The notes under the pieces are model-generated. The model ran no database searches and was not told where the DNA came from. It was given only the letters and a program-made list of their open reading frames with translations. Positions 1-64,000 of a DNA stretch of 64,000 nucleotides are shown here, one piece after another; position 1 is the first letter of the stretch; every line of letters starts with the position of its first letter. Source of the DNA: Polyangia bacterium (GTDB taxonomy: Bacteria > Myxococcota_A > Polyangia > Nannocystales > Nannocystaceae). Location: positions 147,599-211,598 of the forward strand of contig JAUIFF010000001.1 of the NCBI GenBank assembly GCA_030429545.1. The letters are read 5' to 3'. The translations under genes and the position numbers were made by a program.

Positions 1-886
1 TAAGGCGGGTGCGATCGGCAAAGCCAAACGGGTCGACCGGGCGCAAAAACAGGGCCTTGCATCCCAGGTTGACATATGTATCAACAATTTCTTTCCACAG
101 TGGGAGCGTGGCCTTGGTGGTCGTCATGAGGGCCTCGCAGTGGTACAGCGTGGTGTCGAGACCCATCTCTTCGTAGGCTTGGTTGATCCGCTTGATCCAA
201 AACACGGCCTTTTGAAACGCATCCATGGTCGCCAACTTGCGCTGGGCGTTGTGGAGTTTTTCGGGGCCATCGATGCTTGTACAAATTTGTACGCGGTTTT
301 CGAGCAGGTACTGCAACTTCTCCTCAGTCATGAGCGAGAGGTTGGAGACCATCGTGAACTCGAGGTTCTTGCCCAGCGATTTATTTTTCTCGCGGGCGTA
401 CTCGATGATGTGTTTGACCACCTCAAAGTTAACTAGCGGCTCGCCGCCCTGGAACTCGATGGTGACAAACGGATTGGTCGTCGACAGGGCGATGTCCACC
501 GACTTCTCGGCGATTTCCGGCGTCATGTCGGTGTGGACCGCATCCATGTTGGCCCGCGAGGCGTGGCAGTAGATGCAGGTCTCGTTGCAGCGCAGGGTGA
601 CCACCATGACGTGGAGGTTGGGACCGGCGTGCAAAAAGTGTTTGCGGGCCTGCATACGGGCAACGGCATCGGCCACCCGGTAGGTTTTGCGGACAAAGTT
701 CTTGGCGTCGAGCCGCTTGTAGAGCTCGCTCTCCTCCTCGACATCACCCTCGGCGTAGCGCTTAAACTCCTCCTGGGTGAGCAACAAGAAGTTGCCCTCA
801 AAGTTGGTAATGAGGATTTTGTCGGCCACCTGGCGATAGCGAAAAAACGCCTGGAAACTGGTGCTGGGCTTTAATTGGGCGAGCAT
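1..886 (-). CDS. Radical SAM peptide/protein maturase, partial (C-terminus cut by the window edge)
   Basis: Minus-strand ORF from ATG at 886 running off the window start, so absent from the ORF track. Hand translation MLAQLKPSTSFQAFFRYRQVADKILITNFEGNFLLLTQEEFKRYAEGD...LHVMVVTLRCNETCIYCHASRANMD...EFQGGEPLVNF. CNETCIYC is a CX3CX2C radical-SAM 4Fe-4S motif and GGEPL is a SAM-binding motif. Its start ATG overlaps the stop of the upstream 74-aa ORF (TAATG). Confidence 0.75.
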   Translation of the reverse strand, partial: MLAQLKPSTSFQAFFRYRQVADKILITNFEGNFLLLTQEEFKRYAEGDVEEESELYKRLDAKNFVRKTYRVADAVARMQARKHFLHAGPNLHVMVVTLRCNETCIYCHASRANMDAVHTDMTPEIAEKSVDIALSTTNPFVTIEFQGGEPLVNFEVVKHIIEYAREKNKSLGKNLEFTMVSNLSLMTEEKLQYLLENRVQICTSIDGPEKLHNAQRKLATMDAFQKAVFWIKRINQAYEEMGLDTTLYHCEALMTTTKATLPLWKEIVDTYVNLGCKALFLRPVDPFGFADRTRL

Positions 887-1110
887 TAGCTAGCTCCTCC
901 GCGCTGGATCGTGAGCCCTAGGGCGTAGTTGCAAAACTCGTTGCGCAGGCGGTCGGCCATCTGCGGACTTTTGCTGATGAGCTCGACAACCCAGGCATCG
1001 TCCTCTTGTTTGAGCTCGAACGCTGCGAAGTTCGAGAACGCCTTGACGGCCTCGTCGAGCGCTTCGCCGGCGTACACCTGTTTGTCAAACCGCAGGGTCT
1101 GCGCACTCAC
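886..1110 (-). CDS. Small protein (74 aa) translationally coupled to the radical SAM gene; possible HxsD-like partner
   Basis: ORF 886..1110(-). Its stop overlaps the rSAM start and its start overlaps the upstream gene's stop (ATGA-type). Good GC3 bias. Motif LRNEFCNYAL loosely resembles the LLNDYxLRE signature of the His-Xaa-Ser system protein HxsD; this is a weak match. Confidence 0.5.
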   Translation of the reverse strand: MSAQTLRFDKQVYAGEALDEAVKAFSNFAAFELKQEDDAWVVELISKSPQMADRLRNEFCNYALGLTIQRGGAS

Positions 1111-1607
1111 GATGCTGCCCCTTCGTTGGAAGCCTCGGGCTCATCTTGCTTCTGCACTTTCTTGCCGTGCTTGTCCTCCCACGACTGGGCGATGCCCAAC
1201 GGGTCGTCGAAGGCCTCGTCGGAGAAGTCAAACGAGGCGAGGTCGTCGAGCGAGGGCTCGCCCATCGCCCCGGCAATCGCTTGCATGGTGACGGTTTCGA
1301 TGATGGTGCGGTTGTCCTGGGTGATTTGGTGACGCCACGCGCACGAGAGCAACTCGTTGGCAAACTCGCCGACAAGCGCACGCAGGGCCTCGGCCTCGGG
1401 GGCGGCATCTTTGGCCGAGAGGGTGACACGAAAAACCTTGTCGTCGGGCCGATCGATGAACACGTAACACCGGTCGATAAAAATGTAGGATGCGCCGTAC
1501 AGCGCCTGGAGCGGGTAAACCTCAGCGTCGAGGTTGATGCTCACCCGGCCCGCACCGAGCTCGGCTTGGAGGATGCCTTGGGGAATATCCGAAAGTTGTG
1601 TGCCCAT
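1107..1607 (-). CDS. Hypothetical acidic protein, first gene of the rSAM operon
   Basis: ORF 1107..1700(-). The track start at 1700 is a TTG; the first ATG (MGTQLSDIPQGIL...) is at 1607. Strong GC3 codon bias. Acidic C-terminal tail (DDLASFDFSDEAFDDPLG...EPEASNEGAAS). No recognisable domain. Confidence 0.5.
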   Translation of the reverse strand: MGTQLSDIPQGILQAELGAGRVSINLDAEVYPLQALYGASYIFIDRCYVFIDRPDDKVFRVTLSAKDAAPEAEALRALVGEFANELLSCAWRHQITQDNRTIIETVTMQAIAGAMGEPSLDDLASFDFSDEAFDDPLGIAQSWEDKHGKKVQKQDEPEASNEGAAS

Positions 1608-1856
1608 CGATTGTGATCCTGCTGCTGCAGCCGTCCGAGCGAACCCGGGCAGCCGGGGTGCCGGATGGTAACAGGAATCCCGCGGGAGACCCCGTCCCAA
1701 TCAGTGTGCCCCAGGGAATTCTCCGCCCGGTGCAAGCCGGTTTTATCAACCGTGCAGTCGATCTTTACGGTTGGGTGACATGGGTCAGTGGCCGTTTCGA
1801 GATCTTGGCCTAGGCTTGATCGTGAGGAGGTTAGGGGCCGCGCCCCGGATGTATAG

Positions 1857-2474
1857 ATGTTTCGCCAGCCAGCCCAAGCGATCACTTCATACCGCGTCGA
1901 CACCTCGCTCGATGAGCGTCAACGCGAGCTCGCCGACCGCCTTTTAACGGCGGCCAACGAGGCTATTGGACTGGCGATCCTCACCCTCGAAGATGGTTCA
2001 AACGAAGATCTCAGTCGCAGTGAGCGGCACGAGCGGGCAGCGACCGCCCGTCAGTTCTTGGTCGAAGCTGTCACCGCGCTTTCGCGAGCTCGGGTGCTGA
2101 TCCCCGCTGTTCGGACCTATACGGTGGCGGTCATCACCACCGCCGAAACCTCGATCGATGCCGAGCTCGGTCGTCTCCACCAGCTCGCCGTACGGATGCT
2201 GTGGCACAACCACAACCTGTTTCCCAAGCGCATACGCGGTGATCTCAATGCCGAAGACGAGGCCCAGTTGGCCGTTTTTTGCAATGCTCTTGCCCGCAAC
2301 GCCCGGATCGACCGCTTGATGGAGTACCGCTGGATCGTGATTTCGGTAGTGCTCGCTGGGCTCGGCCCGCTGCTCGGAGCACCTTTAATCAGTGCCTACA
2401 TGTTTGTTGTCGCAACTGGCCTGACTGCGGTTCATCTCGCGCGAGCTGCTCGGCGTGCTGCCACGTTCGGGTAA
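1857..2474 (+). CDS. Hypothetical protein with C-terminal transmembrane segment
   Basis: 205-aa ORF with good codon bias and a C-terminal hydrophobic stretch (WIVISVVLAGLGPLLGAPLISAYMFVVATGLTAV). Divergent from the rSAM operon. Confidence 0.45.
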   Translation: MFRQPAQAITSYRVDTSLDERQRELADRLLTAANEAIGLAILTLEDGSNEDLSRSERHERAATARQFLVEAVTALSRARVLIPAVRTYTVAVITTAETSIDAELGRLHQLAVRMLWHNHNLFPKRIRGDLNAEDEAQLAVFCNALARNARIDRLMEYRWIVISVVLAGLGPLLGAPLISAYMFVVATGLTAVHLARAARRAATFG

Positions 2475-2529
2475 GCACTCGGCGCTTTGCACCCGAAGGT
2501 CGTTTAAGTCGAGGACGACCGCGAGCTTG

Positions 2530-2725
2530 GGCTACTCCTCTTTGGGGAATCAACCAGCTTCGTCGGGCACTGTGCGCATCGGTCGAACTCAAGCTGTCGG
2601 CCGAACGCGCATCACCCAGCCCTTCGTCGGGCACAGTCGGACGACCGCACGTGGGCCACTCCTCGTTGGGGGAATCAACCAGCCCTTCGCCGGGCACAAA
2701 CTCGAGCTGTCGGGCGCGGGCGACT
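2530..2725. repeat. Intergenic imperfect direct repeats (~65 bp, 2 copies plus a partial third) between convergent genes downstream of parB
   Basis: ctcctctttggggaatcaaccagcttcgtcgggcac...tcgaactcaagctgtcggccg at ~2536 recurs as ctcctcgttgggggaatcaaccagcccttcgccgggcac...ctcgagctgtcgggcg at ~2661. A shorter tcacccagcccttcgtcgggcac copy lies at ~2612. Confidence 0.6.
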
Positions 2726-3632
2726 AGTGCCCAGGCTGCAAAAACACATTGAGCAGGCGTTCTAGCTCGTCGAGGCTTTGATACGGAACCTCGATCTTGC
2801 CGGCGCCCTTGCGCGCGCGATTTGGTTTGAGAGCAACCTTGACTCCGAGCGAGCGTCGCAGCCGTTGCTCGAGGTCGCGAACAATGACATCGCGGCGGCG
2901 TTGCTCTGGATCGACTTCGGCTTCGGGCTCATCTTCGGCTTCCCACGAGCGGACGGCAGCCTCCACGGCCCGAACACTCAGGCGGTTGCGGATCGCCTCG
3001 TGGGCGAGATCGATCATGTCTCCCTGGTCGGAAAGGCCGAGTAGGGCACGGGCATGCCCCATCGAAAGCGCACCCTCTACCACCAGGTCTTGGACCTGTT
3101 GCGGCAGCTTGAGCAGGCGTAATGCATTGCTGACGGTGCTGCGGTCCTTGCCGAGCCGGGTGGCGAGTTGCTCGTGGGTGTAGCCCGCGAGGTCCATCAG
3201 CCCCTCGAACGCTCGGGCTTCTTCAATCGGATTGAGATCCTCGCGCTGCAGGTTTTCGACAATCGCAAGCTCTAGGCGCTCCTGCTCAGATGAGTCACGG
3301 ACAATCACTGGGACTTCGTGCAGTCCGGCGAGGCCGGCCGCCCGCCAGCGGCGTTCGCCGGCAATGATCTGATAGTTGCCGGTGTCGAGCGGGGTGACCA
3401 CGAGCGGTTGAATGATCCCGTGTTGCTTGATGCTTTCGGCAAGGTCGTGCAGGGCTTCGGGCGAAAACACCTTGCGCGGTTGTTCGCGGTTTGGCGCGAG
3501 GCTTTCGATCGGCAGTTGCCGCAGCCCCGAGCGCGGGTGCGAAGCGGGCACGGGAGTGGGCTCTTCGGCCTGTTTTTGGGGCAATAGGGCCCCGAGGCCA
3601 CGGCCTAGCGGACGTCGTTTGGGAGTGCTCAC
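2724..3632 (-). CDS. parB: Chromosome partitioning protein ParB
   Basis: 302 aa. N-terminal RRPLGRGLGALL, GERRWRAA box and HTH region, all typical of chromosomal ParB/Spo0J. Overlaps the parA stop (operon). Confidence 0.92.
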   Translation of the reverse strand: MSTPKRRPLGRGLGALLPQKQAEEPTPVPASHPRSGLRQLPIESLAPNREQPRKVFSPEALHDLAESIKQHGIIQPLVVTPLDTGNYQIIAGERRWRAAGLAGLHEVPVIVRDSSEQERLELAIVENLQREDLNPIEEARAFEGLMDLAGYTHEQLATRLGKDRSTVSNALRLLKLPQQVQDLVVEGALSMGHARALLGLSDQGDMIDLAHEAIRNRLSVRAVEAAVRSWEAEDEPEAEVDPEQRRRDVIVRDLEQRLRRSLGVKVALKPNRARKGAGKIEVPYQSLDELERLLNVFLQPGH

Positions 3633-4453
3633 GCAGTCGCCCTTTCTTCGATACGGGTCAAAAGTTCGTGGGCAAGGTCGAGGTAGGCTTGAGCTCCCTT
3701 ACTCTCGACATCGTACAAAAGTGCCGGTTTGCCGTGGCTCGGGCTTTCGCTCAAGCGGATGTTTTGCGGGATCCGGGTGGCGAACGCGTATTGCGGAAAG
3801 TGCTCGGCAACCTCGGCAACCACACTCTGGGCGAGGTTGGTCCGGCGGTCGAACATACAAAACACGATCCCCTCGATGTGAAGACGTGGGTTGAGGGCTT
3901 CGCGAACCGCAGCGATGGTGTTGTGCAAGGCACTGAGCCCCTCGAGCGAAAAGTAGCGGGCCAACATCGGTATGAGGACGCGATCAGAGGCGACCAAACC
4001 GTTTAAAGTGAGTAGCCCCAACGACGGCGGGCAGTCGATAAAGACAAATCGATATTGCTTTGCCGCGATCGCCCGGGCGAGCGCCCGCGACAGGCGTGTT
4101 TCGCGGTGTTCGGCCTCGACCAACTCGATTTCGGCCCCGATCAAATCAGGCGACGCGGGCACGAGGTGGAGTTCGGGCAGTTCGGTCGGCAGGGTGACCG
4201 CTTCGAGGGAGGCCTCGCCAAGGAGCAATTCGTAGGTTCCGCGCTCTACCTGTTCACGCGGGTAGCCCAGCGACGACGACGCGTTGCCCTGTGGATCGAG
4301 ATCGACCAGCAATACCGGAAACTCGGCGGCAGCGAGACTCGCAGCGAGGTTGACCGCGGTCGTCGTTTTCCCAACACCACCCTTTTGGTTGCTGACCGCG
4401 AGGACAGTCGTTGGGTGTGTCGTCGATGCACAAGCCTCCGGCACAGCGGGCAT
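3629..4453 (-). CDS. parA: Chromosome partitioning ATPase ParA/Soj
   Basis: 274 aa. Deviant Walker A KGGVGKTT, typical ParA length. Immediately upstream of parB with a 4-nt overlap. Confidence 0.92.
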   Translation of the reverse strand: MPAVPEACASTTHPTTVLAVSNQKGGVGKTTTAVNLAASLAAAEFPVLLVDLDPQGNASSSLGYPREQVERGTYELLLGEASLEAVTLPTELPELHLVPASPDLIGAEIELVEAEHRETRLSRALARAIAAKQYRFVFIDCPPSLGLLTLNGLVASDRVLIPMLARYFSLEGLSALHNTIAAVREALNPRLHIEGIVFCMFDRRTNLAQSVVAEVAEHFPQYAFATRIPQNIRLSESPSHGKPALLYDVESKGAQAYLDLAHELLTRIEERATA

Positions 4454-4608
4454 TCCTTACCACAACGGATCGCACGGTTCGTCCCAGGAAGTGGCCGATT
4501 CGAACTGGCGATCAAAAGTCGGTAGGTTTTTTGCCTACATGTCGGATGATCAATTACATCCTCTTTATCGATACCGCGTGGGTGTCGAACAGGAGTCAGG
4601 AGACAGAC

Positions 4609-4773
4609 ATGAGTTACTTCCGTACGCGTTTTCGCAGCTTCGAAGAGTTCCAACGCGAGGTCAGCTACCACCGTGAAGAGCTTGGCAAAGACGAGCTCGA
4701 GCTGTTGCGCGAGCTCGAGGATGAAGACAACTTTGACCGCCGCCCGCGTCAAGCTCGCGCCTACTGGGAGTAA
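4609..4773 (+). CDS. Putative small protein (54 aa) on the opposite strand within the parA upstream region
   Basis: ATG at 4609 preceded by aggagtcaggagacagac (strong RBS). Charged sequence MSYFRTRFRSFEEFQREVSYHREELGKDELELLRELEDEDNFDRRPRQARAYWE with GC3 ~70%. Confidence 0.4.
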   Translation: MSYFRTRFRSFEEFQREVSYHREELGKDELELLRELEDEDNFDRRPRQARAYWE

Positions 4774-4777
4774 CCGA

Positions 4778-6184
4778 TTAGCTGCCGGGTGTGGGTTCGG
4801 CGAACGCCCACGAACTCGGCAGGTCGGGATCTTGTGGCGAGCGCACCACTGCCTGTTCGGTGTGGAGCGGATTGGGCTCAGCCGACGGATCCTCCCATTG
4901 CCGGTAGGTCGAATGCGGTTGGCCCTCGGGGTCGAGTAGCACCACCGGCTCGGTCGAAGTCAGGCCGCCATCGGCAAGCGTCGTATCGTCGGTCTCGAGC
5001 ACCAGGGCATCGCCGCCAACACCCTGGTATGCGTTGCCCACCAGCAGCGCGACATGTCCCGGCGCGAGGCATGTCTGGGGCTGACACCCGCCGTCACCTG
5101 CACGGTACAAAAGCGGATCTGTGCCCGGAGCATCGTCGACAAGACTGTCGGCGATTTGCCAATTTTGCAGGTCAACTTCTACATCGGAAGTATTGATCAA
5201 CTCGATGAACTCATAATGTTTTTCCTGTGAGCCCGAGCCCTCCGGATTGGCCAACACTTCGCGGATCACAAGTGCGCCGGGAGGCGTTGGTTCAAGCTCT
5301 CCTTCGGTCATTTCGCCCTCGGTTGTCTCGCTCTCACCGGTTGTTTCAGAGTCGGTCTCGCCTGGCTCCGGCAGCGAAACTTCGCCGGGCGATGGTGGGC
5401 ATGCGAGCCAATCGGCCGCGGAGTTGGTGTCGATGTCAAACGGAACGCGGCAGATCGAGTTGCCGCTTTCGGGGGTTTTTGCGGCCGGCATGGCAAAGTC
5501 ATCTTTGTTGGCAAAAGGTGGCGGTTGCGGACCGCCGTAGACCACCGCATCGATCACCTCCTCGGTTGCGCTATCGGCCACAAGCACCGCTCCGTCGGCG
5601 TTTCGCAACCCTGAACTCGCGGCGAAAGCGAGCTCCACGCCAGCGTCGCCCAGGACGATCGCCGGGTCGGGGAGGGCGGCGGCTTCAAACCTCTGCACCA
5701 CGACTGTCTGCCCCGGGTCGAGTTTGAGATCGCCCCAGCCGAGTTCGTCAAAGTCGAGCGTTGGCCACGTGCGCGCCTGGAGTTGAAGCCCGCCAAGTTC
5801 GATCGGTGTGTTGCCGGTGTGGACCAGCTCGACAAACTCCGGTGCTCCCGGGCCGCCGTCTTTGCCCTCGGGATTGCTGTGGACTTCGGTGAGCAGCAAC
5901 CATTGCAAGTCGGGGTTTGGCTCGGGCTTAGGCGTCGGATGCGGGCCTGTCGGAGCGGGCGGTGTCCACTGCTTGTCGGGGGGTTGGAGGTTGGGACCGC
6001 CGGTGGACGGGCCAGGGAGATCTGGCCATGAAGGCGTGTCGAACGGACCGGCGATACCGGTCGTGGTGTCGGCAGGCAGCGATGGGTCGGAACTGCAAGC
6101 GGCCGTTGCGGGAAAGCTCATCAACGTGCCGAGTCCGAGTTGCAGGAACAAAAGGGTTGTGGGTCGAGACACAGGGGTCATGAC
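4778..6184 (-). CDS. Secreted lipoprotein with two lamin-tail (LTD) domains
   Basis: Start refined to MTPVSRPTTLLFLQLGLGTLMSFPATAAC (signal peptide, lipobox Cys). Two LTD-like segments: LLLTEVHSNPEGKDGGPGAPEFVELVHTGNTPIELGGLQL and LVIREVLANPEGSGSQEKHYEFIELINTSDVEVDLQNWQIAD. Pro/Thr/Glu-rich linkers. Confidence 0.7.
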   Translation of the reverse strand, partial: VMTPVSRPTTLLFLQLGLGTLMSFPATAACSSDPSLPADTTTGIAGPFDTPSWPDLPGPSTGGPNLQPPDKQWTPPAPTGPHPTPKPEPNPDLQWLLLTEVHSNPEGKDGGPGAPEFVELVHTGNTPIELGGLQLQARTWPTLDFDELGWGDLKLDPGQTVVVQRFEAAALPDPAIVLGDAGVELAFAASSGLRNADGAVLVADSATEEVIDAVVYGGPQPPPFANKDDFAMPAAKTPESGNSICRVPFDIDTNSAADWLACPPSPGEVSLPEPGETDSETTGESETTEGEMTEGELEPTPPGALVIREVLANPEGSGSQEKHYEFIELINTSDVEVDLQNWQIADSLVDDAPGTDPLLYRAGDGGCQPQTCLAPGHVALLVGNAYQGVGGDALVLETDDTTLADGGLTSTEPVVLLDPEGQPHSTYRQWEDPSAEPNPLHTEQAVVRSPQDPDLPSSWAFAEPTPGS

Positions 6185-6326
6185 CGCACCCCATCGGTCG
6201 CGCGCGCGAGTTGTTGCACCCACACTCAAATCAATTGAGCGCGAGCACATGCGTGATTTGAGCAACTTCGCGTGAAATGTCGGTTGTTGACAGGTCCAGC
6301 GCCAGTGTTACCGTTGCGCCGAACTT

Positions 6327-8738
6327 GTGACTGATAACGTCTCACATTCCGCACCCCCCTCAGACTCTGAACCCGTTGAACTGCCTCCGGAACTTTCCCT
6401 GCTTCCGCTGCGCAACTCGGTTTTATTTCCCGGCTCGATCATCCCTATCGATGTGGGCCGGCCCAAGTCGGTCCGCCTGATCGAAGAGGCCATCGCCAAC
6501 GAACGGCCGATCATCGGGATCGTCGCCCAAAAGGAAGCCCGCGTCGAAAACCCCTCGCGCGACGACCTGTTCAGCGTTGGCTGTGCAGCTCGGATCCTCA
6601 AGGTCATCAAGCTGGCGAAGGATAACTACAGCGTCATCCTCCAGGGGGTCGCCCGGATCCAGCTCGACGAACTCGTCGCCGAGGAGCCGTTTTTACAGGC
6701 TCGAGTCACAGAGATTCCCGACATCCATGTCGACCGCGCCGAGTCCGAGGCTCTCGTCCTCAACATCAAAGACACGGCCAAACGCCTGATCGCCCTGGTC
6801 CCCGAGCTTCCCCGCGAAGCTGCGGCTCTGATCGACAGCGTGTCCGACCCGAGCCAGGTCGCCGACCTCGTCATCAGCAACCTCGACATCGAGACCAGCG
6901 AAAAGCAGGACGTTTTAGAGTCGAACCACGTCAACGAACGCCTGCGTCAGGTGTTGACGCTGCTCACCCGGCAACTCGAGATTCTCAAAGTCCGCGAGCG
7001 GATCAACTCCCAGGTCCAGGAGGAGATGGGCCACAGCCAACGCGAGTATGTGCTGCGGCAACAACTCAAAGCCATCAAGGGCGAGCTCGGTGAGATCGAC
7101 GAAGATGGTGGTGACGTCGAGGAGTTCGACCGCCGGATCAAAGAGGCCAAGATGCCCGAGGAGGCAGAGCGGGCCGCTCGCAAGCAGCTCGACCGGCTCA
7201 AGTCGATGCAGCCTTCGAGTGCCGAGTACACGGTGACCCGCACCTACTTAGAATGGCTCACCGACTTGCCGTGGTCGATCTCTACTGAAGATCAGTTGGA
7301 GATCCAGACCGTTCGCGATGTCCTCAACGAAGACCACTACGACCTCGAAAAGGTCAAAAAGCGGATCCTCGAGTACATGGCGGTGCTCAAGCTCAACGCC
7401 TCAAAAAAGGGTCCGATCCTGTGTTTGCTCGGCCCGCCCGGCGTCGGCAAGACCTCGCTCGGCAAAAGCATTGCTCGGGCGATCGGCCGCAAGTTTGTCC
7501 GGATCTCCCTCGGTGGCGTGCGCGACGAGGCCGAGATTCGCGGTCACCGGCGGACCTACGTTGGTTCGTTGCCCGGCCGCATTGTTCAGGGGCTCAAAAA
7601 AGCCGGCACCAACAACCCGGTGATCATGCTCGACGAGATCGACAAACTCGGGCACGATTTTCGCGGCGACCCGGGTGCGGCACTTCTCGAAGTTTTAGAC
7701 CCCGAGCAAAACCACACGTTCAGCGACCACTACCTCGAAGTCACGTTTGACCTCTCGCGGGTGATGTTTATCGCCACCGCCAACTACCTCGATCCGATTC
7801 CGCCGGCCCTCAAGGACCGTTTGGAAATCCTCGAGTTGCCCGGCTACACCCGCCAGGAAAAGCTGGCGATCGCCCGCCGGTTTTTGTTGCCTAAGCAAAT
7901 ATCGGAACACGGACTGCTCGATCACAGCGTCGAAGTTACGTTTGCCGACGAAGCCCTGTTGGAGCTGATCGACAGCTACACCCACGAGGCTGGCGTTCGC
8001 AACTTAGAGCGCGAGATAAGCTCAGTGATCCGCGGGATCGCGGTCAAGGTTGTCGAGGGCGAAGTCGGTAAGCAGATCGCGGTCGTCCGCGACGACATCC
8101 CCGGCTACCTCGGTCCGCAAAAATACCTCTCGGAGATGGCCGAACGGACAGCCGAACCTGGGGTTGCCACTGGACTTGCGTGGACACCCGTCGGCGGCGA
8201 GATCATGTTTGTCGAGGCCACCCACATGCCGGGCAAGGGCGGCTTGATGCTCACCGGACAACTCGGCGACGTCATGAAAGAGTCGGCCCAGGCGGCGATG
8301 AGCTACGTCAAGAGTCGGCACGCCCAACTCGGCATCGAGCACAGCCAGATCGAGGGCCACGACATCCATGTCCACGTGCCAGCGGGTGGGATCCCCAAAG
8401 ATGGTCCGTCTGCCGGTGTGGCGATGTTCTCGGCGATCGTTTCGCTACTCACCAAAACCTGCATCCTCCCCGATGTCGCCATGACCGGCGAAATCACCCT
8501 GCGTGGTCTCGTGCTACCGGTTGGCGGGATCAAAGAAAAGATGCTGGCGGCCCACCGTGCCGGTATCAAGCACATCGTGCTCCCCGAGCGAAATGCCAAG
8601 GACGTTGTCGACGTACCCGAGGAGATCCGCGAGGAGATGCAAATCAGCTACGTCAAGAACGTCAACGAGGTGCTCGACAAGGTGCTCGACCGCGGCTCGT
8701 CTGAACAGGCGTCGAAACCGGCCGAATCGGCGGATTGA
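6327..8738 (+). CDS. lon: ATP-dependent Lon protease
   Basis: 803 aa. N-terminal LON domain (LPLLPLRNSVLFPGSIIPIDVGR), AAA+ Walker A GPPGVGKTS, C-terminal protease domain with the catalytic PKDGPSAG serine motif. Confidence 0.95.
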   Translation: MTDNVSHSAPPSDSEPVELPPELSLLPLRNSVLFPGSIIPIDVGRPKSVRLIEEAIANERPIIGIVAQKEARVENPSRDDLFSVGCAARILKVIKLAKDNYSVILQGVARIQLDELVAEEPFLQARVTEIPDIHVDRAESEALVLNIKDTAKRLIALVPELPREAAALIDSVSDPSQVADLVISNLDIETSEKQDVLESNHVNERLRQVLTLLTRQLEILKVRERINSQVQEEMGHSQREYVLRQQLKAIKGELGEIDEDGGDVEEFDRRIKEAKMPEEAERAARKQLDRLKSMQPSSAEYTVTRTYLEWLTDLPWSISTEDQLEIQTVRDVLNEDHYDLEKVKKRILEYMAVLKLNASKKGPILCLLGPPGVGKTSLGKSIARAIGRKFVRISLGGVRDEAEIRGHRRTYVGSLPGRIVQGLKKAGTNNPVIMLDEIDKLGHDFRGDPGAALLEVLDPEQNHTFSDHYLEVTFDLSRVMFIATANYLDPIPPALKDRLEILELPGYTRQEKLAIARRFLLPKQISEHGLLDHSVEVTFADEALLELIDSYTHEAGVRNLEREISSVIRGIAVKVVEGEVGKQIAVVRDDIPGYLGPQKYLSEMAERTAEPGVATGLAWTPVGGEIMFVEATHMPGKGGLMLTGQLGDVMKESAQAAMSYVKSRHAQLGIEHSQIEGHDIHVHVPAGGIPKDGPSAGVAMFSAIVSLLTKTCILPDVAMTGEITLRGLVLPVGGIKEKMLAAHRAGIKHIVLPERNAKDVVDVPEEIREEMQISYVKNVNEVLDKVLDRGSSEQASKPAESAD

Positions 8739-9024
8739 TTGCACGCACACCGAGTGTCACCGCAGCTCTCGCAGTTGCGGTGGCATCTCAATTGGTTTTT
8801 TCGCGTCACGGCCAATCTACACGTGAAACGGGCATGGGCAACCTCACTAGTTTTTTCTCGATAAAGTTGGGCATCAGCGGTTGCGAAAATCTGAGTCGAT
8901 CGCAAGGTTCCGCCCGTGGCAACGCCGGCCAAACACCCCACCGGCCCCGATCGCTCGCCACACAAGTTTAGAGAGACCCCTTCGACGCGAACCGTGGCGT
9001 TGAAGCCCTGAAAGGACATCGAAA

Positions 9025-10944
<1,920 letters not shown>

Positions 10945-10965
10945 CCCGCCCACGGGTTTGAAACG

Positions 10966-10990
10966 GGCCGGCACCAAGCCGGCCTTTTTC
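10966..10990 (+). terminator. Rho-independent terminator of dnaK
   Basis: GGCCGGC-accaa-GCCGGCC hairpin followed by TTTTT, 22 nt after the dnaK stop. Confidence 0.75.
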
Positions 10991-11285
10991 ATTGGTTCGG
11001 CGCGATACATTTAAGTTGTTCATACATATAATATAGATGTTGATACATGTATGATTCGTAGGTGTGGGCAAAATTGAACGTCGATCGAGCCTTGGTAGGC
11101 GCGCGCACCAAAAATTGGCGGGCCCCCTTGCTTCCCGGCGACAACTTCCCTAAGCTTCCTGTGGGCGCGCAGGGGTGCCCAACCCGCCAGAAGATGGATT
11201 CACCCTGCTTGTTTGTTACGGTTGTTCGTCATTGCAACCACTTCTCGGCCGAGATTGTGCGGGGCCAGGTCGATGGGGATGTGCG

Positions 11286-11813
11286 ATGAACGATGCAATT
11301 TCAGAGTTAAAAATTCGTGCCCGTATGCTGCATAAACGGGTGCAATCTGGTGATACCGCGGCCCTCGAACGGGTCCGTCGTGGGCAACAGCTCACGCCCG
11401 ATACGGTCCAACACAAACACTGCCTCGCGGCAGTGGCCCGCGAGAATGGGTTTCGCAGCTGGCAGCATGCAACCCGCGTGGTTCGTGGTGATGTCGGTGA
11501 GCAGGACTTTGGCAAGTTGCTGGTGCCTGGCCATTGCGGTGGGTTTTTAAACGAGTGGTTCGCCGACTACGACCAGGCGCTGGCCGCCAAACAGGCGAAT
11601 AATCGCTTCTTGTTGGCGTATCAGCGGCACTTTGTGGTGGTCACGGCCGACTTTATCCGCGCGCTCGGGCTCGATCCAAACGACCCGGATTGGCGGCGAA
11701 TCAACCGTAATTGGGTGCAACCAGGGGATGTGCGTGCCCGCGAACGCCTCTACGGGCGCTTGCTTGGCCAGCGGGCCAACGGCGCTCCGGCGAACACACA
11801 ACCGGACTGTTAA
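11286..11813 (+). CDS. Hypothetical protein
   Basis: Track ORF 11175..11813. Start refined to ATG 11286 (MNDAISELKIRARMLHKRV...). Good codon bias, no recognisable domain. Confidence 0.45.
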   Translation: MNDAISELKIRARMLHKRVQSGDTAALERVRRGQQLTPDTVQHKHCLAAVARENGFRSWQHATRVVRGDVGEQDFGKLLVPGHCGGFLNEWFADYDQALAAKQANNRFLLAYQRHFVVVTADFIRALGLDPNDPDWRRINRNWVQPGDVRARERLYGRLLGQRANGAPANTQPDC

Positions 11814-12097
11814 GCCATGTTGGGTGACGGACACCGATACAAGGTGTCCGCCCCTCGGGTGGCGTTGCCAACCGGTTCGCTCTCGGAGGCCTCCATAAAT
11901 CGCGAACAAGGGGCTTGATTGGTCGACGCGCCAACGGCTCCAGGCGAATGCAAGGTCAGTCTGTTGAGCCTTGTGTTAGCGACGGACACCAGCGCGAATG
12001 CTGCCTGGTGTCCGTCGACTGGGGCGGTGGTTATGGCAGTGGCTAGTGTTTGACTTTGTCAACGAGCTGGCAGTTGCTGGAATATCTGCCCTTGCTC

Positions 12098-13045
12098 ATG
12101 CATACATCGCCTGTGCGCCGCTACTTGTTGACCGCAACCGTCCTCGCTTTGGCCCCCCTTACCGGGTGTGCAAGCCAGTCCGTGGCCACGCCCGACCGCG
12201 GCCTCGAAGCGAATCCTCCTGTTTGTGTCGAACGTCGGCAGGCCGAGGTCCAAGGTCCCGTCGCCGAGGCTTCGCAGGCAAAGCCCCGGGTGATTGTCGA
12301 CACCCACGGCCGAGACCTATTTGCTGCCGAGGGGGTCGACGGGGCGTTTGTGCTGCTCGACCCGGCTAGCAACACGCGCCGTGAGGTCAATGCCGCCGAG
12401 GTCGAGACTGGCCATATTCCTGCATCTACATTTAAAATTCCCAACACCCTGATTGGCCTCAACACCGGGGTGATCGACGGGGTGGGGTTTGCGTTGCCAT
12501 GGGACGGTGTGGAGCGTCAGGTCAAGGCCTGGAACCGCGACCACGATCTCGCCTCGGCCATGAAGTACTCCGTGGTGTGGTTTTACCAGGAGGTCGCCCG
12601 CCGAATCGGTGAGGAGCGGATGCAGCAATGGGTCGAGCGTTTCGCCTACGGCAACCGCGATATCGGCGGGGGCATTGACCAGTTTTGGCTCGACGGCAAC
12701 CTCCGAATTTCACCGCGTGAGCAGGTTGGGTTTTTGTTGCGTCTACACCGAGGTGAGCTGCCGGTGAGTATGGAAAGCCGCGCGATTGTCGACGACATCA
12801 CGGTGCTAGACCGTGGCAGCGACTATGTACTGCGGGGCAAGACGGGGCTTGGAGGCGAGGCGGGCAACACCGTTGGTTGGCTCGTCGGCAGTGTCGAGCG
12901 CGGAGGCCAGCGGGTTTTCTTCGCCACCTTGGTGCTCGCCGAAGGCGAACAGTTTCAAAAAGTGATGCCCATGCGGATGCGGCTGACAAAGCAGTTTCTC
13001 CACCGCTATGGCGTGCTGGCTGAAGACACAGCAACTGTCGAGTAG
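12098..13045 (+). CDS. Class D (OXA-type) beta-lactamase, lipoprotein
   Basis: Start refined to MHTSPVRRYLLTATVLALAPLTGC (lipoprotein signal). Class D motifs present: S-T-F-K (PASTFKIPNTLIGL), FAYGN (YGN), KTG (LRGKTGLG) and WLVG. Confidence 0.85.
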   Translation: MHTSPVRRYLLTATVLALAPLTGCASQSVATPDRGLEANPPVCVERRQAEVQGPVAEASQAKPRVIVDTHGRDLFAAEGVDGAFVLLDPASNTRREVNAAEVETGHIPASTFKIPNTLIGLNTGVIDGVGFALPWDGVERQVKAWNRDHDLASAMKYSVVWFYQEVARRIGEERMQQWVERFAYGNRDIGGGIDQFWLDGNLRISPREQVGFLLRLHRGELPVSMESRAIVDDITVLDRGSDYVLRGKTGLGGEAGNTVGWLVGSVERGGQRVFFATLVLAEGEQFQKVMPMRMRLTKQFLHRYGVLAEDTATVE

Positions 13046-13198
13046 TTGTGTGCAAACTCTGTGAGTTGGCTTCGAGTAGAAACCAATCGCGTATAAACAC
13101 CTTCGTTTGCGGTGCTGCGCTGACGATTGGCGAATTGCTACCCAAAACGTCTTAGGTGGATCCACTTGTGGAGGGGAGAATTTGCTAGGTTCTTGCGT

Positions 13199-14659
13199 AT
13201 GAACCGCACGATTGGACCGATCATTGCTGCATTTGGGTTTGCCTTGATGGGCTGTGGCGATGGAAGCGGTGACGCGACCGGGACCGACTCCGCCGGGACC
13301 ACAATTTCGACCACGACGAACACCCCAACCACCGACCCAGGGACATCGATGGGGAGTGATGGCACCTCCGACACATCGGCGGGTTCCGAAACAGCCGGCG
13401 AGACGGACGCGACCACTGCCGGTCCGACGACCGATCCGTCGACCACCGATCCGTCGACGACAGACCCGTCGACCACCGATCCGACAGACCCGTCGACGAC
13501 AGATCCGTCGACGACAGATCCGTCGACGACAGACCCGTCGACCACCGAGGAGCCAACCACCGACGGTTCGACAACTGGGATGGAGTGTGGCGACCCGGAC
13601 TTCACGCCCGACCCGGACAAGACTTTTTTGTGGGCCGCCAACAGCTCGCAGGGCACCATCTCGAAGATCCGGACCAGCGATGTCACCGAGGTGGGTCGCT
13701 ATTACGTGCGTCCCGACAACGCCGGAAGCCCTTCGCGTACTTCCGTAAGTCTCACAGGACATGTCGCAGTTGCCAGCCGCAACGGCGGGGTCACCAAGAT
13801 TTGGGGCGACGAAAGCCTCTGTGCAGATACAAATGGTACCCCGGGGATCCAAACCTCGACCAACAACCAGCCGCTGCCGTGGGGCGAAGAAGAGTGCATC
13901 GCTTGGCACACGCCGTTCACCTACGCCAGCCAACGGCCGGTTGCCTGGGGCCCCGGTGTTCTCAACGAAGTCACCTGTGAGTACGAGGGGGAGGAGCTGT
14001 GGACGTCGGGCAACAACAACAACGGCGGCCTCGACATCATGATCCTCGACGGCGATGACGGCAGCGTCAAAGAGATGATTACCGTGCCTTCGGGCGGACC
14101 GAACCTCAATGCCGACCTCTACGGTATCTACGGGGCGGCGGTTGATCCCGAGGGCAACTTCTGGGGGTCGCAGTTGGGTACCAGCGGCAAGTTGCTCAAG
14201 GTCAACCGCGAGGACATGAGCTACGAAATCTACGACACGCCCAATGGCCCGCACTGGTACGGCATGACAGTCGACTCAGACGGCTACGTGTTTTTGTGTA
14301 GCAACACGGTCGGTCGGTTTGACCCCGTCAACCTGATCTGGGACCAGGCCCAGGTTGGTGGCTGGACGGGGTGCATGTCCGATGGTCAACCCGATGGTCT
14401 GTTGTGGATGAGCAACGGCAACGGGGTTGTCGGGGTCAATCGCCAAAGCCTCCAGGTCGAGAAGATGTGGCCGGCAGCCGGGTCCTATGGGATCAGCGTC
14501 GACTTTGAGGGCTATGTGTGGGCGGTGGCCAACGGCTCCAACGTCAGCAAAATCGATCCGGACACCGGCGAGTACACGACCTACTCCGGCCTTGTTGGTG
14601 CGTATACATATTCCGACATGATCGGATTTGGACTCGCCCAGGTGATTGTCCCGATGTAA
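13199..14659 (+). CDS. Secreted lipoprotein with a Thr/Asp/Pro/Ser tandem-repeat linker and a beta-rich C-terminal domain
   Basis: Start refined to MNRTIGPIIAAFGFALMGCGDG (lipobox). (TTDPS)n repeat region at ~13430-13560 encoded by 15-bp tandem DNA repeats. C-terminal domain rich in Gly/Trp/Asn with no recognised family. Confidence 0.6.
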   Translation: MNRTIGPIIAAFGFALMGCGDGSGDATGTDSAGTTISTTTNTPTTDPGTSMGSDGTSDTSAGSETAGETDATTAGPTTDPSTTDPSTTDPSTTDPTDPSTTDPSTTDPSTTDPSTTEEPTTDGSTTGMECGDPDFTPDPDKTFLWAANSSQGTISKIRTSDVTEVGRYYVRPDNAGSPSRTSVSLTGHVAVASRNGGVTKIWGDESLCADTNGTPGIQTSTNNQPLPWGEEECIAWHTPFTYASQRPVAWGPGVLNEVTCEYEGEELWTSGNNNNGGLDIMILDGDDGSVKEMITVPSGGPNLNADLYGIYGAAVDPEGNFWGSQLGTSGKLLKVNREDMSYEIYDTPNGPHWYGMTVDSDGYVFLCSNTVGRFDPVNLIWDQAQVGGWTGCMSDGQPDGLLWMSNGNGVVGVNRQSLQVEKMWPAAGSYGISVDFEGYVWAVANGSNVSKIDPDTGEYTTYSGLVGAYTYSDMIGFGLAQVIVPM

Positions 14660-14803
14660 ATTGCCGGCTATTCCGGCAACGGGCGGGCTGTGGTGCACAC
14701 AGTCCGCTTTTTTTGCGCATGACCTGGCGCGCGACCATAGGGCGCGATCTTGACGCCTAAAAAAACATGTAACGCTTGCCTCGACCCATCCGTGGAGAGG
14801 TGG

Positions 14804-15481
14804 ATGGCAACCACAACAAACAACAAGCGACTGGCATTGGTCCAGGCCGTCTCGGGCCTGGCATTTGCGGTTTTCTCAACGCTGCACCTCACCAACACGA
14901 TGGTCTCGGCCCTCGGTCCGGGGGCGTACAACGGGTTTCAGCGGGTCATCCGGCCGTTTTACCAACATCCGGTGGTGGAGATATTGCTGGTCGCGGTGCC
15001 GCTTGTGGTGCATGTCGCCTGCGCAGTTATCTCCGTCAAACGTCGCCCGCGGGCACGTAAGCCGCCCAACCTGCGCCTACGGCTACATCGCTACAGCGGG
15101 TACTTTCTCGCGCTCGTCGTGTTTGGCCACACCGCGGCAACCCGCGGCATCATGTTGGCGTTTGGCGTGCCACCCGAGTTCGAGGGGCTCTCGTTTTCGA
15201 TGGCTTGGATGCCCCAGATGTTCTACCCGTACTATGCGATGTTGGCCCTGTGTGGCCTCTACCATACGGTTTACGGGACAACACAGTCCCTACGGCTGCT
15301 CGGTGTGCGGGTGCCCGCCGCCATGAGCCGTGGCCCCAGGTTTTGGCTCCCACTGGCGATCCTCGGTGGATGCCTGGTCGTGGGTGTGTTGAGTTTTGGC
15401 GGATGGCTGTATGCCATCGAAGACCCCATGCAAAACGACTATGCCCGCGTGTACTTGGAGGAGCTCGGGATGGGCGAGTAG
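14804..15481 (+). CDS. Integral membrane protein with His-containing TM helices (cytochrome-b-like?)
   Basis: ATG at 14804 preceded by GGAGAGG RBS. About 5 predicted TM helices with conserved-looking His residues (HLTN, VVHVAC, FGHTAATRG); reminiscent of heme-binding b-type membrane subunits but unverified. Confidence 0.45.
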   Translation: MATTTNNKRLALVQAVSGLAFAVFSTLHLTNTMVSALGPGAYNGFQRVIRPFYQHPVVEILLVAVPLVVHVACAVISVKRRPRARKPPNLRLRLHRYSGYFLALVVFGHTAATRGIMLAFGVPPEFEGLSFSMAWMPQMFYPYYAMLALCGLYHTVYGTTQSLRLLGVRVPAAMSRGPRFWLPLAILGGCLVVGVLSFGGWLYAIEDPMQNDYARVYLEELGMGE

Positions 15482-15640
15482 GGGGCTGCAAAGCAGCGAA
15501 TGAGCCGACAACCCGAGCCATAGCCAAACCGCGATGCGTGTGTTGATACAAGTTGTTGTCACGTCATCGGTCGGCTGACGTGGCGAGCAACCGGCGAGCG
15601 CTCCTTGTCGGGTCGACGCCATCCGGCGAAACTACAGCCC

Positions 15641-16426
15641 ATGCCTGCGCCGACCTGGTTTTCGAGCAATCCCGACCGCGCCTGGGGTGAGCGCTTTTTC
15701 CTTATCTACTCGCCCATCTGGATCGTGGCCGTGGCGGCGATCATGCTCAGCGGTTGGGTCCTCAAGTTGCAAGATCTCGGCTTACTTGTGTTTGCATCGA
15801 TCGTGGCGGCGCCGCTGGTTGGCTACCCGTTGGTGGCCCGGCGCAACAGCGGGGTCGTGTGGTTTCAAAGCTACTGGTTTCGCTTCAATCTGTGGATCGC
15901 AATCTATGTGTTTGCCGGCTCGTACATCGGTAGCCACTATTTTTTTGATGTCCTGGGGATGCGTTACGCGTTTGCGTGCACGTGGACGCTCGAGGCTGCG
16001 TTGGTGGGGCAGGGCAGTGGCGAGGTCCCCATCTTTTTATATGTACTTACACAGGCCTACTTCGTTACCTACCACACCATACTCGTGCTGGTGATGCGTC
16101 GACTCGAGCGGGCGACCGGCGGTAGCCGGGTGGCATTTTGGGTTGGCCTGCTGTTTGTCGCCTATGCGGTGGCCTACGCCGAGACCCTGTTTATGGCCCA
16201 TCCGAGCCTTGCCGACGTGTTTTGGTACGAGGAGCGCGGCGAGATGCTGCGCTACGGTTCGATCTTTTATGCGACCTACTTCCTCGTTAGCGTGCCGTTT
16301 TTGATGCGGCTTGGCGAGGGCGAGCCGGGCACCTGGCCCGTCCGTCGGGTGGTGTGTGAGGCCCTCGCTGCCAGCATGCTGATGTTTTACGCCCTCGACT
16401 TTTGGGCGCTACTCGGACTGTTTTGA
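15641..16426 (+). CDS. Polytopic integral membrane protein, function unknown
   Basis: About 7 hydrophobic helices, rich in Trp/Tyr/Phe (YWFRFNLWIAIYVFAGSYIGSHYFFD). Start uncertain (15605 or 15641). Confidence 0.45.
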   Translation: MPAPTWFSSNPDRAWGERFFLIYSPIWIVAVAAIMLSGWVLKLQDLGLLVFASIVAAPLVGYPLVARRNSGVVWFQSYWFRFNLWIAIYVFAGSYIGSHYFFDVLGMRYAFACTWTLEAALVGQGSGEVPIFLYVLTQAYFVTYHTILVLVMRRLERATGGSRVAFWVGLLFVAYAVAYAETLFMAHPSLADVFWYEERGEMLRYGSIFYATYFLVSVPFLMRLGEGEPGTWPVRRVVCEALAASMLMFYALDFWALLGLF

Positions 16427-16482
16427 CACGGACTCAATATTGTTGTTTGTGCATGTAGTTGGTGTGGCCCACCGGTTCGAAA

Positions 16483-16514
16483 TAAAAAATGCCGCGACTG
16501 ACGCGGCATTTGTT
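16483..16514. terminator. Bidirectional intrinsic terminator between convergent genes
   Basis: aataaaaaATGCCGCGactgaCGCGGCATttgtt: an 8-bp perfect stem flanked by an A-run on one side and a T-rich run on the other. Lies between the 16426(+) and 16528(-) gene ends. Confidence 0.7.
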
Positions 16515-16527
16515 CAACATGTTGTAG

Positions 16528-16995
16528 CTACATGCCGAGAATACGAAACTTCGGGTCGTCGATTTCGGCATCTTGAGCGTACTTGCGGGCGGCCTGGCGA
16601 ATGAGCGCCTTGAGGTCCTCCCACCGCCACGGCTTGGTGACGTACTTCCAAATCAGACCCTCGTTGAGTCCGCGAATCACCACGTTGATATCGGAGTAAC
16701 CGGTAATCAAAATCCGGATGGGCAGCGGATTGATCTTTTTGAGATGTGTGAACAGCTCGACGCCGGTCATCCCGGGCATCCGCTGGTCGCTAATGACGAG
16801 GTGAATCTCGTGCTGCTTGAACAGCTCGAGTGCGTCCTGGCCACTATTTGCGGTGTAGATAGTAAAGATCCCGCGGAAGCCTTCTTCGAGCGATGCAATA
16901 ATCCCGCTCTCGTCGTCGACGATAAGAAGCGACAGCTTGGGGCCCTTTTGGTCCTTCTTGACCTGACCTGTTTTTCGGAATTCCTTCCAACCCAC
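16528..16995 (-). CDS. Single-domain response regulator (CheY-like receiver)
   Basis: 155 aa. LLIVDDE, phospho-acceptor-region DQRMPGMTG and conserved K (KP) of a REC domain. No output domain. Confidence 0.85.
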   Translation of the reverse strand: MGWKEFRKTGQVKKDQKGPKLSLLIVDDESGIIASLEEGFRGIFTIYTANSGQDALELFKQHEIHLVISDQRMPGMTGVELFTHLKKINPLPIRILITGYSDINVVIRGLNEGLIWKYVTKPWRWEDLKALIRQAARKYAQDAEIDDPKFRILGM

Positions 16996-17027
16996 GGGTG
17001 CCTCCTCAAGTTGCTGTGGTGAAATGC

Positions 17028-18410
17028 CTAAACATAGCGAAAAGTTGATGAGAAATGGCGGATCCCTGGTGCCTCTACATCAAAGCACAGTCCGCGGCGT
17101 TGCGACGAGCCTTTTTCTTCGTACACCGTCCGAACAACGTCTGCGACGTACTCTAGGTGCTCAAAGGTATAGGCCCGCCGGGGAATGGTGATCCGGCAAA
17201 GGTCCATTGCCGGGCGAATGTTCTCCCCGGTGTCGGGGTCGCGACCTATCAGACACGAACCGACTTCGACGCACCGGATGCCGCCTTCTTTATAAAGCTC
17301 GACACACAGTAGCTGGGCCGGGAACTGGTCCTGGGGGACGTTGGGGAAAAACCGGCGGGCGTCGATGAACACGGCGTGGCCGCCAATCGGATGGACGATG
17401 GGTACGCCAAAGGAGTCGAGTAACTCACCTAGGCGCCGAACCTGTCCGATGCGATAGGTCAGGTAGTCGAGGTCAACGACCTCTTTGAGGCCCTGGGCAA
17501 GTGCCTCCATCGCGCTGCCCGACATGCCGCCGTAGGTGTAAAAACCCTCAAACAAAATGGTCGGGGTTTTGACCCGCTCGTACAGCTCTTCGGATTCACG
17601 GATGCCAATAAATCCGCCGATCGGAACCAGGGCGTCCTTTTTCGAAGACATTGTACATGCATCGGCATGCTTGAACATCTCGCGGACGATGTAGGGGATC
17701 GGCGTGTCGGCGAACTCCTCTTCGCGGGTTTTGATGAAGTAGGCGTTCTCGGCAAAGCGGGCGGCGTCGTAGACAACCGGCAACCCGTATTTGTTGGCCA
17801 GTGCCCGGACGTCGCGGAGGTTTTGCATCGAAACCGGCTGGCCGCCCCCGGAGTTGCAGGTGATGGTCACGAGGATGTAGGCGACGTGGCGCGCCCCGTA
17901 CTCGCGGATGACCGCCTCGGTTTTTTCGATGTCGATGTTGCCCTTGAAGGGGTGGTCCCCCTCGGAGCGACGACCGGCGTCGATCGTGCAGTCGATCGCG
18001 CGACCCCCCGAAAACTCGATGTGGGCCTTGGTGGTGTCGAAGTGCGAGTTGCCCGGGACGATCTGGTTTTTCTTGATCATCACGAAGTTCAACACCTGCT
18101 CCGCGGCACGCCCCTGGTGGACAGGAATCGTGTAGCGAAAGCCCATGGTCTCCATGACCTGCCGCTCCATCGCCCGAAAGGAGCGCGAGCCGGCGTAACT
18201 CTCGTCGCCGTTCATCGAGCGTGCCAGCTGCATGGCCGAGATGGCCCCGGTGCCGCTGTCGGTCAAGAGGTCGATGTAGACATCTTCGGCGTCGAGCTGA
18301 AACACGTTGAGCCCAGCCGCCGAAATCTTCTTGTTTCGCTGCTCGAGCGACGGGAGCTTGAGCGGCTCGATGACCTTGGCCCGAAACGGGATGATGGTCC
18401 TCTTCGACAT
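17028..18410 (-). CDS. tnaA: Beta-eliminating lyase family: tryptophanase or tyrosine phenol-lyase (PLP-dependent)
   Basis: 460 aa, full-length and colinear with the TnaA/TPL family (typical ~456-471 aa). Tryptophanase and TPL cannot be told apart by eye. Gene symbol is tentative. Confidence 0.7.
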   Translation of the reverse strand: MSKRTIIPFRAKVIEPLKLPSLEQRNKKISAAGLNVFQLDAEDVYIDLLTDSGTGAISAMQLARSMNGDESYAGSRSFRAMERQVMETMGFRYTIPVHQGRAAEQVLNFVMIKKNQIVPGNSHFDTTKAHIEFSGGRAIDCTIDAGRRSEGDHPFKGNIDIEKTEAVIREYGARHVAYILVTITCNSGGGQPVSMQNLRDVRALANKYGLPVVYDAARFAENAYFIKTREEEFADTPIPYIVREMFKHADACTMSSKKDALVPIGGFIGIRESEELYERVKTPTILFEGFYTYGGMSGSAMEALAQGLKEVVDLDYLTYRIGQVRRLGELLDSFGVPIVHPIGGHAVFIDARRFFPNVPQDQFPAQLLCVELYKEGGIRCVEVGSCLIGRDPDTGENIRPAMDLCRITIPRRAYTFEHLEYVADVVRTVYEEKGSSQRRGLCFDVEAPGIRHFSSTFRYV

Positions 18411-20425
18411 CAGTTTGCCTGCTCCTTCGCTTCAACCGTATCGGGCGCGGGGGCCGAACTTGGGATTTGAATCGTAAACACTGTACCCCCACTCTCGCGA
18501 CGTGCCGCCCATATCTTACCGCGGTGTTCTTGGATAATGCGATAGCTGATCGACAGTCCGAGTCCCGTACCTTTACCCACCGGCTTGGTCGTAAAAAACG
18601 GGTCAAAGATTTTGTTGATGTGCTCTTCGTCGATGCCCGAACCATTGTCGAGCACCTGTATTTGCAGCCAGTCGTCGATGCGTCGCGTGATGACTTTGAC
18701 TTCGCCCCAGCGGTCGCAGGCATCGATGGCGTTGTTGACCAGGTTGAGCACGACCTGGTTGAGTTTAGCCGGGAAGCACGGATAGGGGCGGTCGAGTTGC
18801 AAGTCGTCGAGGACCGAAACCGAGGCGTCCTTGGCGACCTTGCGCAGAATCATGAGGGTCTGGCGGATGCCCTCGTCGATGTCAGCTTCCTGAAACGAGG
18901 CCTCGTCTAGGCGCGAAAAGTTTCGTAGACCGAGGACAATCTCGGCCATGCGATCGAGCCCGACCATGCTCTCCTCTAGTAGTTTGTCGACACGGCCTAA
19001 AAGGATGTTGACGGGGTCGCCCTCGGCTTCGGAGCGCTGGGTGACGTAGTCGAAAAACTCGCGCAACAAACCCTCACGTGCATCTTCGGGCAGGTCCTCG
19101 AGTTCGTAGCGAACAGACCGCACATCGTCGCTGTAGGTGGGGTTGCCCACAAGCCGGTCGAGGAGATCCAACCCGGCCTGATGTCGCGCACCGGCCGGAA
19201 TCTCTTCCTGATTTTCGAGCCATGTCCGAATCGACAGGCGAAGTTCGGCCATCTTGAGCCGCTCGCGTGCGAGCTGGGTGTTGTTGCGACTAAACGCCAG
19301 CGGGTTGTTGATCTCGTGGGCGACACCGGCGGTCAGCTGCCCGAGGCTCGCCAACTTCTCGCTTTGGACCAGTTGCGCCTGGGTGCTCTTGAGCTCGTCG
19401 ATGTTCGACTCGAGCCCACGCAACAACAGGTTGTTTTGCAGGGCGATGGCTGCCTGCGAGGCCAGGGATGTCGCAAACTCCTGGGAACGCTGGTCAAACG
19501 GCAGGACCGCGGTCTCAACGTTTTCGTGGGTGAGCTTGATGTGCCGGTCGGTCTTGCGGTTGATCAGCTGCAACACCCCGATGGTTTCATCGCGGTGGTT
19601 TTTCATTGCCAATACAAGCATCGAGCGGGTGACATAACCGGTGTTGATGTCGAACGCCGGGTTGAAGCTGTAGTCGGCACTGGGATCGATGTTGTAGGCG
19701 TCGGCGATGTTGAGTGGGACACCGGTGACCGCGGCATAGCCCGCGAGCGTCTGCCGGTTGATCGGCAACGTAAACTGCTTGAGGGTGGGGGTCTCGATCG
19801 AATCGTTTTGCGCCACCGAAAATCGCAGCCGGCGTTCGCCGTCGGCATCGCGCTCGAGCACGTAGAGGCTGCCGGCATCGGAGCAGGTGAACTCGCGGAT
19901 CGTTTGTAGGATCAACGTCAGCAGGCTGTCATGGTCGTGCTCGGTCGACAGCGCAATGCCGATGCGATTGAGCTCGTGGATCTCGTGGCGACGCAGGTCG
20001 AGTTCGTCGTCGAGAATACGGTAGCGGCTGAAATGGGCGAGTTCGCGGACGGCACAGCGCAGTACCCCTGCGAGGTTGTCCCGCGACGTCTCTCCCCCGC
20101 GCCAGGTGACCAGCCCATCGGGAATACCGAGGGTGCCGATGCGTTTTGGGTTTTTGAGGAGTGAAACAACACGCACCGGGCCGACCGGATTGAGACTGGC
20201 CAGTGCCTGGCGGCCGGTATCACCGGATTGGTTGATGAGTGCGTCGTCGACCAGCAGCAAGATGGCCTGCGCATCGCCGAGTTCGGCGAGACATCCCGCG
20301 AGTTCTCCGGCCCCCACCGGACGCCGATCGAGCCCGAGTCCCTCGAGTGCTCCGGCGTCGGGAGATTGGTCAAAGTCGGTTGCGTAGACGGCTACCGGAC
20401 GGTTGGGGTCGTGACGGGACGACAT
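18410..20425 (-). CDS. Cytoplasmic sensor histidine kinase with GAF domain
   Basis: 671 aa, no TM segment. Central GAF-like region, HisKA ([13 protein letters not shown]) and HATPase_c ([35 protein letters not shown]). Stop overlaps the tnaA-like start by 1 nt. Confidence 0.85.
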
Positions 20426-20569
20426 GAATTGCTGTTCTTATACACCAGTCACCCGCGGTCTGGAGCCCCCGGTCCGGTGTGTGAAGGGCAACACCTGTGC
20501 AGGTTCGCCCGGTGAAAACCGCCCGGCCTGCGCAGTTGTTGCGTGCACCTGCAAGGTCGCGCACACAAC

Positions 20570-21784
20570 CTACGTCGACCCGACACGCGCGCGGGCCGGA
20601 CGGACTTTGGCATCGACCCGCAGCCCGTTGTCGAGCCACCTGCGCGCAGCCTGTTGCCCGGCTTCGTACATCGACAACAGCGCGTTGCGCTCGAAGTAGA
20701 GGTACGACCCGGCGTTGAACAGCGCGCTCGAGTTCGGCCGGATCGGGGTCAGGAGTTCGACCCGCGACAGACCTTCCTCGAGCAACCTGTCCGCAAGTTC
20801 GTTGCGCGCCAGCAGCAGTTTGCGATCGATGGTGTAGGCATTTTCCAGCAGGGTGTCGACGAGTCGCTCGAGCGCGTTGCCAAAGCTGTGGAGTTTGCGG
20901 TCTGGATTGCCCTTAACCGTGACCAGCACCGGCACGATCCGTTTGGCCCCGAGCGCAACCACGGGCGCCATCGGCGAATTGACGAGTAAGCCACCGTCCC
21001 ACAGCGTGTCACCTTGTATCTGCACAGGGTTGAACAACAGCGGAATCGAGGCGCTGGCAACCAACATGTCGAGGGTCAAAACCGGCTCGTAGCGATAGTG
21101 TTTGACCGTGGCCTGGGGCCGTTTGCGGGGCGGGTGGTTGACGATCCGCACCACTTCGCCGGTGGCGGCATTGACCGTGTTGATCGCCAGCTTCACCCCC
21201 GTCTGCACCAGCCGGTTGGCACCGAGTGCACGGGCGAGGCGATCGCGAAATGGGGCTGTGTCGAACAGGTGGGTGGTGGCGATGCCGTCGAGGACTTCGC
21301 TAAAGTTGTCGAACCGGGCGGTCAGCAAAAACTCGAGCGCAAGTGCATACTGTCCGGAAGTTCGGTGCCAGCGGTGCTTTCGCAACAGGTCGCCAAAGAT
21401 CCGAAACTCCCGGCGCCGACGCTTGATCCCCCGCAGCGGTTCGCGGACCGCGATCTTTGCGAGCGTTGTCCACAGGCTGCTAAAGAAGGTCGCGTTGGCG
21501 CGGATCGGCGGGCTGTCGGCGATGTCGAGCCAAAACTCGAGGATGTCCTCGGGGCTGAGGCCGGCCGCAATCAGGGCGCCGTTGAGGGCCCCGGCCGAGG
21601 TTCCGCTGATCGCGGTCGGCAGGGCGCCATCGAACCCACGTGGATCTTCGTGGAGGACTTTCCATACGCCGACTTGAAAGGCCCCGCGCGCGCCTCCGCC
21701 TGACAAAACCAGCCCGGTGGGCATGCCGTGGCGCGGATGTAAATTTGGGGTACCAGACAGGGGTAGCGAATTCGCATCGGGCAT
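20570..21784 (-). CDS. Patatin-like phospholipase
   Basis: Track ORF to 22063 probably over-extended; start refined to MPDANS (21784) or MPTGLV (21724). GGGARG oxyanion motif and GTSAG (GxSxG) nucleophile elbow. Confidence 0.75.
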   Translation of the reverse strand: MPDANSLPLSGTPNLHPRHGMPTGLVLSGGGARGAFQVGVWKVLHEDPRGFDGALPTAISGTSAGALNGALIAAGLSPEDILEFWLDIADSPPIRANATFFSSLWTTLAKIAVREPLRGIKRRRREFRIFGDLLRKHRWHRTSGQYALALEFLLTARFDNFSEVLDGIATTHLFDTAPFRDRLARALGANRLVQTGVKLAINTVNAATGEVVRIVNHPPRKRPQATVKHYRYEPVLTLDMLVASASIPLLFNPVQIQGDTLWDGGLLVNSPMAPVVALGAKRIVPVLVTVKGNPDRKLHSFGNALERLVDTLLENAYTIDRKLLLARNELADRLLEEGLSRVELLTPIRPNSSALFNAGSYLYFERNALLSMYEAGQQAARRWLDNGLRVDAKVRPARARVGST

Positions 21785-21882
21785 CGACAACGCACACCAT
21801 ACAGCCTGCGGCGCGCGTTGTCTCGGTTCGCTCGGGTCGCTTGGACTCGCCCCTACTTCGACCGGGCTGATAGGGTGGGTGG

Positions 21883-22920
21883 GTGAACAACCCCGTGCGC
21901 CCAGCCGATCCCGACGCGATCCGTGAAGCGGCGGGACTGTTGCGGGCTGGAGCACTGGTCGCGTTTCCGACGGAGACGGTCTACGGCCTCGGTGCATGTG
22001 CCCTCGACATCCGCGCGGTCGGGCGGATCTTTGCCGCCAAGGGACGGCCGCCCGACAATCCATTGATCATACATGTTTCGTGCCTCGACGACATCACCCC
22101 CGAGGTTGCCTCGGTGCCGGAGGTTGCCAAACAGCTGGCGGCCAGGTGGTGGCCTGGCCCGCTCACGCTGGTGATGCCGCGTGGACCCCGGGTGCCGGAT
22201 ATCGTCACCGCCGGGTTGGCAACTGTGGCCGTGCGGGTCCCGGCCCATCCGGTTGCGCTCGAGCTGCTGCGGGCAGTGGGCGCGCCCGTGGCTGCGCCAT
22301 CGGCAAATCGCAGTGGACGGCCCAGCCCGACCCAGGCGCAACATGTGGCCGACGACCTCGGCGACCGGGTGGCGATGATCCTCGATGGCGGGGCGACCCA
22401 GGTCGGCATTGAGTCAACGGTTTTAGATGTCACATCAGACAGGCCGATGATCCTGCGCCGCGGCTCGGTGACACTCGCAGATCTCGAGTCGTGCCTGGGT
22501 GTGGGGGCTGTCGACTCGGTGAACATACACAAAGATCGGGAGGCGGCCCGTCGCTCCCCCGGCCTGCGCCATCGCCACTACGCACCGACGGCCAGCGTGA
22601 CCCTGTGCCAACCCAAAACGGCCGAGGCACTTGCAAGCGAAGCGTTGCGGCGGGGCGAGATCGTGGCCGTACTGATCCGCGGCGAAGTAGGCCAGACCAC
22701 CCTGTGTTTGCCGGAGAGGTTAGACAAAGAGCGGACCAACCGGGTGCTCATGCCCCACGCTGCGATCGACTACGCCCGCGAACTGTTTGGCTGTTTGCGG
22801 GCGCTCGACCGCCTAGGGGCCGGGGCCCTGTTTATCGAAGAAGTGCCCCGCGATGGGCTCGGCGGGCCGATCATGGACCGTCTCGAACGTGCCGCCGAGG
22901 GCAGTGGCCAGCCGCGTTGA
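21883..22920 (+). CDS. tsaC: L-threonylcarbamoyladenylate synthase (Sua5/YrdC type, with C-terminal Sua5 domain)
   Basis: 345 aa. YrdC-fold N-terminal half (LVAFPTETVYGLGACA, SANRSGRPSPT) plus a Sua5 C-terminal extension. Confidence 0.85.
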   Translation: MNNPVRPADPDAIREAAGLLRAGALVAFPTETVYGLGACALDIRAVGRIFAAKGRPPDNPLIIHVSCLDDITPEVASVPEVAKQLAARWWPGPLTLVMPRGPRVPDIVTAGLATVAVRVPAHPVALELLRAVGAPVAAPSANRSGRPSPTQAQHVADDLGDRVAMILDGGATQVGIESTVLDVTSDRPMILRRGSVTLADLESCLGVGAVDSVNIHKDREAARRSPGLRHRHYAPTASVTLCQPKTAEALASEALRRGEIVAVLIRGEVGQTTLCLPERLDKERTNRVLMPHAAIDYARELFGCLRALDRLGAGALFIEEVPRDGLGGPIMDRLERAAEGSGQPR

Positions 22921-22966
22921 GCCCTGGGATGCCGGTACACCCGTGGTAAACCGACGGGCGACACCT

Positions 22967-24313
22967 ATGGACGGCGCCGCCAACAACCCGGATAGGAGTC
23001 GACTGCACTGGCCCGTGCGCGTCGGCGTGGGGGTGGTGTTGGCATTGGTGTCGAGCCGTGCAGCTGCAAGTTTCGCGGAGCCTGTGCGCGCGCCAGTTGT
23101 CGAGGTCGCTGTGGTCGACGATCCGTCGGACATCGATGAGCGGATGGCGACAACCCTCGCGGCCCACTTTCAGACCCACGGTTTGGCCCAGGAGGTCAAA
23201 CGCACCCCGGTCGCGACGCCGGCCGAGTTGATGCAACAGGGTCGCGGGCAAATGGCCACGCGGGCGGACCAGGTCGCCTCGGTGTGGGTACACGTAAAAC
23301 CGGCAACTTCTGAGCAGCCCGGTGTGCTTCGACTCTACGTGTATCTGCAAGGTGCTGATGGCCTGGTTGGTCGCGAAGTTGCCTTGCCACGGGGGGAGAC
23401 CGCAGCGAGCCTCGAGGCCATGGCCAATGTAGCGACTGCGGTTGTGGCTGCGATTGGCGAACAGGCGCGCAGCCAAGCGACTGCCGAGGACGTCGCTGGG
23501 ACCACAAAAACTCCAGCAACCGAAGATGTCGGCGAGGGTGGACTTGTCGGCGAGGACCTGGGGCTGTTGCCAGTTTCCCAGACCGGGGAGTTGGTCGAGC
23601 GCAAGCCTGAAACACCCGATAGGCCGGCAACCACAGCCGAGCAGCCCGCCAACGCGGCGACGACCGAGCAAAAACCACCTGCTGCTGTGTCGAGCCGTGA
23701 GCGACCCACCGAGCCACGCGAGCCACGCGAGACAAGCCAAGCCGAGGTCAAGGGCCCACCGCGCTTGCAGTTGTCGCTGGGCTACGTCGGCAACACCTTT
23801 GCCCGGCCGATCCCCTGGCAAAGTGGGCTCGGCCTCCAGGTTGGGTTTTTGCTGACCCCGGCGGCCTTTATCGGGCTTGGCTACGAAGTTGTTGTACCAT
23901 CAAGAGTTGATGCGCTCGGCGTTCAAACAGTCCTGCGCCGGCATCCGATCATCGTCGAGGGGGGGTATCGCATAGGGCTTGGTAAGGGCGGGCACTGGGA
24001 CATCGGTTTGGGCGCGCGGCTGAGCCTCGACCCAATTTTGCGGACCGCGCGGGCGATGGAAATGGCACCGGTGATGGCCAATCAACGGAGCATCCGGCTG
24101 TTTTCGAGTCTCGGACCCCAGGTGTCGCTGGGCTACAGCCCGGTTTCGCCGGTGCGGATGAGCCTGTGTCTCGGGCTCGATGTCCTACTTTCCCGGGCGC
24201 AATACCGGGCCTACACGCCCGCGCCCACAACCCTTGTCGATCCCCATCCGCTCCGGTTTGTCGCCGGATTTCGTTTAGATTTTAGTATGTTGCGAAGGCC
24301 AAAGAAAAAGTGA
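22967..24313 (+). CDS. Secreted hypothetical protein with Pro/Thr/Glu-rich linker and Gly/Leu-rich C-terminal domain
   Basis: Start refined to MDGAANNPDRSRLHWPVRVGVGVVLALVSSRAAASFA (signal peptide). C-terminal 180 aa rich in G/L/V/R (possible beta-rich or outer-membrane domain). No family recognised. Confidence 0.5.
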   Translation: MDGAANNPDRSRLHWPVRVGVGVVLALVSSRAAASFAEPVRAPVVEVAVVDDPSDIDERMATTLAAHFQTHGLAQEVKRTPVATPAELMQQGRGQMATRADQVASVWVHVKPATSEQPGVLRLYVYLQGADGLVGREVALPRGETAASLEAMANVATAVVAAIGEQARSQATAEDVAGTTKTPATEDVGEGGLVGEDLGLLPVSQTGELVERKPETPDRPATTAEQPANAATTEQKPPAAVSSRERPTEPREPRETSQAEVKGPPRLQLSLGYVGNTFARPIPWQSGLGLQVGFLLTPAAFIGLGYEVVVPSRVDALGVQTVLRRHPIIVEGGYRIGLGKGGHWDIGLGARLSLDPILRTARAMEMAPVMANQRSIRLFSSLGPQVSLGYSPVSPVRMSLCLGLDVLLSRAQYRAYTPAPTTLVDPHPLRFVAGFRLDFSMLRRPKKK

Positions 24314-24693
24314 CCCGGTTGGCTGCCGGCGGGACACTATGGAGATATGGCCTGCTGCCAACAATCTTCGGTTTGGTCACCAAGGCAAGTGCCGGAAAAG
24401 CGGGCCAACGGGCCGGTCGCCGCGGGCTTGTCCCACCTGTGTGCGTGCCAGATTGTGAGGTTGGCGTGAAGGCGGCTACGGCCATGGGCTTGGAAGTTGG
24501 CGACGCGATCCTGCCGAGCCGCTGGCTGGCCGCCGCACAGTCGTGGCTGCAGGCCGTTGTGCAAAAACATGCTCATACATGTATGCCGTGGCGAGACGGC
24601 CAGTTTGCACCCATCCTCGCTGCGAGCCTGCGCAACCCCGCGGCCGCGAACGCGGAGCAAGCGTCAGGGACAACTGTCAATCTCGAGGTGGAG

Positions 24694-25257
24694 ATGGCAC
24701 GTCGGGCCGGGGAGGGCGATGCCCGGGCGCAGTCGTGGTTGATGCGGCGGGTGTTGCCCGGTGTACGTCGGGTCGCTCGCACCTTTTTTGGCTCCGCAGC
24801 CGAGGCCGACGATGCCGCTCAGATCTGTTTGATGGCGATTTTGAAGGCCGCTGGGCAATTTCGCGGGGATGCCAGCCTCGATACGTGGGCGCGCCGGATC
24901 GCGGTGCGGACCACCCTGAAGTACGCCAGGCGTGAACGCCGGCTGCGACCGGTGGCAGCCGAGTCGTCGTCACACCAAAAAGTTGTCGACGCCGGCCCCG
25001 GACCGCAAAACACAACGCTGGTCAACGATTTGCGGGTGTACCTCGGAGGCCTGTCGGAGGTTCAACGCGAGGCGGTTTTGCTGCACCACGGGCTTGGCCA
25101 CTCGCTGGCGGAGATCGCCGACATAACCGGTGCAAGTACAAATACTGTAAAAAGTCGACTGCGTCTCGCAATGGCGGCCCTGCGCAAACGTATGCGCCAG
25201 GAGTCGCAGCTGTTCCAGATCCGGGAGCAACGGGGGAAGGGGGAGGGCCGTGGCTGA
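24694..25257 (+). CDS. ECF-family RNA polymerase sigma factor
   Basis: Start refined to ATG 24694 (GGTGGAG RBS). Region 2 (RVARTFFGSAAEADDAAQICLMAILK...WARRIAVRTTLKYARRER) and region 4 HTH (LSEVQREAVLLHHGLGHSLAEIADITGASTNTVKSRLRLA). 188 aa. Confidence 0.85.
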   Translation: MARRAGEGDARAQSWLMRRVLPGVRRVARTFFGSAAEADDAAQICLMAILKAAGQFRGDASLDTWARRIAVRTTLKYARRERRLRPVAAESSSHQKVVDAGPGPQNTTLVNDLRVYLGGLSEVQREAVLLHHGLGHSLAEIADITGASTNTVKSRLRLAMAALRKRMRQESQLFQIREQRGKGEGRG

Positions 25258-26197
25258 TGCGCACAACATCGAGGAGATGCTCAGCGAGCTCGGCCAACCG
25301 CTGGCGGGCGAGCTTTCCGATGCTCAGCTGGTCGAGGCCACGCTTTCGCGGTTTGCCAACCCCGAAACTGCGGCGTTGCTCGAGCAGCTCGAGCAGACGT
25401 CACTGGCTGCGGAGCCGAGCCCAAAGCCCCGCCGACGCGGCCTGTGGATCGGGCTGGCGGTTGCCGCACTATTTGTACTTGCATTTAGTTTGTACAACGG
25501 CGGTCTGAGCCTGCTTCAGGGGGACACAAGCGTCCACGGCTCGGCGGCTTCGATGAACACCGACAGTGAGCACGTCCCCCGGGCGGTGACCTCAAAAGCC
25601 CAACCGGTGCCACAGACGTCTCGCCGCGTTGTCGCCCCCGAGCCCGAGCCCGCGACCGACCCTCGCTCGGTGGCCACTGGCGAAACCGACAACCCGGAGC
25701 CGACCGGCGAGCCGAATGAGCCAACCGGCGAACAGGCTGGGTCCGAGCAGCAAACAGGACCCGAGGTCAGCGGCGACACGACGCCCGAACCCACACCGCT
25801 TTCGCCCGACGAGTTGTTGCAACGGGCCCAACAGGCGCTGGCGAAGGGCCGCACGCGGCGGGCAAAAAAGATGTACCAGCAATTGATTTCACAATATCCC
25901 GATTCGCGTGAGGCGAGGGTTACGCGGGTCACCCTCGGGCGCATGGCACTGGCGGCAGGGCAGTATCAAACCGCCTTGCGGTCGTTTGAGCGCTACCTCA
26001 AAGGTGGTGATGGTCCCCTGCGCGAAGAGGCGGAAATCGGTCGGATCCAGGCCCTTGGGAAACTCGGGCGAAGCCAAGCCGAGCGCGCAGCGATCGCAGC
26101 ATTCTTGGGCGATCCGGCACGGGCCAACAGCCTCTACCGGGGTCGACTTGAGCGGCGGTTAAAAGCATTGGCAGGTGAGGAAAAAAGTGGCCTCTAA
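25250..26197 (+). CDS. Putative anti-sigma factor (single-pass membrane protein with periplasmic TPR-like domain)
   Basis: Overlaps the ECF sigma stop by 8 nt. N-terminal cytoplasmic segment, TM helix LWIGLAVAALFVLAFSLY, Pro/Glu-rich linker and a C-terminal helical repeat region. Confidence 0.65.
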   Translation: MADAHNIEEMLSELGQPLAGELSDAQLVEATLSRFANPETAALLEQLEQTSLAAEPSPKPRRRGLWIGLAVAALFVLAFSLYNGGLSLLQGDTSVHGSAASMNTDSEHVPRAVTSKAQPVPQTSRRVVAPEPEPATDPRSVATGETDNPEPTGEPNEPTGEQAGSEQQTGPEVSGDTTPEPTPLSPDELLQRAQQALAKGRTRRAKKMYQQLISQYPDSREARVTRVTLGRMALAAGQYQTALRSFERYLKGGDGPLREEAEIGRIQALGKLGRSQAERAAIAAFLGDPARANSLYRGRLERRLKALAGEEKSGL

Positions 26198-26786
26198 GCT
26201 GGCGGAGAATCCCTCCACCCGAGGTCGTGGGCGGCTGGCTCACAAGTCCCTTAAAGCAGTCTGGTCTGTTTGCCTAGTTCTATCGTTGGCGTTTGCGACC
26301 TTCGCCTGCACGTTGCCCGAGGATGTGGTGGTCGGCACAAAACCGGGGCCAGGGGCAACCCCGGTTGATCTCCCCTGTGGGCTCGACCCTTGTATTTGCA
26401 CGGACTTTAGCTGCGCCCAGGAGTGCGAGGCTCCGGAGCAACGCCTGTGCCGGTTTGAGTGCGCCCAAACGGCCGAGTGCAATGCCCGGTGTCAGGGCGG
26501 TGATTGTTCGAGTTTGTGCCGCGAGGATGCCCAGTGCGAGCTTTCATGTGTCGGCGGCGGTTGTGTAGCCGAATGCGCGCCCGGTGCAGATTGCCTGATG
26601 GATTGCCCCGGGGGCGGATGTTCGATGGTGTGTCGGGAGACGGCGCGGTGCCATATCGATTGCCCCGGCGGAGACTGCCTGATCGACTGCTTGGGGCCCG
26701 AAAAGTGCACAATCGCCGGTTGTGACGGGAGTTGTTCGGTCAACTGTGGGGCGATGCCCTGTGGCCCACCACCGCCGCCACCCTAG
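26175..26786 (+). CDS. Cys-rich repeat lipoprotein (CxGGxC repeats) in the ECF sigma module
   Basis: Signal/lipobox VCLVLSLAFATFAC. About 13-14-aa Cys-rich repeats (CQGGDCSSLC, CVGGGCVAEC, CPGGGCSMVC, CPGGDCLIDC). Poly-Pro C-terminus. Overlaps the anti-sigma gene end by 23 nt. Confidence 0.6.
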   Translation: MRKKVASKLAENPSTRGRGRLAHKSLKAVWSVCLVLSLAFATFACTLPEDVVVGTKPGPGATPVDLPCGLDPCICTDFSCAQECEAPEQRLCRFECAQTAECNARCQGGDCSSLCREDAQCELSCVGGGCVAECAPGADCLMDCPGGGCSMVCRETARCHIDCPGGDCLIDCLGPEKCTIAGCDGSCSVNCGAMPCGPPPPPP

Positions 26787-27080
26787 TCAGCCAGTGGATG
26801 TTCGCGACCCGGCGCTTCGCTTGTCTCTTGAGACATGTTTGAGCTCGTACACTTGAAGTAGACCCACGACAACAGCGTTTTAAGAGCCGCTGGCCCGACC
26901 ACAACTCCCGACGCGAGGCGGGGCGACGCGCGGGAAAGCCAATGACTACTCGTGTGCGAGGCCCGTTCGCACGCAGGTTAGGTGGTTTTTGAGGCAGGTC
27001 TTTCGCGGGCGCGCAGGCCCTTAAAAAAATGTCATGTCTCTTTGGACATGTTGTTTGGTAGCCTCGGGCGAGGGCTTGAT

Positions 27081-28355
27081 ATGCGCAATTGGTCGGTTGT
27101 TTCGGGGTGGGTTTTCGGTTTCGGACTTGTGTGTTCGGGGTGTTCTGGTGGTGATGGCGATACGCGCACGAGCGCAACGCTCGGGATGACGACGGTCACG
27201 CCGACCACCACCACCGCGACGATGACGACGGACGTTGGGACGACCGACATGGAAACCGGTGACCCGACCGCAGGTAGTGAAACCGACGGGACGACCGAGG
27301 TGATGACCACGGATCCGAGCGACTCGGAGTCGGAGTCGGAGTCGGAGTCGGACTCCGACGTCACGGCCGGTATGCTGTGTGGCGACGGGAATGTCGACGA
27401 TGGCGAGGAGTGTGACGACGGCAATCTCGACGACAATGATGCCTGTACAAGCATGTGCCTGAATGCGACCTGTGGCGATGGTTTGGTCAACGAAGGTGTC
27501 GAAGAGTGTGACGACGGCAACATGATCGACACCGACACGTGTACGTCGGCCTGTGTGGCAGCGACCTGTGGTGATGGCATCGTCCACGAGGGGGTTGAGG
27601 CCTGCGATGATGGCAATGACGTCGACGACGACGAGTGCTCGAATGCCTGTGCCTCGGCGAGTTGTGGCGACGGCCAGGTACAGCCTGGCGAGGAGTGCGA
27701 CGACGGAAACGATGTCGATACCGACATGTGTCTCTCGACTTGTCTCAACGCGACCTGTGGCGACGGCTTTGTCCAAGACGGGGTTGAGCAGTGCGATGAC
27801 GGTATGGAGACCGCCGAGTGCAACGCCGATTGCACACCAGCTTCATGCGGCGACGGTCAGGTGAATATGGCCGCGGGGGAGACATGCGACGACCAAAATG
27901 ATGTCAACACCGATAGCTGTGTGTCGTGCCAAGATGCCGTGTGCGGCGACGGTTTTGTCCAAGCCGGTGTCGAGGAATGCGATGACGGCAACGTGAACCC
28001 GGGTGACGGCTGCGACGAAGTCTGTATAGCGGAGTGCGCCAACATCGGCGAGGGCAACCTCATGGCCGAAAACGGCACCAACATGGGGGTTTTCTACTGC
28101 TACAACCAGGGAGACTCGATCGACACCCGCGCCCGCAAAGCCTGCCACTCGCACTTCGGGATCGGCAACTGTTGCATCATCCAAGGAGGCTACAACAGCT
28201 TGCAGTGGGGCGAGTGTAACCAGGGTGGTGGCAACGGCACCTATCACTGGCACCCAGATTCCCACCCCAATGGGCACTGCGCACCGTTTTATGTCCCGGG
28301 CGATGTCGTCAGCCCTGGGTGGTGCGGCACCATCACCGGTAGCTTCTTAGACTGA
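27081..28355 (+). CDS. Lipoprotein with Myxococcus-type cysteine-rich repeats ([13 protein letters not shown])
   Basis: Start refined to [23 protein letters not shown]. At least 7 copies of the CGDGxVxxGxExCDDGN repeat typical of myxobacterial secreted proteins. (SE)n and Thr-rich linker. Cys/Gly-rich C-terminal domain. Confidence 0.8.
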
Positions 28356-28784
28356 GGTCTCACAAGGGCCAGCGTCACCTCGCCTGCAAAGGGTGTGCGC
28401 ACCCCCAGGCGGGGCCTGCTCGAACGGGCAGACGCACACTCTTGCGTCGACCGCACGGGCCTGTGAGACATAGGTGGCCACGGGATGGACAAACAACATG
28501 TCGATACAGTGTGAGCAGCCGATGCCTGCACTCTACAGCGGTCGGCGGCAACTCTGGGAAAGATGCAGATACAATCTATCGAAACAGTCGTCGAGCGAGC
28601 AGGGCGTGGATCGGGGATGCGGGCACAGCTGAGCCAGCGTCAACGGGCAGGCGAGGCTCGGAGTACGCGTCAGGTAAACAGCGGTCGCGTGGGTCCGTTC
28701 GTGGCGAGCGACCCTTAAACTGCAAGCGGGGCCGAGTGGCCCCGCTCAAACAACTTGTTGGTACAACAACTGCGCAGCGGGCTG

Positions 28785-29549
28785 CTAGGCGACCGTGTAG
28801 TAGGTTCCCCGGCCCATGCCGTGGCGCTGGAGGTGGTCGTTTTTGACGAGCTGGCCGATGTGGAAGCGAAGTTTGCGGCGACCCATGCCGGTGGCATTTT
28901 CGAGTTCTTGCATGGTGGCACGCTCGAGTTTTTCGACGATCGGCACCAGCAGCTCGGCGGCCTCTGAAAGGCTAAGTGCCTCTGTGGCTGCGGGTTTGTT
29001 GCGCGTGGAGGTGCGCTTTTTGGAGGTCTTTTTGCTGCGAGGTGCCGGCGCGGGCTCCTCGTCGTCTTCCTCGTCGACGTACTCGTACTCGTATTCGTAC
29101 TCGTCGTCGTCGTCGGCATCGCCGTCGTCCTCGTCGACATATTCGTACTCGTACTCGTATTCGTACTCGTACTCGTATTCCTCGTCTTCGTCCTGCTCGG
29201 CCTCGACTGGCTCCCCAACCGCCGAGACTTCTTCAACCTCTTCAACCTCTTCAACCTCGTCGTCTTCGGCCGCGACGGCGAGCTTGAGTTGGGGCGGGGG
29301 GCTTACGCGCTCGCGGGTTTCGCCGGAGCCGTCGTTCAGCAGGGCGTCGGCGAGCTCTTCGAGGCACATCTCGCCAAGGTGGCCACCCCACCCAAGCGCT
29401 TGTGCAGCGTCGATGACATCCCCGAGGGTTGTCTCTTCGCCTAGGTCTTCGGCGATAGCCTCGAGCACGGCGCGGCGCTGCTCGGCGACTAAATGCTGCT
29501 CGAAGTGCTCCTCAAACTGTCGTGACTGCTGGGACTGCACGGCGCGCAA
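28785..29549 (-). CDS. Highly acidic protein with (EY)n and (EEV)n repeats and a C-terminal winged-helix-like domain
   Basis: 254 aa. Strong GC3 bias on the minus strand; the overlapping plus-strand ORF is poly-Ser low-complexity. EVEEVEEVEEV and EYEYEYEYEYEYV runs. C-terminal LSEAAELLVPIVEKLERATMQELENATGMGRRKLRFHIGQLVKNDHLQRHGMGRGTYYTV resembles a wHTH. Confidence 0.6.
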   Translation of the reverse strand: MRAVQSQQSRQFEEHFEQHLVAEQRRAVLEAIAEDLGEETTLGDVIDAAQALGWGGHLGEMCLEELADALLNDGSGETRERVSPPPQLKLAVAAEDDEVEEVEEVEEVSAVGEPVEAEQDEDEEYEYEYEYEYEYEYVDEDDGDADDDDEYEYEYEYVDEEDDEEPAPAPRSKKTSKKRTSTRNKPAATEALSLSEAAELLVPIVEKLERATMQELENATGMGRRKLRFHIGQLVKNDHLQRHGMGRGTYYTVA

Positions 29550-29677
29550 TATAGCAACCTCAACGAAGTTCGCTGCCCTACAGGTGCACCGGTGATGTGC
29601 GTCGGCCCACCAAACGCCGCCAACGACAAAACCTGCCGGACTCGGCCGGCAGGCCCGTATCGCTGCACAGGTTCGGC

Positions 29678-31924
29678 TTAAAGCGACGGCGGCGGTTGGA
29701 CGTTTGGGGTTTCGACTGCGGAGGAGGTATCTGGGGTATCTCCGACATCGGTGCTTTCGCTGCCGTCGGTATCGCCTTCGATGTCTCCTTCGGTGTCGCC
29801 TTCGGTGTCGCCTTCGCCGGTGTAGTCCACACCAGGTTTTTCGATGTAGCCGACCATGGGATTTTTGCGCTTACCCTTGATCCGGCCCTTGGTCACCATC
29901 ACGGGGATCGGCTCGGCGAGCCGGTATTTGTAGCCACGGGTAGCTAGGCGAATGCTGAACTCCTCGCCCTCGTACTCAAACTTACGCCCGTAGCCGAGTT
30001 TTTGCTGGCCCTCGCGGTTGAAGTCGCGGTGGCGGAGGATAAACGAAAACAGGCGCACGGCGTTCATGTTGTAGAGGCGGTGACAGCCGTGGCTAAACCG
30101 CCGCAAAATCGACATGTAGTCGACGCTGCCGTGGGTGCGAATGCCGTTGTCGTGGTCGGCCTTCCAGTTGCCCTCTTTGTCCTTGATCTCCTTGATGTGG
30201 TAGGCGGCCACCAGGCCATAGGCCGAGGTGTAGCTGGGCCCAAACTCGTCGTAGTTGACGACCGTTTTGACCCCGCCATCTTTCCACTTGCGGCGCACAA
30301 GTTCTGCCGGGGGCGTGGTGTTGGGCGGAATCCAGGTAGGTGCAGCTACAATTTCTTTCCAGACCCGCGGACCGACGTCGGACTCTTTGTATTTGTAGTA
30401 GACCTTGCCCTCGTTGAGCTCGTTGCGCCACGAGCCAATCGTCGTGCGCCAGCGGACCAGCGGGATCTGTTGGTCGCGGTAGGTCGTGTAAATCGTAAAC
30501 CGCGGGCGACGCTTTCGCGGCTGTGCCAGCTTTTTACCCTCGTCGTTGTAGGGGAAGTCGTACCAGACATCGCCGCGGTCGATGACCACGTTGAACGCCA
30601 TGTTGGGCTGGTAGTACTCGGGCAGCTGTGGCAGGCGTACGGCGACGACGAGTTGGTCGAAGTTTTTGTCGCTGCTCAGGGCGGCGAGTTTGTCGAGGCT
30701 CTCGCGGGCAGACTCGGGTGTTTCGAGGTTGAGCGCCTTGGTCACCGCAGCCATCGACTCGGTCGCAAGGTCGCGCAGGCCGTGCTCCTTGCCGTTGCTG
30801 TCGGTCCAGGTGAAGTCGGGCTTCCACTGGGCGGCCGAACCGTCCTCCAAAATCCCGGCTCCCGAGACCACACGCTCTTCGACCACGCGCAGCAGGCGGT
30901 TGTGCATACTGGTGTTTTGGTCGAGGGCAAGCGCGTCTAAGTTGTCGCGCTTAAAGTGGCCCCAGCCCATGATCTTGTGCTTCTTTTCAAAGGCGGCGAG
31001 GGCATGGGTCGTTGCATTATCAAAGATTCCCGGCTTGAACTTGCCCTCGCCGCTGCGGCCCGGAAACAGCTTCTCGCAGCGAAACCTTCGCTGGGCGTGG
31101 TCGATGACATCGACCCGATCTTGCAACTCGCGCCAGGCGGCGTACTTCTTGCCGAGCTTGGGATGGTCCTTGGCGGCGGCGAGTTGTTCGTCGGAGGTGT
31201 CGAGCTTGGCCTTGCGCATGGCTTTTTTCAGGCTGCTTCGCAACCACTTGGCCTTGCGGACATCCTTGTTGCCACGGGTTTTTTTGTAGGCGATCGTGCC
31301 CTGAAATCGGGTGAAAACCGTCGGGTCGAAGTTGGCTTCTTCGAGGCATTTTTCGACGTCGGGAACGTTTTTCCACTCGTCGTAAACCACCCCGATGGTC
31401 GGCGGAATCCCGTAGAGCTCTAAGTAGTTGCGCTCGCTGCCGCGGAGCTTGTCGCCGTCGGAGTCGACTTCGTTTTTGGCAAGCCCGATGTAACGCTCGC
31501 GGTAGGTGTTGGCCTGCTGGTCCTCAGCCCCGGCAGTTTTCTCGGTAAAGATGTACGGGACCCAGTTGTTGCCGAGGTCGATCGGCGTCAGTCCACGGGC
31601 CTCGACCTGACCGATATCCATGGTCTTGGGGCCATCTTTGGCCAGTTTGGCGTCGAAGACCCAGGCGTTTTTTGCCGCGTGCTCCCGCATGCTGCCCTTG
31701 GTCACCGGACCGAGCTCCAAGTCCTGTTCGATCGGAGCTTCGGGAGCTGCCGCGGGTGCCGTGTCGCGGACAACCGGTGGAGCCGTGTGCTGGTCGCGAC
31801 TTGGATCAGCGGCTTGTTGGGTACCTGAACACCCGGACAACATCCCGACGAGTGCGAGACCAACACCCGTTACGGTGTTCCAGCGGGCGCGAGACGACCT
31901 TCTAAATGCGCGAACCTCAGACAT
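29678..31924 (-). CDS. Large lipoprotein with C-terminal L,D-transpeptidase (YkuD) catalytic domain
   Basis: 748 aa. Lipoprotein signal LALVGMLSGCSG. Catalytic-site-like HG...SHGCHRL motif near residue 600. Acidic GEGDTEGDTEGDIEGDTDG tail. Confidence 0.65.
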   Translation of the reverse strand: MSEVRAFRRSSRARWNTVTGVGLALVGMLSGCSGTQQAADPSRDQHTAPPVVRDTAPAAAPEAPIEQDLELGPVTKGSMREHAAKNAWVFDAKLAKDGPKTMDIGQVEARGLTPIDLGNNWVPYIFTEKTAGAEDQQANTYRERYIGLAKNEVDSDGDKLRGSERNYLELYGIPPTIGVVYDEWKNVPDVEKCLEEANFDPTVFTRFQGTIAYKKTRGNKDVRKAKWLRSSLKKAMRKAKLDTSDEQLAAAKDHPKLGKKYAAWRELQDRVDVIDHAQRRFRCEKLFPGRSGEGKFKPGIFDNATTHALAAFEKKHKIMGWGHFKRDNLDALALDQNTSMHNRLLRVVEERVVSGAGILEDGSAAQWKPDFTWTDSNGKEHGLRDLATESMAAVTKALNLETPESARESLDKLAALSSDKNFDQLVVAVRLPQLPEYYQPNMAFNVVIDRGDVWYDFPYNDEGKKLAQPRKRRPRFTIYTTYRDQQIPLVRWRTTIGSWRNELNEGKVYYKYKESDVGPRVWKEIVAAPTWIPPNTTPPAELVRRKWKDGGVKTVVNYDEFGPSYTSAYGLVAAYHIKEIKDKEGNWKADHDNGIRTHGSVDYMSILRRFSHGCHRLYNMNAVRLFSFILRHRDFNREGQQKLGYGRKFEYEGEEFSIRLATRGYKYRLAEPIPVMVTKGRIKGKRKNPMVGYIEKPGVDYTGEGDTEGDTEGDIEGDTDGSESTDVGDTPDTSSAVETPNVQPPPSL

Positions 31925-32345
31925 ATCAACCCCTCAAAGGCAGCTTAGCTGCGTGGTTGGCAGCCTCCAAGGATACGGCCGATCGGGGCTGATTAGTCCG
32001 CTCGCGACTTTGACCACGCGCCCGGATCTCACCGCGGGACAGGGTTCGGAAAGTCACGGTCGAGAATGAGGTGTCCGCTTAAGAGGTTTGTTTGTCGCCA
32101 GGATGGGGCCGCCGGTGTGGCCTCGAAACCCCGGTGCGCAGACGCGCATTCCGAATCTCCTCGCCGTCAGGCCCCGGGGCGCAACTTTTGCTTCCCGGGC
32201 AACTCCCGAGGCAGTACTCGGCACCCGAGCTGACGAACGAGTAGCGATAATCGCGCGGTCGCAGGGCAGAGCGGACAGAAACATTGCAGCGCGGGGCTGC
32301 GGCTAGTAGAAAACACCGCGGGAGCTTTACAAGGCCGGGGGCTTT

Positions 32346-33116
32346 ATGCCACGGTCACGGCGCAGCAAGGAGACAGCGTTGTTTAGGTTCGTCAAGTCTG
32401 CACTCATCCATACCGTCGTCTTCGGACTGGCCGCCGTTACCGCAGCGGCTTGCTTCCAAGTGGACTACAACAATCCGGCACTTCGCTGCAGTCCCAAGGA
32501 CGGCGCGGAAGCCTGCCCGACCGATTACACCTGTTGTTCTGACGACCCGACCGCGGTCGGCGAGGAAAACGGCGCACTGCCCCAGTACACCCTCGCTACC
32601 TATAGCGGTGGTGTTCCAATCTTTGCCGATGGGAACAACGCACTGTCGACCCAGGGTATGTGTGTCGAGCTCACCGCAGGCATCCGCGGGGCATCGCTAC
32701 TCGGCAACGGCTGCCCGACACCCTGCGACCCAACCTGGACCGCAGAGCAAGTTGGAACCGTGTGCGGCGCTGGCCAGGAGTGTTGCCAAACCCTCCAGCT
32801 CGACTACGAAAAGGACTGTGTCCTCGACACCGGCACCAACACGTGGCGCCCGGTCAACGGCAACGACATTTTCGATGGTGGTGTCAACCCTCCGACCAAC
32901 TGGTCAGCCGGCAGTCACTCGACCCATCAGGATCCCAACGGCGCCGGTTGCATGACCTTTGTCCAGGGTGGAGATCCAACCTCGTGTTTTCGCCAGCTCA
33001 AGGTTGCCGACCGCCGCGGCTTTTGTAACGGCGCAGGGCTTTGCCCGTTGGCGGGGATGCCGAATCAGTGCGAGCTGATCAACCAAGGCATCAATCCTCC
33101 GCCTGTCGTGATGTAA
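32346..33116 (+). CDS. Secreted Cys-rich hypothetical protein
   Basis: 256 aa. N-terminal hydrophobic signal/anchor (LIHTVVFGLAAVTAAACF) and about 20 Cys. No known domain. Confidence 0.5.
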   Translation: MPRSRRSKETALFRFVKSALIHTVVFGLAAVTAAACFQVDYNNPALRCSPKDGAEACPTDYTCCSDDPTAVGEENGALPQYTLATYSGGVPIFADGNNALSTQGMCVELTAGIRGASLLGNGCPTPCDPTWTAEQVGTVCGAGQECCQTLQLDYEKDCVLDTGTNTWRPVNGNDIFDGGVNPPTNWSAGSHSTHQDPNGAGCMTFVQGGDPTSCFRQLKVADRRGFCNGAGLCPLAGMPNQCELINQGINPPPVVM

Positions 33117-33297
33117 CTTCGCCGCTGTCCGACCGAACTTGTCAGTCTTCAGCCGAAGGCTGGCAAGTTTTCCAATTAGATTCTCAACCCGCTCGCGCGG
33201 ATAGCGTGCGTGAGCCATCCGTGCATATAAGCGCGAGATGCACACCTAGTTTGGCTTCGGGCCATCCTTTACATTCCGACACTCTATCTGGCCACGC

Positions 33298-36279
33298 GTG
33301 ATCCGCGTGATGCCAAACGATGTGATGCCCATGGCAACAAGCTCGAAGAAGTCTTCCGCGAAAAAGGCCACCAAGAAAGCGGCCAAGAAGACCGCCAAAA
33401 AGAAGGCGGCCAAAAAGACGGCTAAGAAGAAGACCGCAAAGAAAAAAACGGCCAAGAAGAAGACCGCAGCCAAGAAAAAGACTGCGAAGAAAAAGACGGC
33501 CAAGAAAAAGACCGCAGCCAAGAAAAAGACGGCGAAGAAAAAAGCGGCCAAGAAGACCGCCAAGAAAAAGGCGGCCAAGAAGAAAACCGCGAAAAAGAGC
33601 TCGAAGTCAGCGGTCGGCAAACAACTGGTCATCGTCGAGAGCCCCGCCAAGGCGAAAACAATCAACAAGTACCTCGGCAACGACTTTGTTGTGCAGGCCT
33701 CCGTCGGGCATATCCGCGACCTCCCAGCCCGTGCGCCAAAGGGCAGCAAGATGCCGGTGCCCGGGGTCGACCTCGAAAACAACTTTGAGCCGACCTACGA
33801 GGTTTTGCCGAGCAAGACCAAGACCGTCAACGAGCTCAAGAAGCTGGCAAAAAACGCCGACGAAGTGTGGTTTGCCACTGACCTTGACCGCGAAGGGGAG
33901 GCGATTGCCTGGCACCTGTCGCAGGAACTTGGGATCGATCCGTCGGCGGCCAAGCGCGTCGTGTTTAACGCGATCACCGAAGAGGCTGTCACGCGGGCTT
34001 TTGCCAAACCCCGGGCGATCGACGAGAACAAAGTCAATGCCCAGCAGGCCCGGCGAATCCTCGACCGCCTCGTCGGCTACCTAGCCTCGCCGCTGCTGTG
34101 GAAGAAAGTGGCCCGCGGACTGTCGGCCGGTCGCGTGCAGTCGGTCGCCGTGCGTTTGATTGTCGAGCGCGAACGCGAGATCGACGTGTTTGTCCCGTCC
34201 GAGCGCTGGCAGGTTACGGCCCGGATCTGCAGCGACCCGAGCCAGAGCACCGCCCTCGCCAAGGCCTGGTCGGAGTTCATCGCCACTGTCGACGAAAAGG
34301 GAAGGGCGCCGACCAACAAACGCCGGAACGCGTGGATGGCCAAACAACATGCCCTCCGCGCTGAGCTGCACGAGTTTGAAGGAAAGCGGTTTTCGCTTGG
34401 GTGCCCGGCCGATGACCCCAAGGACCTGTCGGCCGAGATCAAGCGCATCGCCGAGGCCGTTGGGCTCGACGACGTCGCGGTGGTGACAACCGAGGATGAG
34501 TCGGGCAAGGGGCCGGCCAAGTACAAGCGCGTGGTGGTTGGCAAGCCGCTGGCGACCGCCCGCTACCAGGTCGATGCGATCGAAACCCGCAAGACCTCAT
34601 CGCGCCCGTCCGCACCGTTCATCACCTCGAGCCTGCAGATCGCAGCTTCGACGCGCCTGGGCTTTGCCGCCCAACGGACCATGCGAACGGCCCAAAGCCT
34701 GTACGAAGGCGTGGCGATTCCGGGGGCGGGCCAGGTCGGTCTCATTACCTACATGCGTACCGACTCGACCAACCTGTCCGGAGAGGCACTCGGCCAGATC
34801 CGCGAGTTTATCACCAAGACCTACGGCGACGAGTTTTTATCGGCCAAGCCCAACGTGTTTAGTTCGTCCAACAAGGACGCACAGGAGGCCCACGAGGCGA
34901 TTCGCCCGACCGATGTTTCCCGCACCCCCGAGTCGGTTCGCTCGGCCCTCACCGAAGAACAGTTCAAGCTCTACGACCTGATCTGGCGGCGGACCGTGGC
35001 TTCGCAGATGCCCCCGGCGCAATGGGACGCGACCAGCGTGTTTTTTGTCCGCAGCGACAAACCGACCAAGGTTCGCCTCAAGTGCACCGGCCGCTCCCTC
35101 GCCTTCGCCGGCTTTTACAAGGTTGCCGGTGTGCCGATCGACTCCGACGAGCAGACCCTGCCGGCCTTCCAAAAAGGCGACACGCTCGGTCTGTTTACCG
35201 TCGAGCCCGAGCAAAAGTTTTCAAACCCGCCGCCGCGCTACACCGAGGCTTCGCTGGTCAAAACCCTCGAAGGCGAGGGGATCGGCCGGCCGTCGACCTA
35301 CGCCTCGATCATCCAGGTCATCCAAGATCGCAACTACGTCGAGCAACTCGATCGCCGGTTTTATGCGACCGACTTGGGAGAGGTCGTCACCGACAAACTC
35401 GTCGAGGCGTTCAACGAGCTCATGAACGTTGGCTACACCCGCGAGATGGAGCAACAGCTCGACGGGATCGAGGCCGAGGGCAACGACTGGAAGCGGATGC
35501 TCGAGAAGTTCTACAAAGTCTTCTCGCGCGACCTAGAGACCGCCCACGAAAACCTGACCCACGCCAAGGCCGAAACCCAGCAAGCGCCCTACGCCTGTCC
35601 CAAGTGCGGGTCGCCGACCTGCTACCGGTTTGGCAAAAACGGTCGTTTTCTGTCGTGCACCGCCTATCCCAAGTGCGACTACGCGGCCCCGATCAACCGC
35701 GAGGGCACGCCGTTGCTACCGGAGCACGTCGACATCGTGTGCCCCGACGACGGCTCTGAAATGGAGTTGCGAAGCAGCCGCTTTGGCCCGTTTATCGCCT
35801 CGGTCAACTACCCAAAGACGGTCTTCGTGATCAACCTCGACCGCAAGGGCAACATCAAATACCCGGCGATTCCCCCGTATGTCACCGAGCTAGAGTGTGA
35901 AAAGTGCGGGGCCCCGCTCAACCTTCGCAACGGCAAACGCGGCCCCTGGCTCGGTTGCTCCAAGTTTCCGAAGTGTCGCGGGCGCAAGAGCTGGAACTCG
36001 CTCGACGACGAAACCAAGACCGAACTTGTCAACGCCTTGACCGAGCACGAAGCCAAAAATCCCCGCCCCGAGTTGCGGCGGCGGGACGGCTCGATCATCC
36101 CCGAGGGCACACCCGCCCAGGACCTCGCGCTACCAGGCCGCGAGGTTGAGCTCCAGATCCATCCAGACTGGGATGCCGACAAGGCCGAGCAAGAAAACGC
36201 GAAGGTCCCAGCCAAAGCCATCGCCCAGGCACGGGCCCAAGCGCAGTCGCAGCAACAGCAGCAACACGCCTCGACCTAG
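33298..36279 (+). CDS. topA: DNA topoisomerase I with N-terminal Lys-rich (AKKT)n extension
   Basis: TOPRIM start (KQLVIVESPAKAKTINKYLG), catalytic domain and C-terminal zinc ribbons (CPKCGSPTCYRF..., CEKCGAPL...). Residues ~14-105 are AKKTAKKKTAKKK repeats. Start at 33298 or M12 at 33331. Confidence 0.9.
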   Translation: MIRVMPNDVMPMATSSKKSSAKKATKKAAKKTAKKKAAKKTAKKKTAKKKTAKKKTAAKKKTAKKKTAKKKTAAKKKTAKKKAAKKTAKKKAAKKKTAKKSSKSAVGKQLVIVESPAKAKTINKYLGNDFVVQASVGHIRDLPARAPKGSKMPVPGVDLENNFEPTYEVLPSKTKTVNELKKLAKNADEVWFATDLDREGEAIAWHLSQELGIDPSAAKRVVFNAITEEAVTRAFAKPRAIDENKVNAQQARRILDRLVGYLASPLLWKKVARGLSAGRVQSVAVRLIVEREREIDVFVPSERWQVTARICSDPSQSTALAKAWSEFIATVDEKGRAPTNKRRNAWMAKQHALRAELHEFEGKRFSLGCPADDPKDLSAEIKRIAEAVGLDDVAVVTTEDESGKGPAKYKRVVVGKPLATARYQVDAIETRKTSSRPSAPFITSSLQIAASTRLGFAAQRTMRTAQSLYEGVAIPGAGQVGLITYMRTDSTNLSGEALGQIREFITKTYGDEFLSAKPNVFSSSNKDAQEAHEAIRPTDVSRTPESVRSALTEEQFKLYDLIWRRTVASQMPPAQWDATSVFFVRSDKPTKVRLKCTGRSLAFAGFYKVAGVPIDSDEQTLPAFQKGDTLGLFTVEPEQKFSNPPPRYTEASLVKTLEGEGIGRPSTYASIIQVIQDRNYVEQLDRRFYATDLGEVVTDKLVEAFNELMNVGYTREMEQQLDGIEAEGNDWKRMLEKFYKVFSRDLETAHENLTHAKAETQQAPYACPKCGSPTCYRFGKNGRFLSCTAYPKCDYAAPINREGTPLLPEHVDIVCPDDGSEMELRSSRFGPFIASVNYPKTVFVINLDRKGNIKYPAIPPYVTELECEKCGAPLNLRNGKRGPWLGCSKFPKCRGRKSWNSLDDETKTELVNALTEHEAKNPRPELRRRDGSIIPEGTPAQDLALPGREVELQIHPDWDADKAEQENAKVPAKAIAQARAQAQSQQQQQHAST

Positions 36280-36616
36280 CTATCAGTCCGAGAGCGTGTC
36301 CGAGGCAAATGGGCGAGCATCTTGCCCGGGCTCGCGGGAAACCGCGACTATGCCCAGGCACGGGCGCAAGCGCAGTCGCAGAAACAGCAGCAACACGCCT
36401 CGACCTAGCTATCAGGCCGAGAGCGTGTCCGAGGCAAATGGGCGAGCATCTTGCCCGGGCTCGCGGCCACCGCGACTTTGCCCAGGCACGGGCGTAAGCG
36501 CAGTCGCAGCAACAGCAGCAACACGCCTCGACCTAGCTATCAGCCCGACAGCGTGTCCGAGGCAAATGGGCGAGCATCTTGCCCGGGCTCGTGGCTGCCC
36601 GGGCTCGCGGTCACCG
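36223..36616. repeat. Tandem ~128-bp repeat, ~3 copies, beginning inside the last ~55 bp of topA
   Basis: Unit ctatcag(t/g)ccgagagcgtgtccgaggcaaatgggcgagcatcttgcccgggctcgcgg...gcccaggcacgggcg(c/t)aagcgcagtcgcag(a/c)aacagcagcaacacgcctcgacctag. Copies start at ~36280 and ~36409, with a truncated copy at ~36531. Each copy regenerates the topA C-terminal codons and stop. Confidence 0.85.
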
Positions 36617-36621
36617 CGACT

Positions 36622-36698
36622 TTGCTGTGTGTATAAACATTGAAATGTCCGCGCGAACGTTGCTATGTGTATAAACATAGAAATGTCCGCGCGCGTGG
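36622..36698. repeat. Tandem ~39-bp repeat, 2 copies
   Basis: gct(g/a)tgtgtataaacat(t/a)gaaatgtccgcgcg repeated twice. Locally AT-rich. Confidence 0.7.
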
Positions 36699-37034
36699 TG
36701 TGCAAGAAAATAAAACGCCCGTCACGGGTTCGCAGATTTGCGACTGTGTTCGCTTGATGGTGACCCAGGGAGATGTGCTTTTCGCCGGTCGGCCTCGGCA
36801 TGCATCGCAATCAAAAAGGCGACCGATGCCGAGGTTGCGCTGCGGGTGGCAACCGGCCTCACCAAGATCAACATATCGAGCCCTTTCAGACCGCAGACGT
36901 CGTTGCCAGTGTGAAGGGCTCGTTCCGGAGTGCCCTACAGATCTTGGCTAGCCTGAAAAGACCGACAATCTGGGCGAGGTCGGGCGCCAACCCCCAGCAC
37001 ATACCGCGCCCGTGACGTTGATTGAGACCTCAGG

Positions 37035-38258
37035 CTACTGTCGAACGCTGACCTCGGACACGCCCTCGGGGTAGTTCGTTTGCAAAAACGCCTCGGCATT
37101 GACGGCCCCGCGCAGGTGCAGGTCGAAGAAAGCAGATGCATATGCACTGGTTAGCCCACGGCCGATATCGACATCGAGGTATGTAAACGGCTCGCCGTTG
37201 GTCTGTCGATTACCCTCGCCGCAACCCGGGTCGAACATCTCGACAAGCCCGCAGATATCCGAAAATCCCCAGTGGCCGGCATCGTTGACCTCGACCATCC
37301 AGGCCGGAGGCGTGGCCATCATGAAGTTGTTGCGCAGCACGTTGTTGCCGAGTTCGGTGATGCTGTTGTCCTCGCGCGCAAGCACAAACAAAACCGGAGT
37401 TTTGATCGCAGCCATGGTCGGCCCGGGCAGCAGCGGATTTTCGATCGGGGCGGCGATCGGCATGATCGCTTGGACCCGCGAATCCTCTACGGCCAGCAAT
37501 CCAACAGTCGCGGCCCCGTAGCTATGTCCAATAGCGCCAACGCGCGTGGCATCGAACTGCCCCCGCACAAGTTCGGGGACCGTGGTGTCCTCCGAGTCGA
37601 GGACCGCGTCTAACACAACGCCGAGGTCCTCCCGACGGGTCCGCAAAAACTCCCCGTTGAGCGGAGCATTCATATCCGCAAGTTCATCAAAAAGCGTATT
37701 GCCCTGGTGGTCGGGCGCGACCACGACAAACCCGTGACTGGCCAGGTGCTCGGCGAGCGAAAAACTCGAAAACCGTGTACATGCATGGCAATGGGAATAA
37801 AGAATCACCGGCCACGGCCCGGGCGTGGGTAGGCCCTCGGGTGCCGCGGACGTCTGCCGGGTGGTGCCGGGGTTATGTGCAGTTGCAAGTAGATCGACAA
37901 ACTGGTCTTGGTCTGGACCCACGGGCACGAACGCCTCGATAGGCGAACCCGCAGCGGCAGCCTCCGCGACACTCGGATCCGCCGGATACCAGACCTCGAC
38001 GAGTAGCTCGCGGTCGCGGGCGCTATCGGCAACCGTAAATCGCACGTGACCAACCGGATGGGAGCCTGCTTGGGTGTAGTCCGTGTCCTCTGGTTCCGGA
38101 CCCTCGGTCGTCGTCTCGTCCGTATCGGAAGTGTCACCCGTCTCGGTGGTCTCCCCCGTCATCGAAGCGTTCGTCTCGGTCGTCGCAGATGGCTCGCTCG
38201 AACAACCTCCCAAAACTGCGAGGACAGTAAGCAGACGGGTGAGCTTGGGGTAGTGCAT
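37035..38258 (-). CDS. Alpha/beta-hydrolase lipoprotein (PAF-acetylhydrolase/lipase-like)
   Basis: Start refined to MHYPKLTRLLTVLAVLGGCSS (lipobox). GHSYGA nucleophile elbow (GxSxG). Thr/Glu-rich linker. Confidence 0.65.
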   Translation of the reverse strand: MHYPKLTRLLTVLAVLGGCSSEPSATTETNASMTGETTETGDTSDTDETTTEGPEPEDTDYTQAGSHPVGHVRFTVADSARDRELLVEVWYPADPSVAEAAAAGSPIEAFVPVGPDQDQFVDLLATAHNPGTTRQTSAAPEGLPTPGPWPVILYSHCHACTRFSSFSLAEHLASHGFVVVAPDHQGNTLFDELADMNAPLNGEFLRTRREDLGVVLDAVLDSEDTTVPELVRGQFDATRVGAIGHSYGAATVGLLAVEDSRVQAIMPIAAPIENPLLPGPTMAAIKTPVLFVLAREDNSITELGNNVLRNNFMMATPPAWMVEVNDAGHWGFSDICGLVEMFDPGCGEGNRQTNGEPFTYLDVDIGRGLTSAYASAFFDLHLRGAVNAEAFLQTNYPEGVSEVSVRQ

Positions 38259-38289
38259 GGGCGAAGGGTAAGGAAATTGGCCACGGTTC

Positions 38290-38830
38290 GCACAGCCTTG
38301 GCAGGTCAGCGCGCCACGTTCACGTGCACGCCGCACTTCTTCGCGTTGAGCATCGCCCGGGCGCGGTTGGGTCGAAAGTCCTTGCCGCGCTCAGCTCGAT
38401 GTACTCGCAGGGGGCGTGTCGGTTCGCAGTGGACGCGCCTGGCAAGAACAACTCAGGTCGCGCCGAAGCTCGGCGGGGCCACACCCTCCCACGGTAAGTT
38501 CATGGTGGCGACGCTCGTGAGACGGTGCGCGCCACGTTCACGTGCACGCCGTACTTCTTCGCGTTGAGCATCGCCCGAACGCGGTTGGGTCGAAAGTCCT
38601 TGCCGCGCTCAGCTCGATGTACTCGCAGGGGGCGTGTCGGTTCGCAGTGGACGCGCCTGGCAAGAACAACTCAGGTCGCGCCGAAGCTCGGCGGGGCCAC
38701 ACCCTCCCACGGCAAGTTCATGGTGGCGACGCTCGTGAGACGGTGTTTGGCAAGCATGCCTGGGACGCGCGCCACGTTCACGTGCACGCCGTACTTCTTC
38801 GCGTTGAGCATCGCCCGAACCGGGCCGCGG
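38290..38830. repeat. Tandem ~234-bp repeat (2 full copies plus the native copy) derived from and fused to the 3' end of the cupin gene
   Basis: The 50-bp block cgcgccacgttcacgtgcacgccg(c/t)acttcttcgcgttgagcatcgcccg occurs at ~38293, ~38527 and ~38769. The ~180 bp between blocks is near-identical (copies at 38343-38524 and 38577-38758). The cupin ORF runs through copy 3 into copy 2. Confidence 0.85.
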
Positions 38831-39201
38831 TTGGTCAGCTCGACGAGCTGCTGAAAATCCTCACCGGCGTTGAGCTCGATGTACTCACAGGGCGTGTCGG
38901 TGGCGTTCCAAAAGCAGTGCTCCACGCCCGCCGGTTTGCGCACGAAGCTACCAGCGGGCACGGTGAAGCGAAGTCCTCCCTCGCCGCCAACCTCGAACTC
39001 GAGTTCGCCGGAAATGACATAAACGGCCTGGTCTTCGGATGCATGGGTGTGGGGTGCGAGGAGCTGGTGGGGAACAAGCGTTACCTTCATCGCCGAGAAG
39101 ACACCGCCGGTGTGCTCGGTGCCGACAGCGATATAAACGTGATTACCGACCTTTTTGCCCTGGCCAGGGAGAACGAGGAGATCTTCAACAGTGTGGTTCA
39201 T
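38671..39201 (-). CDS. Cupin-domain protein whose C-terminus is encoded within the tandem repeat
   Basis: 176 aa. Cupin motifs (HTHASEDQAVYVISGELEFEV and PAGVEHCFWN). The last ~55 codons lie inside the 234-bp repeat array, so the C-terminus may be an artefact or variant of repeat expansion. Confidence 0.6.
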   Translation of the reverse strand: MNHTVEDLLVLPGQGKKVGNHVYIAVGTEHTGGVFSAMKVTLVPHQLLAPHTHASEDQAVYVISGELEFEVGGEGGLRFTVPAGSFVRKPAGVEHCFWNATDTPCEYIELNAGEDFQQLVELTNRGPVRAMLNAKKYGVHVNVARVPGMLAKHRLTSVATMNLPWEGVAPPSFGAT

Positions 39202-39290
39202 GGCGTGGCTTCTTCCGTTTGTTTGGAGCAGGTCGCGTACAATCGACCAGCTTTTTCAGGCTAGAGCTTCCCCCTTCGGCTGGCCGCGCG

Positions 39291-40358
39291 ATGGACGACA
39301 AAGACCGAGCTGATGACGCCAACCTGCATGTCCCGTCCATGCTGGCCAATTTGATGACCGCCGCTGCTGCATACGCGGTGCAGCGGGGTGTCTCCCTGGA
39401 GCAGATCGCCGAGGCAGCCGGGCTTGCGCCCAAGACTCTGATCGCTGCCCCCGAGCGGGTGCCCGAGGATGCGGTCTCGCGGATCCTCAACCTGCTCCAG
39501 CAGCGTTTCCCCGATGAGGCGGTGGCCGTTGAGATGGCGGCCGCGGCTCCCTTGCACTTTCTCGGTCCGCTCGCGCCCCTCGTGCGACTCGCACCCAATC
39601 TGCGTGCGGGCCTCGAGATGTTCGTGCACTTCCGCAGCCTGCTGTCCACACGCGCCGTGTTGGAGCTCGTCGAGGCACCGCCCGGACCCATGCTCCGGCT
39701 CGAACACCCGAACGACTTGGAGTTCGGTGGGGTGAGCACCGAGATGGGAATCGCGATGGGCGTGCGGGTGGTCGCTGAGGGCTTTTGCCTCCCCAACGCC
39801 CTGCGCGAAGTATGGTTCGAGCACCTGCCGACGGCGCCGCTCGGCAGGTACACAGAGGCCTTCTGTGTCCCAGTGCGTTTCAGGGCCCCTTGCAATGCAT
39901 TGCTGTTTCACGCCGAGCGGCTCGACGACCCCGTCGACACGGTCGCCGGTGCACAGCTCCGTGTGCTGCGGGCCCACCTAGAGCTTGTACGACAGCAGCT
40001 CGAGCAACAGGGAGAACCGGCAGAGCTCCGGCGGATCCGCGATGCGGCCGCTCAAAACGCAGCCCGCCGGGAGTACGGCGCGGCAGCACTCGCCCGTCGT
40101 CTGGGCATGAGCCTGCGGACGCTGCAGCGGCGTGTGGACGCGCTGGGCACCTCGGTCCGCTCGCTCATCGACGAAGTACGAGCGGCCACCGCCCGCCAGC
40201 TTATCTCCGACCCCGATCTGACTCTCCTCGAGGTCGCGGACGCGCTGGGATACACCACCGAAAGCGCCTTTCGCAGAGCTTTTCGCCGATGGACGGGACA
40301 CAGCCCTGCACACTACCGGCGCTCGCTCGCCGCCAGGCACGAGTCTTCGTCGGGTTAG
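39291..40358 (+). CDS. AraC-family transcriptional regulator
   Basis: Start refined to ATG 39291 (MDDKDRADD...). C-terminal AraC HTH (LLEVADALGYTTESAFRRAFRRWTGHSPAHYRR). Divergent from the cupin gene. Confidence 0.8.
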   Translation: MDDKDRADDANLHVPSMLANLMTAAAAYAVQRGVSLEQIAEAAGLAPKTLIAAPERVPEDAVSRILNLLQQRFPDEAVAVEMAAAAPLHFLGPLAPLVRLAPNLRAGLEMFVHFRSLLSTRAVLELVEAPPGPMLRLEHPNDLEFGGVSTEMGIAMGVRVVAEGFCLPNALREVWFEHLPTAPLGRYTEAFCVPVRFRAPCNALLFHAERLDDPVDTVAGAQLRVLRAHLELVRQQLEQQGEPAELRRIRDAAAQNAARREYGAAALARRLGMSLRTLQRRVDALGTSVRSLIDEVRAATARQLISDPDLTLLEVADALGYTTESAFRRAFRRWTGHSPAHYRRSLAARHESSSG

Positions 40359-40526
40359 CTGTACCTCCACGGCGTTGGTTGGCTCGTCCACTACCGAATC
40401 GTCCTCGAAGTTAGCGGTATCTTCAAGGTGTTGGCGGACTCGTCCAGACCGCGGTCGAACGTTCGGCCCACCGGTCACGACTGTCGGGCCCTTCCAGGCT
40501 GCCGAGTGTCGCCAAACCGCGGCCCT

Positions 40527-41230
40527 GCGCAAGTGCGTTGTCAGTCAGCTGCCGGTCGCAGGAGTTGGTGCGACGAATAGAGTGCGGCCTTGACCGCCGG
40601 CAGGCCGCCGCCAACCTTGGCCAGCGGGCCTCGGCCGATGTGCTGAGCAGAACAGAACCGAAGTCGTTCCGCTATCGTCGCAGATTATCCTGAGGCCTCC
40701 TATGTGCGGGAACGCGGTGAGCCGCGAGTCTCTGTAAGTGTGCCCAGTCAGCTGCCGGCCTCAGGAGTTGGTGCGGCCTTGACCGCCGGCCCCCGACGAC
40801 CGTGGCCAGCGGGTCTTAGCCGATGTGCTGATCAGAACAGAACCGAAGTCGTTCCGCTATCCTCGCAGATTATCCTGAGACCTCCTTTGTGTGGGAACGC
40901 GGTTAGCCGCGAGTCTCTGTAAGTGCTCAGTCAGCTGGCCGCAGGAGTTGGGCGGCCTTGGCCGCCGGCGGGCCTCCGACAACCGTGGCCAGCGGGTCTT
41001 GGCCGATGTGCTGAGCAGAACAGAACCGAAGTCGTTCCGCTATCGTCGCAGATTATCCTGCCGGCCGAGAATCAAACAGGAACAGAAGTCGTTGCGTTAT
41101 CGTCGCAGATTATCCTGAGGCCTCCTTTGTGCGGGAACGAGACACTTCCTCGGCAAGCCGCAAGTCTGCGCAGGTGCGTTGTCAGTCAGCTGCCGGTCGC
41201 AGGAGTTGGTGCCAGGAATAGAGCGCTCGT
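40527..41230. repeat. Tandem ~181-bp noncoding repeat array (~3.5 copies) with terminal ~60-bp direct repeats
   Basis: Units begin cagtcagctg(c)cgg...caggagttggtgcg at 40541, 40746, 40927 and 41186 (partial). Conserved core gccgatgtgctga(g/t)cagaacagaaccgaagtcgttccgctatc(g/c)tcgcagattatcctgag(g/a)cctcct(a/t)tgtg(c/t)gggaacg, with an extra diverged core at ~41075. Flanks gcgcaagtgcgttgtcagtcagctgccggtcgcaggagttggtgc occur at both ends. Confidence 0.85.
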
Positions 41231-41244
41231 TAACTGAGCACGAA

Positions 41245-41886
41245 CTAGTCCACACGAGCCCATCCCCGCGGCCAGCGTTTTTTTCGTCGGCGCAGGGGCG
41301 AGGCTACGCGTAGATCCAGATGTATCATCAAGTACTCGTCGTCGTCGTCGTTGGTGGTTGCGAACCAGGCTGGAAACGATGCCTGGGGCTCGGGTTGTCC
41401 AAACTCTAGAGGGTGGGCTTTCAACCCCCGGTACATCTTTCCGGTAGCTCCTGGCGGCAGCGTTTCGGGCAGGCCTTGGAGGACAAACAATTTGCGGGAT
41501 GGATGTTCGGCAAACCTGAACGCACACACCAGTAGTCGGCACTTCCTGTCAAAGCTGACCCAAATGTACCGTCGCCCATCGATGTGCTTGGTCGCCAAAA
41601 TTTTTCCTCGCACCCGGCGGCCGTAGGTCGAGAGCAGCGAGCGTTCGGTGTGGGTTAGGTGTAGCCGGCCATCGACTCGTGCTTCGCTGTCGAGGGGGGC
41701 CCCGTGTTCGAGACGAATGCGATGACTCAACAGAACCCGAATACGCTTTTGCCCCCCATCGACGGCCTGAACCTGTTGAAGATAGGCCCGGGTCAAGTCG
41801 ACTCGGTGTCCACAAGCACTGGCGAGCAACGCAGCAGCGATGGCGGCTAGCAGGCCAAAATAGTGATTTATTAGTTGAGTGTGCAT
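41245..41886 (-). CDS. Hypothetical secreted protein
   Basis: Start refined to MHTQLINHYFGLLAAIAAALLASACG (signal peptide). 213 aa with an acidic DDDDE near the C-terminus. No domain recognised. Confidence 0.5.
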   Translation of the reverse strand: MHTQLINHYFGLLAAIAAALLASACGHRVDLTRAYLQQVQAVDGGQKRIRVLLSHRIRLEHGAPLDSEARVDGRLHLTHTERSLLSTYGRRVRGKILATKHIDGRRYIWVSFDRKCRLLVCAFRFAEHPSRKLFVLQGLPETLPPGATGKMYRGLKAHPLEFGQPEPQASFPAWFATTNDDDDEYLMIHLDLRVASPLRRRKKRWPRGWARVD

Positions 41887-41958
41887 GATTCCTAGGCGAG
41901 GCTTTGTGGATACAATAAGGTCGCGGTTGGCTCGGTGGCGACGATGGTGCGTGCCGTA

Positions 41959-42125
41959 CAGGGGCACTTGGGGCGGGCGTGACAGATTAGGAGGTTTGGC
42001 GGCATTCCACTGGTTAGTGGGCGTGACAGTGTGGGAGGACTGGTTTTGGTCACATTTTGCAGCTTCTGGTGGGCGTGACAGCGCGTGGGAGGACCGGTTT
42101 TGGCAGCACTCCACGGGTTTAATGT
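41959..42125. repeat. Three tandem ~52-bp repeats each carrying GGGCGTGACAG
   Basis: gggcgtgacag-(3-5 nt)-ggagg-(2-3 nt)-ggttttgg at ~41966, 42011 and 42063. Lies between the tagH stop (42150) and the start of the 41886(-) gene, i.e. in that gene's promoter region. Confidence 0.75.
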
Positions 42126-42149
42126 GCGTTGTCTACGGGTGTACTAATG

Positions 42150-45100
42150 TCAAAACTCGCCAGGCTGCCAGTCGAGCTCCGCAGACGAGTTGGCTTCGGG
42201 GTTGACTGTTTGGACCAGTAGCGATGCGGTTGCGCCCACCAGTGTGCTGCCCGTGAGTCTGAGCGGTGACCTTCGTCGCCGCGTCTGTGTCATTTTTGTT
42301 CGTTCCGAAGTGTGCACAGTGAGTTGTTCTTCGAGGACTGGCTCGCCAGTGTCAAAAACGACAGCTCGTTCGAGCTCGAGGACCCATTCGGAGTGTGGAG
42401 GTTGGTAGTGCACCGTTCGCGTAAAGGTTGCCGGGCGGACACAGCCCTCCTGCGTAGGTGTGGCACCAACGACTAGCTCAGGGGTGTAAAGCTTCTCGCC
42501 GCTTCGCACGAGCAGGGTAAATTCATCACGGCATCTCGTTGTTGCAAGTGCATCGATGCATCGACGTGTCGAGAGCACAAAGTAGTCGGCAGACTGACCA
42601 GGAAAGAACTCGATTGCGGTCACTGCGGCAGCCGCCCGCATCGAACCTAACGCGCGTACTCGAAGCTCGCGCGACGAAACCTCAACCAGCGCGACTGGGC
42701 CGAGCCCCTCACCGTGGATTGTTGCCAACTGGAGCCATACCAATTCAAGCCCGGGAGCTGCGTGTGAGCGGGTAACCCGACTGGACTTTTCGATACCAAC
42801 TTCGGGGTACTCAAACTCGATGTTGGGGTCGCAGGTGTCGGTGGGTGCAGGCCACACAAACAGCTCTCCAGTACAGTCCAACAGTTTTCCGGGAGCAGAC
42901 TGAAACTGACCGTGGGTTTCCGGGTAGCTGCGCGCAAGCAGTTCGTACCAGTGTGTATCTACAATATCGTCCGAGCTCTCGGGGAGCGTATGGGCAAACG
43001 TGAGTTGGCAAAGAGGGGCGTTCGTCGGCTGGCTCGGCGGCGGGGAGCAAGCTGCAAGGACCATCAACAGGAACAACAAGATCGCCGCGGGAAGGTTCTT
43101 ACCAGTAGGAGCGGGTGTGTTTGCGAACTGTGTCGGTGATTGTTGTTCGCTATCTGGCACCCTCCGCGTGCCGAAGTCGGCAGGCTCTACAGGTGTTTTT
43201 GGAGATTGTGTCGGGGGTGCATCTTGGACACTCGGTCTCCCAAATGTGACGTGCTTTACGGGTATGTTTAGGGGTTGTGTCGGGGGCTCGTCTCGAACAC
43301 TCGGTCTCCCGAATATGACAGGCTTTTGCGGGAACTGTGTCGGAGGTTCATCTCGAAGGTTCGGTCTAGCGAATGTGACAGGTGTTACTAGGGGTTGTGT
43401 CGAAGGTTCACCTCGAACACTCCGTCGAGAGAATGTGACGGGCTTGACAGGTGTCTGCGGGGACTGTGTCGGAAGTTCATCCCGAACTCTCGGTCTCCCG
43501 AAGGGCTGGACAGGCTCGACCAGGGTTTGTGTGACGTCTCCTGTCGGGAGACTTACTTTGGAGCGTTGTGGTGGGGCACCGGGGGGCTGAACGGGCTCGA
43601 CCAGAGTTTGTGTGGCGTCTCCTGTCGGGGCACTTACTTTGGAGCGTTGTGGTGGAGCACCGGGGGACTGGACAGGCTCGACCAGGGTTTGTGTGACGTC
43701 TCCTGTCGGGCCATCTACTTTGGAGCGTTGTGGTGGGGCACCGGGGGACTGAACGGGCTCGACCAGAGTTTGTGTGGCGTCTCCTGTCGGGCCACTTACT
43801 TTGGAGCGTTGTACTGGGCCGCCGGGGGGCGGGTGCCACACCTGTGGGTGCTCGCCATCTGCAACCTCCCCAAGTGTTTGAGTGACATCGCCTGCGGCCG
43901 TCGTGTCGTGGGGGCGATCCGGCAGCAGGCAGGCAGGTCGCTTGTGGGTTACCGAGTCTTCGCCTGCGGTGCGTGGGCGGTGAGCGAGGTCGCCAACCGA
44001 AACCGGCAAAAACCGACGGGAGTCAGTCGTGTGGTACAAACGCCCGCAGATCGAAGTATATGCATTTGCAAAGTTTTTGCCAAGGAGTGCACGGTTGAGC
44101 TCCTCGTCCTGCAGTAGTTGGGCAAGCCGACGCTTAAACAGTGCCCAGCGGGCGTGCACGCGCAATGGCCAGAGTTTCCATGGAATCGTCAGTCGCCCAA
44201 GTCGAATCGCGGTTTTTCTTAAACGCCTATCGAGGGCCTTGGGTGACAAACTGTTGAGCACTGCCCGAACGCTTCCCCGCAACCCTCCCAGCAACCCTAG
44301 CTGATGGGCCATCAGGGTTTTGTAGGCTTGATTCAGTGCTTGCAGTCGCGGAGCATTGGTACCCTTAGGATCGTATAAATAGCGTAGGACATCGTTGGGG
44401 TCCTTGGGGTGGGCAAGCGGGTTATTTGCCTGAAATGGCACAACATGGGCATGCCCGTGGGCGAAGTCGATAGCTCCATCGTGCAACCCGACCAGTGCCC
44501 GAGCGTGGGCACGGGCAACTGTCACAACCCGGGTTACAAACGCCGCAATTTCATCGGAGGTTTCGAGGTTTGTCTGATTCCCGGTGAGCTCGCGGGCAAG
44601 CCAGCGTAGCGCACGTCCCGAAACGACATCTCGGTGGTGCGTAAATCCGGTTGCTTCGGGGCGTGAGCGACTTGGACCGCTTGGACCACTTGGACCGCTT
44701 GGACCACTTGGGCCACGACACGGGCCCATCGAGCGAAAGGCCGGTTCTTTCGCCAGGACCGGAAGCGACTGGCGAAGTTGGGTAAAAACCTCGTGTTGCT
44801 GCGCAGGCGTCAAGTCTGCAGTTTGCTGCCGAAGTTTGGCCAAAAGTTGTTCGCAAGCTCCAAGATACTCATTGTAAAGCGGGGTGAGAGTCTCCAGGAT
44901 GCTGGCGTTCGTTCGCGATGGACGACGCCATACCGTTGTCGGTTGGGCTTCGCAGTGCACGTCGGATGGGCTGGGTTTGTCCGTCGACCACAGCATCGTT
45001 GGCTCGCTGGGCTTCGGCGCACCCATTGCCGAGCGGAGCTCCCGTTGCAGGCGTTGCGCATGGCAGTTTTCATTGGCCGTAAGCAGCTCGCCCGGCCCCA

Positions 45101-45401
45101 GCTTGCGACTGATTGCCAGGCGTACGGGACCAAGCGTGAGCTGTGAGCTCGTTGTCAACTGGTAGGGGTTGTTTGCGGAGAGTGGGCGACCATCGAGGCG
45201 GCTGCCATTGGCTGAGTCGAGGTCGGTATACTCAACCCAGTTGCGCGAAAAATTGACGACTCCATGTAGTTGAGAAACATAGGGGGAGTTGACAACAATA
45301 TCGTTGCAAAGGTTGCGGCCGATCGAGACCGGGGAGTGCGTAAATCGCAACCGCCGCTCTAGTACTCCGTCAGGTGAATAAATATGAATATACAGATGCA
45401 T
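42150..45401 (-). CDS. tagH: T6SS-associated FHA-domain protein (TagH/Fha-like) with repeat region, TM segment and large C-terminal domain
   Basis: 1083 aa. N-terminal FHA domain (RFTHSPVSIGRNLCNDIVVNSPYVSQLHGVV...DLDSANGSRLDGRPL). Four 28-aa tandem repeats (QRSKVSGPTGDATQTLVEPVQSPGAPP). Pro-rich segment, TM helix LPAAILLFLLMVLAAC, then a ~330-aa C-terminal domain. Last gene of the hcp-tssEFG operon. Confidence 0.75.
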   Translation of the reverse strand: MHLYIHIYSPDGVLERRLRFTHSPVSIGRNLCNDIVVNSPYVSQLHGVVNFSRNWVEYTDLDSANGSRLDGRPLSANNPYQLTTSSQLTLGPVRLAISRKLGPGELLTANENCHAQRLQRELRSAMGAPKPSEPTMLWSTDKPSPSDVHCEAQPTTVWRRPSRTNASILETLTPLYNEYLGACEQLLAKLRQQTADLTPAQQHEVFTQLRQSLPVLAKEPAFRSMGPCRGPSGPSGPSGPSGPSRSRPEATGFTHHRDVVSGRALRWLARELTGNQTNLETSDEIAAFVTRVVTVARAHARALVGLHDGAIDFAHGHAHVVPFQANNPLAHPKDPNDVLRYLYDPKGTNAPRLQALNQAYKTLMAHQLGLLGGLRGSVRAVLNSLSPKALDRRLRKTAIRLGRLTIPWKLWPLRVHARWALFKRRLAQLLQDEELNRALLGKNFANAYTSICGRLYHTTDSRRFLPVSVGDLAHRPRTAGEDSVTHKRPACLLPDRPHDTTAAGDVTQTLGEVADGEHPQVWHPPPGGPVQRSKVSGPTGDATQTLVEPVQSPGAPPQRSKVDGPTGDVTQTLVEPVQSPGAPPQRSKVSAPTGDATQTLVEPVQPPGAPPQRSKVSLPTGDVTQTLVEPVQPFGRPRVRDELPTQSPQTPVKPVTFSRRSVRGEPSTQPLVTPVTFARPNLRDEPPTQFPQKPVIFGRPSVRDEPPTQPLNIPVKHVTFGRPSVQDAPPTQSPKTPVEPADFGTRRVPDSEQQSPTQFANTPAPTGKNLPAAILLFLLMVLAACSPPPSQPTNAPLCQLTFAHTLPESSDDIVDTHWYELLARSYPETHGQFQSAPGKLLDCTGELFVWPAPTDTCDPNIEFEYPEVGIEKSSRVTRSHAAPGLELVWLQLATIHGEGLGPVALVEVSSRELRVRALGSMRAAAAVTAIEFFPGQSADYFVLSTRRCIDALATTRCRDEFTLLVRSGEKLYTPELVVGATPTQEGCVRPATFTRTVHYQPPHSEWVLELERAVVFDTGEPVLEEQLTVHTSERTKMTQTRRRRSPLRLTGSTLVGATASLLVQTVNPEANSSAELDWQPGEF
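43490..43840. repeat. In-frame 84-bp tandem repeats (4 copies) inside tagH
   Basis: DNA repeats gctcgaccagggtttgtgtgacgtctcctgtcggg...ctttggagcgttgtggtgg encode the 28-aa repeat. Likely length-variable. Confidence 0.8.
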
Positions 45402-45403
45402 CG

Positions 45404-46288
45404 CTACTCCGGGTACCCTGTGAAGACCTTACTAGTGGGTGTGTGGGGAAGTTTGGTGCGCGACAGCCAGCTACGACCAAGGACGAGTTTGCCGACTTGC
45501 TGGTCGGAGCTGGCGAGGCTGCTTGGATAGACAGATACTCGTAGTGGGACGGTTTTCCCGGTGAGGAGCCGGCACTGCTTCGCCAGCGACTCACCAGCGA
45601 GCTGGTCAAAGATCTCACAGATACGGTCGACGGGCACGGCCGTGAATGTGATGGACAACCCCTCGAGCTGCTCGTGGCCAGAGCCTAGGCGAGCACAACC
45701 CAAGCGTATTTGCCCTAACCGGTGTGTTTGCCTGTGTTTGCCCGTTTGAATGCGGAGAGTTTGGTGCTCGACTCGGACCTTCCACCCGCGATTGCGAAAG
45801 TAGGTTGTCACCATCCAAATAAGTGCCCGCCGACCGCGACGTGCCCGGAGCCCGAGCTGAACGGCGAGTTCGAATCCCGGGAAGTCCACATCACAATGGC
45901 GAACGCTCGTAAATCCTGCTGCGCACAAAAACCGGCTTTGCCAGCGATCGACGGCTCCGCCCGTACACGGCTGTAGTGCTCGCACCGTGGTGACAAGCGA
46001 TACAACGAGATGTGTGTGGATGGCATCCAAGATGGCGCGGGTGGTGGGGCAATTACGTGCGGTCTGCTCGAGCAGCTCACAGAAGTCGGGTGCTAAGGGA
46101 CTGCTTTCTCCGGTGAGTGCAAGGAGCGGAGTAGAGACCGTGTACTCGGGGGACTCTTGCATGTGCCAGTCTGTTGTAGGGAACGCCTGACCCCGCGTGG
46201 TCACCCGCACTTTACGGCCGGACACGATGGCGCTAAACAGCGAAGGCCGGTTGAGACCCCGTCGAAATTTCATCTTGGCACTGTGCAT
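45404..46288 (-). CDS. tssG: T6SS baseplate subunit TssG (by synteny)
   Basis: 294 aa. Starts 5 nt after the tssF stop. Position and size fit tssE-tssF-tssG order. Sequence-level confirmation not possible by eye. Confidence 0.55.
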   Translation of the reverse strand: MHSAKMKFRRGLNRPSLFSAIVSGRKVRVTTRGQAFPTTDWHMQESPEYTVSTPLLALTGESSPLAPDFCELLEQTARNCPTTRAILDAIHTHLVVSLVTTVRALQPCTGGAVDRWQSRFLCAAGFTSVRHCDVDFPGFELAVQLGLRARRGRRALIWMVTTYFRNRGWKVRVEHQTLRIQTGKHRQTHRLGQIRLGCARLGSGHEQLEGLSITFTAVPVDRICEIFDQLAGESLAKQCRLLTGKTVPLRVSVYPSSLASSDQQVGKLVLGRSWLSRTKLPHTPTSKVFTGYPE

Positions 46289-46293
46289 GTTGA

Positions 46294-47949
46294 TTATAAG
46301 TGGAATTGGATGTTGTCGCGTAAACCCGTCACACGAACCTCGCACTCAACCTGGGTAGCGAATGAAACAGAGTCCGCAATCAGCACCTGAAGCACTCGGG
46401 AAAACACCCACGCATCGCCCCTACCTGCGAGGCATTCACTGGCGAGTTGAACCCTACACATTAAGACCTGTCTCACCTGCCCCCGGATGGCGCGGTAGAC
46501 AGGTTCGAATTCAGAGCGCTGAATAGCGGCGGCGAGTTTGAGCCCATGCGACCCGGGAACCATGAGTTTGATAGCCTGATCGAGCAAAGATTTCGACAGT
46601 TGAGCTGATTGCCGGCGGGCGTGCCATCCGAGGAGGTCCCAAGTTGGCCCGTAGTCGACGCACGGGGCGAGCCCGCGACTGACACGGGAAATGTTGGTCG
46701 CCGCGAGCATGGGTGGTGTATTCGCTGTGGGAACACAAATATCGCCGGTGCGAAGCTTGTCGAGGGCCTGGGGAGACGTTTGGCATAGGAGCTCCGTTGA
46801 AATTACATCTCCCGGCTCAAGGCTGCCCGAGGGCTCGAGCTGCAGTACCAAAAACGGCTCCCCGGGGAGGCGGGCAGTTGTATAGCGCCCAGCACATGCG
46901 TCTTTCGTCTCGTGTTGACGAGCGGGCAACCCCCGCACAAGAGGGAGGCGACCACGACTCGCGGGCCGCGAGACCGAGGCTTCCCGCACTGCAAACACCC
47001 GCGTATTTTCTCGAGTGGGCTCGAGGCAGTATTCGTGGCAATGCTCGACCATGGTGATCGGCTGTCCGCCGACCGCAAATAGGTTGACTGCTGGTACACA
47101 ACCGACGCGGAGAAAGTCTCGAAGTCCGTGTGCGCCCGAAGGTGTAGGGTTGTGGGAGAATAGCCGGAATTCGAGACTCTGGCCCTCTAGTTGTGTGAGT
47201 TGTTGCAGGCCATCGAGCTCAAAAAACAACAGGCTTTCAGGAAGGGCCGCGTACTGTTGCAGCAGCCGAAGAGCGTCTGGATACTCTGTGAGTTCAAAGT
47301 CGAGTGGTTGTAACTGACGGGTTTTGACTGTCTGAGCGGGTAGCACTCCCGCAGGTTCACCATCGATGAAGTACTCGACTTTGCAGGTGCGCCGGGTAAT
47401 GTGTTCGAAGATCGTTGCCGCGAGTCGATAGGGTCCGGCAACAAAGAACTCGATCGAACGGCTTGAAAACCGTTGCCGAGACAGGGCCAAACAGATCGAA
47501 AGATACGCTTGCCCATGTTGTTTGTGGACGAACTCGGTCGAAACTACCTCGATGTCGGGCACCGTGATGGGACGAGTTGTTGCAAATCGGCAGGACTCCG
47601 TACGTTGGTGCGAGGTTGCAACTTCCACACCTGCGGGCACGCCGAGCGCTCTACCTGCCGCCCCCCCACGTGGTTGAAACTCAAGTACTGTGATTGCGGG
47701 CAGCCCCCGGATGTAGTCCGGTGCGAACATCTCGGCTTGTTGATAGGCGAGCAGGCTACTTTCGATGGCGACACGCTGTTGCAGCGTAGCTGTTAGGTAG
47801 GCGACGCCCTGCAGTAGCTGCCGGATCTCGGGTCGGTAATTGTCTGGGGTTGCAAGGCCATGCGCGCTGTCGGGGAACTGTTCACCAAATCGGCGTGCAT
47901 CACCTGAGAGCTTCTCCAGCTCAGCGAGATATTGTTGCTCGAGTTTCAT
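46294..47949 (-). CDS. tssF: T6SS baseplate subunit TssF (ImpG/VasA family)
   Basis: 551 aa. N-terminus YLAELEKLSGDARRFGEQFPDSAHGLA...PEIRQLLQGVAYLTATLQQRV matches the conserved TssF N-terminal pattern (YL.EL..L...F...P..A..L...DP.VERLLEG.AFL). Confidence 0.75.
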   Translation of the reverse strand: MKLEQQYLAELEKLSGDARRFGEQFPDSAHGLATPDNYRPEIRQLLQGVAYLTATLQQRVAIESSLLAYQQAEMFAPDYIRGLPAITVLEFQPRGGAAGRALGVPAGVEVATSHQRTESCRFATTRPITVPDIEVVSTEFVHKQHGQAYLSICLALSRQRFSSRSIEFFVAGPYRLAATIFEHITRRTCKVEYFIDGEPAGVLPAQTVKTRQLQPLDFELTEYPDALRLLQQYAALPESLLFFELDGLQQLTQLEGQSLEFRLFSHNPTPSGAHGLRDFLRVGCVPAVNLFAVGGQPITMVEHCHEYCLEPTRENTRVFAVREASVSRPASRGRLPLVRGLPARQHETKDACAGRYTTARLPGEPFLVLQLEPSGSLEPGDVISTELLCQTSPQALDKLRTGDICVPTANTPPMLAATNISRVSRGLAPCVDYGPTWDLLGWHARRQSAQLSKSLLDQAIKLMVPGSHGLKLAAAIQRSEFEPVYRAIRGQVRQVLMCRVQLASECLAGRGDAWVFSRVLQVLIADSVSFATQVECEVRVTGLRDNIQFHL

Positions 47950-48353
47950 GGTTCGATAGGCAAAGTTGTTGAATAGTCAACGACCCGAAGGTGAAGCGGA
48001 GAAAGTGCGCGTAGACGGATAGAAAGTTGTCCTTGCGACCCCTGCACACGTGCAGTGACAACGACGTCACGAAGCCGCCCAGTTGGGGCGCAGTTGGTGA
48101 GCAACTCGATCTCACGAAGTCTCGGCTCTGCCCTCCGCAGCAGTTGTCGGAGGTTCGTTTCCAGACGCTTGTGTTCCACAGCAGCCGTGCGGCTTTCTGC
48201 GTTAATGACGAGGGCGTGACCATAAGCGGCTTTCCCCGCACCTGAGAAGGTCCAAAGCTGGGTTGAAATACTGGTGACGATTTGCTCCGCTGGGTCCACC
48301 GTAGATCGGGTGAATAGACTGAGTGGTTTTCGCCGAAAGACAGTGTTTTTCAT
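47946..48353 (-). CDS. tssE: T6SS baseplate subunit TssE (gp25-like), by synteny
   Basis: 135 aa. 4-nt overlap with the tssF start. Size and position typical. Confidence 0.55.
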   Translation of the reverse strand: MKNTVFRRKPLSLFTRSTVDPAEQIVTSISTQLWTFSGAGKAAYGHALVINAESRTAAVEHKRLETNLRQLLRRAEPRLREIELLTNCAPTGRLRDVVVTARVQGSQGQLSIRLRALSPLHLRVVDYSTTLPIEP

Positions 48354-48385
48354 GGGAAAAAGAGGGCCGGCTGGCCCTCCAATGG

Positions 48386-48883
48386 TTAGTTGTTCTTCGC
48401 CCAGGAATCCTCGTGCTCCGAATTGTGGCCTGAGCCATTGTAGATCCAGCGGATCGTATGAAAGACAAACGCAACTTCTTCAGTGGGCGGCTCGACCGAG
48501 CTCGCAGGGTCAACCGCGCTCGGCGAGTGACGTGCAATCGAAGAGATACGCCCATGGGAGATAGCGATCGTAAAGAATTGCTCCGTCGTTCCGTCGCCGG
48601 ATGGGCTCGGTCGATAGAACCGAAACTCGCCCTCAATTTCCTCATTGTTACAGAGTGCCTTCGCCAATAGGGGAGAGCTCGCGTCGATACGTTTTTGGAT
48701 GCGAATGGGCTCATAGGTACGGCGGCCGGTAGCCTGTCCGGTGCCACGTTCACGCGCGGTGCGAACCGCATCGTCGAAGCGTACACACTCGATTGAAGCG
48801 TCCCGTCCGAGCGACACTTGGGTACTTTCACCTTTAATGTCGGTGCCATTTGCGCGAAGAAAAAGATGTACTGATTCAGCCAT
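48386..48883 (-). CDS. hcp: T6SS tube protein Hcp (TssD)
   Basis: Start refined to MAESVHLFLRANGTDIKGEST... (166 aa). Hcp1-family pattern (I.G....H.G.I....F......E.....I.K..D.SSP.L..A...NEEI). First gene of the minus-strand T6SS operon. Confidence 0.8.
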   Translation of the reverse strand: MAESVHLFLRANGTDIKGESTQVSLGRDASIECVRFDDAVRTARERGTGQATGRRTYEPIRIQKRIDASSPLLAKALCNNEEIEGEFRFYRPSPSGDGTTEQFFTIAISHGRISSIARHSPSAVDPASSVEPPTEEVAFVFHTIRWIYNGSGHNSEHEDSWAKNN

Positions 48884-49077
48884 GGGAGAGTGATGATTCA
48901 GGTGCTTGAAGGTGTCAAACAAAAAATCCGAACTTTTTGATGTCCTAGATGCCGTCCTGTATTCGGGACAACGGGCCAGCGCTCCCTGATGAGGTGTGAG
49001 GTGATGTTTATAAGTGTTTGAAAATATAGAATTTGAATCTTGGTTTGAGAGTTGCTTGCATGGAAGTGGAGCAGACA
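48884..49077. promoter_or_regulatory. Divergent T6SS promoter region (hcp operon leftwards, tssJ operon rightwards), locally AT-rich
   Basis: 194-bp intergenic region between divergent operons. GC content visibly lower (tgtttgaaaatatagaatttgaatcttgg...). Confidence 0.5.
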
Positions 49078-49629
49078 ATGAAAGTAAATCTAGGTTCATG
49101 GCAAACACGTTTGAGGCGAGTGAAGTACCTCTATCTTATCGTGGGTACTTGTATTTCTTGTGGCCAGATTCAGGAGGCCGCTGTAGAGTCCCCTGCTTGT
49201 TCGGAAGAGCGGCGAGTGTTGCGGCTGCAGCTACACACGGGGGAACATATTAACCGTAGTCAATCAGGGCAGTCACTCCCGGTTCGGGTCACCGTGATTC
49301 AAAGCGAGTCCTCTCTATTGCCGTATGTTTTAGAGAAAGCTCTACAGCCGAGGGACATCCGCGATGTCGAGGAAGTTCTCGATACCCAAACGGTAACGCT
49401 ATATCCAAACGACGAATTCGTGCTTGAGGTGCCTCGTGAAGATGCCTCCGGCGTCGTAGCTGTGGCAGCTGAAGTTCGTGCTCCCCGGGGTGTTGCCTGG
49501 TTTGACGAGGTCGAGCTCGACAGCGACGGCTCCTGTCAGCCGACGAGCGTGACATCCGTAGTGAACCTTGATGAAGTCCGGGTCAGCATGACGCCATTTC
49601 GTCGGGACAGGAGTACTGGTAATGATTAG
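49078..49629 (+). CDS. tssJ: T6SS membrane-complex lipoprotein TssJ (putative)
   Basis: Start refined to MKVNLGSWQTRLRRVKYLYLIVGTCISCGQ (signal with Cys). ~183 aa. Immediately precedes tssK-tssL-tssM, the canonical position. Confidence 0.55.
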   Translation: MKVNLGSWQTRLRRVKYLYLIVGTCISCGQIQEAAVESPACSEERRVLRLQLHTGEHINRSQSGQSLPVRVTVIQSESSLLPYVLEKALQPRDIRDVEEVLDTQTVTLYPNDEFVLEVPREDASGVVAVAAEVRAPRGVAWFDEVELDSDGSCQPTSVTSVVNLDEVRVSMTPFRRDRSTGND

Positions 49630-50848
49630 CAGAAACGAACGGGTTGCGTGGCGTGATGGCATGCTACTTTTGCCACAGCACCTTCAGTATCAAGATAATG
49701 TCGTTTATCGACATCTGGCCCGCCTCGTCCAAGGTGCGCAGCCCTATCCGCACGGCCTCGTACGCCTTGACCTCGACGAATCTCTTTTGCTCGAGGGGCG
49801 CATCTCGATATCCTGGTTCGAGGCAGTTATTCCAGGCTTGGGGCTTACCTGGTGTGGTAGTCAAAGTGGGGAAGTACTCGGTCGTGAGCTGAACACTGAA
49901 GCTGATTTCGTCAAAGTCTACGTAGGTGTTCAAAATGCTGTAAGTAGGGTCTACCGGTCGTGCACGAAGAAAGTTTCAGATATAATCGAAACAGACGCGC
50001 ACACTGAAGTCGAGACTTTGGTTGATGATTTGCAGGTGCTAATCGGTGATGACGAGTGCCGGGGATTTCATGTGTGTCTGGTCGCCTGTTTAGAGCGGGT
50101 CGAAGGCCGTTTTCAGCTGAGTGAGGGGGAGGCCCCGTCTTCACTGCGCGTGGGGGCGGTGCAGAGTCTTCTAAGGAGGTTTCGCCGGGCCGGAAGCACC
50201 CTGGCGAGGGTCGTCGATGCGTTGCGTGCACGACCCGCGAGTCCGGGGTTGGGGAACGTGTTGGCGCCTTTGAGGGTTCGTCTCGAGCACCAGCTTGCGG
50301 CAAATGTTCACCCTTTCAGTGCTTGGTCGACGCTCGCGGAGGCGATTGCGGCGATGGATAGCGAGGCCAGCTTACCACTGCGTTACCGGCATCAAGCCCT
50401 AGGCTCGACAATGAAAGAAATCGAAACACAGCTTGGTGTGGTAACTGCGCAGTATCTTGAAACAGTGGAGACCGAGTTGGTGCTCGAACCACGCGACACC
50501 CACTCACTGCGCCTTGGGTTGACGGGCAAGGCCTCACTGATGGGGGTTGAGCGTGCACGCCTGATCTTTTACATGCGACGGGACGAGGACTCCTTAACAT
50601 GCGAGTCCTTGGCTCGGATATGTAAGTTTGCGCCGGAAGATAGCTTTGAGCAACGTCTGGACCGCGCGCTTCCAGGGGTGGCTCTACGCCCGAGTCGCGC
50701 CCGTTTGCAAGCGAACGAGCGGGTCCTCGAACTCGACAGTAAAAGTGCCGGTTGGCAGGAGCTACAAGCTGCGAAATCTGCAGCATTATTTGTCCCAGCT
50801 GAAGTGCTCAAGCGCGTCGAGCGGGTGAGTCTAGAACGCCTCATGTAG
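49622..50848 (+). CDS. tssK: T6SS baseplate subunit TssK
   Basis: 408 aa. N-terminus ERVAWRDGMLLLPQHLQYQDN matches the TssK signature (V.W.EGM.L.PQHFQQ.D). GGAG RBS. Overlaps the tssJ end. Confidence 0.8.
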   Translation: MISRNERVAWRDGMLLLPQHLQYQDNVVYRHLARLVQGAQPYPHGLVRLDLDESLLLEGRISISWFEAVIPGLGLTWCGSQSGEVLGRELNTEADFVKVYVGVQNAVSRVYRSCTKKVSDIIETDAHTEVETLVDDLQVLIGDDECRGFHVCLVACLERVEGRFQLSEGEAPSSLRVGAVQSLLRRFRRAGSTLARVVDALRARPASPGLGNVLAPLRVRLEHQLAANVHPFSAWSTLAEAIAAMDSEASLPLRYRHQALGSTMKEIETQLGVVTAQYLETVETELVLEPRDTHSLRLGLTGKASLMGVERARLIFYMRRDEDSLTCESLARICKFAPEDSFEQRLDRALPGVALRPSRARLQANERVLELDSKSAGWQELQAAKSAALFVPAEVLKRVERVSLERLM

Positions 50849-50865
50849 AGGAGATCGGGGATGCA

Positions 50866-51504
50866 ATGGTGAGTCTGTTTATTCAAGAAACCTCCCGCGA
50901 ACTGTGCGGAGTTGTTGCGTCTGTCCGGGGTGCTCAGTCGTTGGCCTGTACGCCCGAGGCGATCCGCCAGCTTGTCTTCGAGGCCTACAATAAAAGTCTG
51001 CAAACCGCGATAAGCCTGGGCTCCACCCGTGAGCGGGGGCGAGTTGTACTCTATCCATTTGTTGCTTTGGTCGACGAAGTCTTGTTGCGCGGCCCGGTCG
51101 AATTACGAGAGTACTGGCGAGCGAATCTCCTTCAGGCACGGATCTACGGGAATACGCGGGCAGGTGAGGACTTTTTTACGAGGCTGCGGGCGAGCTCAGT
51201 TCCGGAGGTCCGCTACGCGTATCTGCTCGCGCTTTCGCTTGGGTTTGAGGGAAAGTATGCGGGAGGCGATAGCAGTGAGCTCGTGCGTGAGCGTGAGCGC
51301 CTGTTTCGTCAGTTCGCCGAACGACCAACCCTCCATGCAAACCGAAGCTCGGAGCGACTCCAAAGTTCGCGTGTCGTCAGCCCAAGGTTCGTTGCATTTC
51401 CGGTGGCAGTTCTCGCGTGTGTCCTCATACACATCTACATGTTTCGCCGAGTCGAACAGCAAGTATCGCAATTTTTACAGTTTATCGAACACGTTTATGG
51501 GTAG
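50866..51504 (+). CDS. tssL: T6SS membrane subunit TssL (DotU family)
   Basis: 212 aa. DotU-like core (LYPFVALVDEVLL...YAYLLALSLGFEGKY) and C-terminal TM helix (FVAFPVAVLACVLIHIYMF). Confidence 0.8.
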   Translation: MVSLFIQETSRELCGVVASVRGAQSLACTPEAIRQLVFEAYNKSLQTAISLGSTRERGRVVLYPFVALVDEVLLRGPVELREYWRANLLQARIYGNTRAGEDFFTRLRASSVPEVRYAYLLALSLGFEGKYAGGDSSELVRERERLFRQFAERPTLHANRSSERLQSSRVVSPRFVAFPVAVLACVLIHIYMFRRVEQQVSQFLQFIEHVYG

Positions 51505-51512
51505 AGACAACG

Positions 51513-54500
51513 ATGGTTATCGCAAGTATCGCAATCTTAATTTTACTGCCATGGGTGGGAGCCCTCATTGGTTGGATATCCTTCAAGATGGCAGCGGTGG
51601 TTGCCCTTTTTATCGTTCTGGGCTGCCTAGCGACGATCGGAGGCCGACGGCTGTGGGAGGCTCGTACTTCAAGAAAACTCGAGGTCGAACTTCTCACCAG
51701 CGCGGAGCGACTCGACCAGGACCAAAGCCCAGATGCACAGCTTAAGCTCGAGGAGCTAAGGACATCATTTGCCGGGACAATGCGCGAGCTACGGCAGTCG
51801 CAACTCGGGGGCGGTGGGCGCCGAGCACTCTACGCATTGCCGTGGTACGTCGTGATCGGTCCGCCGGGGGTGGGGAAGACGACGGCGATTGGTCGCAGCG
51901 GGTTGAAGTTTCCGCTGCGCTCCGCAACCTCACCCATACGAGGGATCGGTGGCACGCGCAATTGCGAATGGTGGCTTGCGAACGAAGCAGTCATCATCGA
52001 CACCGCCGGTCGCTATACCGCAGATGTTGAGGACCACGGGGAGTGGCTCGAATTCCTGGGTCTACTCAAGCGCTATCGCGGAAGGGCGCCACTCAATGGA
52101 GTGATTGTCGCGGTGAGTACCGAGCACGTGTACCGGCAAGACGAGGGCGAACTCAGTCGGCACGCCCGGCAGATACGGACCCGAATTGATGAAATCCAAC
52201 GACAATTAGGCATTGTTGTTCCGGTCTACGTCATGCTCACCAAATGTGACCTTTTACCGGGTTTCTCGGAGGTTTTCGGCGAGCTCGAGAAATCAAAGTG
52301 TGATGAAGCATTTGGTGTGACGTGGGACAGCGGCCAGAAGCCGCTTGAAGGTCTGCTAGAACAGGTTCAACACACGTGTCTGACGCGTCTCCAGGAATGT
52401 CCGCGGTTGGAGGACCGCGACCAAATTTATCGCTTCGCGCACAATTTTGGTGCGCTGCTCCACTCCGCTTCCCAGCTGATCGACGAGACCTTTGCGACCT
52501 CCGCGTACGAGGAAAACCCCAGGCTTCGAGGAGTGTATTTCACGAGCGCTCTGCAGGAGGGGAGCCCCATCGACGATGCCCGGGGGAGCCTTGCGCAGGC
52601 TTTCGGAGTGTCGCTCGCCACTAGTGAGGCGAAACCCTCGGTCCAGAGGCAGTACTTTCTACGTAGACTTTTCCCGGAAAAAATCTTCACGGAAGCAGGG
52701 CTTGTCGCCCGTTCAGCTCGACGCAGTCGCCGGCGAGCAACTGTGAGACGTGCAACCGCAATCGCCATGTGTGCGTGCCTCGCAGGACTGTCCCTTGGGA
52801 GTGGTCTGGTTGCCCGCGCGGTTGGCCTCAAGGTACGTGTCGCCGAGCGTTCCCTGGGAGAAGCATCCGTGCTGCTACATCGAGGGCAGCTATCTGAAGG
52901 GTTTCGCGAGCTAGAGCTCTTGCATGATGTCGCACGAGAACCCGCAGCAACCACAAAGGTATTCCCCGAAATATATAGCTCAAGTGCGCTTAAGCGGATC
53001 GTCGCAGGCGTCCGGCAAACACGATTAGAGGCGGTTGCGACTTTTTGTGTGGAACCGGCAATCGATGAGCTGGCCACAGAGTTGCAGGGTCAACCGAGCC
53101 GAGAGCTGCTTGCGGCCATACAATTGCTATTTCACAACACCGAACAGCTGGTGGCATTTCACGATTGGTACCCCTGGCTTGTTGAGCAGGTCGCTAGTCG
53201 GACTATAGATGGCTGCCGTCAGCAGGACGTTGCCTGGTACCTGCGGACGACCCGTGGGAGCTTGGAGCCACCCGAGCAGCTAGACCGGCTGGTTGAGGCC
53301 GCCAAGTCACAGATTTTAACCGCAGAGCAGCAGCTACTCCCCCCACTTTCGCGCCTGTGTGCCGAAACAGACGAGCTCGACATCAGTTTGTCTCAGGTGA
53401 TTCGTGATGATGCAACGGTTGTGAGTGAGGTTGATGTGCCGGGTTGTTTTACCCGGGCTGGTCGGGCGCTCGTCGAGGAGCGACTCGCCGTCTTGCAAAC
53501 GCCTTCCCGGTTTGAAGCGTCGTGGGTTGCACCTACACCCAAGCGCCAGGCAGGGTGGCAGCGAGATCTCAGTGAGCTAGGCGACTTGTATACTCAAACA
53601 TATATTCGGCAGTGGAACGATTTTGTCGAAGGCGTCTCGCTACGAGAGTTCGCGGACGAACAGCTACCTGTTGTACTGCGCGCGTACATGCGGGAGCCGG
53701 GACCTGTCGAGCGCGTATTGAAATTGGTAGAGCAACAAACTCAGTTCGAGCGGGGAACTTCCTTGCAAAAGCTCGCCCTTCCACCTACTCGAAGTTCGGC
53801 GCGCGACACAAAGATTTCGCTGGCTTTCGTGGGTCTACTGTCGCTCGCCAAGGGTGGTGATGACGAACAGGCTTCGCTCGTTAGCCGTCACCGTGAGTTC
53901 ACGACCCGGGCAAGTGACGCTCTGGCAAAGCTAGCAGGCGACCCAGACGCAGCCGACAGTGTTTCGAGTGAACTTCAGGAGCTCGTTGTCGAAACCCAGC
54001 GTTTGGTCGCACAGCATCCCCAGGCGGCGCAGGCTCTCGCCCAACGCCTGCTCGTCGGGCCATTGCGACGAGCCCAAGTCGCGGCGAGTCACTCGAAGGG
54101 TGCCTGGATTCAAAGTCGCTGGTGCGGAGACGTCGTGGCGCCGATCGAGCGGGAGATTCAAAAGAAGTACCCGTTTACTCGAGACACGGACGATGAAGTG
54201 TCTGGCACGGCATTTGCCAAACTAGTCGGCTCACGAGGCTATCTATGGCGGTTTTATACAGAGTCTCTCGTCAGTCTGTTGCCCGAGACAGGTCGTGACG
54301 GTTTTCGTCGAAGTCGGCAGGCAGGCGGGCGTAAGCTGCTACGGAAGTCTATCGAGAGTTTCTACACCTCAGCCCGGGATGTCCAAACGTCGTGGGGTGG
54401 GGGCGAAGCCGAAACGCCGACTCTCGAGCTCGAACTCATGATTCATCCAACCCCGAGTGTCGGGTCCGTTCATCTACAACTGGGCGATAAAAACTACGAG

Positions 54501-54887
54501 TATCACAACGGACAGGAAACATGGCACTACATCAAGTACAGTCCCACGCGATTACCTGCGCGGCTCTCAATCACTGGCAAGAATTTTGAGCAAACAATCT
54601 ACGGCGATGGCGAGTGGAGTTTGCTCCGCCTCCTCGACCAAGGTCGCGTTGTCGAGTCCGATGACAACCAGGTTGTCATTGTCGAGTTTCCGGTGCACGG
54701 ACTATCAAGCGACCACCCGCGGATCTCCATACGCCTGTTGGGAGGCGCTGGAGAGGTCGCCCGCCGCCGAGAGTTGGGCAGCTCCGGTGAGGGGTTGCTC
54801 GGGTTGTTTCGTAACCGAGTCAGTCAGCCTCCAAAGCGTCTGGCGACAAAATCAAAGGGCTGTCATGAAATTGCTGGCGAAGAGTAG
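51513..54887 (+). CDS. tssM: T6SS membrane subunit TssM (IcmF family)
   Basis: Start refined to MVIASIAILILLPWVGALIGWISF (TM helices). Walker A GPPGVGKTT. ~1124 aa. Large periplasmic C-terminal region. Confidence 0.85.
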   Translation: MVIASIAILILLPWVGALIGWISFKMAAVVALFIVLGCLATIGGRRLWEARTSRKLEVELLTSAERLDQDQSPDAQLKLEELRTSFAGTMRELRQSQLGGGGRRALYALPWYVVIGPPGVGKTTAIGRSGLKFPLRSATSPIRGIGGTRNCEWWLANEAVIIDTAGRYTADVEDHGEWLEFLGLLKRYRGRAPLNGVIVAVSTEHVYRQDEGELSRHARQIRTRIDEIQRQLGIVVPVYVMLTKCDLLPGFSEVFGELEKSKCDEAFGVTWDSGQKPLEGLLEQVQHTCLTRLQECPRLEDRDQIYRFAHNFGALLHSASQLIDETFATSAYEENPRLRGVYFTSALQEGSPIDDARGSLAQAFGVSLATSEAKPSVQRQYFLRRLFPEKIFTEAGLVARSARRSRRRATVRRATAIAMCACLAGLSLGSGLVARAVGLKVRVAERSLGEASVLLHRGQLSEGFRELELLHDVAREPAATTKVFPEIYSSSALKRIVAGVRQTRLEAVATFCVEPAIDELATELQGQPSRELLAAIQLLFHNTEQLVAFHDWYPWLVEQVASRTIDGCRQQDVAWYLRTTRGSLEPPEQLDRLVEAAKSQILTAEQQLLPPLSRLCAETDELDISLSQVIRDDATVVSEVDVPGCFTRAGRALVEERLAVLQTPSRFEASWVAPTPKRQAGWQRDLSELGDLYTQTYIRQWNDFVEGVSLREFADEQLPVVLRAYMREPGPVERVLKLVEQQTQFERGTSLQKLALPPTRSSARDTKISLAFVGLLSLAKGGDDEQASLVSRHREFTTRASDALAKLAGDPDAADSVSSELQELVVETQRLVAQHPQAAQALAQRLLVGPLRRAQVAASHSKGAWIQSRWCGDVVAPIEREIQKKYPFTRDTDDEVSGTAFAKLVGSRGYLWRFYTESLVSLLPETGRDGFRRSRQAGGRKLLRKSIESFYTSARDVQTSWGGGEAETPTLELELMIHPTPSVGSVHLQLGDKNYEYHNGQETWHYIKYSPTRLPARLSITGKNFEQTIYGDGEWSLLRLLDQGRVVESDDNQVVIVEFPVHGLSSDHPRISIRLLGGAGEVARRRELGSSGEGLLGLFRNRVSQPPKRLATKSKGCHEIAGEE

Positions 54888-55734
54888 ATATAAGCCGCTG
54901 TCTGGGTTGAAAACTCCAAAGCTGGGGTATTTCGGCAAGGTTCCCTCACACAATGAGTTTGTCTCACACAACTTCTCCGGCGGTGTCGGTCGCGATATGT
55001 CGAAGTGTTTTGAGTTACTCTGGCAGTCTTGCGACGCGCATGACCACGTAAAGTTTGTCCTCCACCGGCACAGGGGTCGTGCCACAATGAGTGGCGTTTG
55101 CAGCGTTAGCCACGACAAAGTTGGACGGAGGGCACCATTTATTCGCTTTGCGATCCTGCCACAGTATCGTCGGGGTCAAGTTGTGCCTTTTTTGTTGTCG
55201 AGCTGGTTGTGCCAGGCCCACCGTCAGATTCCAGTAGACAACGCCCAGGCCGCTGGAGAGTTGGCACGTCGAGAAGTGATTGTGCGTCGTCAGCTACGGG
55301 AGATGTTGACATGGAAGTTGCCAAACGGGCTGAGCGGGGACGTTCTGGCAATGTCTCCCTCCGAGCGTGACTATGCATTTGCCTGCCTTTGGCAGGCGAG
55401 CCAGCGCATTCTCAGTCCTGCGGACATCGGATTTAGTCTCGAGCTTCCCGCGCCAAACGTTCTTGCTCAAACATTTTGGCACTACTATTGGCAGTCCCTG
55501 CTCGAACACACAGACCGAACAATAATTTTTTTGTGGAACGACTACTGTTCTACGATTATAGTTCAGCCCGTAGGACGAAGTCCGAACCTCGCAAGGTGGC
55601 GGCTTACGACTCCGGGGGAGGAAGCTCGCCTCAGGGTTGGGCAGGGGCTAGTAGCATCGTGGCAACAGATAGTTGAGCGCCGAGAAACAACTTTGCAGAG
55701 CACTACAGACGAGCTTGTTGACAACTTGAAGTAA
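54865..55734 (+). CDS. tagF: T6SS-associated protein TagF
   Basis: ATG at 54865, 23 nt inside the tssM 3' end. N-terminal GYFGKVPSHNEFVSHNF matches the TagF signature (GWFGKLPSRGDFV). 289 aa. Confidence 0.7.
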   Translation: MKLLAKSRYKPLSGLKTPKLGYFGKVPSHNEFVSHNFSGGVGRDMSKCFELLWQSCDAHDHVKFVLHRHRGRATMSGVCSVSHDKVGRRAPFIRFAILPQYRRGQVVPFLLSSWLCQAHRQIPVDNAQAAGELARREVIVRRQLREMLTWKLPNGLSGDVLAMSPSERDYAFACLWQASQRILSPADIGFSLELPAPNVLAQTFWHYYWQSLLEHTDRTIIFLWNDYCSTIIVQPVGRSPNLARWRLTTPGEEARLRVGQGLVASWQQIVERRETTLQSTTDELVDNLK

Positions 55735-55746
55735 TTGGAGAAAGTA

Positions 55747-56265
55747 ATGACTAAAGGAAATTCAGTCGCGCCAACAGAGCGTGTCAATATTCGCTATAAA
55801 AGCCACGTTGGTGAGGCCCAAGAAGAGGTTGAGCTGCCACTCAAGATCCTGGTCCTTGGCGACCTGACGGGTTCCGAGGACGACCGTGTTGTCGAGGAGC
55901 GCAAACCGGTTCGGGTCACGCCAGACAACTTCAACGAAGTTCTTGGGGCTTCCAATGTTCGGGTCAACTTGGACGTTACAGACCAGTTGCGAGCAGGTGC
56001 GGCCGGCGAGAAGTTGCCGGTTTCGTTACACATAAAAAAGCTCAGCGACCTGACCCCCGACGGGATCGTCGCGCAGGTGCCAGAGTTGCGTGAGCTATTG
56101 GCACTACGCAATGCCTTGAGTTCTTTGCGTGGGCCCCTCGGTAACCGGCCCAACTTCCGAAAGCGGTTGCAGCAGGCGCTATCGCAGCCGCAATTGCGAG
56201 ACGAGCTGCGCAGGGCCCTCGCAGAGGGAGAGAGCGGAGGCCAGACCGACGCGAGCGATGAGTAA
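55747..56265 (+). CDS. tssB: T6SS sheath small subunit TssB (VipA)
   Basis: GGAGAAAG RBS then ATG 55747 (the track's TTG is at 55735). ERVNIRYKSHVGEAQEEVELPLKILVLGDLTG matches the TssB core. Confidence 0.85.
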   Translation: MTKGNSVAPTERVNIRYKSHVGEAQEEVELPLKILVLGDLTGSEDDRVVEERKPVRVTPDNFNEVLGASNVRVNLDVTDQLRAGAAGEKLPVSLHIKKLSDLTPDGIVAQVPELRELLALRNALSSLRGPLGNRPNFRKRLQQALSQPQLRDELRRALAEGESGGQTDASDE

Positions 56266-56337
56266 GCGTAGGTTCTCTGAACGTCGCGGTGTGGAACATG
56301 CCGCAGATATTCCCAACCAGAATCTTTGGAGCGTGAT

Positions 56338-57819
56338 ATGGAGAAGACAGTTCAAACACAATATGCAGATAAGCCGACGACGGCACCGATTCTAGATGAG
56401 TTACTCGGCCACGCGAGGGTCGATAAAAACGATGCGGAAACCTATGCAGTCGTGCGTCAGGGAATGGGGGCGTTTGTCGAGCGTTGGGGCGAGGCGAGTT
56501 CAATGGGAACAAGTCGCGTCGATGTACAAGCTGTCGACTGCGTGATCGCTGAGCTTGACCGACGGATCTCTGCTCAGGTCAATGAGATTCTGCATACACC
56601 GGGTTTCCAAAAAATTGAATCTGCGTGGAGGGGTCTCAAGTTTCTCGTCGACCGTGTGGATTTTCGCGAGAATATCGAGGTTGAGGTCGTCAATCTGTCC
56701 AAGCAGGACCTCCGTGAAGACTTTGAAGATAGCCCCGAACGGGTAAAGTCGGGGTTGTATCGAATGGTCTACTCCTCGGAGTTTGGGACCCACGGGGGGA
56801 AACCTTACGGTCTACTTGTTGCAAACTACGACTTTGGTCCGGGGGCGAGTGATCTCGAGCTGTTGGCAGACTGCGCCGCCGTTGCTGCCATGGCCCACGC
56901 TCCAATGATCACAAATGCTGCCCCCGCAATGTTCGGAGCGAGTTCATTTGCCGAGGTTCCGCGCCTACGCGACCTTCGTTCGTTGTTTGACGGTCCGCAA
57001 TATGCCCGGTGGCAATCACTGCGTAGCAGTGAAGATGCTCGTTACTTGGGAATGTGCATGCCACGTTTTTTGCTGCGGCAACCCTACGATGCCGTCGATT
57101 TGCCTTCCCGCACGTTCTCGTTCAATGAGGAGGTTGCAGGGGAGCACGAGAACTATCTGTGGGGCTACGCCTCCATGGCATTCGCCAGCCGGGTCGCCGA
57201 TTCGTTTGCGAAGTACCGTTGGTGCCCCAACATTATCGGGCCGCAATCGGGCGGCGAGGTGCAAGGGCTACCACTGCATCACTACCACGCACTAGGCGAG
57301 TTGCAAACGAAGATTTCGACGGAGGTACTGATTTCAGAAAGGCGTGAGTTTGAGCTGGCAGAGGAGGGGTTTGTCTCGTTGGTGTTTCGCAAGGGTGCCG
57401 ACAATGCCTGTTTCTTTTCGGCCAACTCGGTGCAAAAGCCACGGGTGTTTGCAAGCGATGAGGAGGGGCAAGCAGCCGAGGCGAACTACCGTTTGGGAAC
57501 GCAGCTACCATACATGTTTATCATGACGCGGCTGGCACACTACCTTAAGGTTTTACAGCGTGAGCAGCTCGGGTCGTGGAAGGAGCGGGCGGACCTCGAG
57601 CGCGAGCTCAACCGCTGGCTCAGCCAATACGTCGCCGACATGGAGAGCCCCGCACCAGGAGTACGTTCGCGTAAACCCCTACGCCAGGCTTCGGTGGAGG
57701 TGGAGGACGTCAACGGACAGCCGGGTTGGTACCGGTGCCACCTCAAAGTTCGGCCACACTTCAAGTACATGGGAGCGTCTTTCACCCTGTCGCTGGTCGG
57801 TAAGCTCGATCGAGAATAG
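56338..57819 (+). CDS. tssC: T6SS sheath large subunit TssC (VipB)
   Basis: About 493 aa. Conserved ESAWRGLKFLVDRVDF..., C-terminal region and length typical of TssC. Start at 56338 (GGAG RBS) or 56326. Confidence 0.9.
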   Translation: MEKTVQTQYADKPTTAPILDELLGHARVDKNDAETYAVVRQGMGAFVERWGEASSMGTSRVDVQAVDCVIAELDRRISAQVNEILHTPGFQKIESAWRGLKFLVDRVDFRENIEVEVVNLSKQDLREDFEDSPERVKSGLYRMVYSSEFGTHGGKPYGLLVANYDFGPGASDLELLADCAAVAAMAHAPMITNAAPAMFGASSFAEVPRLRDLRSLFDGPQYARWQSLRSSEDARYLGMCMPRFLLRQPYDAVDLPSRTFSFNEEVAGEHENYLWGYASMAFASRVADSFAKYRWCPNIIGPQSGGEVQGLPLHHYHALGELQTKISTEVLISERREFELAEEGFVSLVFRKGADNACFFSANSVQKPRVFASDEEGQAAEANYRLGTQLPYMFIMTRLAHYLKVLQREQLGSWKERADLERELNRWLSQYVADMESPAPGVRSRKPLRQASVEVEDVNGQPGWYRCHLKVRPHFKYMGASFTLSLVGKLDRE

Positions 57820-57847
57820 ATGTAACTGAAACGCGTGGTAGGTTGAT

Positions 57848-59275
57848 ATGGATGCAAATACACCTGTTACCGATGATGTGTCGGCGTGGATCCAGCCGAT
57901 TGGTGTTGACACTCCCGCCGGAGAAGATGCTCGTTATGGGGCTAGATTTGTCCATCTGCGTAGTTTGATCTCGCAGTTAGAAAGCCCAAGTGGTGAGCCT
58001 GTCGATTGGCATCTCGTAGCCGAACTTGCTGCTGGGATCCTCAAACACGAAGCGAAGGACCTACAGGCTGCCTGTTATCTCGCTATTGCCTGGGCTCGAA
58101 CGGATTCGACGGCAGGCCTATTACGCGGCCTGACATTGCTCGACCTCCTGACGAGAGCATATGCAGATGTCATGTTCCCGTCGCCAACTCGCTTGCGCCG
58201 GCGCGAGCGAATTATGGCTTGGTATGTCGGTGAGTTGGAGCGTTTGAGCACTGGGCAAGCCACCGAGCTAGGCGTGTGGGGCAGTCCGAGTCTCGAGATA
58301 CTTCCGCAGGTTTTTGAGCGCCTAGGGGTGCAGGGTCCGAGCCTTCGGGGTTTGCATCGAGCGCATGAGCGACGACGCGTGTCGCCCAAGCAGCCGCGAG
58401 AGGCTCCCAAACCAAAGCCCGCAGCACGACCTTCAAGCCCGTCAACTCAGCCGACTACAGTTGACGTGAGCACCTTCGAGGAACCGCGAAAAGCACATCT
58501 TGCGCTCAACCAAAAACTTGTCTCGATGAGTCACAGGTTACGTGCCGCCGATCCAAAGTGTCCAGCTGGTTACCAAGTGTTGTGCTTTGGACTTTGGAGT
58601 CACCTCTGTGCTGCAACACCAGCTGTCACTCGCCCGCTAGCAACTGCTCCACTCGATCGCCTGCTACAGTCACAAACGTGGCTCCCTCTCGTGGATGAGG
58701 CGGTTGCGAAGCTCGTACAGGCGCGTTTACAGCTTGAGTTTGCCGGCTACGCGGTTGTCGGTCTTGCGTCCCTCGGGGAGAGCTATCGAGACGCTGCTGC
58801 GGCGTTGACAATCGCAACAAAGTCTTTGTTGTTACACGTACCGGGCTTGCAGCAAAGTGCGGTCGAGCGTGCAACGAACCCGGAAGTTGTTCAATGGTTA
58901 ACCGACCTCACAACTGTTAAGTCTGCCGAGGAGGAGCACTCTTCCCCGAGCGAGGCGTCGCCAGTCGCACAGCCAACAAGCCCCCGCGAACGATTCCTCC
59001 ATTACCTCGACTTTGCCACCGACCTTGTCAATCGTGGCAAACTAGAGCACGGCGCCATGACGTACTATGGGCTTTGGCGCGAGGCGGAGGCAAAAAATCT
59101 CGTGCAGTGGGAGCCCGAACTTGTGGTGCGTTGCCTCCAAGGATACTTGGCAGCGTGTCGAACAAAAACGATTCACACGCGGGGGGAGCTCTCACGCGTG
59201 TACGAGCGACTTGCCCAACTGTCACCACAGATATTCGCCGCGCAGTCACCCGAAATTTTTCAGGTCGCCGGGTAA
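57848..59275 (+). CDS. tssA: T6SS protein TssA (ImpA N-terminal domain)
   Basis: 475 aa. ImpA_N pattern: WIQPIGVDTPAGEDARYGARFVHLRS...DWHLVAELAAGILKHEAKDLQAACYLAIAWART...GLLRGLTLLDLL. Confidence 0.85.
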   Translation: MDANTPVTDDVSAWIQPIGVDTPAGEDARYGARFVHLRSLISQLESPSGEPVDWHLVAELAAGILKHEAKDLQAACYLAIAWARTDSTAGLLRGLTLLDLLTRAYADVMFPSPTRLRRRERIMAWYVGELERLSTGQATELGVWGSPSLEILPQVFERLGVQGPSLRGLHRAHERRRVSPKQPREAPKPKPAARPSSPSTQPTTVDVSTFEEPRKAHLALNQKLVSMSHRLRAADPKCPAGYQVLCFGLWSHLCAATPAVTRPLATAPLDRLLQSQTWLPLVDEAVAKLVQARLQLEFAGYAVVGLASLGESYRDAAAALTIATKSLLLHVPGLQQSAVERATNPEVVQWLTDLTTVKSAEEEHSSPSEASPVAQPTSPRERFLHYLDFATDLVNRGKLEHGAMTYYGLWREAEAKNLVQWEPELVVRCLQGYLAACRTKTIHTRGELSRVYERLAQLSPQIFAAQSPEIFQVAG

Positions 59276-59336
59276 GTTGAGTAGGGCGTTTAGGCCAGGC
59301 GTTGCGTGGCAAATCGTTAGAGGAAGGTAGGTTTTT

Positions 59337-61640
59337 GTGAATAGCGTAAATACGATAGATTTAGTCGCATGGGAGATCGAGCTTCCGCAGCGCAAGCTCG
59401 TGCTGCACGTTCGAGCGGTAGAACTACAAGAGGGGGTGTCTGCTCCCTACCGCGCAAGGGTCGAGTGTATTCAGGTCAGTGGCGAAGACCTCGGCGCCGC
59501 GGCGAACGAGCAAGAGTTTGAGCTACTCGGCGAGAACGTGTTTCTCACGCGTACACGCGGAAACCTTCGTCAAGGGTTTAGTGGAATCATCGTTGGTTTT
59601 ACGACCCTCGGAGTCACCCCGGGCCATCACAAAGATGGATCGTGTCCGGTGGTCCAACTCGAAATTGGCCCCGCGATGGTTCAGCTGCAGCATCGGCAAC
59701 ACTCACGGGTGTTCCAGGGACAGTCTTTGGTCGATATCGCCACACAGGTGCTGCAGGAGGGTCTTGATCCGTTTGCACGGGAGGTCGAGTGTTCACTTGC
59801 AGGCTCGTTTCCAAGGCGTGAAATGGTGGTGCAGTACGAGGAGTCGGACCTCGCTTTTGTCGAGCGTTTGCTCGACGAAGCCGGCGTCGACTACTTTTTT
59901 AAGCACCCTCCCGGGGAACCAGAAAAACTCGTGTTGGTGGATGCTCTCGGCAACGATGGCGAGGTAGCGACACTCGCGGGGTCCGGAAAGCTCGTGGTGG
60001 CAGGCGAGGATGCTGTTCGTAACTTAGTCGAAGGTGTATTTACACTAAAGCTCGCGCGTCAGGCCGTGCCAGAACGGATCGAGGTACGCGGGCGCGATTG
60101 GACGCGTCCCGATTACACCATCACGGGGGAGGCCGGCAAGCAGTCCGGCCACCACACGCGTTACTTGCACGACGGGCGTGTATCCCCCGGGCAGTACGGC
60201 GACGGCTCGACCTATAGCAGTGACGAAGCCAGCACGCGTGCCAGTATTGAGTTTGCCCAAAGCACCGCCAGTGGCATTGTTTTGGTGGGCGAGTCGAATG
60301 CGATTGGGCTGGTGCCCGGCCAACGCATCGAGGTGCTCGGACATCAATACGATGGGTTGGATGCAACCTATATCGTCACGCAGGTTGAACACACTGCCCA
60401 GTGTCCCGTGGAGGAGCTCGATGTCGAAGGTGGAGCGGCAGACTACACCAATCGGTTCAAGTGCGTCCCACTCGGGGCCCACTGGTCGCGGCCGCACCGG
60501 AGCCGGCCGGTCATCATGAGTATCCAAACTGCGACGGTCGTCGGCCCTGAGGGCGAAGAAATCCACACGGACGAGCACGGAAGGGTCCAGGTCCGGTTTC
60601 ACTGGGACCAGGCTGCGGGCCTACCCAACAACCAATACTCCGCGTGGATTCGCGTGGCGCAGGCGTGGTCTGGGGCAGGCTTTGGCGCTGTGTTTGTGCC
60701 ACGAGTTGGTACCGAAGTTGTGGTCAGTTTTATCAACGGCGATCCCGATCGTCCCCTCGTTACCGGGTGTGTCTATCACACCGCGTCACCGATGCCCGTC
60801 GATATGCCCGCCAAGAAGTCGCAATCTGTCATACGGACCCGCTCCACACCGGGGAGCCGCGGTTACAACGAATTGCGCTTTGAAGATGCGGCGGGGGCTG
60901 AGAAAATTTCCATGCATGCACAACGAAATCTCTGCGAGGTTGTCGGTAACGAACATGAAACCAGGGTTCGCGGAGAGCAGCGTAATTTCGTCGACAAGGC
61001 GCAGAAAGTGGTTGTTGGTGCCAGCCAAAGCATCCAGGTCGAGGGCCACCGTCAGTTGACCGTGGGAGCTGGGGAAGAGGTCATGATTAAGGGTGGGCGC
61101 GTCAGCGAGGTGGAGCAGACAGATTTTTTGCACGTCGCTGGTGCACGTCGCACGGTCGTAACCGAGGGCGAACAGCACTTCGTGGGCGGGATTTTTAACC
61201 AGGTGGTCGACGGCCCTCGTCACGACGAGGTCACCGGCATATACAACATGCAAGTGAACGAAGAGGGGGTCTTAAACTGCAAAGGGGGGTGGGAGACCGT
61301 AAGTCCCAAGATCGTGCAACTCGCCTGCCGTGAGAGAGATGGTGAGGGCCCGACACTTTCCCTCCAACCCAAACACGCAGCCCTCACGGTTGGTCAATCG
61401 GGGACGACCATCCAGCACTCCGGAGTTGTCGAAGTTGTTGCCTCAAAACGGTTATCTTTGGTGTGTGGGAGCGCCCGGATCGACATGTCTGAGGACGGTA
61501 CAATCGAGTTGTCGGAATCGAAGTCGGGAACATCGAGGATTCTCCTGCGGCCGGGCACAGTCCAAACGCAGTCGCTCAACCTGAAATCTGAGGCGATGAA
61601 TACCAACTCGATACAGGGCACGGTGGTACGAATCAATTAG
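59337..61640 (+). CDS. vgrG: T6SS spike protein VgrG (TssI)
   Basis: GTG start with GAGGAAGG RBS. 767 aa. gp27-like N-terminal half and gp5-like beta-helix with WSGAGFGAVFVPRVGTEVVVSFINGDPDRPLVTGCVYH. No obvious C-terminal effector domain. Confidence 0.85.
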   Translation: MNSVNTIDLVAWEIELPQRKLVLHVRAVELQEGVSAPYRARVECIQVSGEDLGAAANEQEFELLGENVFLTRTRGNLRQGFSGIIVGFTTLGVTPGHHKDGSCPVVQLEIGPAMVQLQHRQHSRVFQGQSLVDIATQVLQEGLDPFAREVECSLAGSFPRREMVVQYEESDLAFVERLLDEAGVDYFFKHPPGEPEKLVLVDALGNDGEVATLAGSGKLVVAGEDAVRNLVEGVFTLKLARQAVPERIEVRGRDWTRPDYTITGEAGKQSGHHTRYLHDGRVSPGQYGDGSTYSSDEASTRASIEFAQSTASGIVLVGESNAIGLVPGQRIEVLGHQYDGLDATYIVTQVEHTAQCPVEELDVEGGAADYTNRFKCVPLGAHWSRPHRSRPVIMSIQTATVVGPEGEEIHTDEHGRVQVRFHWDQAAGLPNNQYSAWIRVAQAWSGAGFGAVFVPRVGTEVVVSFINGDPDRPLVTGCVYHTASPMPVDMPAKKSQSVIRTRSTPGSRGYNELRFEDAAGAEKISMHAQRNLCEVVGNEHETRVRGEQRNFVDKAQKVVVGASQSIQVEGHRQLTVGAGEEVMIKGGRVSEVEQTDFLHVAGARRTVVTEGEQHFVGGIFNQVVDGPRHDEVTGIYNMQVNEEGVLNCKGGWETVSPKIVQLACRERDGEGPTLSLQPKHAALTVGQSGTTIQHSGVVEVVASKRLSLVCGSARIDMSEDGTIELSESKSGTSRILLRPGTVQTQSLNLKSEAMNTNSIQGTVVRIN

Positions 61641-61691
61641 CGAGGTTTTGTTGGGTACGTTTCGTTAGACAGAAGTAGGTGGCAGGTACAG

Positions 61692-62633
61692 ATGAAAGTT
61701 GTTGATTGTTTGCAACTCCACGAAGAACTTGTGGGTTTTGTCGAGCGCGGCTCCGACTGGATGCTCCTCCTCGATACTCCCGGGCCGGTGTACCGACCGG
61801 TATACGGACTACTGCGTGCAGTAAGTGAGCGCAACCCGGCGGACCTGCTCATGTCGTTTCCGGTGCCATTTTCGTCGCCCGAGCAGTTTGCCGAGGGGTG
61901 CCTCGCGGTCGCGCTCCGCTACCTACAGCAGCTCGTTGGGTTTACGGCGGAGGTCCCTGAACACACCGGTTGCCCGGTCACTGTCCTCAACCGGCTGGCC
62001 CACGACGTACAAGCTCAAATGCCACAATCGCCAGATCGTCGGCTGACGTTTGCGCTGATTCCCCCAGAAATTGCTGATACAACGAAGTGGGAAAATCTCG
62101 CTGCCCAACTGACGCCCCAGTTGTGTGCGGGGGCACCAGCCTTTGGCTGGATTGTGCGAGTAACCGAAGGCGCGCTTGCGAGTACCGCTGCCCCCGGCGT
62201 ACTGTCGCTTGGGGTAACACTTCCAACCCGCGTGGCGAAGACGCCAAAAACGGCGGAGGAGCGAGTCATGTACGGACTTTTGGCGGCCAAGCAGGCGTTG
62301 GCCCAAAAAGACTACAAACGGGCTTTGGCCTGGTGCGGGGGGCTCGAGCGGCATCCACTGGTCCAGCAGCGTGCGGCGCTGCTGAGTCAGGTTTTGATGT
62401 GCGAAGGAGATGCCCTGCGGCACACAGACTGGAAAGCCGCGCACCGTCGCTACCAGTTGGCGTTCGCAGCCGCGAGTAGCTGTCCACAAGGAGGGTATTT
62501 GTCAGGGGTGGCGATGTCTTCGCTGGCTGTTAGCGGGAAGATCGTCAATGACCCACTGACCTCTATGTATGTACAAAATGCCAAGGCGTTTCAGCAGTGG
62601 TCGCGGGGAGGTGACGAAAGCAACGGAGGCTAG
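61692..62633 (+). CDS. Hypothetical protein immediately downstream of vgrG (candidate T6SS adaptor/effector-associated protein)
   Basis: 313 aa. Good codon bias. Helical/TPR-like C-terminal region (KDYKRALAWCGGLERHPLVQQRAALLSQVLMCEG). No recognised domain. Confidence 0.5.
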   Translation: MKVVDCLQLHEELVGFVERGSDWMLLLDTPGPVYRPVYGLLRAVSERNPADLLMSFPVPFSSPEQFAEGCLAVALRYLQQLVGFTAEVPEHTGCPVTVLNRLAHDVQAQMPQSPDRRLTFALIPPEIADTTKWENLAAQLTPQLCAGAPAFGWIVRVTEGALASTAAPGVLSLGVTLPTRVAKTPKTAEERVMYGLLAAKQALAQKDYKRALAWCGGLERHPLVQQRAALLSQVLMCEGDALRHTDWKAAHRRYQLAFAAASSCPQGGYLSGVAMSSLAVSGKIVNDPLTSMYVQNAKAFQQWSRGGDESNGG

Positions 62634-62677
62634 AGAAGAGCGTAGGTAGGTTCCGCTCGCCGGTCTGCCGAACGACT

Positions 62678-62910
62678 TCGTAAAGGTAGAGACGCCGTTC
62701 GTACCTCAAGCCGGACCAGGGACAAGACGGCGGGAGCATAAGGTTTCGGCGAGAGAACAAGTGGGCAGGAGATTCGACTGCCTAGATCTTCTCGGTTATC
62801 GTAAAGGTAGAGACGCCGTTCGTACTTCAACTGGACCAGGGACAAGACGGCGGGAGCATAAGGTTTGGCGAGAGAGCAAGTGTCGATTGCCTAGACCCTC
62901 TCGGTTATTC
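62678..62910. repeat. Two tandem ~117-bp noncoding direct repeats
   Basis: cgtaaaggtagagacgccgttcgtac(c/t)tcaa...ggaccagggacaagacggcgggagcataaggttt(c)ggcgagaga(a/g)caagtg...tgcctaga...tctcggttat occurs twice, at ~62685 and ~62802. Confidence 0.8.
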
Positions 62911-62954
62911 CGGGGTTTGAAGTCCGACGCCTTGACGTGCAGTATACTTAGCCA

Positions 62955-63236
62955 ATGTACCGCCGCACAACCGCTCTCGGAATTGCTGCGGCGGTCACAC
63001 TCGGGACAGCCTGTTCGCGAGAAAAACCGCCTGCAACCCCGCCGGATGAACCCAAGGTGTTCGAGGGATTTCCCGGCGAGGATGCAATGAAAGCTCGTGA
63101 AGCAGAGCCTTCTCCTTCGTCTTCAGGCGGTGGGCCCCGGGTTCGTTGCCTGCTTGAAGCAGATAGCGACAACTGCAAGTACACAGGGCAACCAGAGGAG
63201 CTAGCGACCGGGGCGAACGAGCGTCGGTCGGAGTAA
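62955..63236 (+). CDS. Small putative lipoprotein (93 aa)
   Basis: MYRRTTALGIAAAVTLGTAC (lipobox), then a Pro/Glu-rich region and a Cys pair. Weak support. Confidence 0.35.
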   Translation: MYRRTTALGIAAAVTLGTACSREKPPATPPDEPKVFEGFPGEDAMKAREAEPSPSSSGGGPRVRCLLEADSDNCKYTGQPEELATGANERRSE

Positions 63237-63391
63237 CGTTCTCCTCCTTCAGCCAGGTAACGCTGCCTTTTGCGAAATCCCGGGTTCGTTGACTGCTTGA
63301 AGTTGATAGCTGCTCCTGTAAGGAGTGATTGAGAAAGCTGGTCCCTTGAATCCGAGTCCTGCTGCTGGGTGATGTAGTAGACACGCAGTGT

Positions 63392-64000
63392 CTACGGGTC
63401 TCGGATCAACAAGTGGCCCAACGCGTATTTGTTGTCGCCTTTGAGGGGGCGAACCCAGACCTCGTCGACATCTGTCCCAACTTCTCCAGGGAGATCGATT
63501 GTGTATACAGCTAGGCCGTTCACGCGTTTTTTGGGCCCGACCTCGGTTCGGCTGACGTCGTTTTGACGGTGGCGAAAAACAAGCTCGTAGCGGTCGCCGG
63601 AATCGAGTGAGACTTCGAGTTGGGTGCCCTTTGGGGCTCCTTGCAGGGCGATTTTGAGGCCAATACCGTCGCGTATGTGTCGGGTGCAGTCGCTCCACGA
63701 CGAACCCTCCACCCGTGGCCTTGCACTGGCTTGGCTGTAACTCATGGTTGCTGGCGGTGGGGGTTTTTTTCGGCGGCTGGCGGAGATGCGGGGGGCGCTT
63801 GCCCAACGCTTGAGTTCGTCGCGGTAGGCCTCAAGATTTTCGGCGGTGAGGGTTCGGCCGAAGTCCTTGGGGACGTCGACGCTGGGGTCGTCGAGGACCC
63901 GGGCGAGAAGTAAATCGGCTGTCGCCCGGTGTAGGTGGTTTTCGTCGCGAAAGTTGGCACGCATCGATGTCACCGAATTCGGGTCGAGAAAGGTTGTAAC
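63392..64000 (-). CDS. Hypothetical protein, partial (N-terminus beyond the window end)
   Basis: The minus-strand frame stays open to the window edge upstream of the track's Met at 63973. C-terminal beta-rich region (GTQLEVSLDSGDRYELVF...AVYTIDLPGEVGTDVDEVWVRPLKGDNKYALGHLLI). Confidence 0.4.
   Translation of the reverse strand, partial: VTTFLDPNSVTSMRANFRDENHLHRATADLLLARVLDDPSVDVPKDFGRTLTAENLEAYRDELKRWASAPRISASRRKKPPPPATMSYSQASARPRVEGSSWSDCTRHIRDGIGLKIALQGAPKGTQLEVSLDSGDRYELVFRHRQNDVSRTEVGPKKRVNGLAVYTIDLPGEVGTDVDEVWVRPLKGDNKYALGHLLIRDP

Follow-up and report, generated by a model that had tools for sequence, protein, structure and literature searches.

A TagH protein joined to a lipoprotein precursor in a Myxococcota type VI secretion cluster

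Organization of the locus

The 64-kb stretch of DNA that was analysed (the window) contains a complete type VI secretion system (T6SS) cluster comprising tssA, B, C, hcp, F, G, J, K, L, M, vgrG and tagF, as well as a tssE that was assigned by position (no Pfam match). Within this cluster a real, single ORF starts with ATG and encodes 1083 aa followed by a stop; tssJ, K, L, M, tagF, tssB, C, A and vgrG are transcribed divergently from it. According to the domain scans and alignments listed below, its product is one long protein in which the cytoplasmic T6SS regulator TagH continues into the product of a neighbouring lipoprotein gene. The elements named in a preliminary description of this DNA (an FHA domain, a TagH-like middle region, a repeat block, a Pro-rich stretch, a hydrophobic segment and a C-terminal domain bearing Cys) were all found.

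49033..49629, plus strand: tssJ, a separate lipoprotein gene (PF12790, 33 bits against a cutoff of 27; TssJ occupies the same position in L001)
46294-47949, minus strand: tssF (PF05947), upstream of the tagH fusion
45404-46345, minus strand: tssG (PF06996), ending 2 nt ahead of the start of the tagH fusion
42150..45401, minus strand: fused ORF (TagH, linker, internal lipoprotein signal peptide and C-terminal lipoprotein domain; ORF listing, domain scans, three-way orthologue alignment)
45129..45329, minus strand: FHA domain, aa 25-91 (PF00498, 40.1 bits against a cutoff of 20.7)
44670..44714, minus strand: (GPS)x5 micro-repeat, aa 230-244 (TRF period 9/18)
44055..44432, minus strand: T6SS_FHA_C domain, aa 324-449, C-terminal in canonical TagH (PF20232, 56.1 bits against a cutoff of 23.7)
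43101..43985, minus strand: Pro-rich linker, aa 473-767, 295 aa (composition, open-frame test, alignment gaps)
43488..43811, minus strand: four tandem repeats of 27 aa (81 bp), 'QRSKVSGPTGDATQTLVEPVQSPGAPP', aa 531-638 (TRF, pairwise identities)
43101..43502, minus strand: second repeat family, six units of 20-25 aa, 'FGRPSVRDEPPTQ..PV..VT', aa 634-767 (TRF periods 60 and 69)
43047..43100, minus strand: internal lipoprotein signal peptide, aa 768-785 (Kyte-Doolittle scan; alignment with the signal peptides of free-standing homologues)
42153..43046, minus strand: C-terminal domain, aa 786-1083, 298 aa, beta-rich (family searches, alignments, AF2)
41248..41886, minus strand: second putative lipoprotein, 213 aa ('MHTQLINHYFGLLAAIAAALLASAC' followed by G), immediately downstream of the fusion (conserved neighbours)

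The TagH portion

Residues 1-449 correspond to a full TagH (FHA plus T6SS_FHA_C). The TagH model TIGR03354 aligns with aa 19-449 over model positions 20-416 of 420 and scores 68.9 bits, under the NCBIfam equivalog cutoff of 120.25; by this alignment the window TagH is a divergent member of TIGR03354. Its likeness to the proteins of this family (TagH, Fha1, ImpI, VasC) extends to the FHA and PF20232 domains, the phosphothreonine-binding residues, the neighbouring tssG and the presence of tagF in the T6SS core cluster. TagH proteins described so far are cytoplasmic regulators (review PMC13584744), whereas the window protein is longer by ~630 residues, in which a linker with repeats and an internal signal peptide of the lipoprotein type precede a predicted exported domain. 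The (GPS)x5 tract sits in a 23-aa insertion that appears as an alignment gap in both fused orthologues.

The residues of the FHA domain that are predicted to bind phosphothreonine (G28-R29, S43-Q-L-H46 and N65-G66) are intact and invariant across the three fused orthologues. As these residues are kept, the earlier proposal that the protein acts without PpkA lacks support. No kinase or phosphatase of the PpkA/PppA type was detected in the 64-kb window by Pfam searches on large ORFs or by a six-frame HRDxKxxN scan; many Ser/Thr kinases are encoded elsewhere in Myxococcota genomes. The protein departs from a soluble cytoplasmic TagH working with a PpkA/PppA pair by its internal signal peptide and the domain predicted to be exported.

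The linker and its repeats

The linker that follows TagH contains 56 Pro among its 295 aa, is presumably disordered and is hypervariable in length between the fused orthologues, which come from different species (about 30, 95 and 295 aa). Its reading frame is selectively kept open: in-frame stops were absent in just 7 of 20,000 shuffles of the linker, and its other two frames contain 10 and 6 stops. The 27-aa repeats were detected by TRF with a period of 81, 4.0 copies and 89% matches (period 162 at 95%), and nucleotide identity among the four 81-bp copies ranges from 80 to 98%, as exemplified by R1-R3 (79/81) and R1-R4 (65/81). Four in-frame copies had been reported in the preliminary description as perfect or near-identical units of 28 aa (84 bp), a count that is confirmed here with a corrected unit size and degree of identity. 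The second repeat family, the (GPS)x5 tract and the lipobox at the end of the hydrophobic segment are additions to that description.

The C-terminal domain and its lipoprotein family

The sequence past the hydrophobic segment had been described as a domain of ~330 aa with several Cys; its Cys content was borne out and its length after Cys785 is 298 aa. The three fusions share six invariant Cys (798, 843, 857, 948, 957 and 987), five of which are also invariant over the wider family alignment. The AF2 model of the domain, built from 7 sequences, reached a moderate pTM of 0.72 and pLDDT of 72.9, and searches of PDB, Pfam and NCBIfam with the domain gave no fold or family match.

A profile search that included the window sequence yielded E values down to 1e-125 and a family of 345 clusters (50% identity) at E <= 1e-3, or 133 at E <= 1e-30; among the top 150 profile matches a TagH fusion occurs in P0001 alone. 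Related genes were confirmed by tblastn at 43 genome loci, labelled Myxococcota nearly throughout, where they are free-standing members of the T6SS core operon, ~300-340 aa in length and provided with an N-terminal lipoprotein signal peptide. The window domain has in common with them a G[ED][GA]LGPVALV motif, the conserved Cys and the T6SS-operon context, and in both the lipobox Cys precedes the motif by ~110-120 residues. On these grounds, the C-terminal 298 aa clearly belong to a T6SS-linked family of Myxococcota lipoproteins that is unannotated and has no Pfam or NCBIfam model, structure or literature. The signal peptide stands at the N-terminus in the free-standing family, whereas in the window the whole precursor lies behind TagH.

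The T6SS core operon of Myxococcaceae and Archangiaceae ends with the family gene, which follows clpV. Examples of the family include F0U61_12270 of Archangium violaceum, the post-clpV gene in Myxococcus and Archangium and the post-tagH gene in Nannocystis and Anaeromyxobacter. By convention the T6SS of M. xanthus spans MXAN_4800-4813 (PMC5801462); the family sits immediately beyond the genes that are usually investigated in this organism and is therefore a new candidate T6SS accessory component. The fusion in this way exposes a widespread, unannotated family inside the Myxococcota T6SS core operon.

Origin of the fusion

At 17 loci (Nannocystis, Anaeromyxobacter, Hyalangium and others) the lipoprotein gene is located directly 3' of tagH in another frame, and the free-standing counterpart, which follows tagH in many Myxococcota T6SS clusters, is predicted to encode a periplasm-facing lipoprotein precursor of ~300 aa. 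The junctions measure -4 at five loci, -8 at four Nannocystis loci and +1 to +34 at five Anaeromyxobacter-type loci; the automated start call is unreliable at the rest (L025, L038 and L048). With the tagH stop and the lipoprotein start overlapping by 4-8 nt or lying <=34 nt apart, a small indel would merge both ORFs.

The fusion was seen in the window and in two metagenomic relatives only, with 33-54% identity over aligned segments. These are an uncultured Nannocystaceae MAG (L001/L002/L006, of which L001 and L002 are the NCBI MAG and a separate Logan assembly of SRR15635845) and a JGI metagenome (L003). Both loci are syntenic with the window and preserve the order FHA-TagH, hydrophobic segment, Cys and C-domain. 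Adjacent, overlapping ancestral genes are a setting in which one base error could mimic a fusion, so that an error of sequencing or assembly, or a frameshift that recently pseudogenised the locus, had to be weighed as the cause of the joined reading frames. This explanation is extremely improbable: the window, the NCBI MAG, the separate Logan assembly and the JGI metagenome are all fused while differing in their linkers and having diverged to 33-54% identity, the 295-codon linker is open to an extent matched in 7 of 20,000 shuffles, and conserved residues are kept in both halves. The assembly error that the preliminary description had named as a possible refutation is ruled out by the two independently assembled, diverged orthologues with the same architecture. 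The comparison indicates that the fusion is genuine and conserved; its architecture and the conservation of this architecture, the homology of signal peptide and domain, and the origin from a gene pair are established.

The internal signal peptide and its possible processing

The signal peptide consists of an n-region (K768), an h-region of 15 aa (LPAAILLFLLMVLAA) and a canonical lipobox, L-A-A-C785. In the Kyte-Doolittle scan, aa 769-785 form the sole hydrophobic segment of the whole protein, and in the AF2 model a helix at 7-21 covers the signal-peptide segment. The signal peptide of the fusions aligns residue for residue, Cys included, with the N-terminal signal peptides of the free-standing homologues. 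The segment previously called a TM helix is thus indeed a single hydrophobic segment, but its identity is that of a retained lipoprotein signal peptide. Its composition follows the PS51257-type pattern (basic n-region, h-region, [LVI][ASTVI..][GAS]-C), as K768...LAAC785 in the window and as KR...LFAC and R..R...LCSC in the fused orthologues; the pattern places the Cys in the first ~40 residues, whereas here it is residue 785.

Basic residues precede the h-region in all three fusions, and the lipobox reads LAAC, LFAC and LCSC, a conservation that is statistically weak because just three fused sequences exist. The h-regions of the fusions comprise 15, 15 and 11 residues, those of free-standing signal peptides 11-20. 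As the h-region was not extended to the usual length of a membrane anchor, the fused segment may be lipidated and cleaved instead of forming a permanent span. Lipidation and cleavage at Cys785 are predicted with roughly even odds, given the conserved lipobox and short h-region.

Should the signal-anchor remain uncleaved, the product would be a permanent bitopic inner-membrane protein that keeps TagH covalently joined to the periplasmic domain, and periplasmic events could pass directly to TagH. Retention of the covalent fusion by three lineages diverged to 33-54% identity suggests such an outcome, as do the lack of a usable internal start codon in the window sequence and a weak match of the FHA region to the YscD cytoplasmic domain model (PF16697, 26.2 against a cutoff of 33.2). 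A Lys at position +2 marks inner-membrane lipoproteins in M. xanthus (PMC3222651); it is present in the Nannocystis homologues and lost in all three fusions. The disappearance of this Lol-avoidance signal is expected with a peptide anchor, but can be read either way. The h-regions, one of just 11 residues, are shorter than expected of a stable span and have the length usual for cleavable signal peptides, and an anchor-only role would not need the lipobox Cys and the consensus at -3 to -1, which are kept in 3/3. A permanent bitopic protein is accordingly a serious possibility that falls a little short of an even chance.

The same conserved lipobox and signal-peptide-length h-regions, which match bona fide N-terminal lipoprotein signal peptides position for position, would be expected of a polyprotein that is lipidated by Lgt and split by LspA at Cys785 into an ordinary mature lipoprotein and a TagH with a signal-peptide membrane tail. 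The fusion would then be functionally near-neutral, tolerated as processing undoes it, and the stop/start overlap in relatives makes accidental fusion easy. In Bradyrhizobium, leader peptidase cuts the cytochrome b/c1 polyprotein FbcH at a signal peptide in the interior of the chain. As is predicted for the window ORF, fbcH is a single bacterial reading frame whose product has one part in the membrane or on the cytoplasmic side and another that is exported, the two meeting at an internal signal peptide; the proteins are unrelated, FbcH depends on signal peptidase I and not on a lipobox and LspA, and cleavage in the window is a hypothesis. Against such a polyprotein, a literature search found no precedent for signal peptidase II at an internal lipobox, and to our knowledge there is no natural case of its acting at a site ~770 residues from the N-terminus. 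Besides, three sequences only carry the fusion, and the expansion of the linker is not obviously explained by a neutral one. Splitting at Cys785 is considered possible, with the odds slightly against it.

Internal translation initiation, by which a separate lipoprotein would be made and the long fusion would be a minor or additional isoform, is unlikely. L001 retains an ATG exactly 20 codons ahead of the Cys ('MSSKRTIASIMIILFALLFAC'), without a Shine-Dalgarno sequence, and in L003 a GGAGG with a 7-nt spacer precedes a GTG 24 codons before the Cys. The window, in turn, has no usable ATG, GTG or TTG: its closest GTG is 37 codons upstream with an abutting GGAGG, and TTG codons fall within the h-region. 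The long linkers that stay open in frame also point to read-through translation being of importance.

Proposed mechanism

The reading favoured here, with a probability of about 0.75, is that the ORF represents a natural fusion, in frame, between tagH and the next gene, which encodes the lipoprotein precursor, and that TagH is thereby tethered to the inner membrane, with the C-domain residing in the periplasm. A small indel at the tagH/lipoprotein junction would have trapped the whole signal peptide (n-region, h-region and lipobox Cys) within one polypeptide, and a lipoprotein export signal placed mid-protein should tether TagH to the inner membrane. The cytoplasmic FHA/TagH part would be translated first, after which the signal peptide, on emerging, would act as an N-in/C-out signal-anchor and deliver the chain to Sec. 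The sequence is consistent with this topology by virtue of the basic residues ahead of the segment, the six invariant Cys and the homology to exported lipoproteins. The Cys-rich C-domain would be translocated and then disulfide-bonded in the periplasm, so that TagH would be held at the cytoplasmic side of the inner membrane by a flexible Pro-rich linker. Tandem duplication may have widened this linker to 295 aa, so that TagH could reach the TssL/TssM/baseplate region. If Lgt lipidates Cys785 and LspA cuts, a tail-anchored TagH and a mature lipoprotein would arise 1:1 at one membrane site; cleaved or not, both would be co-produced and co-localised at the T6SS membrane complex.

From these features we infer the topology, tethering and processing of the fusion. 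The membrane-spanning FHA scaffold of the preliminary description survives as a genuine fusion with a consistent N-in/C-out arrangement, although its segment is a signal peptide that is possibly cleaved; any signalling role, such as the coupling of an extracytoplasmic signal to T6SS firing, is speculation. A tentative extension, somewhat less likely than not, is that a polyprotein is processed through the internal lipobox ~785 residues in, and that both 1:1 products mark or license the site of assembly of the T6SS membrane complex and baseplate. The lipoprotein family would in that case be a functional T6SS accessory component throughout Myxococcota.

Under the favoured reading of a tethered fusion, the locus would provide a natural example of a membrane-tethered TagH, tied genetically to a specific envelope partner. 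Its repeat-expanded tether offers a handle on the reach needed by TagH, and the intact lipobox deep in a long polypeptide is a ready test case for the action of Lgt/LspA on internal signals.

Comparison with secretion components and neighbouring lipoproteins

The layout recalls that of the T3SS inner-ring proteins YscD, PrgH and EscD, which likewise belong to a trans-envelope secretion machine and consist of an FHA domain at the N-terminus in the cytoplasm, one membrane segment and a C-terminal domain in the periplasm. This likeness is an analogy of layout only: in the window protein the predicted periplasmic domain is beta-rich and has no ring-building-motif match, and the segment is a lipoprotein signal peptide. 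A YscD/PrgH-type ring protein was rejected on account of the PF16697 score below cutoff, the missing RBM-like match and the homology to TagH.

TssJ, TagQ, TagV, TagM1/TslA, TasL and AsaA are likewise lipoprotein-type exported components of T6SS clusters, and none is reported as a TagH fusion (PMC13584744). With respect to TagQ, TagV, TagM1/TslA, TasL and AsaA, the comparison covers Pfam, NCBIfam and PDB, in none of which the C-domain has a match. In canonical clusters tssJ often comes after tagH. The fused C-domain was considered as a TssJ and rejected, as it has no match to the T6SS-SciN model (PF12790) or the TssJ fold and no likeness to TssJ in sequence; the presence of a separate bona fide tssJ gene likewise implies that it is not the TssJ of this cluster.

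The gene immediately downstream of the fusion, for whose 213-aa product no Pfam or NCBIfam family was found, is matched in L001 and L003 by genes in the equivalent place (59% and 53% identical) and has ~30% relatives in Nannocystis T6SS loci. This second putative lipoprotein probably belongs to the same module as the fusion.

A TagH protein fused to a lipoprotein domain

The ORF under study is, to judge from its sequence, a new architectural variant of TagH, derived by fusion with a neighbouring T6SS-linked lipoprotein gene that had not been recognised before. The fused gene and the genes upstream of it are arranged as follows.

42150-45401, minus strand: fused tagH ORF, ATG start, 1083 aa (ORF listing)
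45404-46345, minus strand: tssG, immediately upstream of the fusion
46294-47949, minus strand: tssF, in the arm immediately upstream of the fusion
beyond tssF/tssG: tssE (putative, assigned by position, no Pfam match)
beyond tssF/tssG: hcp

Pfam matches define an FHA domain (aa 25-91) and a T6SS_FHA_C domain (aa 324-449), and the NCBIfam TagH model TIGR03354 covers aa 19-449 with 68.9 bits, below its equivalog cutoff of 120.25. Together these matches identify the first 449 residues as a complete, somewhat divergent TagH; no curated family of Pfam or NCBIfam matched the remaining ~630 residues. By homology, the N-terminal part of the protein is TagH and the C-terminal part belongs to an unnamed family of myxobacterial lipoproteins. 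The FHA domain retains G28-R29, S43-x-x-H46 and N65-G66 (sequence reading and orthologue alignment), which implies that a phosphothreonine ligand should still exist and leaves the PpkA-independent signalling proposed in the preliminary description unsupported.

Fused orthologues

Querying the protein database with the full-length protein returned two relatives. P0001 (802 aa) comes from a MAG labelled 'uncultured Nannocystaceae bacterium' and was independently assembled again from SRR15635845, while the 661 aa recorded for P0002, from a JGI metagenome, reflect a truncated gene call in its locus (L003), where the true ORF is the following.

L003 1591-4164, plus strand: true P0002 ORF, GTG start at 1591, 857 aa, FHA domain included

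A scan of the genome collection with the full-length fused protein gave no matches. The loci of P0001 and P0002 keep the gene order of the window (tssF, tssG, fusion, then alpha/beta-hydrolase and topoisomerase), and both proteins are likewise built from TagH, linker, a hydrophobic segment with a lipobox-like Cys (ending L-F-A-C in P0001 and L-C-S-C in P0002) and a C-domain of ~300 aa, in that order. Identity to the window protein is 54% (P0001) and 51% (P0002) in the TagH part, and 46% and 33%, respectively, in the C-domain; besides the lipobox Cys, six others (798, 843, 857, 948, 957, 987) are invariant in the three-way alignment. The preliminary description had allowed for an assembly error joining two separate genes. 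The same fusion occurs in three independent assemblies, at such divergence and in syntenic loci, and an assembly or sequencing artefact is therefore ruled out: the fusion is real and conserved.

The C-terminal domain family

No homologues were found with the C-domain of the window as lone query; they were first detected with a profile of the three fused C-domains and not with a single sequence. This profile retrieved free-standing proteins of about 300-335 aa, including Archangium violaceum F0U61_12270, which start with classical lipoprotein signal peptides, e.g. 'MKRRLLVAALALTTPLVG-C'. A scan with the family alignment (A3, which leaves out the P0002/L003 orthologue), taking one genome per species, gave 43 loci, nearly all labelled Myxococcota and including the genera Myxococcus, Corallococcus, Pyxidicoccus, Archangium, Vitiosangium, Hyalangium, Citreicoccus, Nannocystis and Anaeromyxobacter. 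The other labels belong to one Comamonas record and three Proteobacteria MAGs, whose loci are myxobacterial in appearance. The Comamonas record (L021, BNCN01000006.1, 'Comamonas sp. KCTC 72670') carries a Myxococcus-type T6SS operon with a ClpV 80% identical to that of Archangium and a lipoprotein signal peptide, 'MKRTLQVSAVALSLLSGC', almost identical to the Myxococcus ones; the genome looks mislabelled or the assembly contaminated.

At most of the 43 loci an ATG stands about 17-22 codons ahead of the lipobox Cys, which precedes a G[ED][GA]LGPVALV motif by about 110 residues; gene starts in high-GC loci, where open-frame lengths are misleading, were set by start-codon and junction analysis. 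An exhaustive profile search of 1.84 billion representatives gave 345 clusters at E <= 1e-3, 133 of them at E <= 1e-30. Among the best 150 of the 345 clusters, nearly all proteins have 250-370 aa with the domain beginning near the N-terminus, and P0001 is the only one fused to TagH; the few longer members carry N-terminal lipoprotein signals plus insertions or tails.

Two other assignments of the domain were rejected. It is not the TssJ of the cluster, which is encoded by a separate gene.

49033-49629, plus strand, divergent from the fusion: tssJ (PF12790)

Nor is the family one of immunity proteins, since its core-operon position is fixed across genera, adjoining clpV or tagH and often with overlapping stop and start, whereas immunity genes go with variable effectors.

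An internal lipoprotein signal peptide

A Kyte-Doolittle scan shows aa 769-785 to be the sole hydrophobic segment of the fused protein. The segment, K768-N-LPAAILLFLLMVLAA-C785-S, comprises a basic n-region, a 15-residue h-region and the consensus lipobox L-A-A-C, and in the fusions it aligns Cys on Cys with the signal peptides of the free-standing proteins. By these features it is a predicted lipoprotein signal peptide trapped internally. The segment had previously been taken for a TM helix; of that reading, membrane association and an exported domain stand, and the identity of the helix is replaced.

Origin of the fusion

In Myxococcaceae and Archangiaceae the lipoprotein gene ends the operon tssA-B-C-hcp-tssE-F-G-clpV-[lipoprotein], as mapped by tblastn. 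The same maps show 17 loci in which the lipoprotein gene directly follows tagH and is read in another frame; among them are six Nannocystis species, several Anaeromyxobacter, Hyalangium, M. dinghuensis and several MAGs. Five loci show a 4-nt overlap between the tagH stop and the lipoprotein start, four Nannocystis loci show one of 8 nt, and five Anaeromyxobacter-type loci have a gap of +1 to +34 nt; according to the junction analysis, automated start and gap calls are unreliable at three loci (L025, L038, L048). A small indel could merge such a translationally coupled pair into one ORF and would necessarily trap an intact signal peptide within it. The fused lineage is nearest to uncultured Nannocystaceae; cultured Nannocystis keeps the adjacent, unfused pair.

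Linker and repeats

The linker between TagH and the signal peptide spans 295 codons, 56 of them for Pro, and contains no in-frame stop. Of 20,000 shuffles, just 7 were likewise free of stops in frame, and 10 and 6 stops occur in the remaining two frames; the linker is therefore translated sequence constrained to stay open. In the three-way alignment its length is about 295 aa in the window, 30 in P0001 and 95 in P0002, and long repeats occur in the window alone among the three fusions. Tandem Repeats Finder reports an 81-bp period with 4.0 copies and 89% matches (95% at period 162), and the four 27-aa units share 80-98% mutual nt identity. The preliminary description, essentially right overall, had counted four repeats correctly and is corrected in their size (given as 84 bp / 28 aa) and in calling them perfect. 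Two further repeats were absent from it. One is a second family in the linker, with six units of 20-25 aa of the type 'FGRPSVRDEPPTQ...' at aa 634-767; the other is a micro-repeat in the TagH part.

44670-44714, minus strand: (GPS)x5 micro-repeat, aa 230-244, period 9/18 bp

It lies within a 23-aa insertion of the TagH middle region that is missing in both orthologues, a second place in the fused gene with repeat-driven length change. Growth of the linker in the window would have proceeded by two rounds of tandem duplication.

Proposed topology and processing

Each of the three fusions has basic residues ahead of its h-region, and in relatives the homologous segment directs export of the domain, so the internal signal peptide probably inserts N-in/C-out. 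This would leave the C-domain and its conserved Cys in the periplasm, and the flexible Pro-rich linker would tether TagH to the inner membrane on its cytoplasmic side. Such a tether would keep TagH permanently beside TssL, TssM and the baseplate, which are the site of TagH/Fha action in studied systems; in Agrobacterium TagH binds phospho-TssL (PMC13584744). In these systems TagF sequesters TagH, and TagH promotes assembly (PMC13584744); tagF is present in the T6SS cluster of the window.

The chain may be split at the internal lipobox after insertion: the lipobox is kept in all three fusions, and their h-regions, of 15, 15 and 11 residues, fall inside the free-standing range of 11-20, with no lengthening to a typical anchor. 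Literature searches for signal peptidase II processing of an internal lipobox, and for the Bradyrhizobium FbcH cytochrome b/c1 polyprotein with its internal signal peptide, yielded nothing usable. The segment may equally serve as a permanent membrane anchor of an uncut chain. Lys at +2, which retains M. xanthus lipoproteins in the inner membrane (PMC3222651), occurs in the homologues from Nannocystis, M. dinghuensis and Hyalangium, but the fusions have S, S and T there, a change that would favour an anchor. In the window the lipoprotein is unlikely to be made separately by internal initiation, as no usable start is available; such initiation may occur in L003, where GGAGG is followed after 7 nt by GTG, and in the P0001 locus L001, where an ATG is available but without a Shine-Dalgarno sequence.

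Relation to known secretion systems

In its proposed layout the tethered TagH resembles T3SS YscD/PrgH, where a cytoplasmic FHA is likewise joined through a single membrane segment to a periplasmic domain. The two periplasmic folds are unrelated, however, and the match to the YscD model of Pfam is below threshold. A 2026 review of T6SS accessory factors describes TagH as a cytoplasmic secretion regulator, lists the accessory lipoproteins TagQ, TagV, TagM1/TslA, TasL, AsaA, TagI and TagU, none fused to TagH, and nowhere mentions Myxococcus (PMC13584744). The M. xanthus T6SS is bounded as MXAN_4800-4813, with MXAN_4801 as TssJ (PMC5801462); going by the gene order of the related locus L016, the lipoprotein gene that follows clpV would thus seem to fall just outside this studied set.

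T6SS cluster and neighbouring genes

Divergent from the fusion are tssJ, tssK, tssL, tssM, tagF, tssB, tssC, tssA and vgrG. The longest tagF ORF (54457-55734, plus strand) overlaps the 3' end of tssM (51417-54887, plus strand) by about 430 nt, and its TagF_N match starts only at residue 157; the real tagF start is therefore probably much later. Pfam on the larger ORFs, tblastn with Archangium ClpV and a six-frame HRDxKxxN scan detected neither ClpV nor a Hanks-type kinase or PP2C phosphatase in the window. The clpV gene found between tssG and tagH in other Myxococcota is absent there in the window and L001, and the fused lineage may encode ClpV elsewhere or lack it. The genes on the other side of the fusion include the following.

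41248-41886, minus strand: second putative lipoprotein, 213 aa, 'MHTQLINHYFGLLAAIAAALLASAC|G', directly downstream of the fusion
39039-40358, plus strand: AraC-family regulator, between the T6SS arm and the alpha/beta-hydrolase gene
33298-36279, plus strand: topoisomerase I, with an N-terminal extension giving a sub-threshold match to histone H1-like HC2 (PF07382, aa 12-122)

The 213-aa putative lipoprotein matches no Pfam or NCBIfam family, is kept at the same position in L001 (59% identity) and L003 (53%), and has ~30% relatives a few kb off in Nannocystis T6SS loci. The longest ORF at this place (41245-42114) probably over-extends its true start, and in L001 the gene caller placed an opposite-strand ORF at its position. 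The AraC-family regulator of the window has no counterpart in the gene calls of the syntenic L001 and L003 regions and is possibly a lineage-specific regulator of the T6SS cluster. The window is chromosomal and not a mobile element, since parB-parA, lon and dnaK are present (2724-4453, minus strand; 6327-10944, plus strand), and it possibly lies near the origin region.
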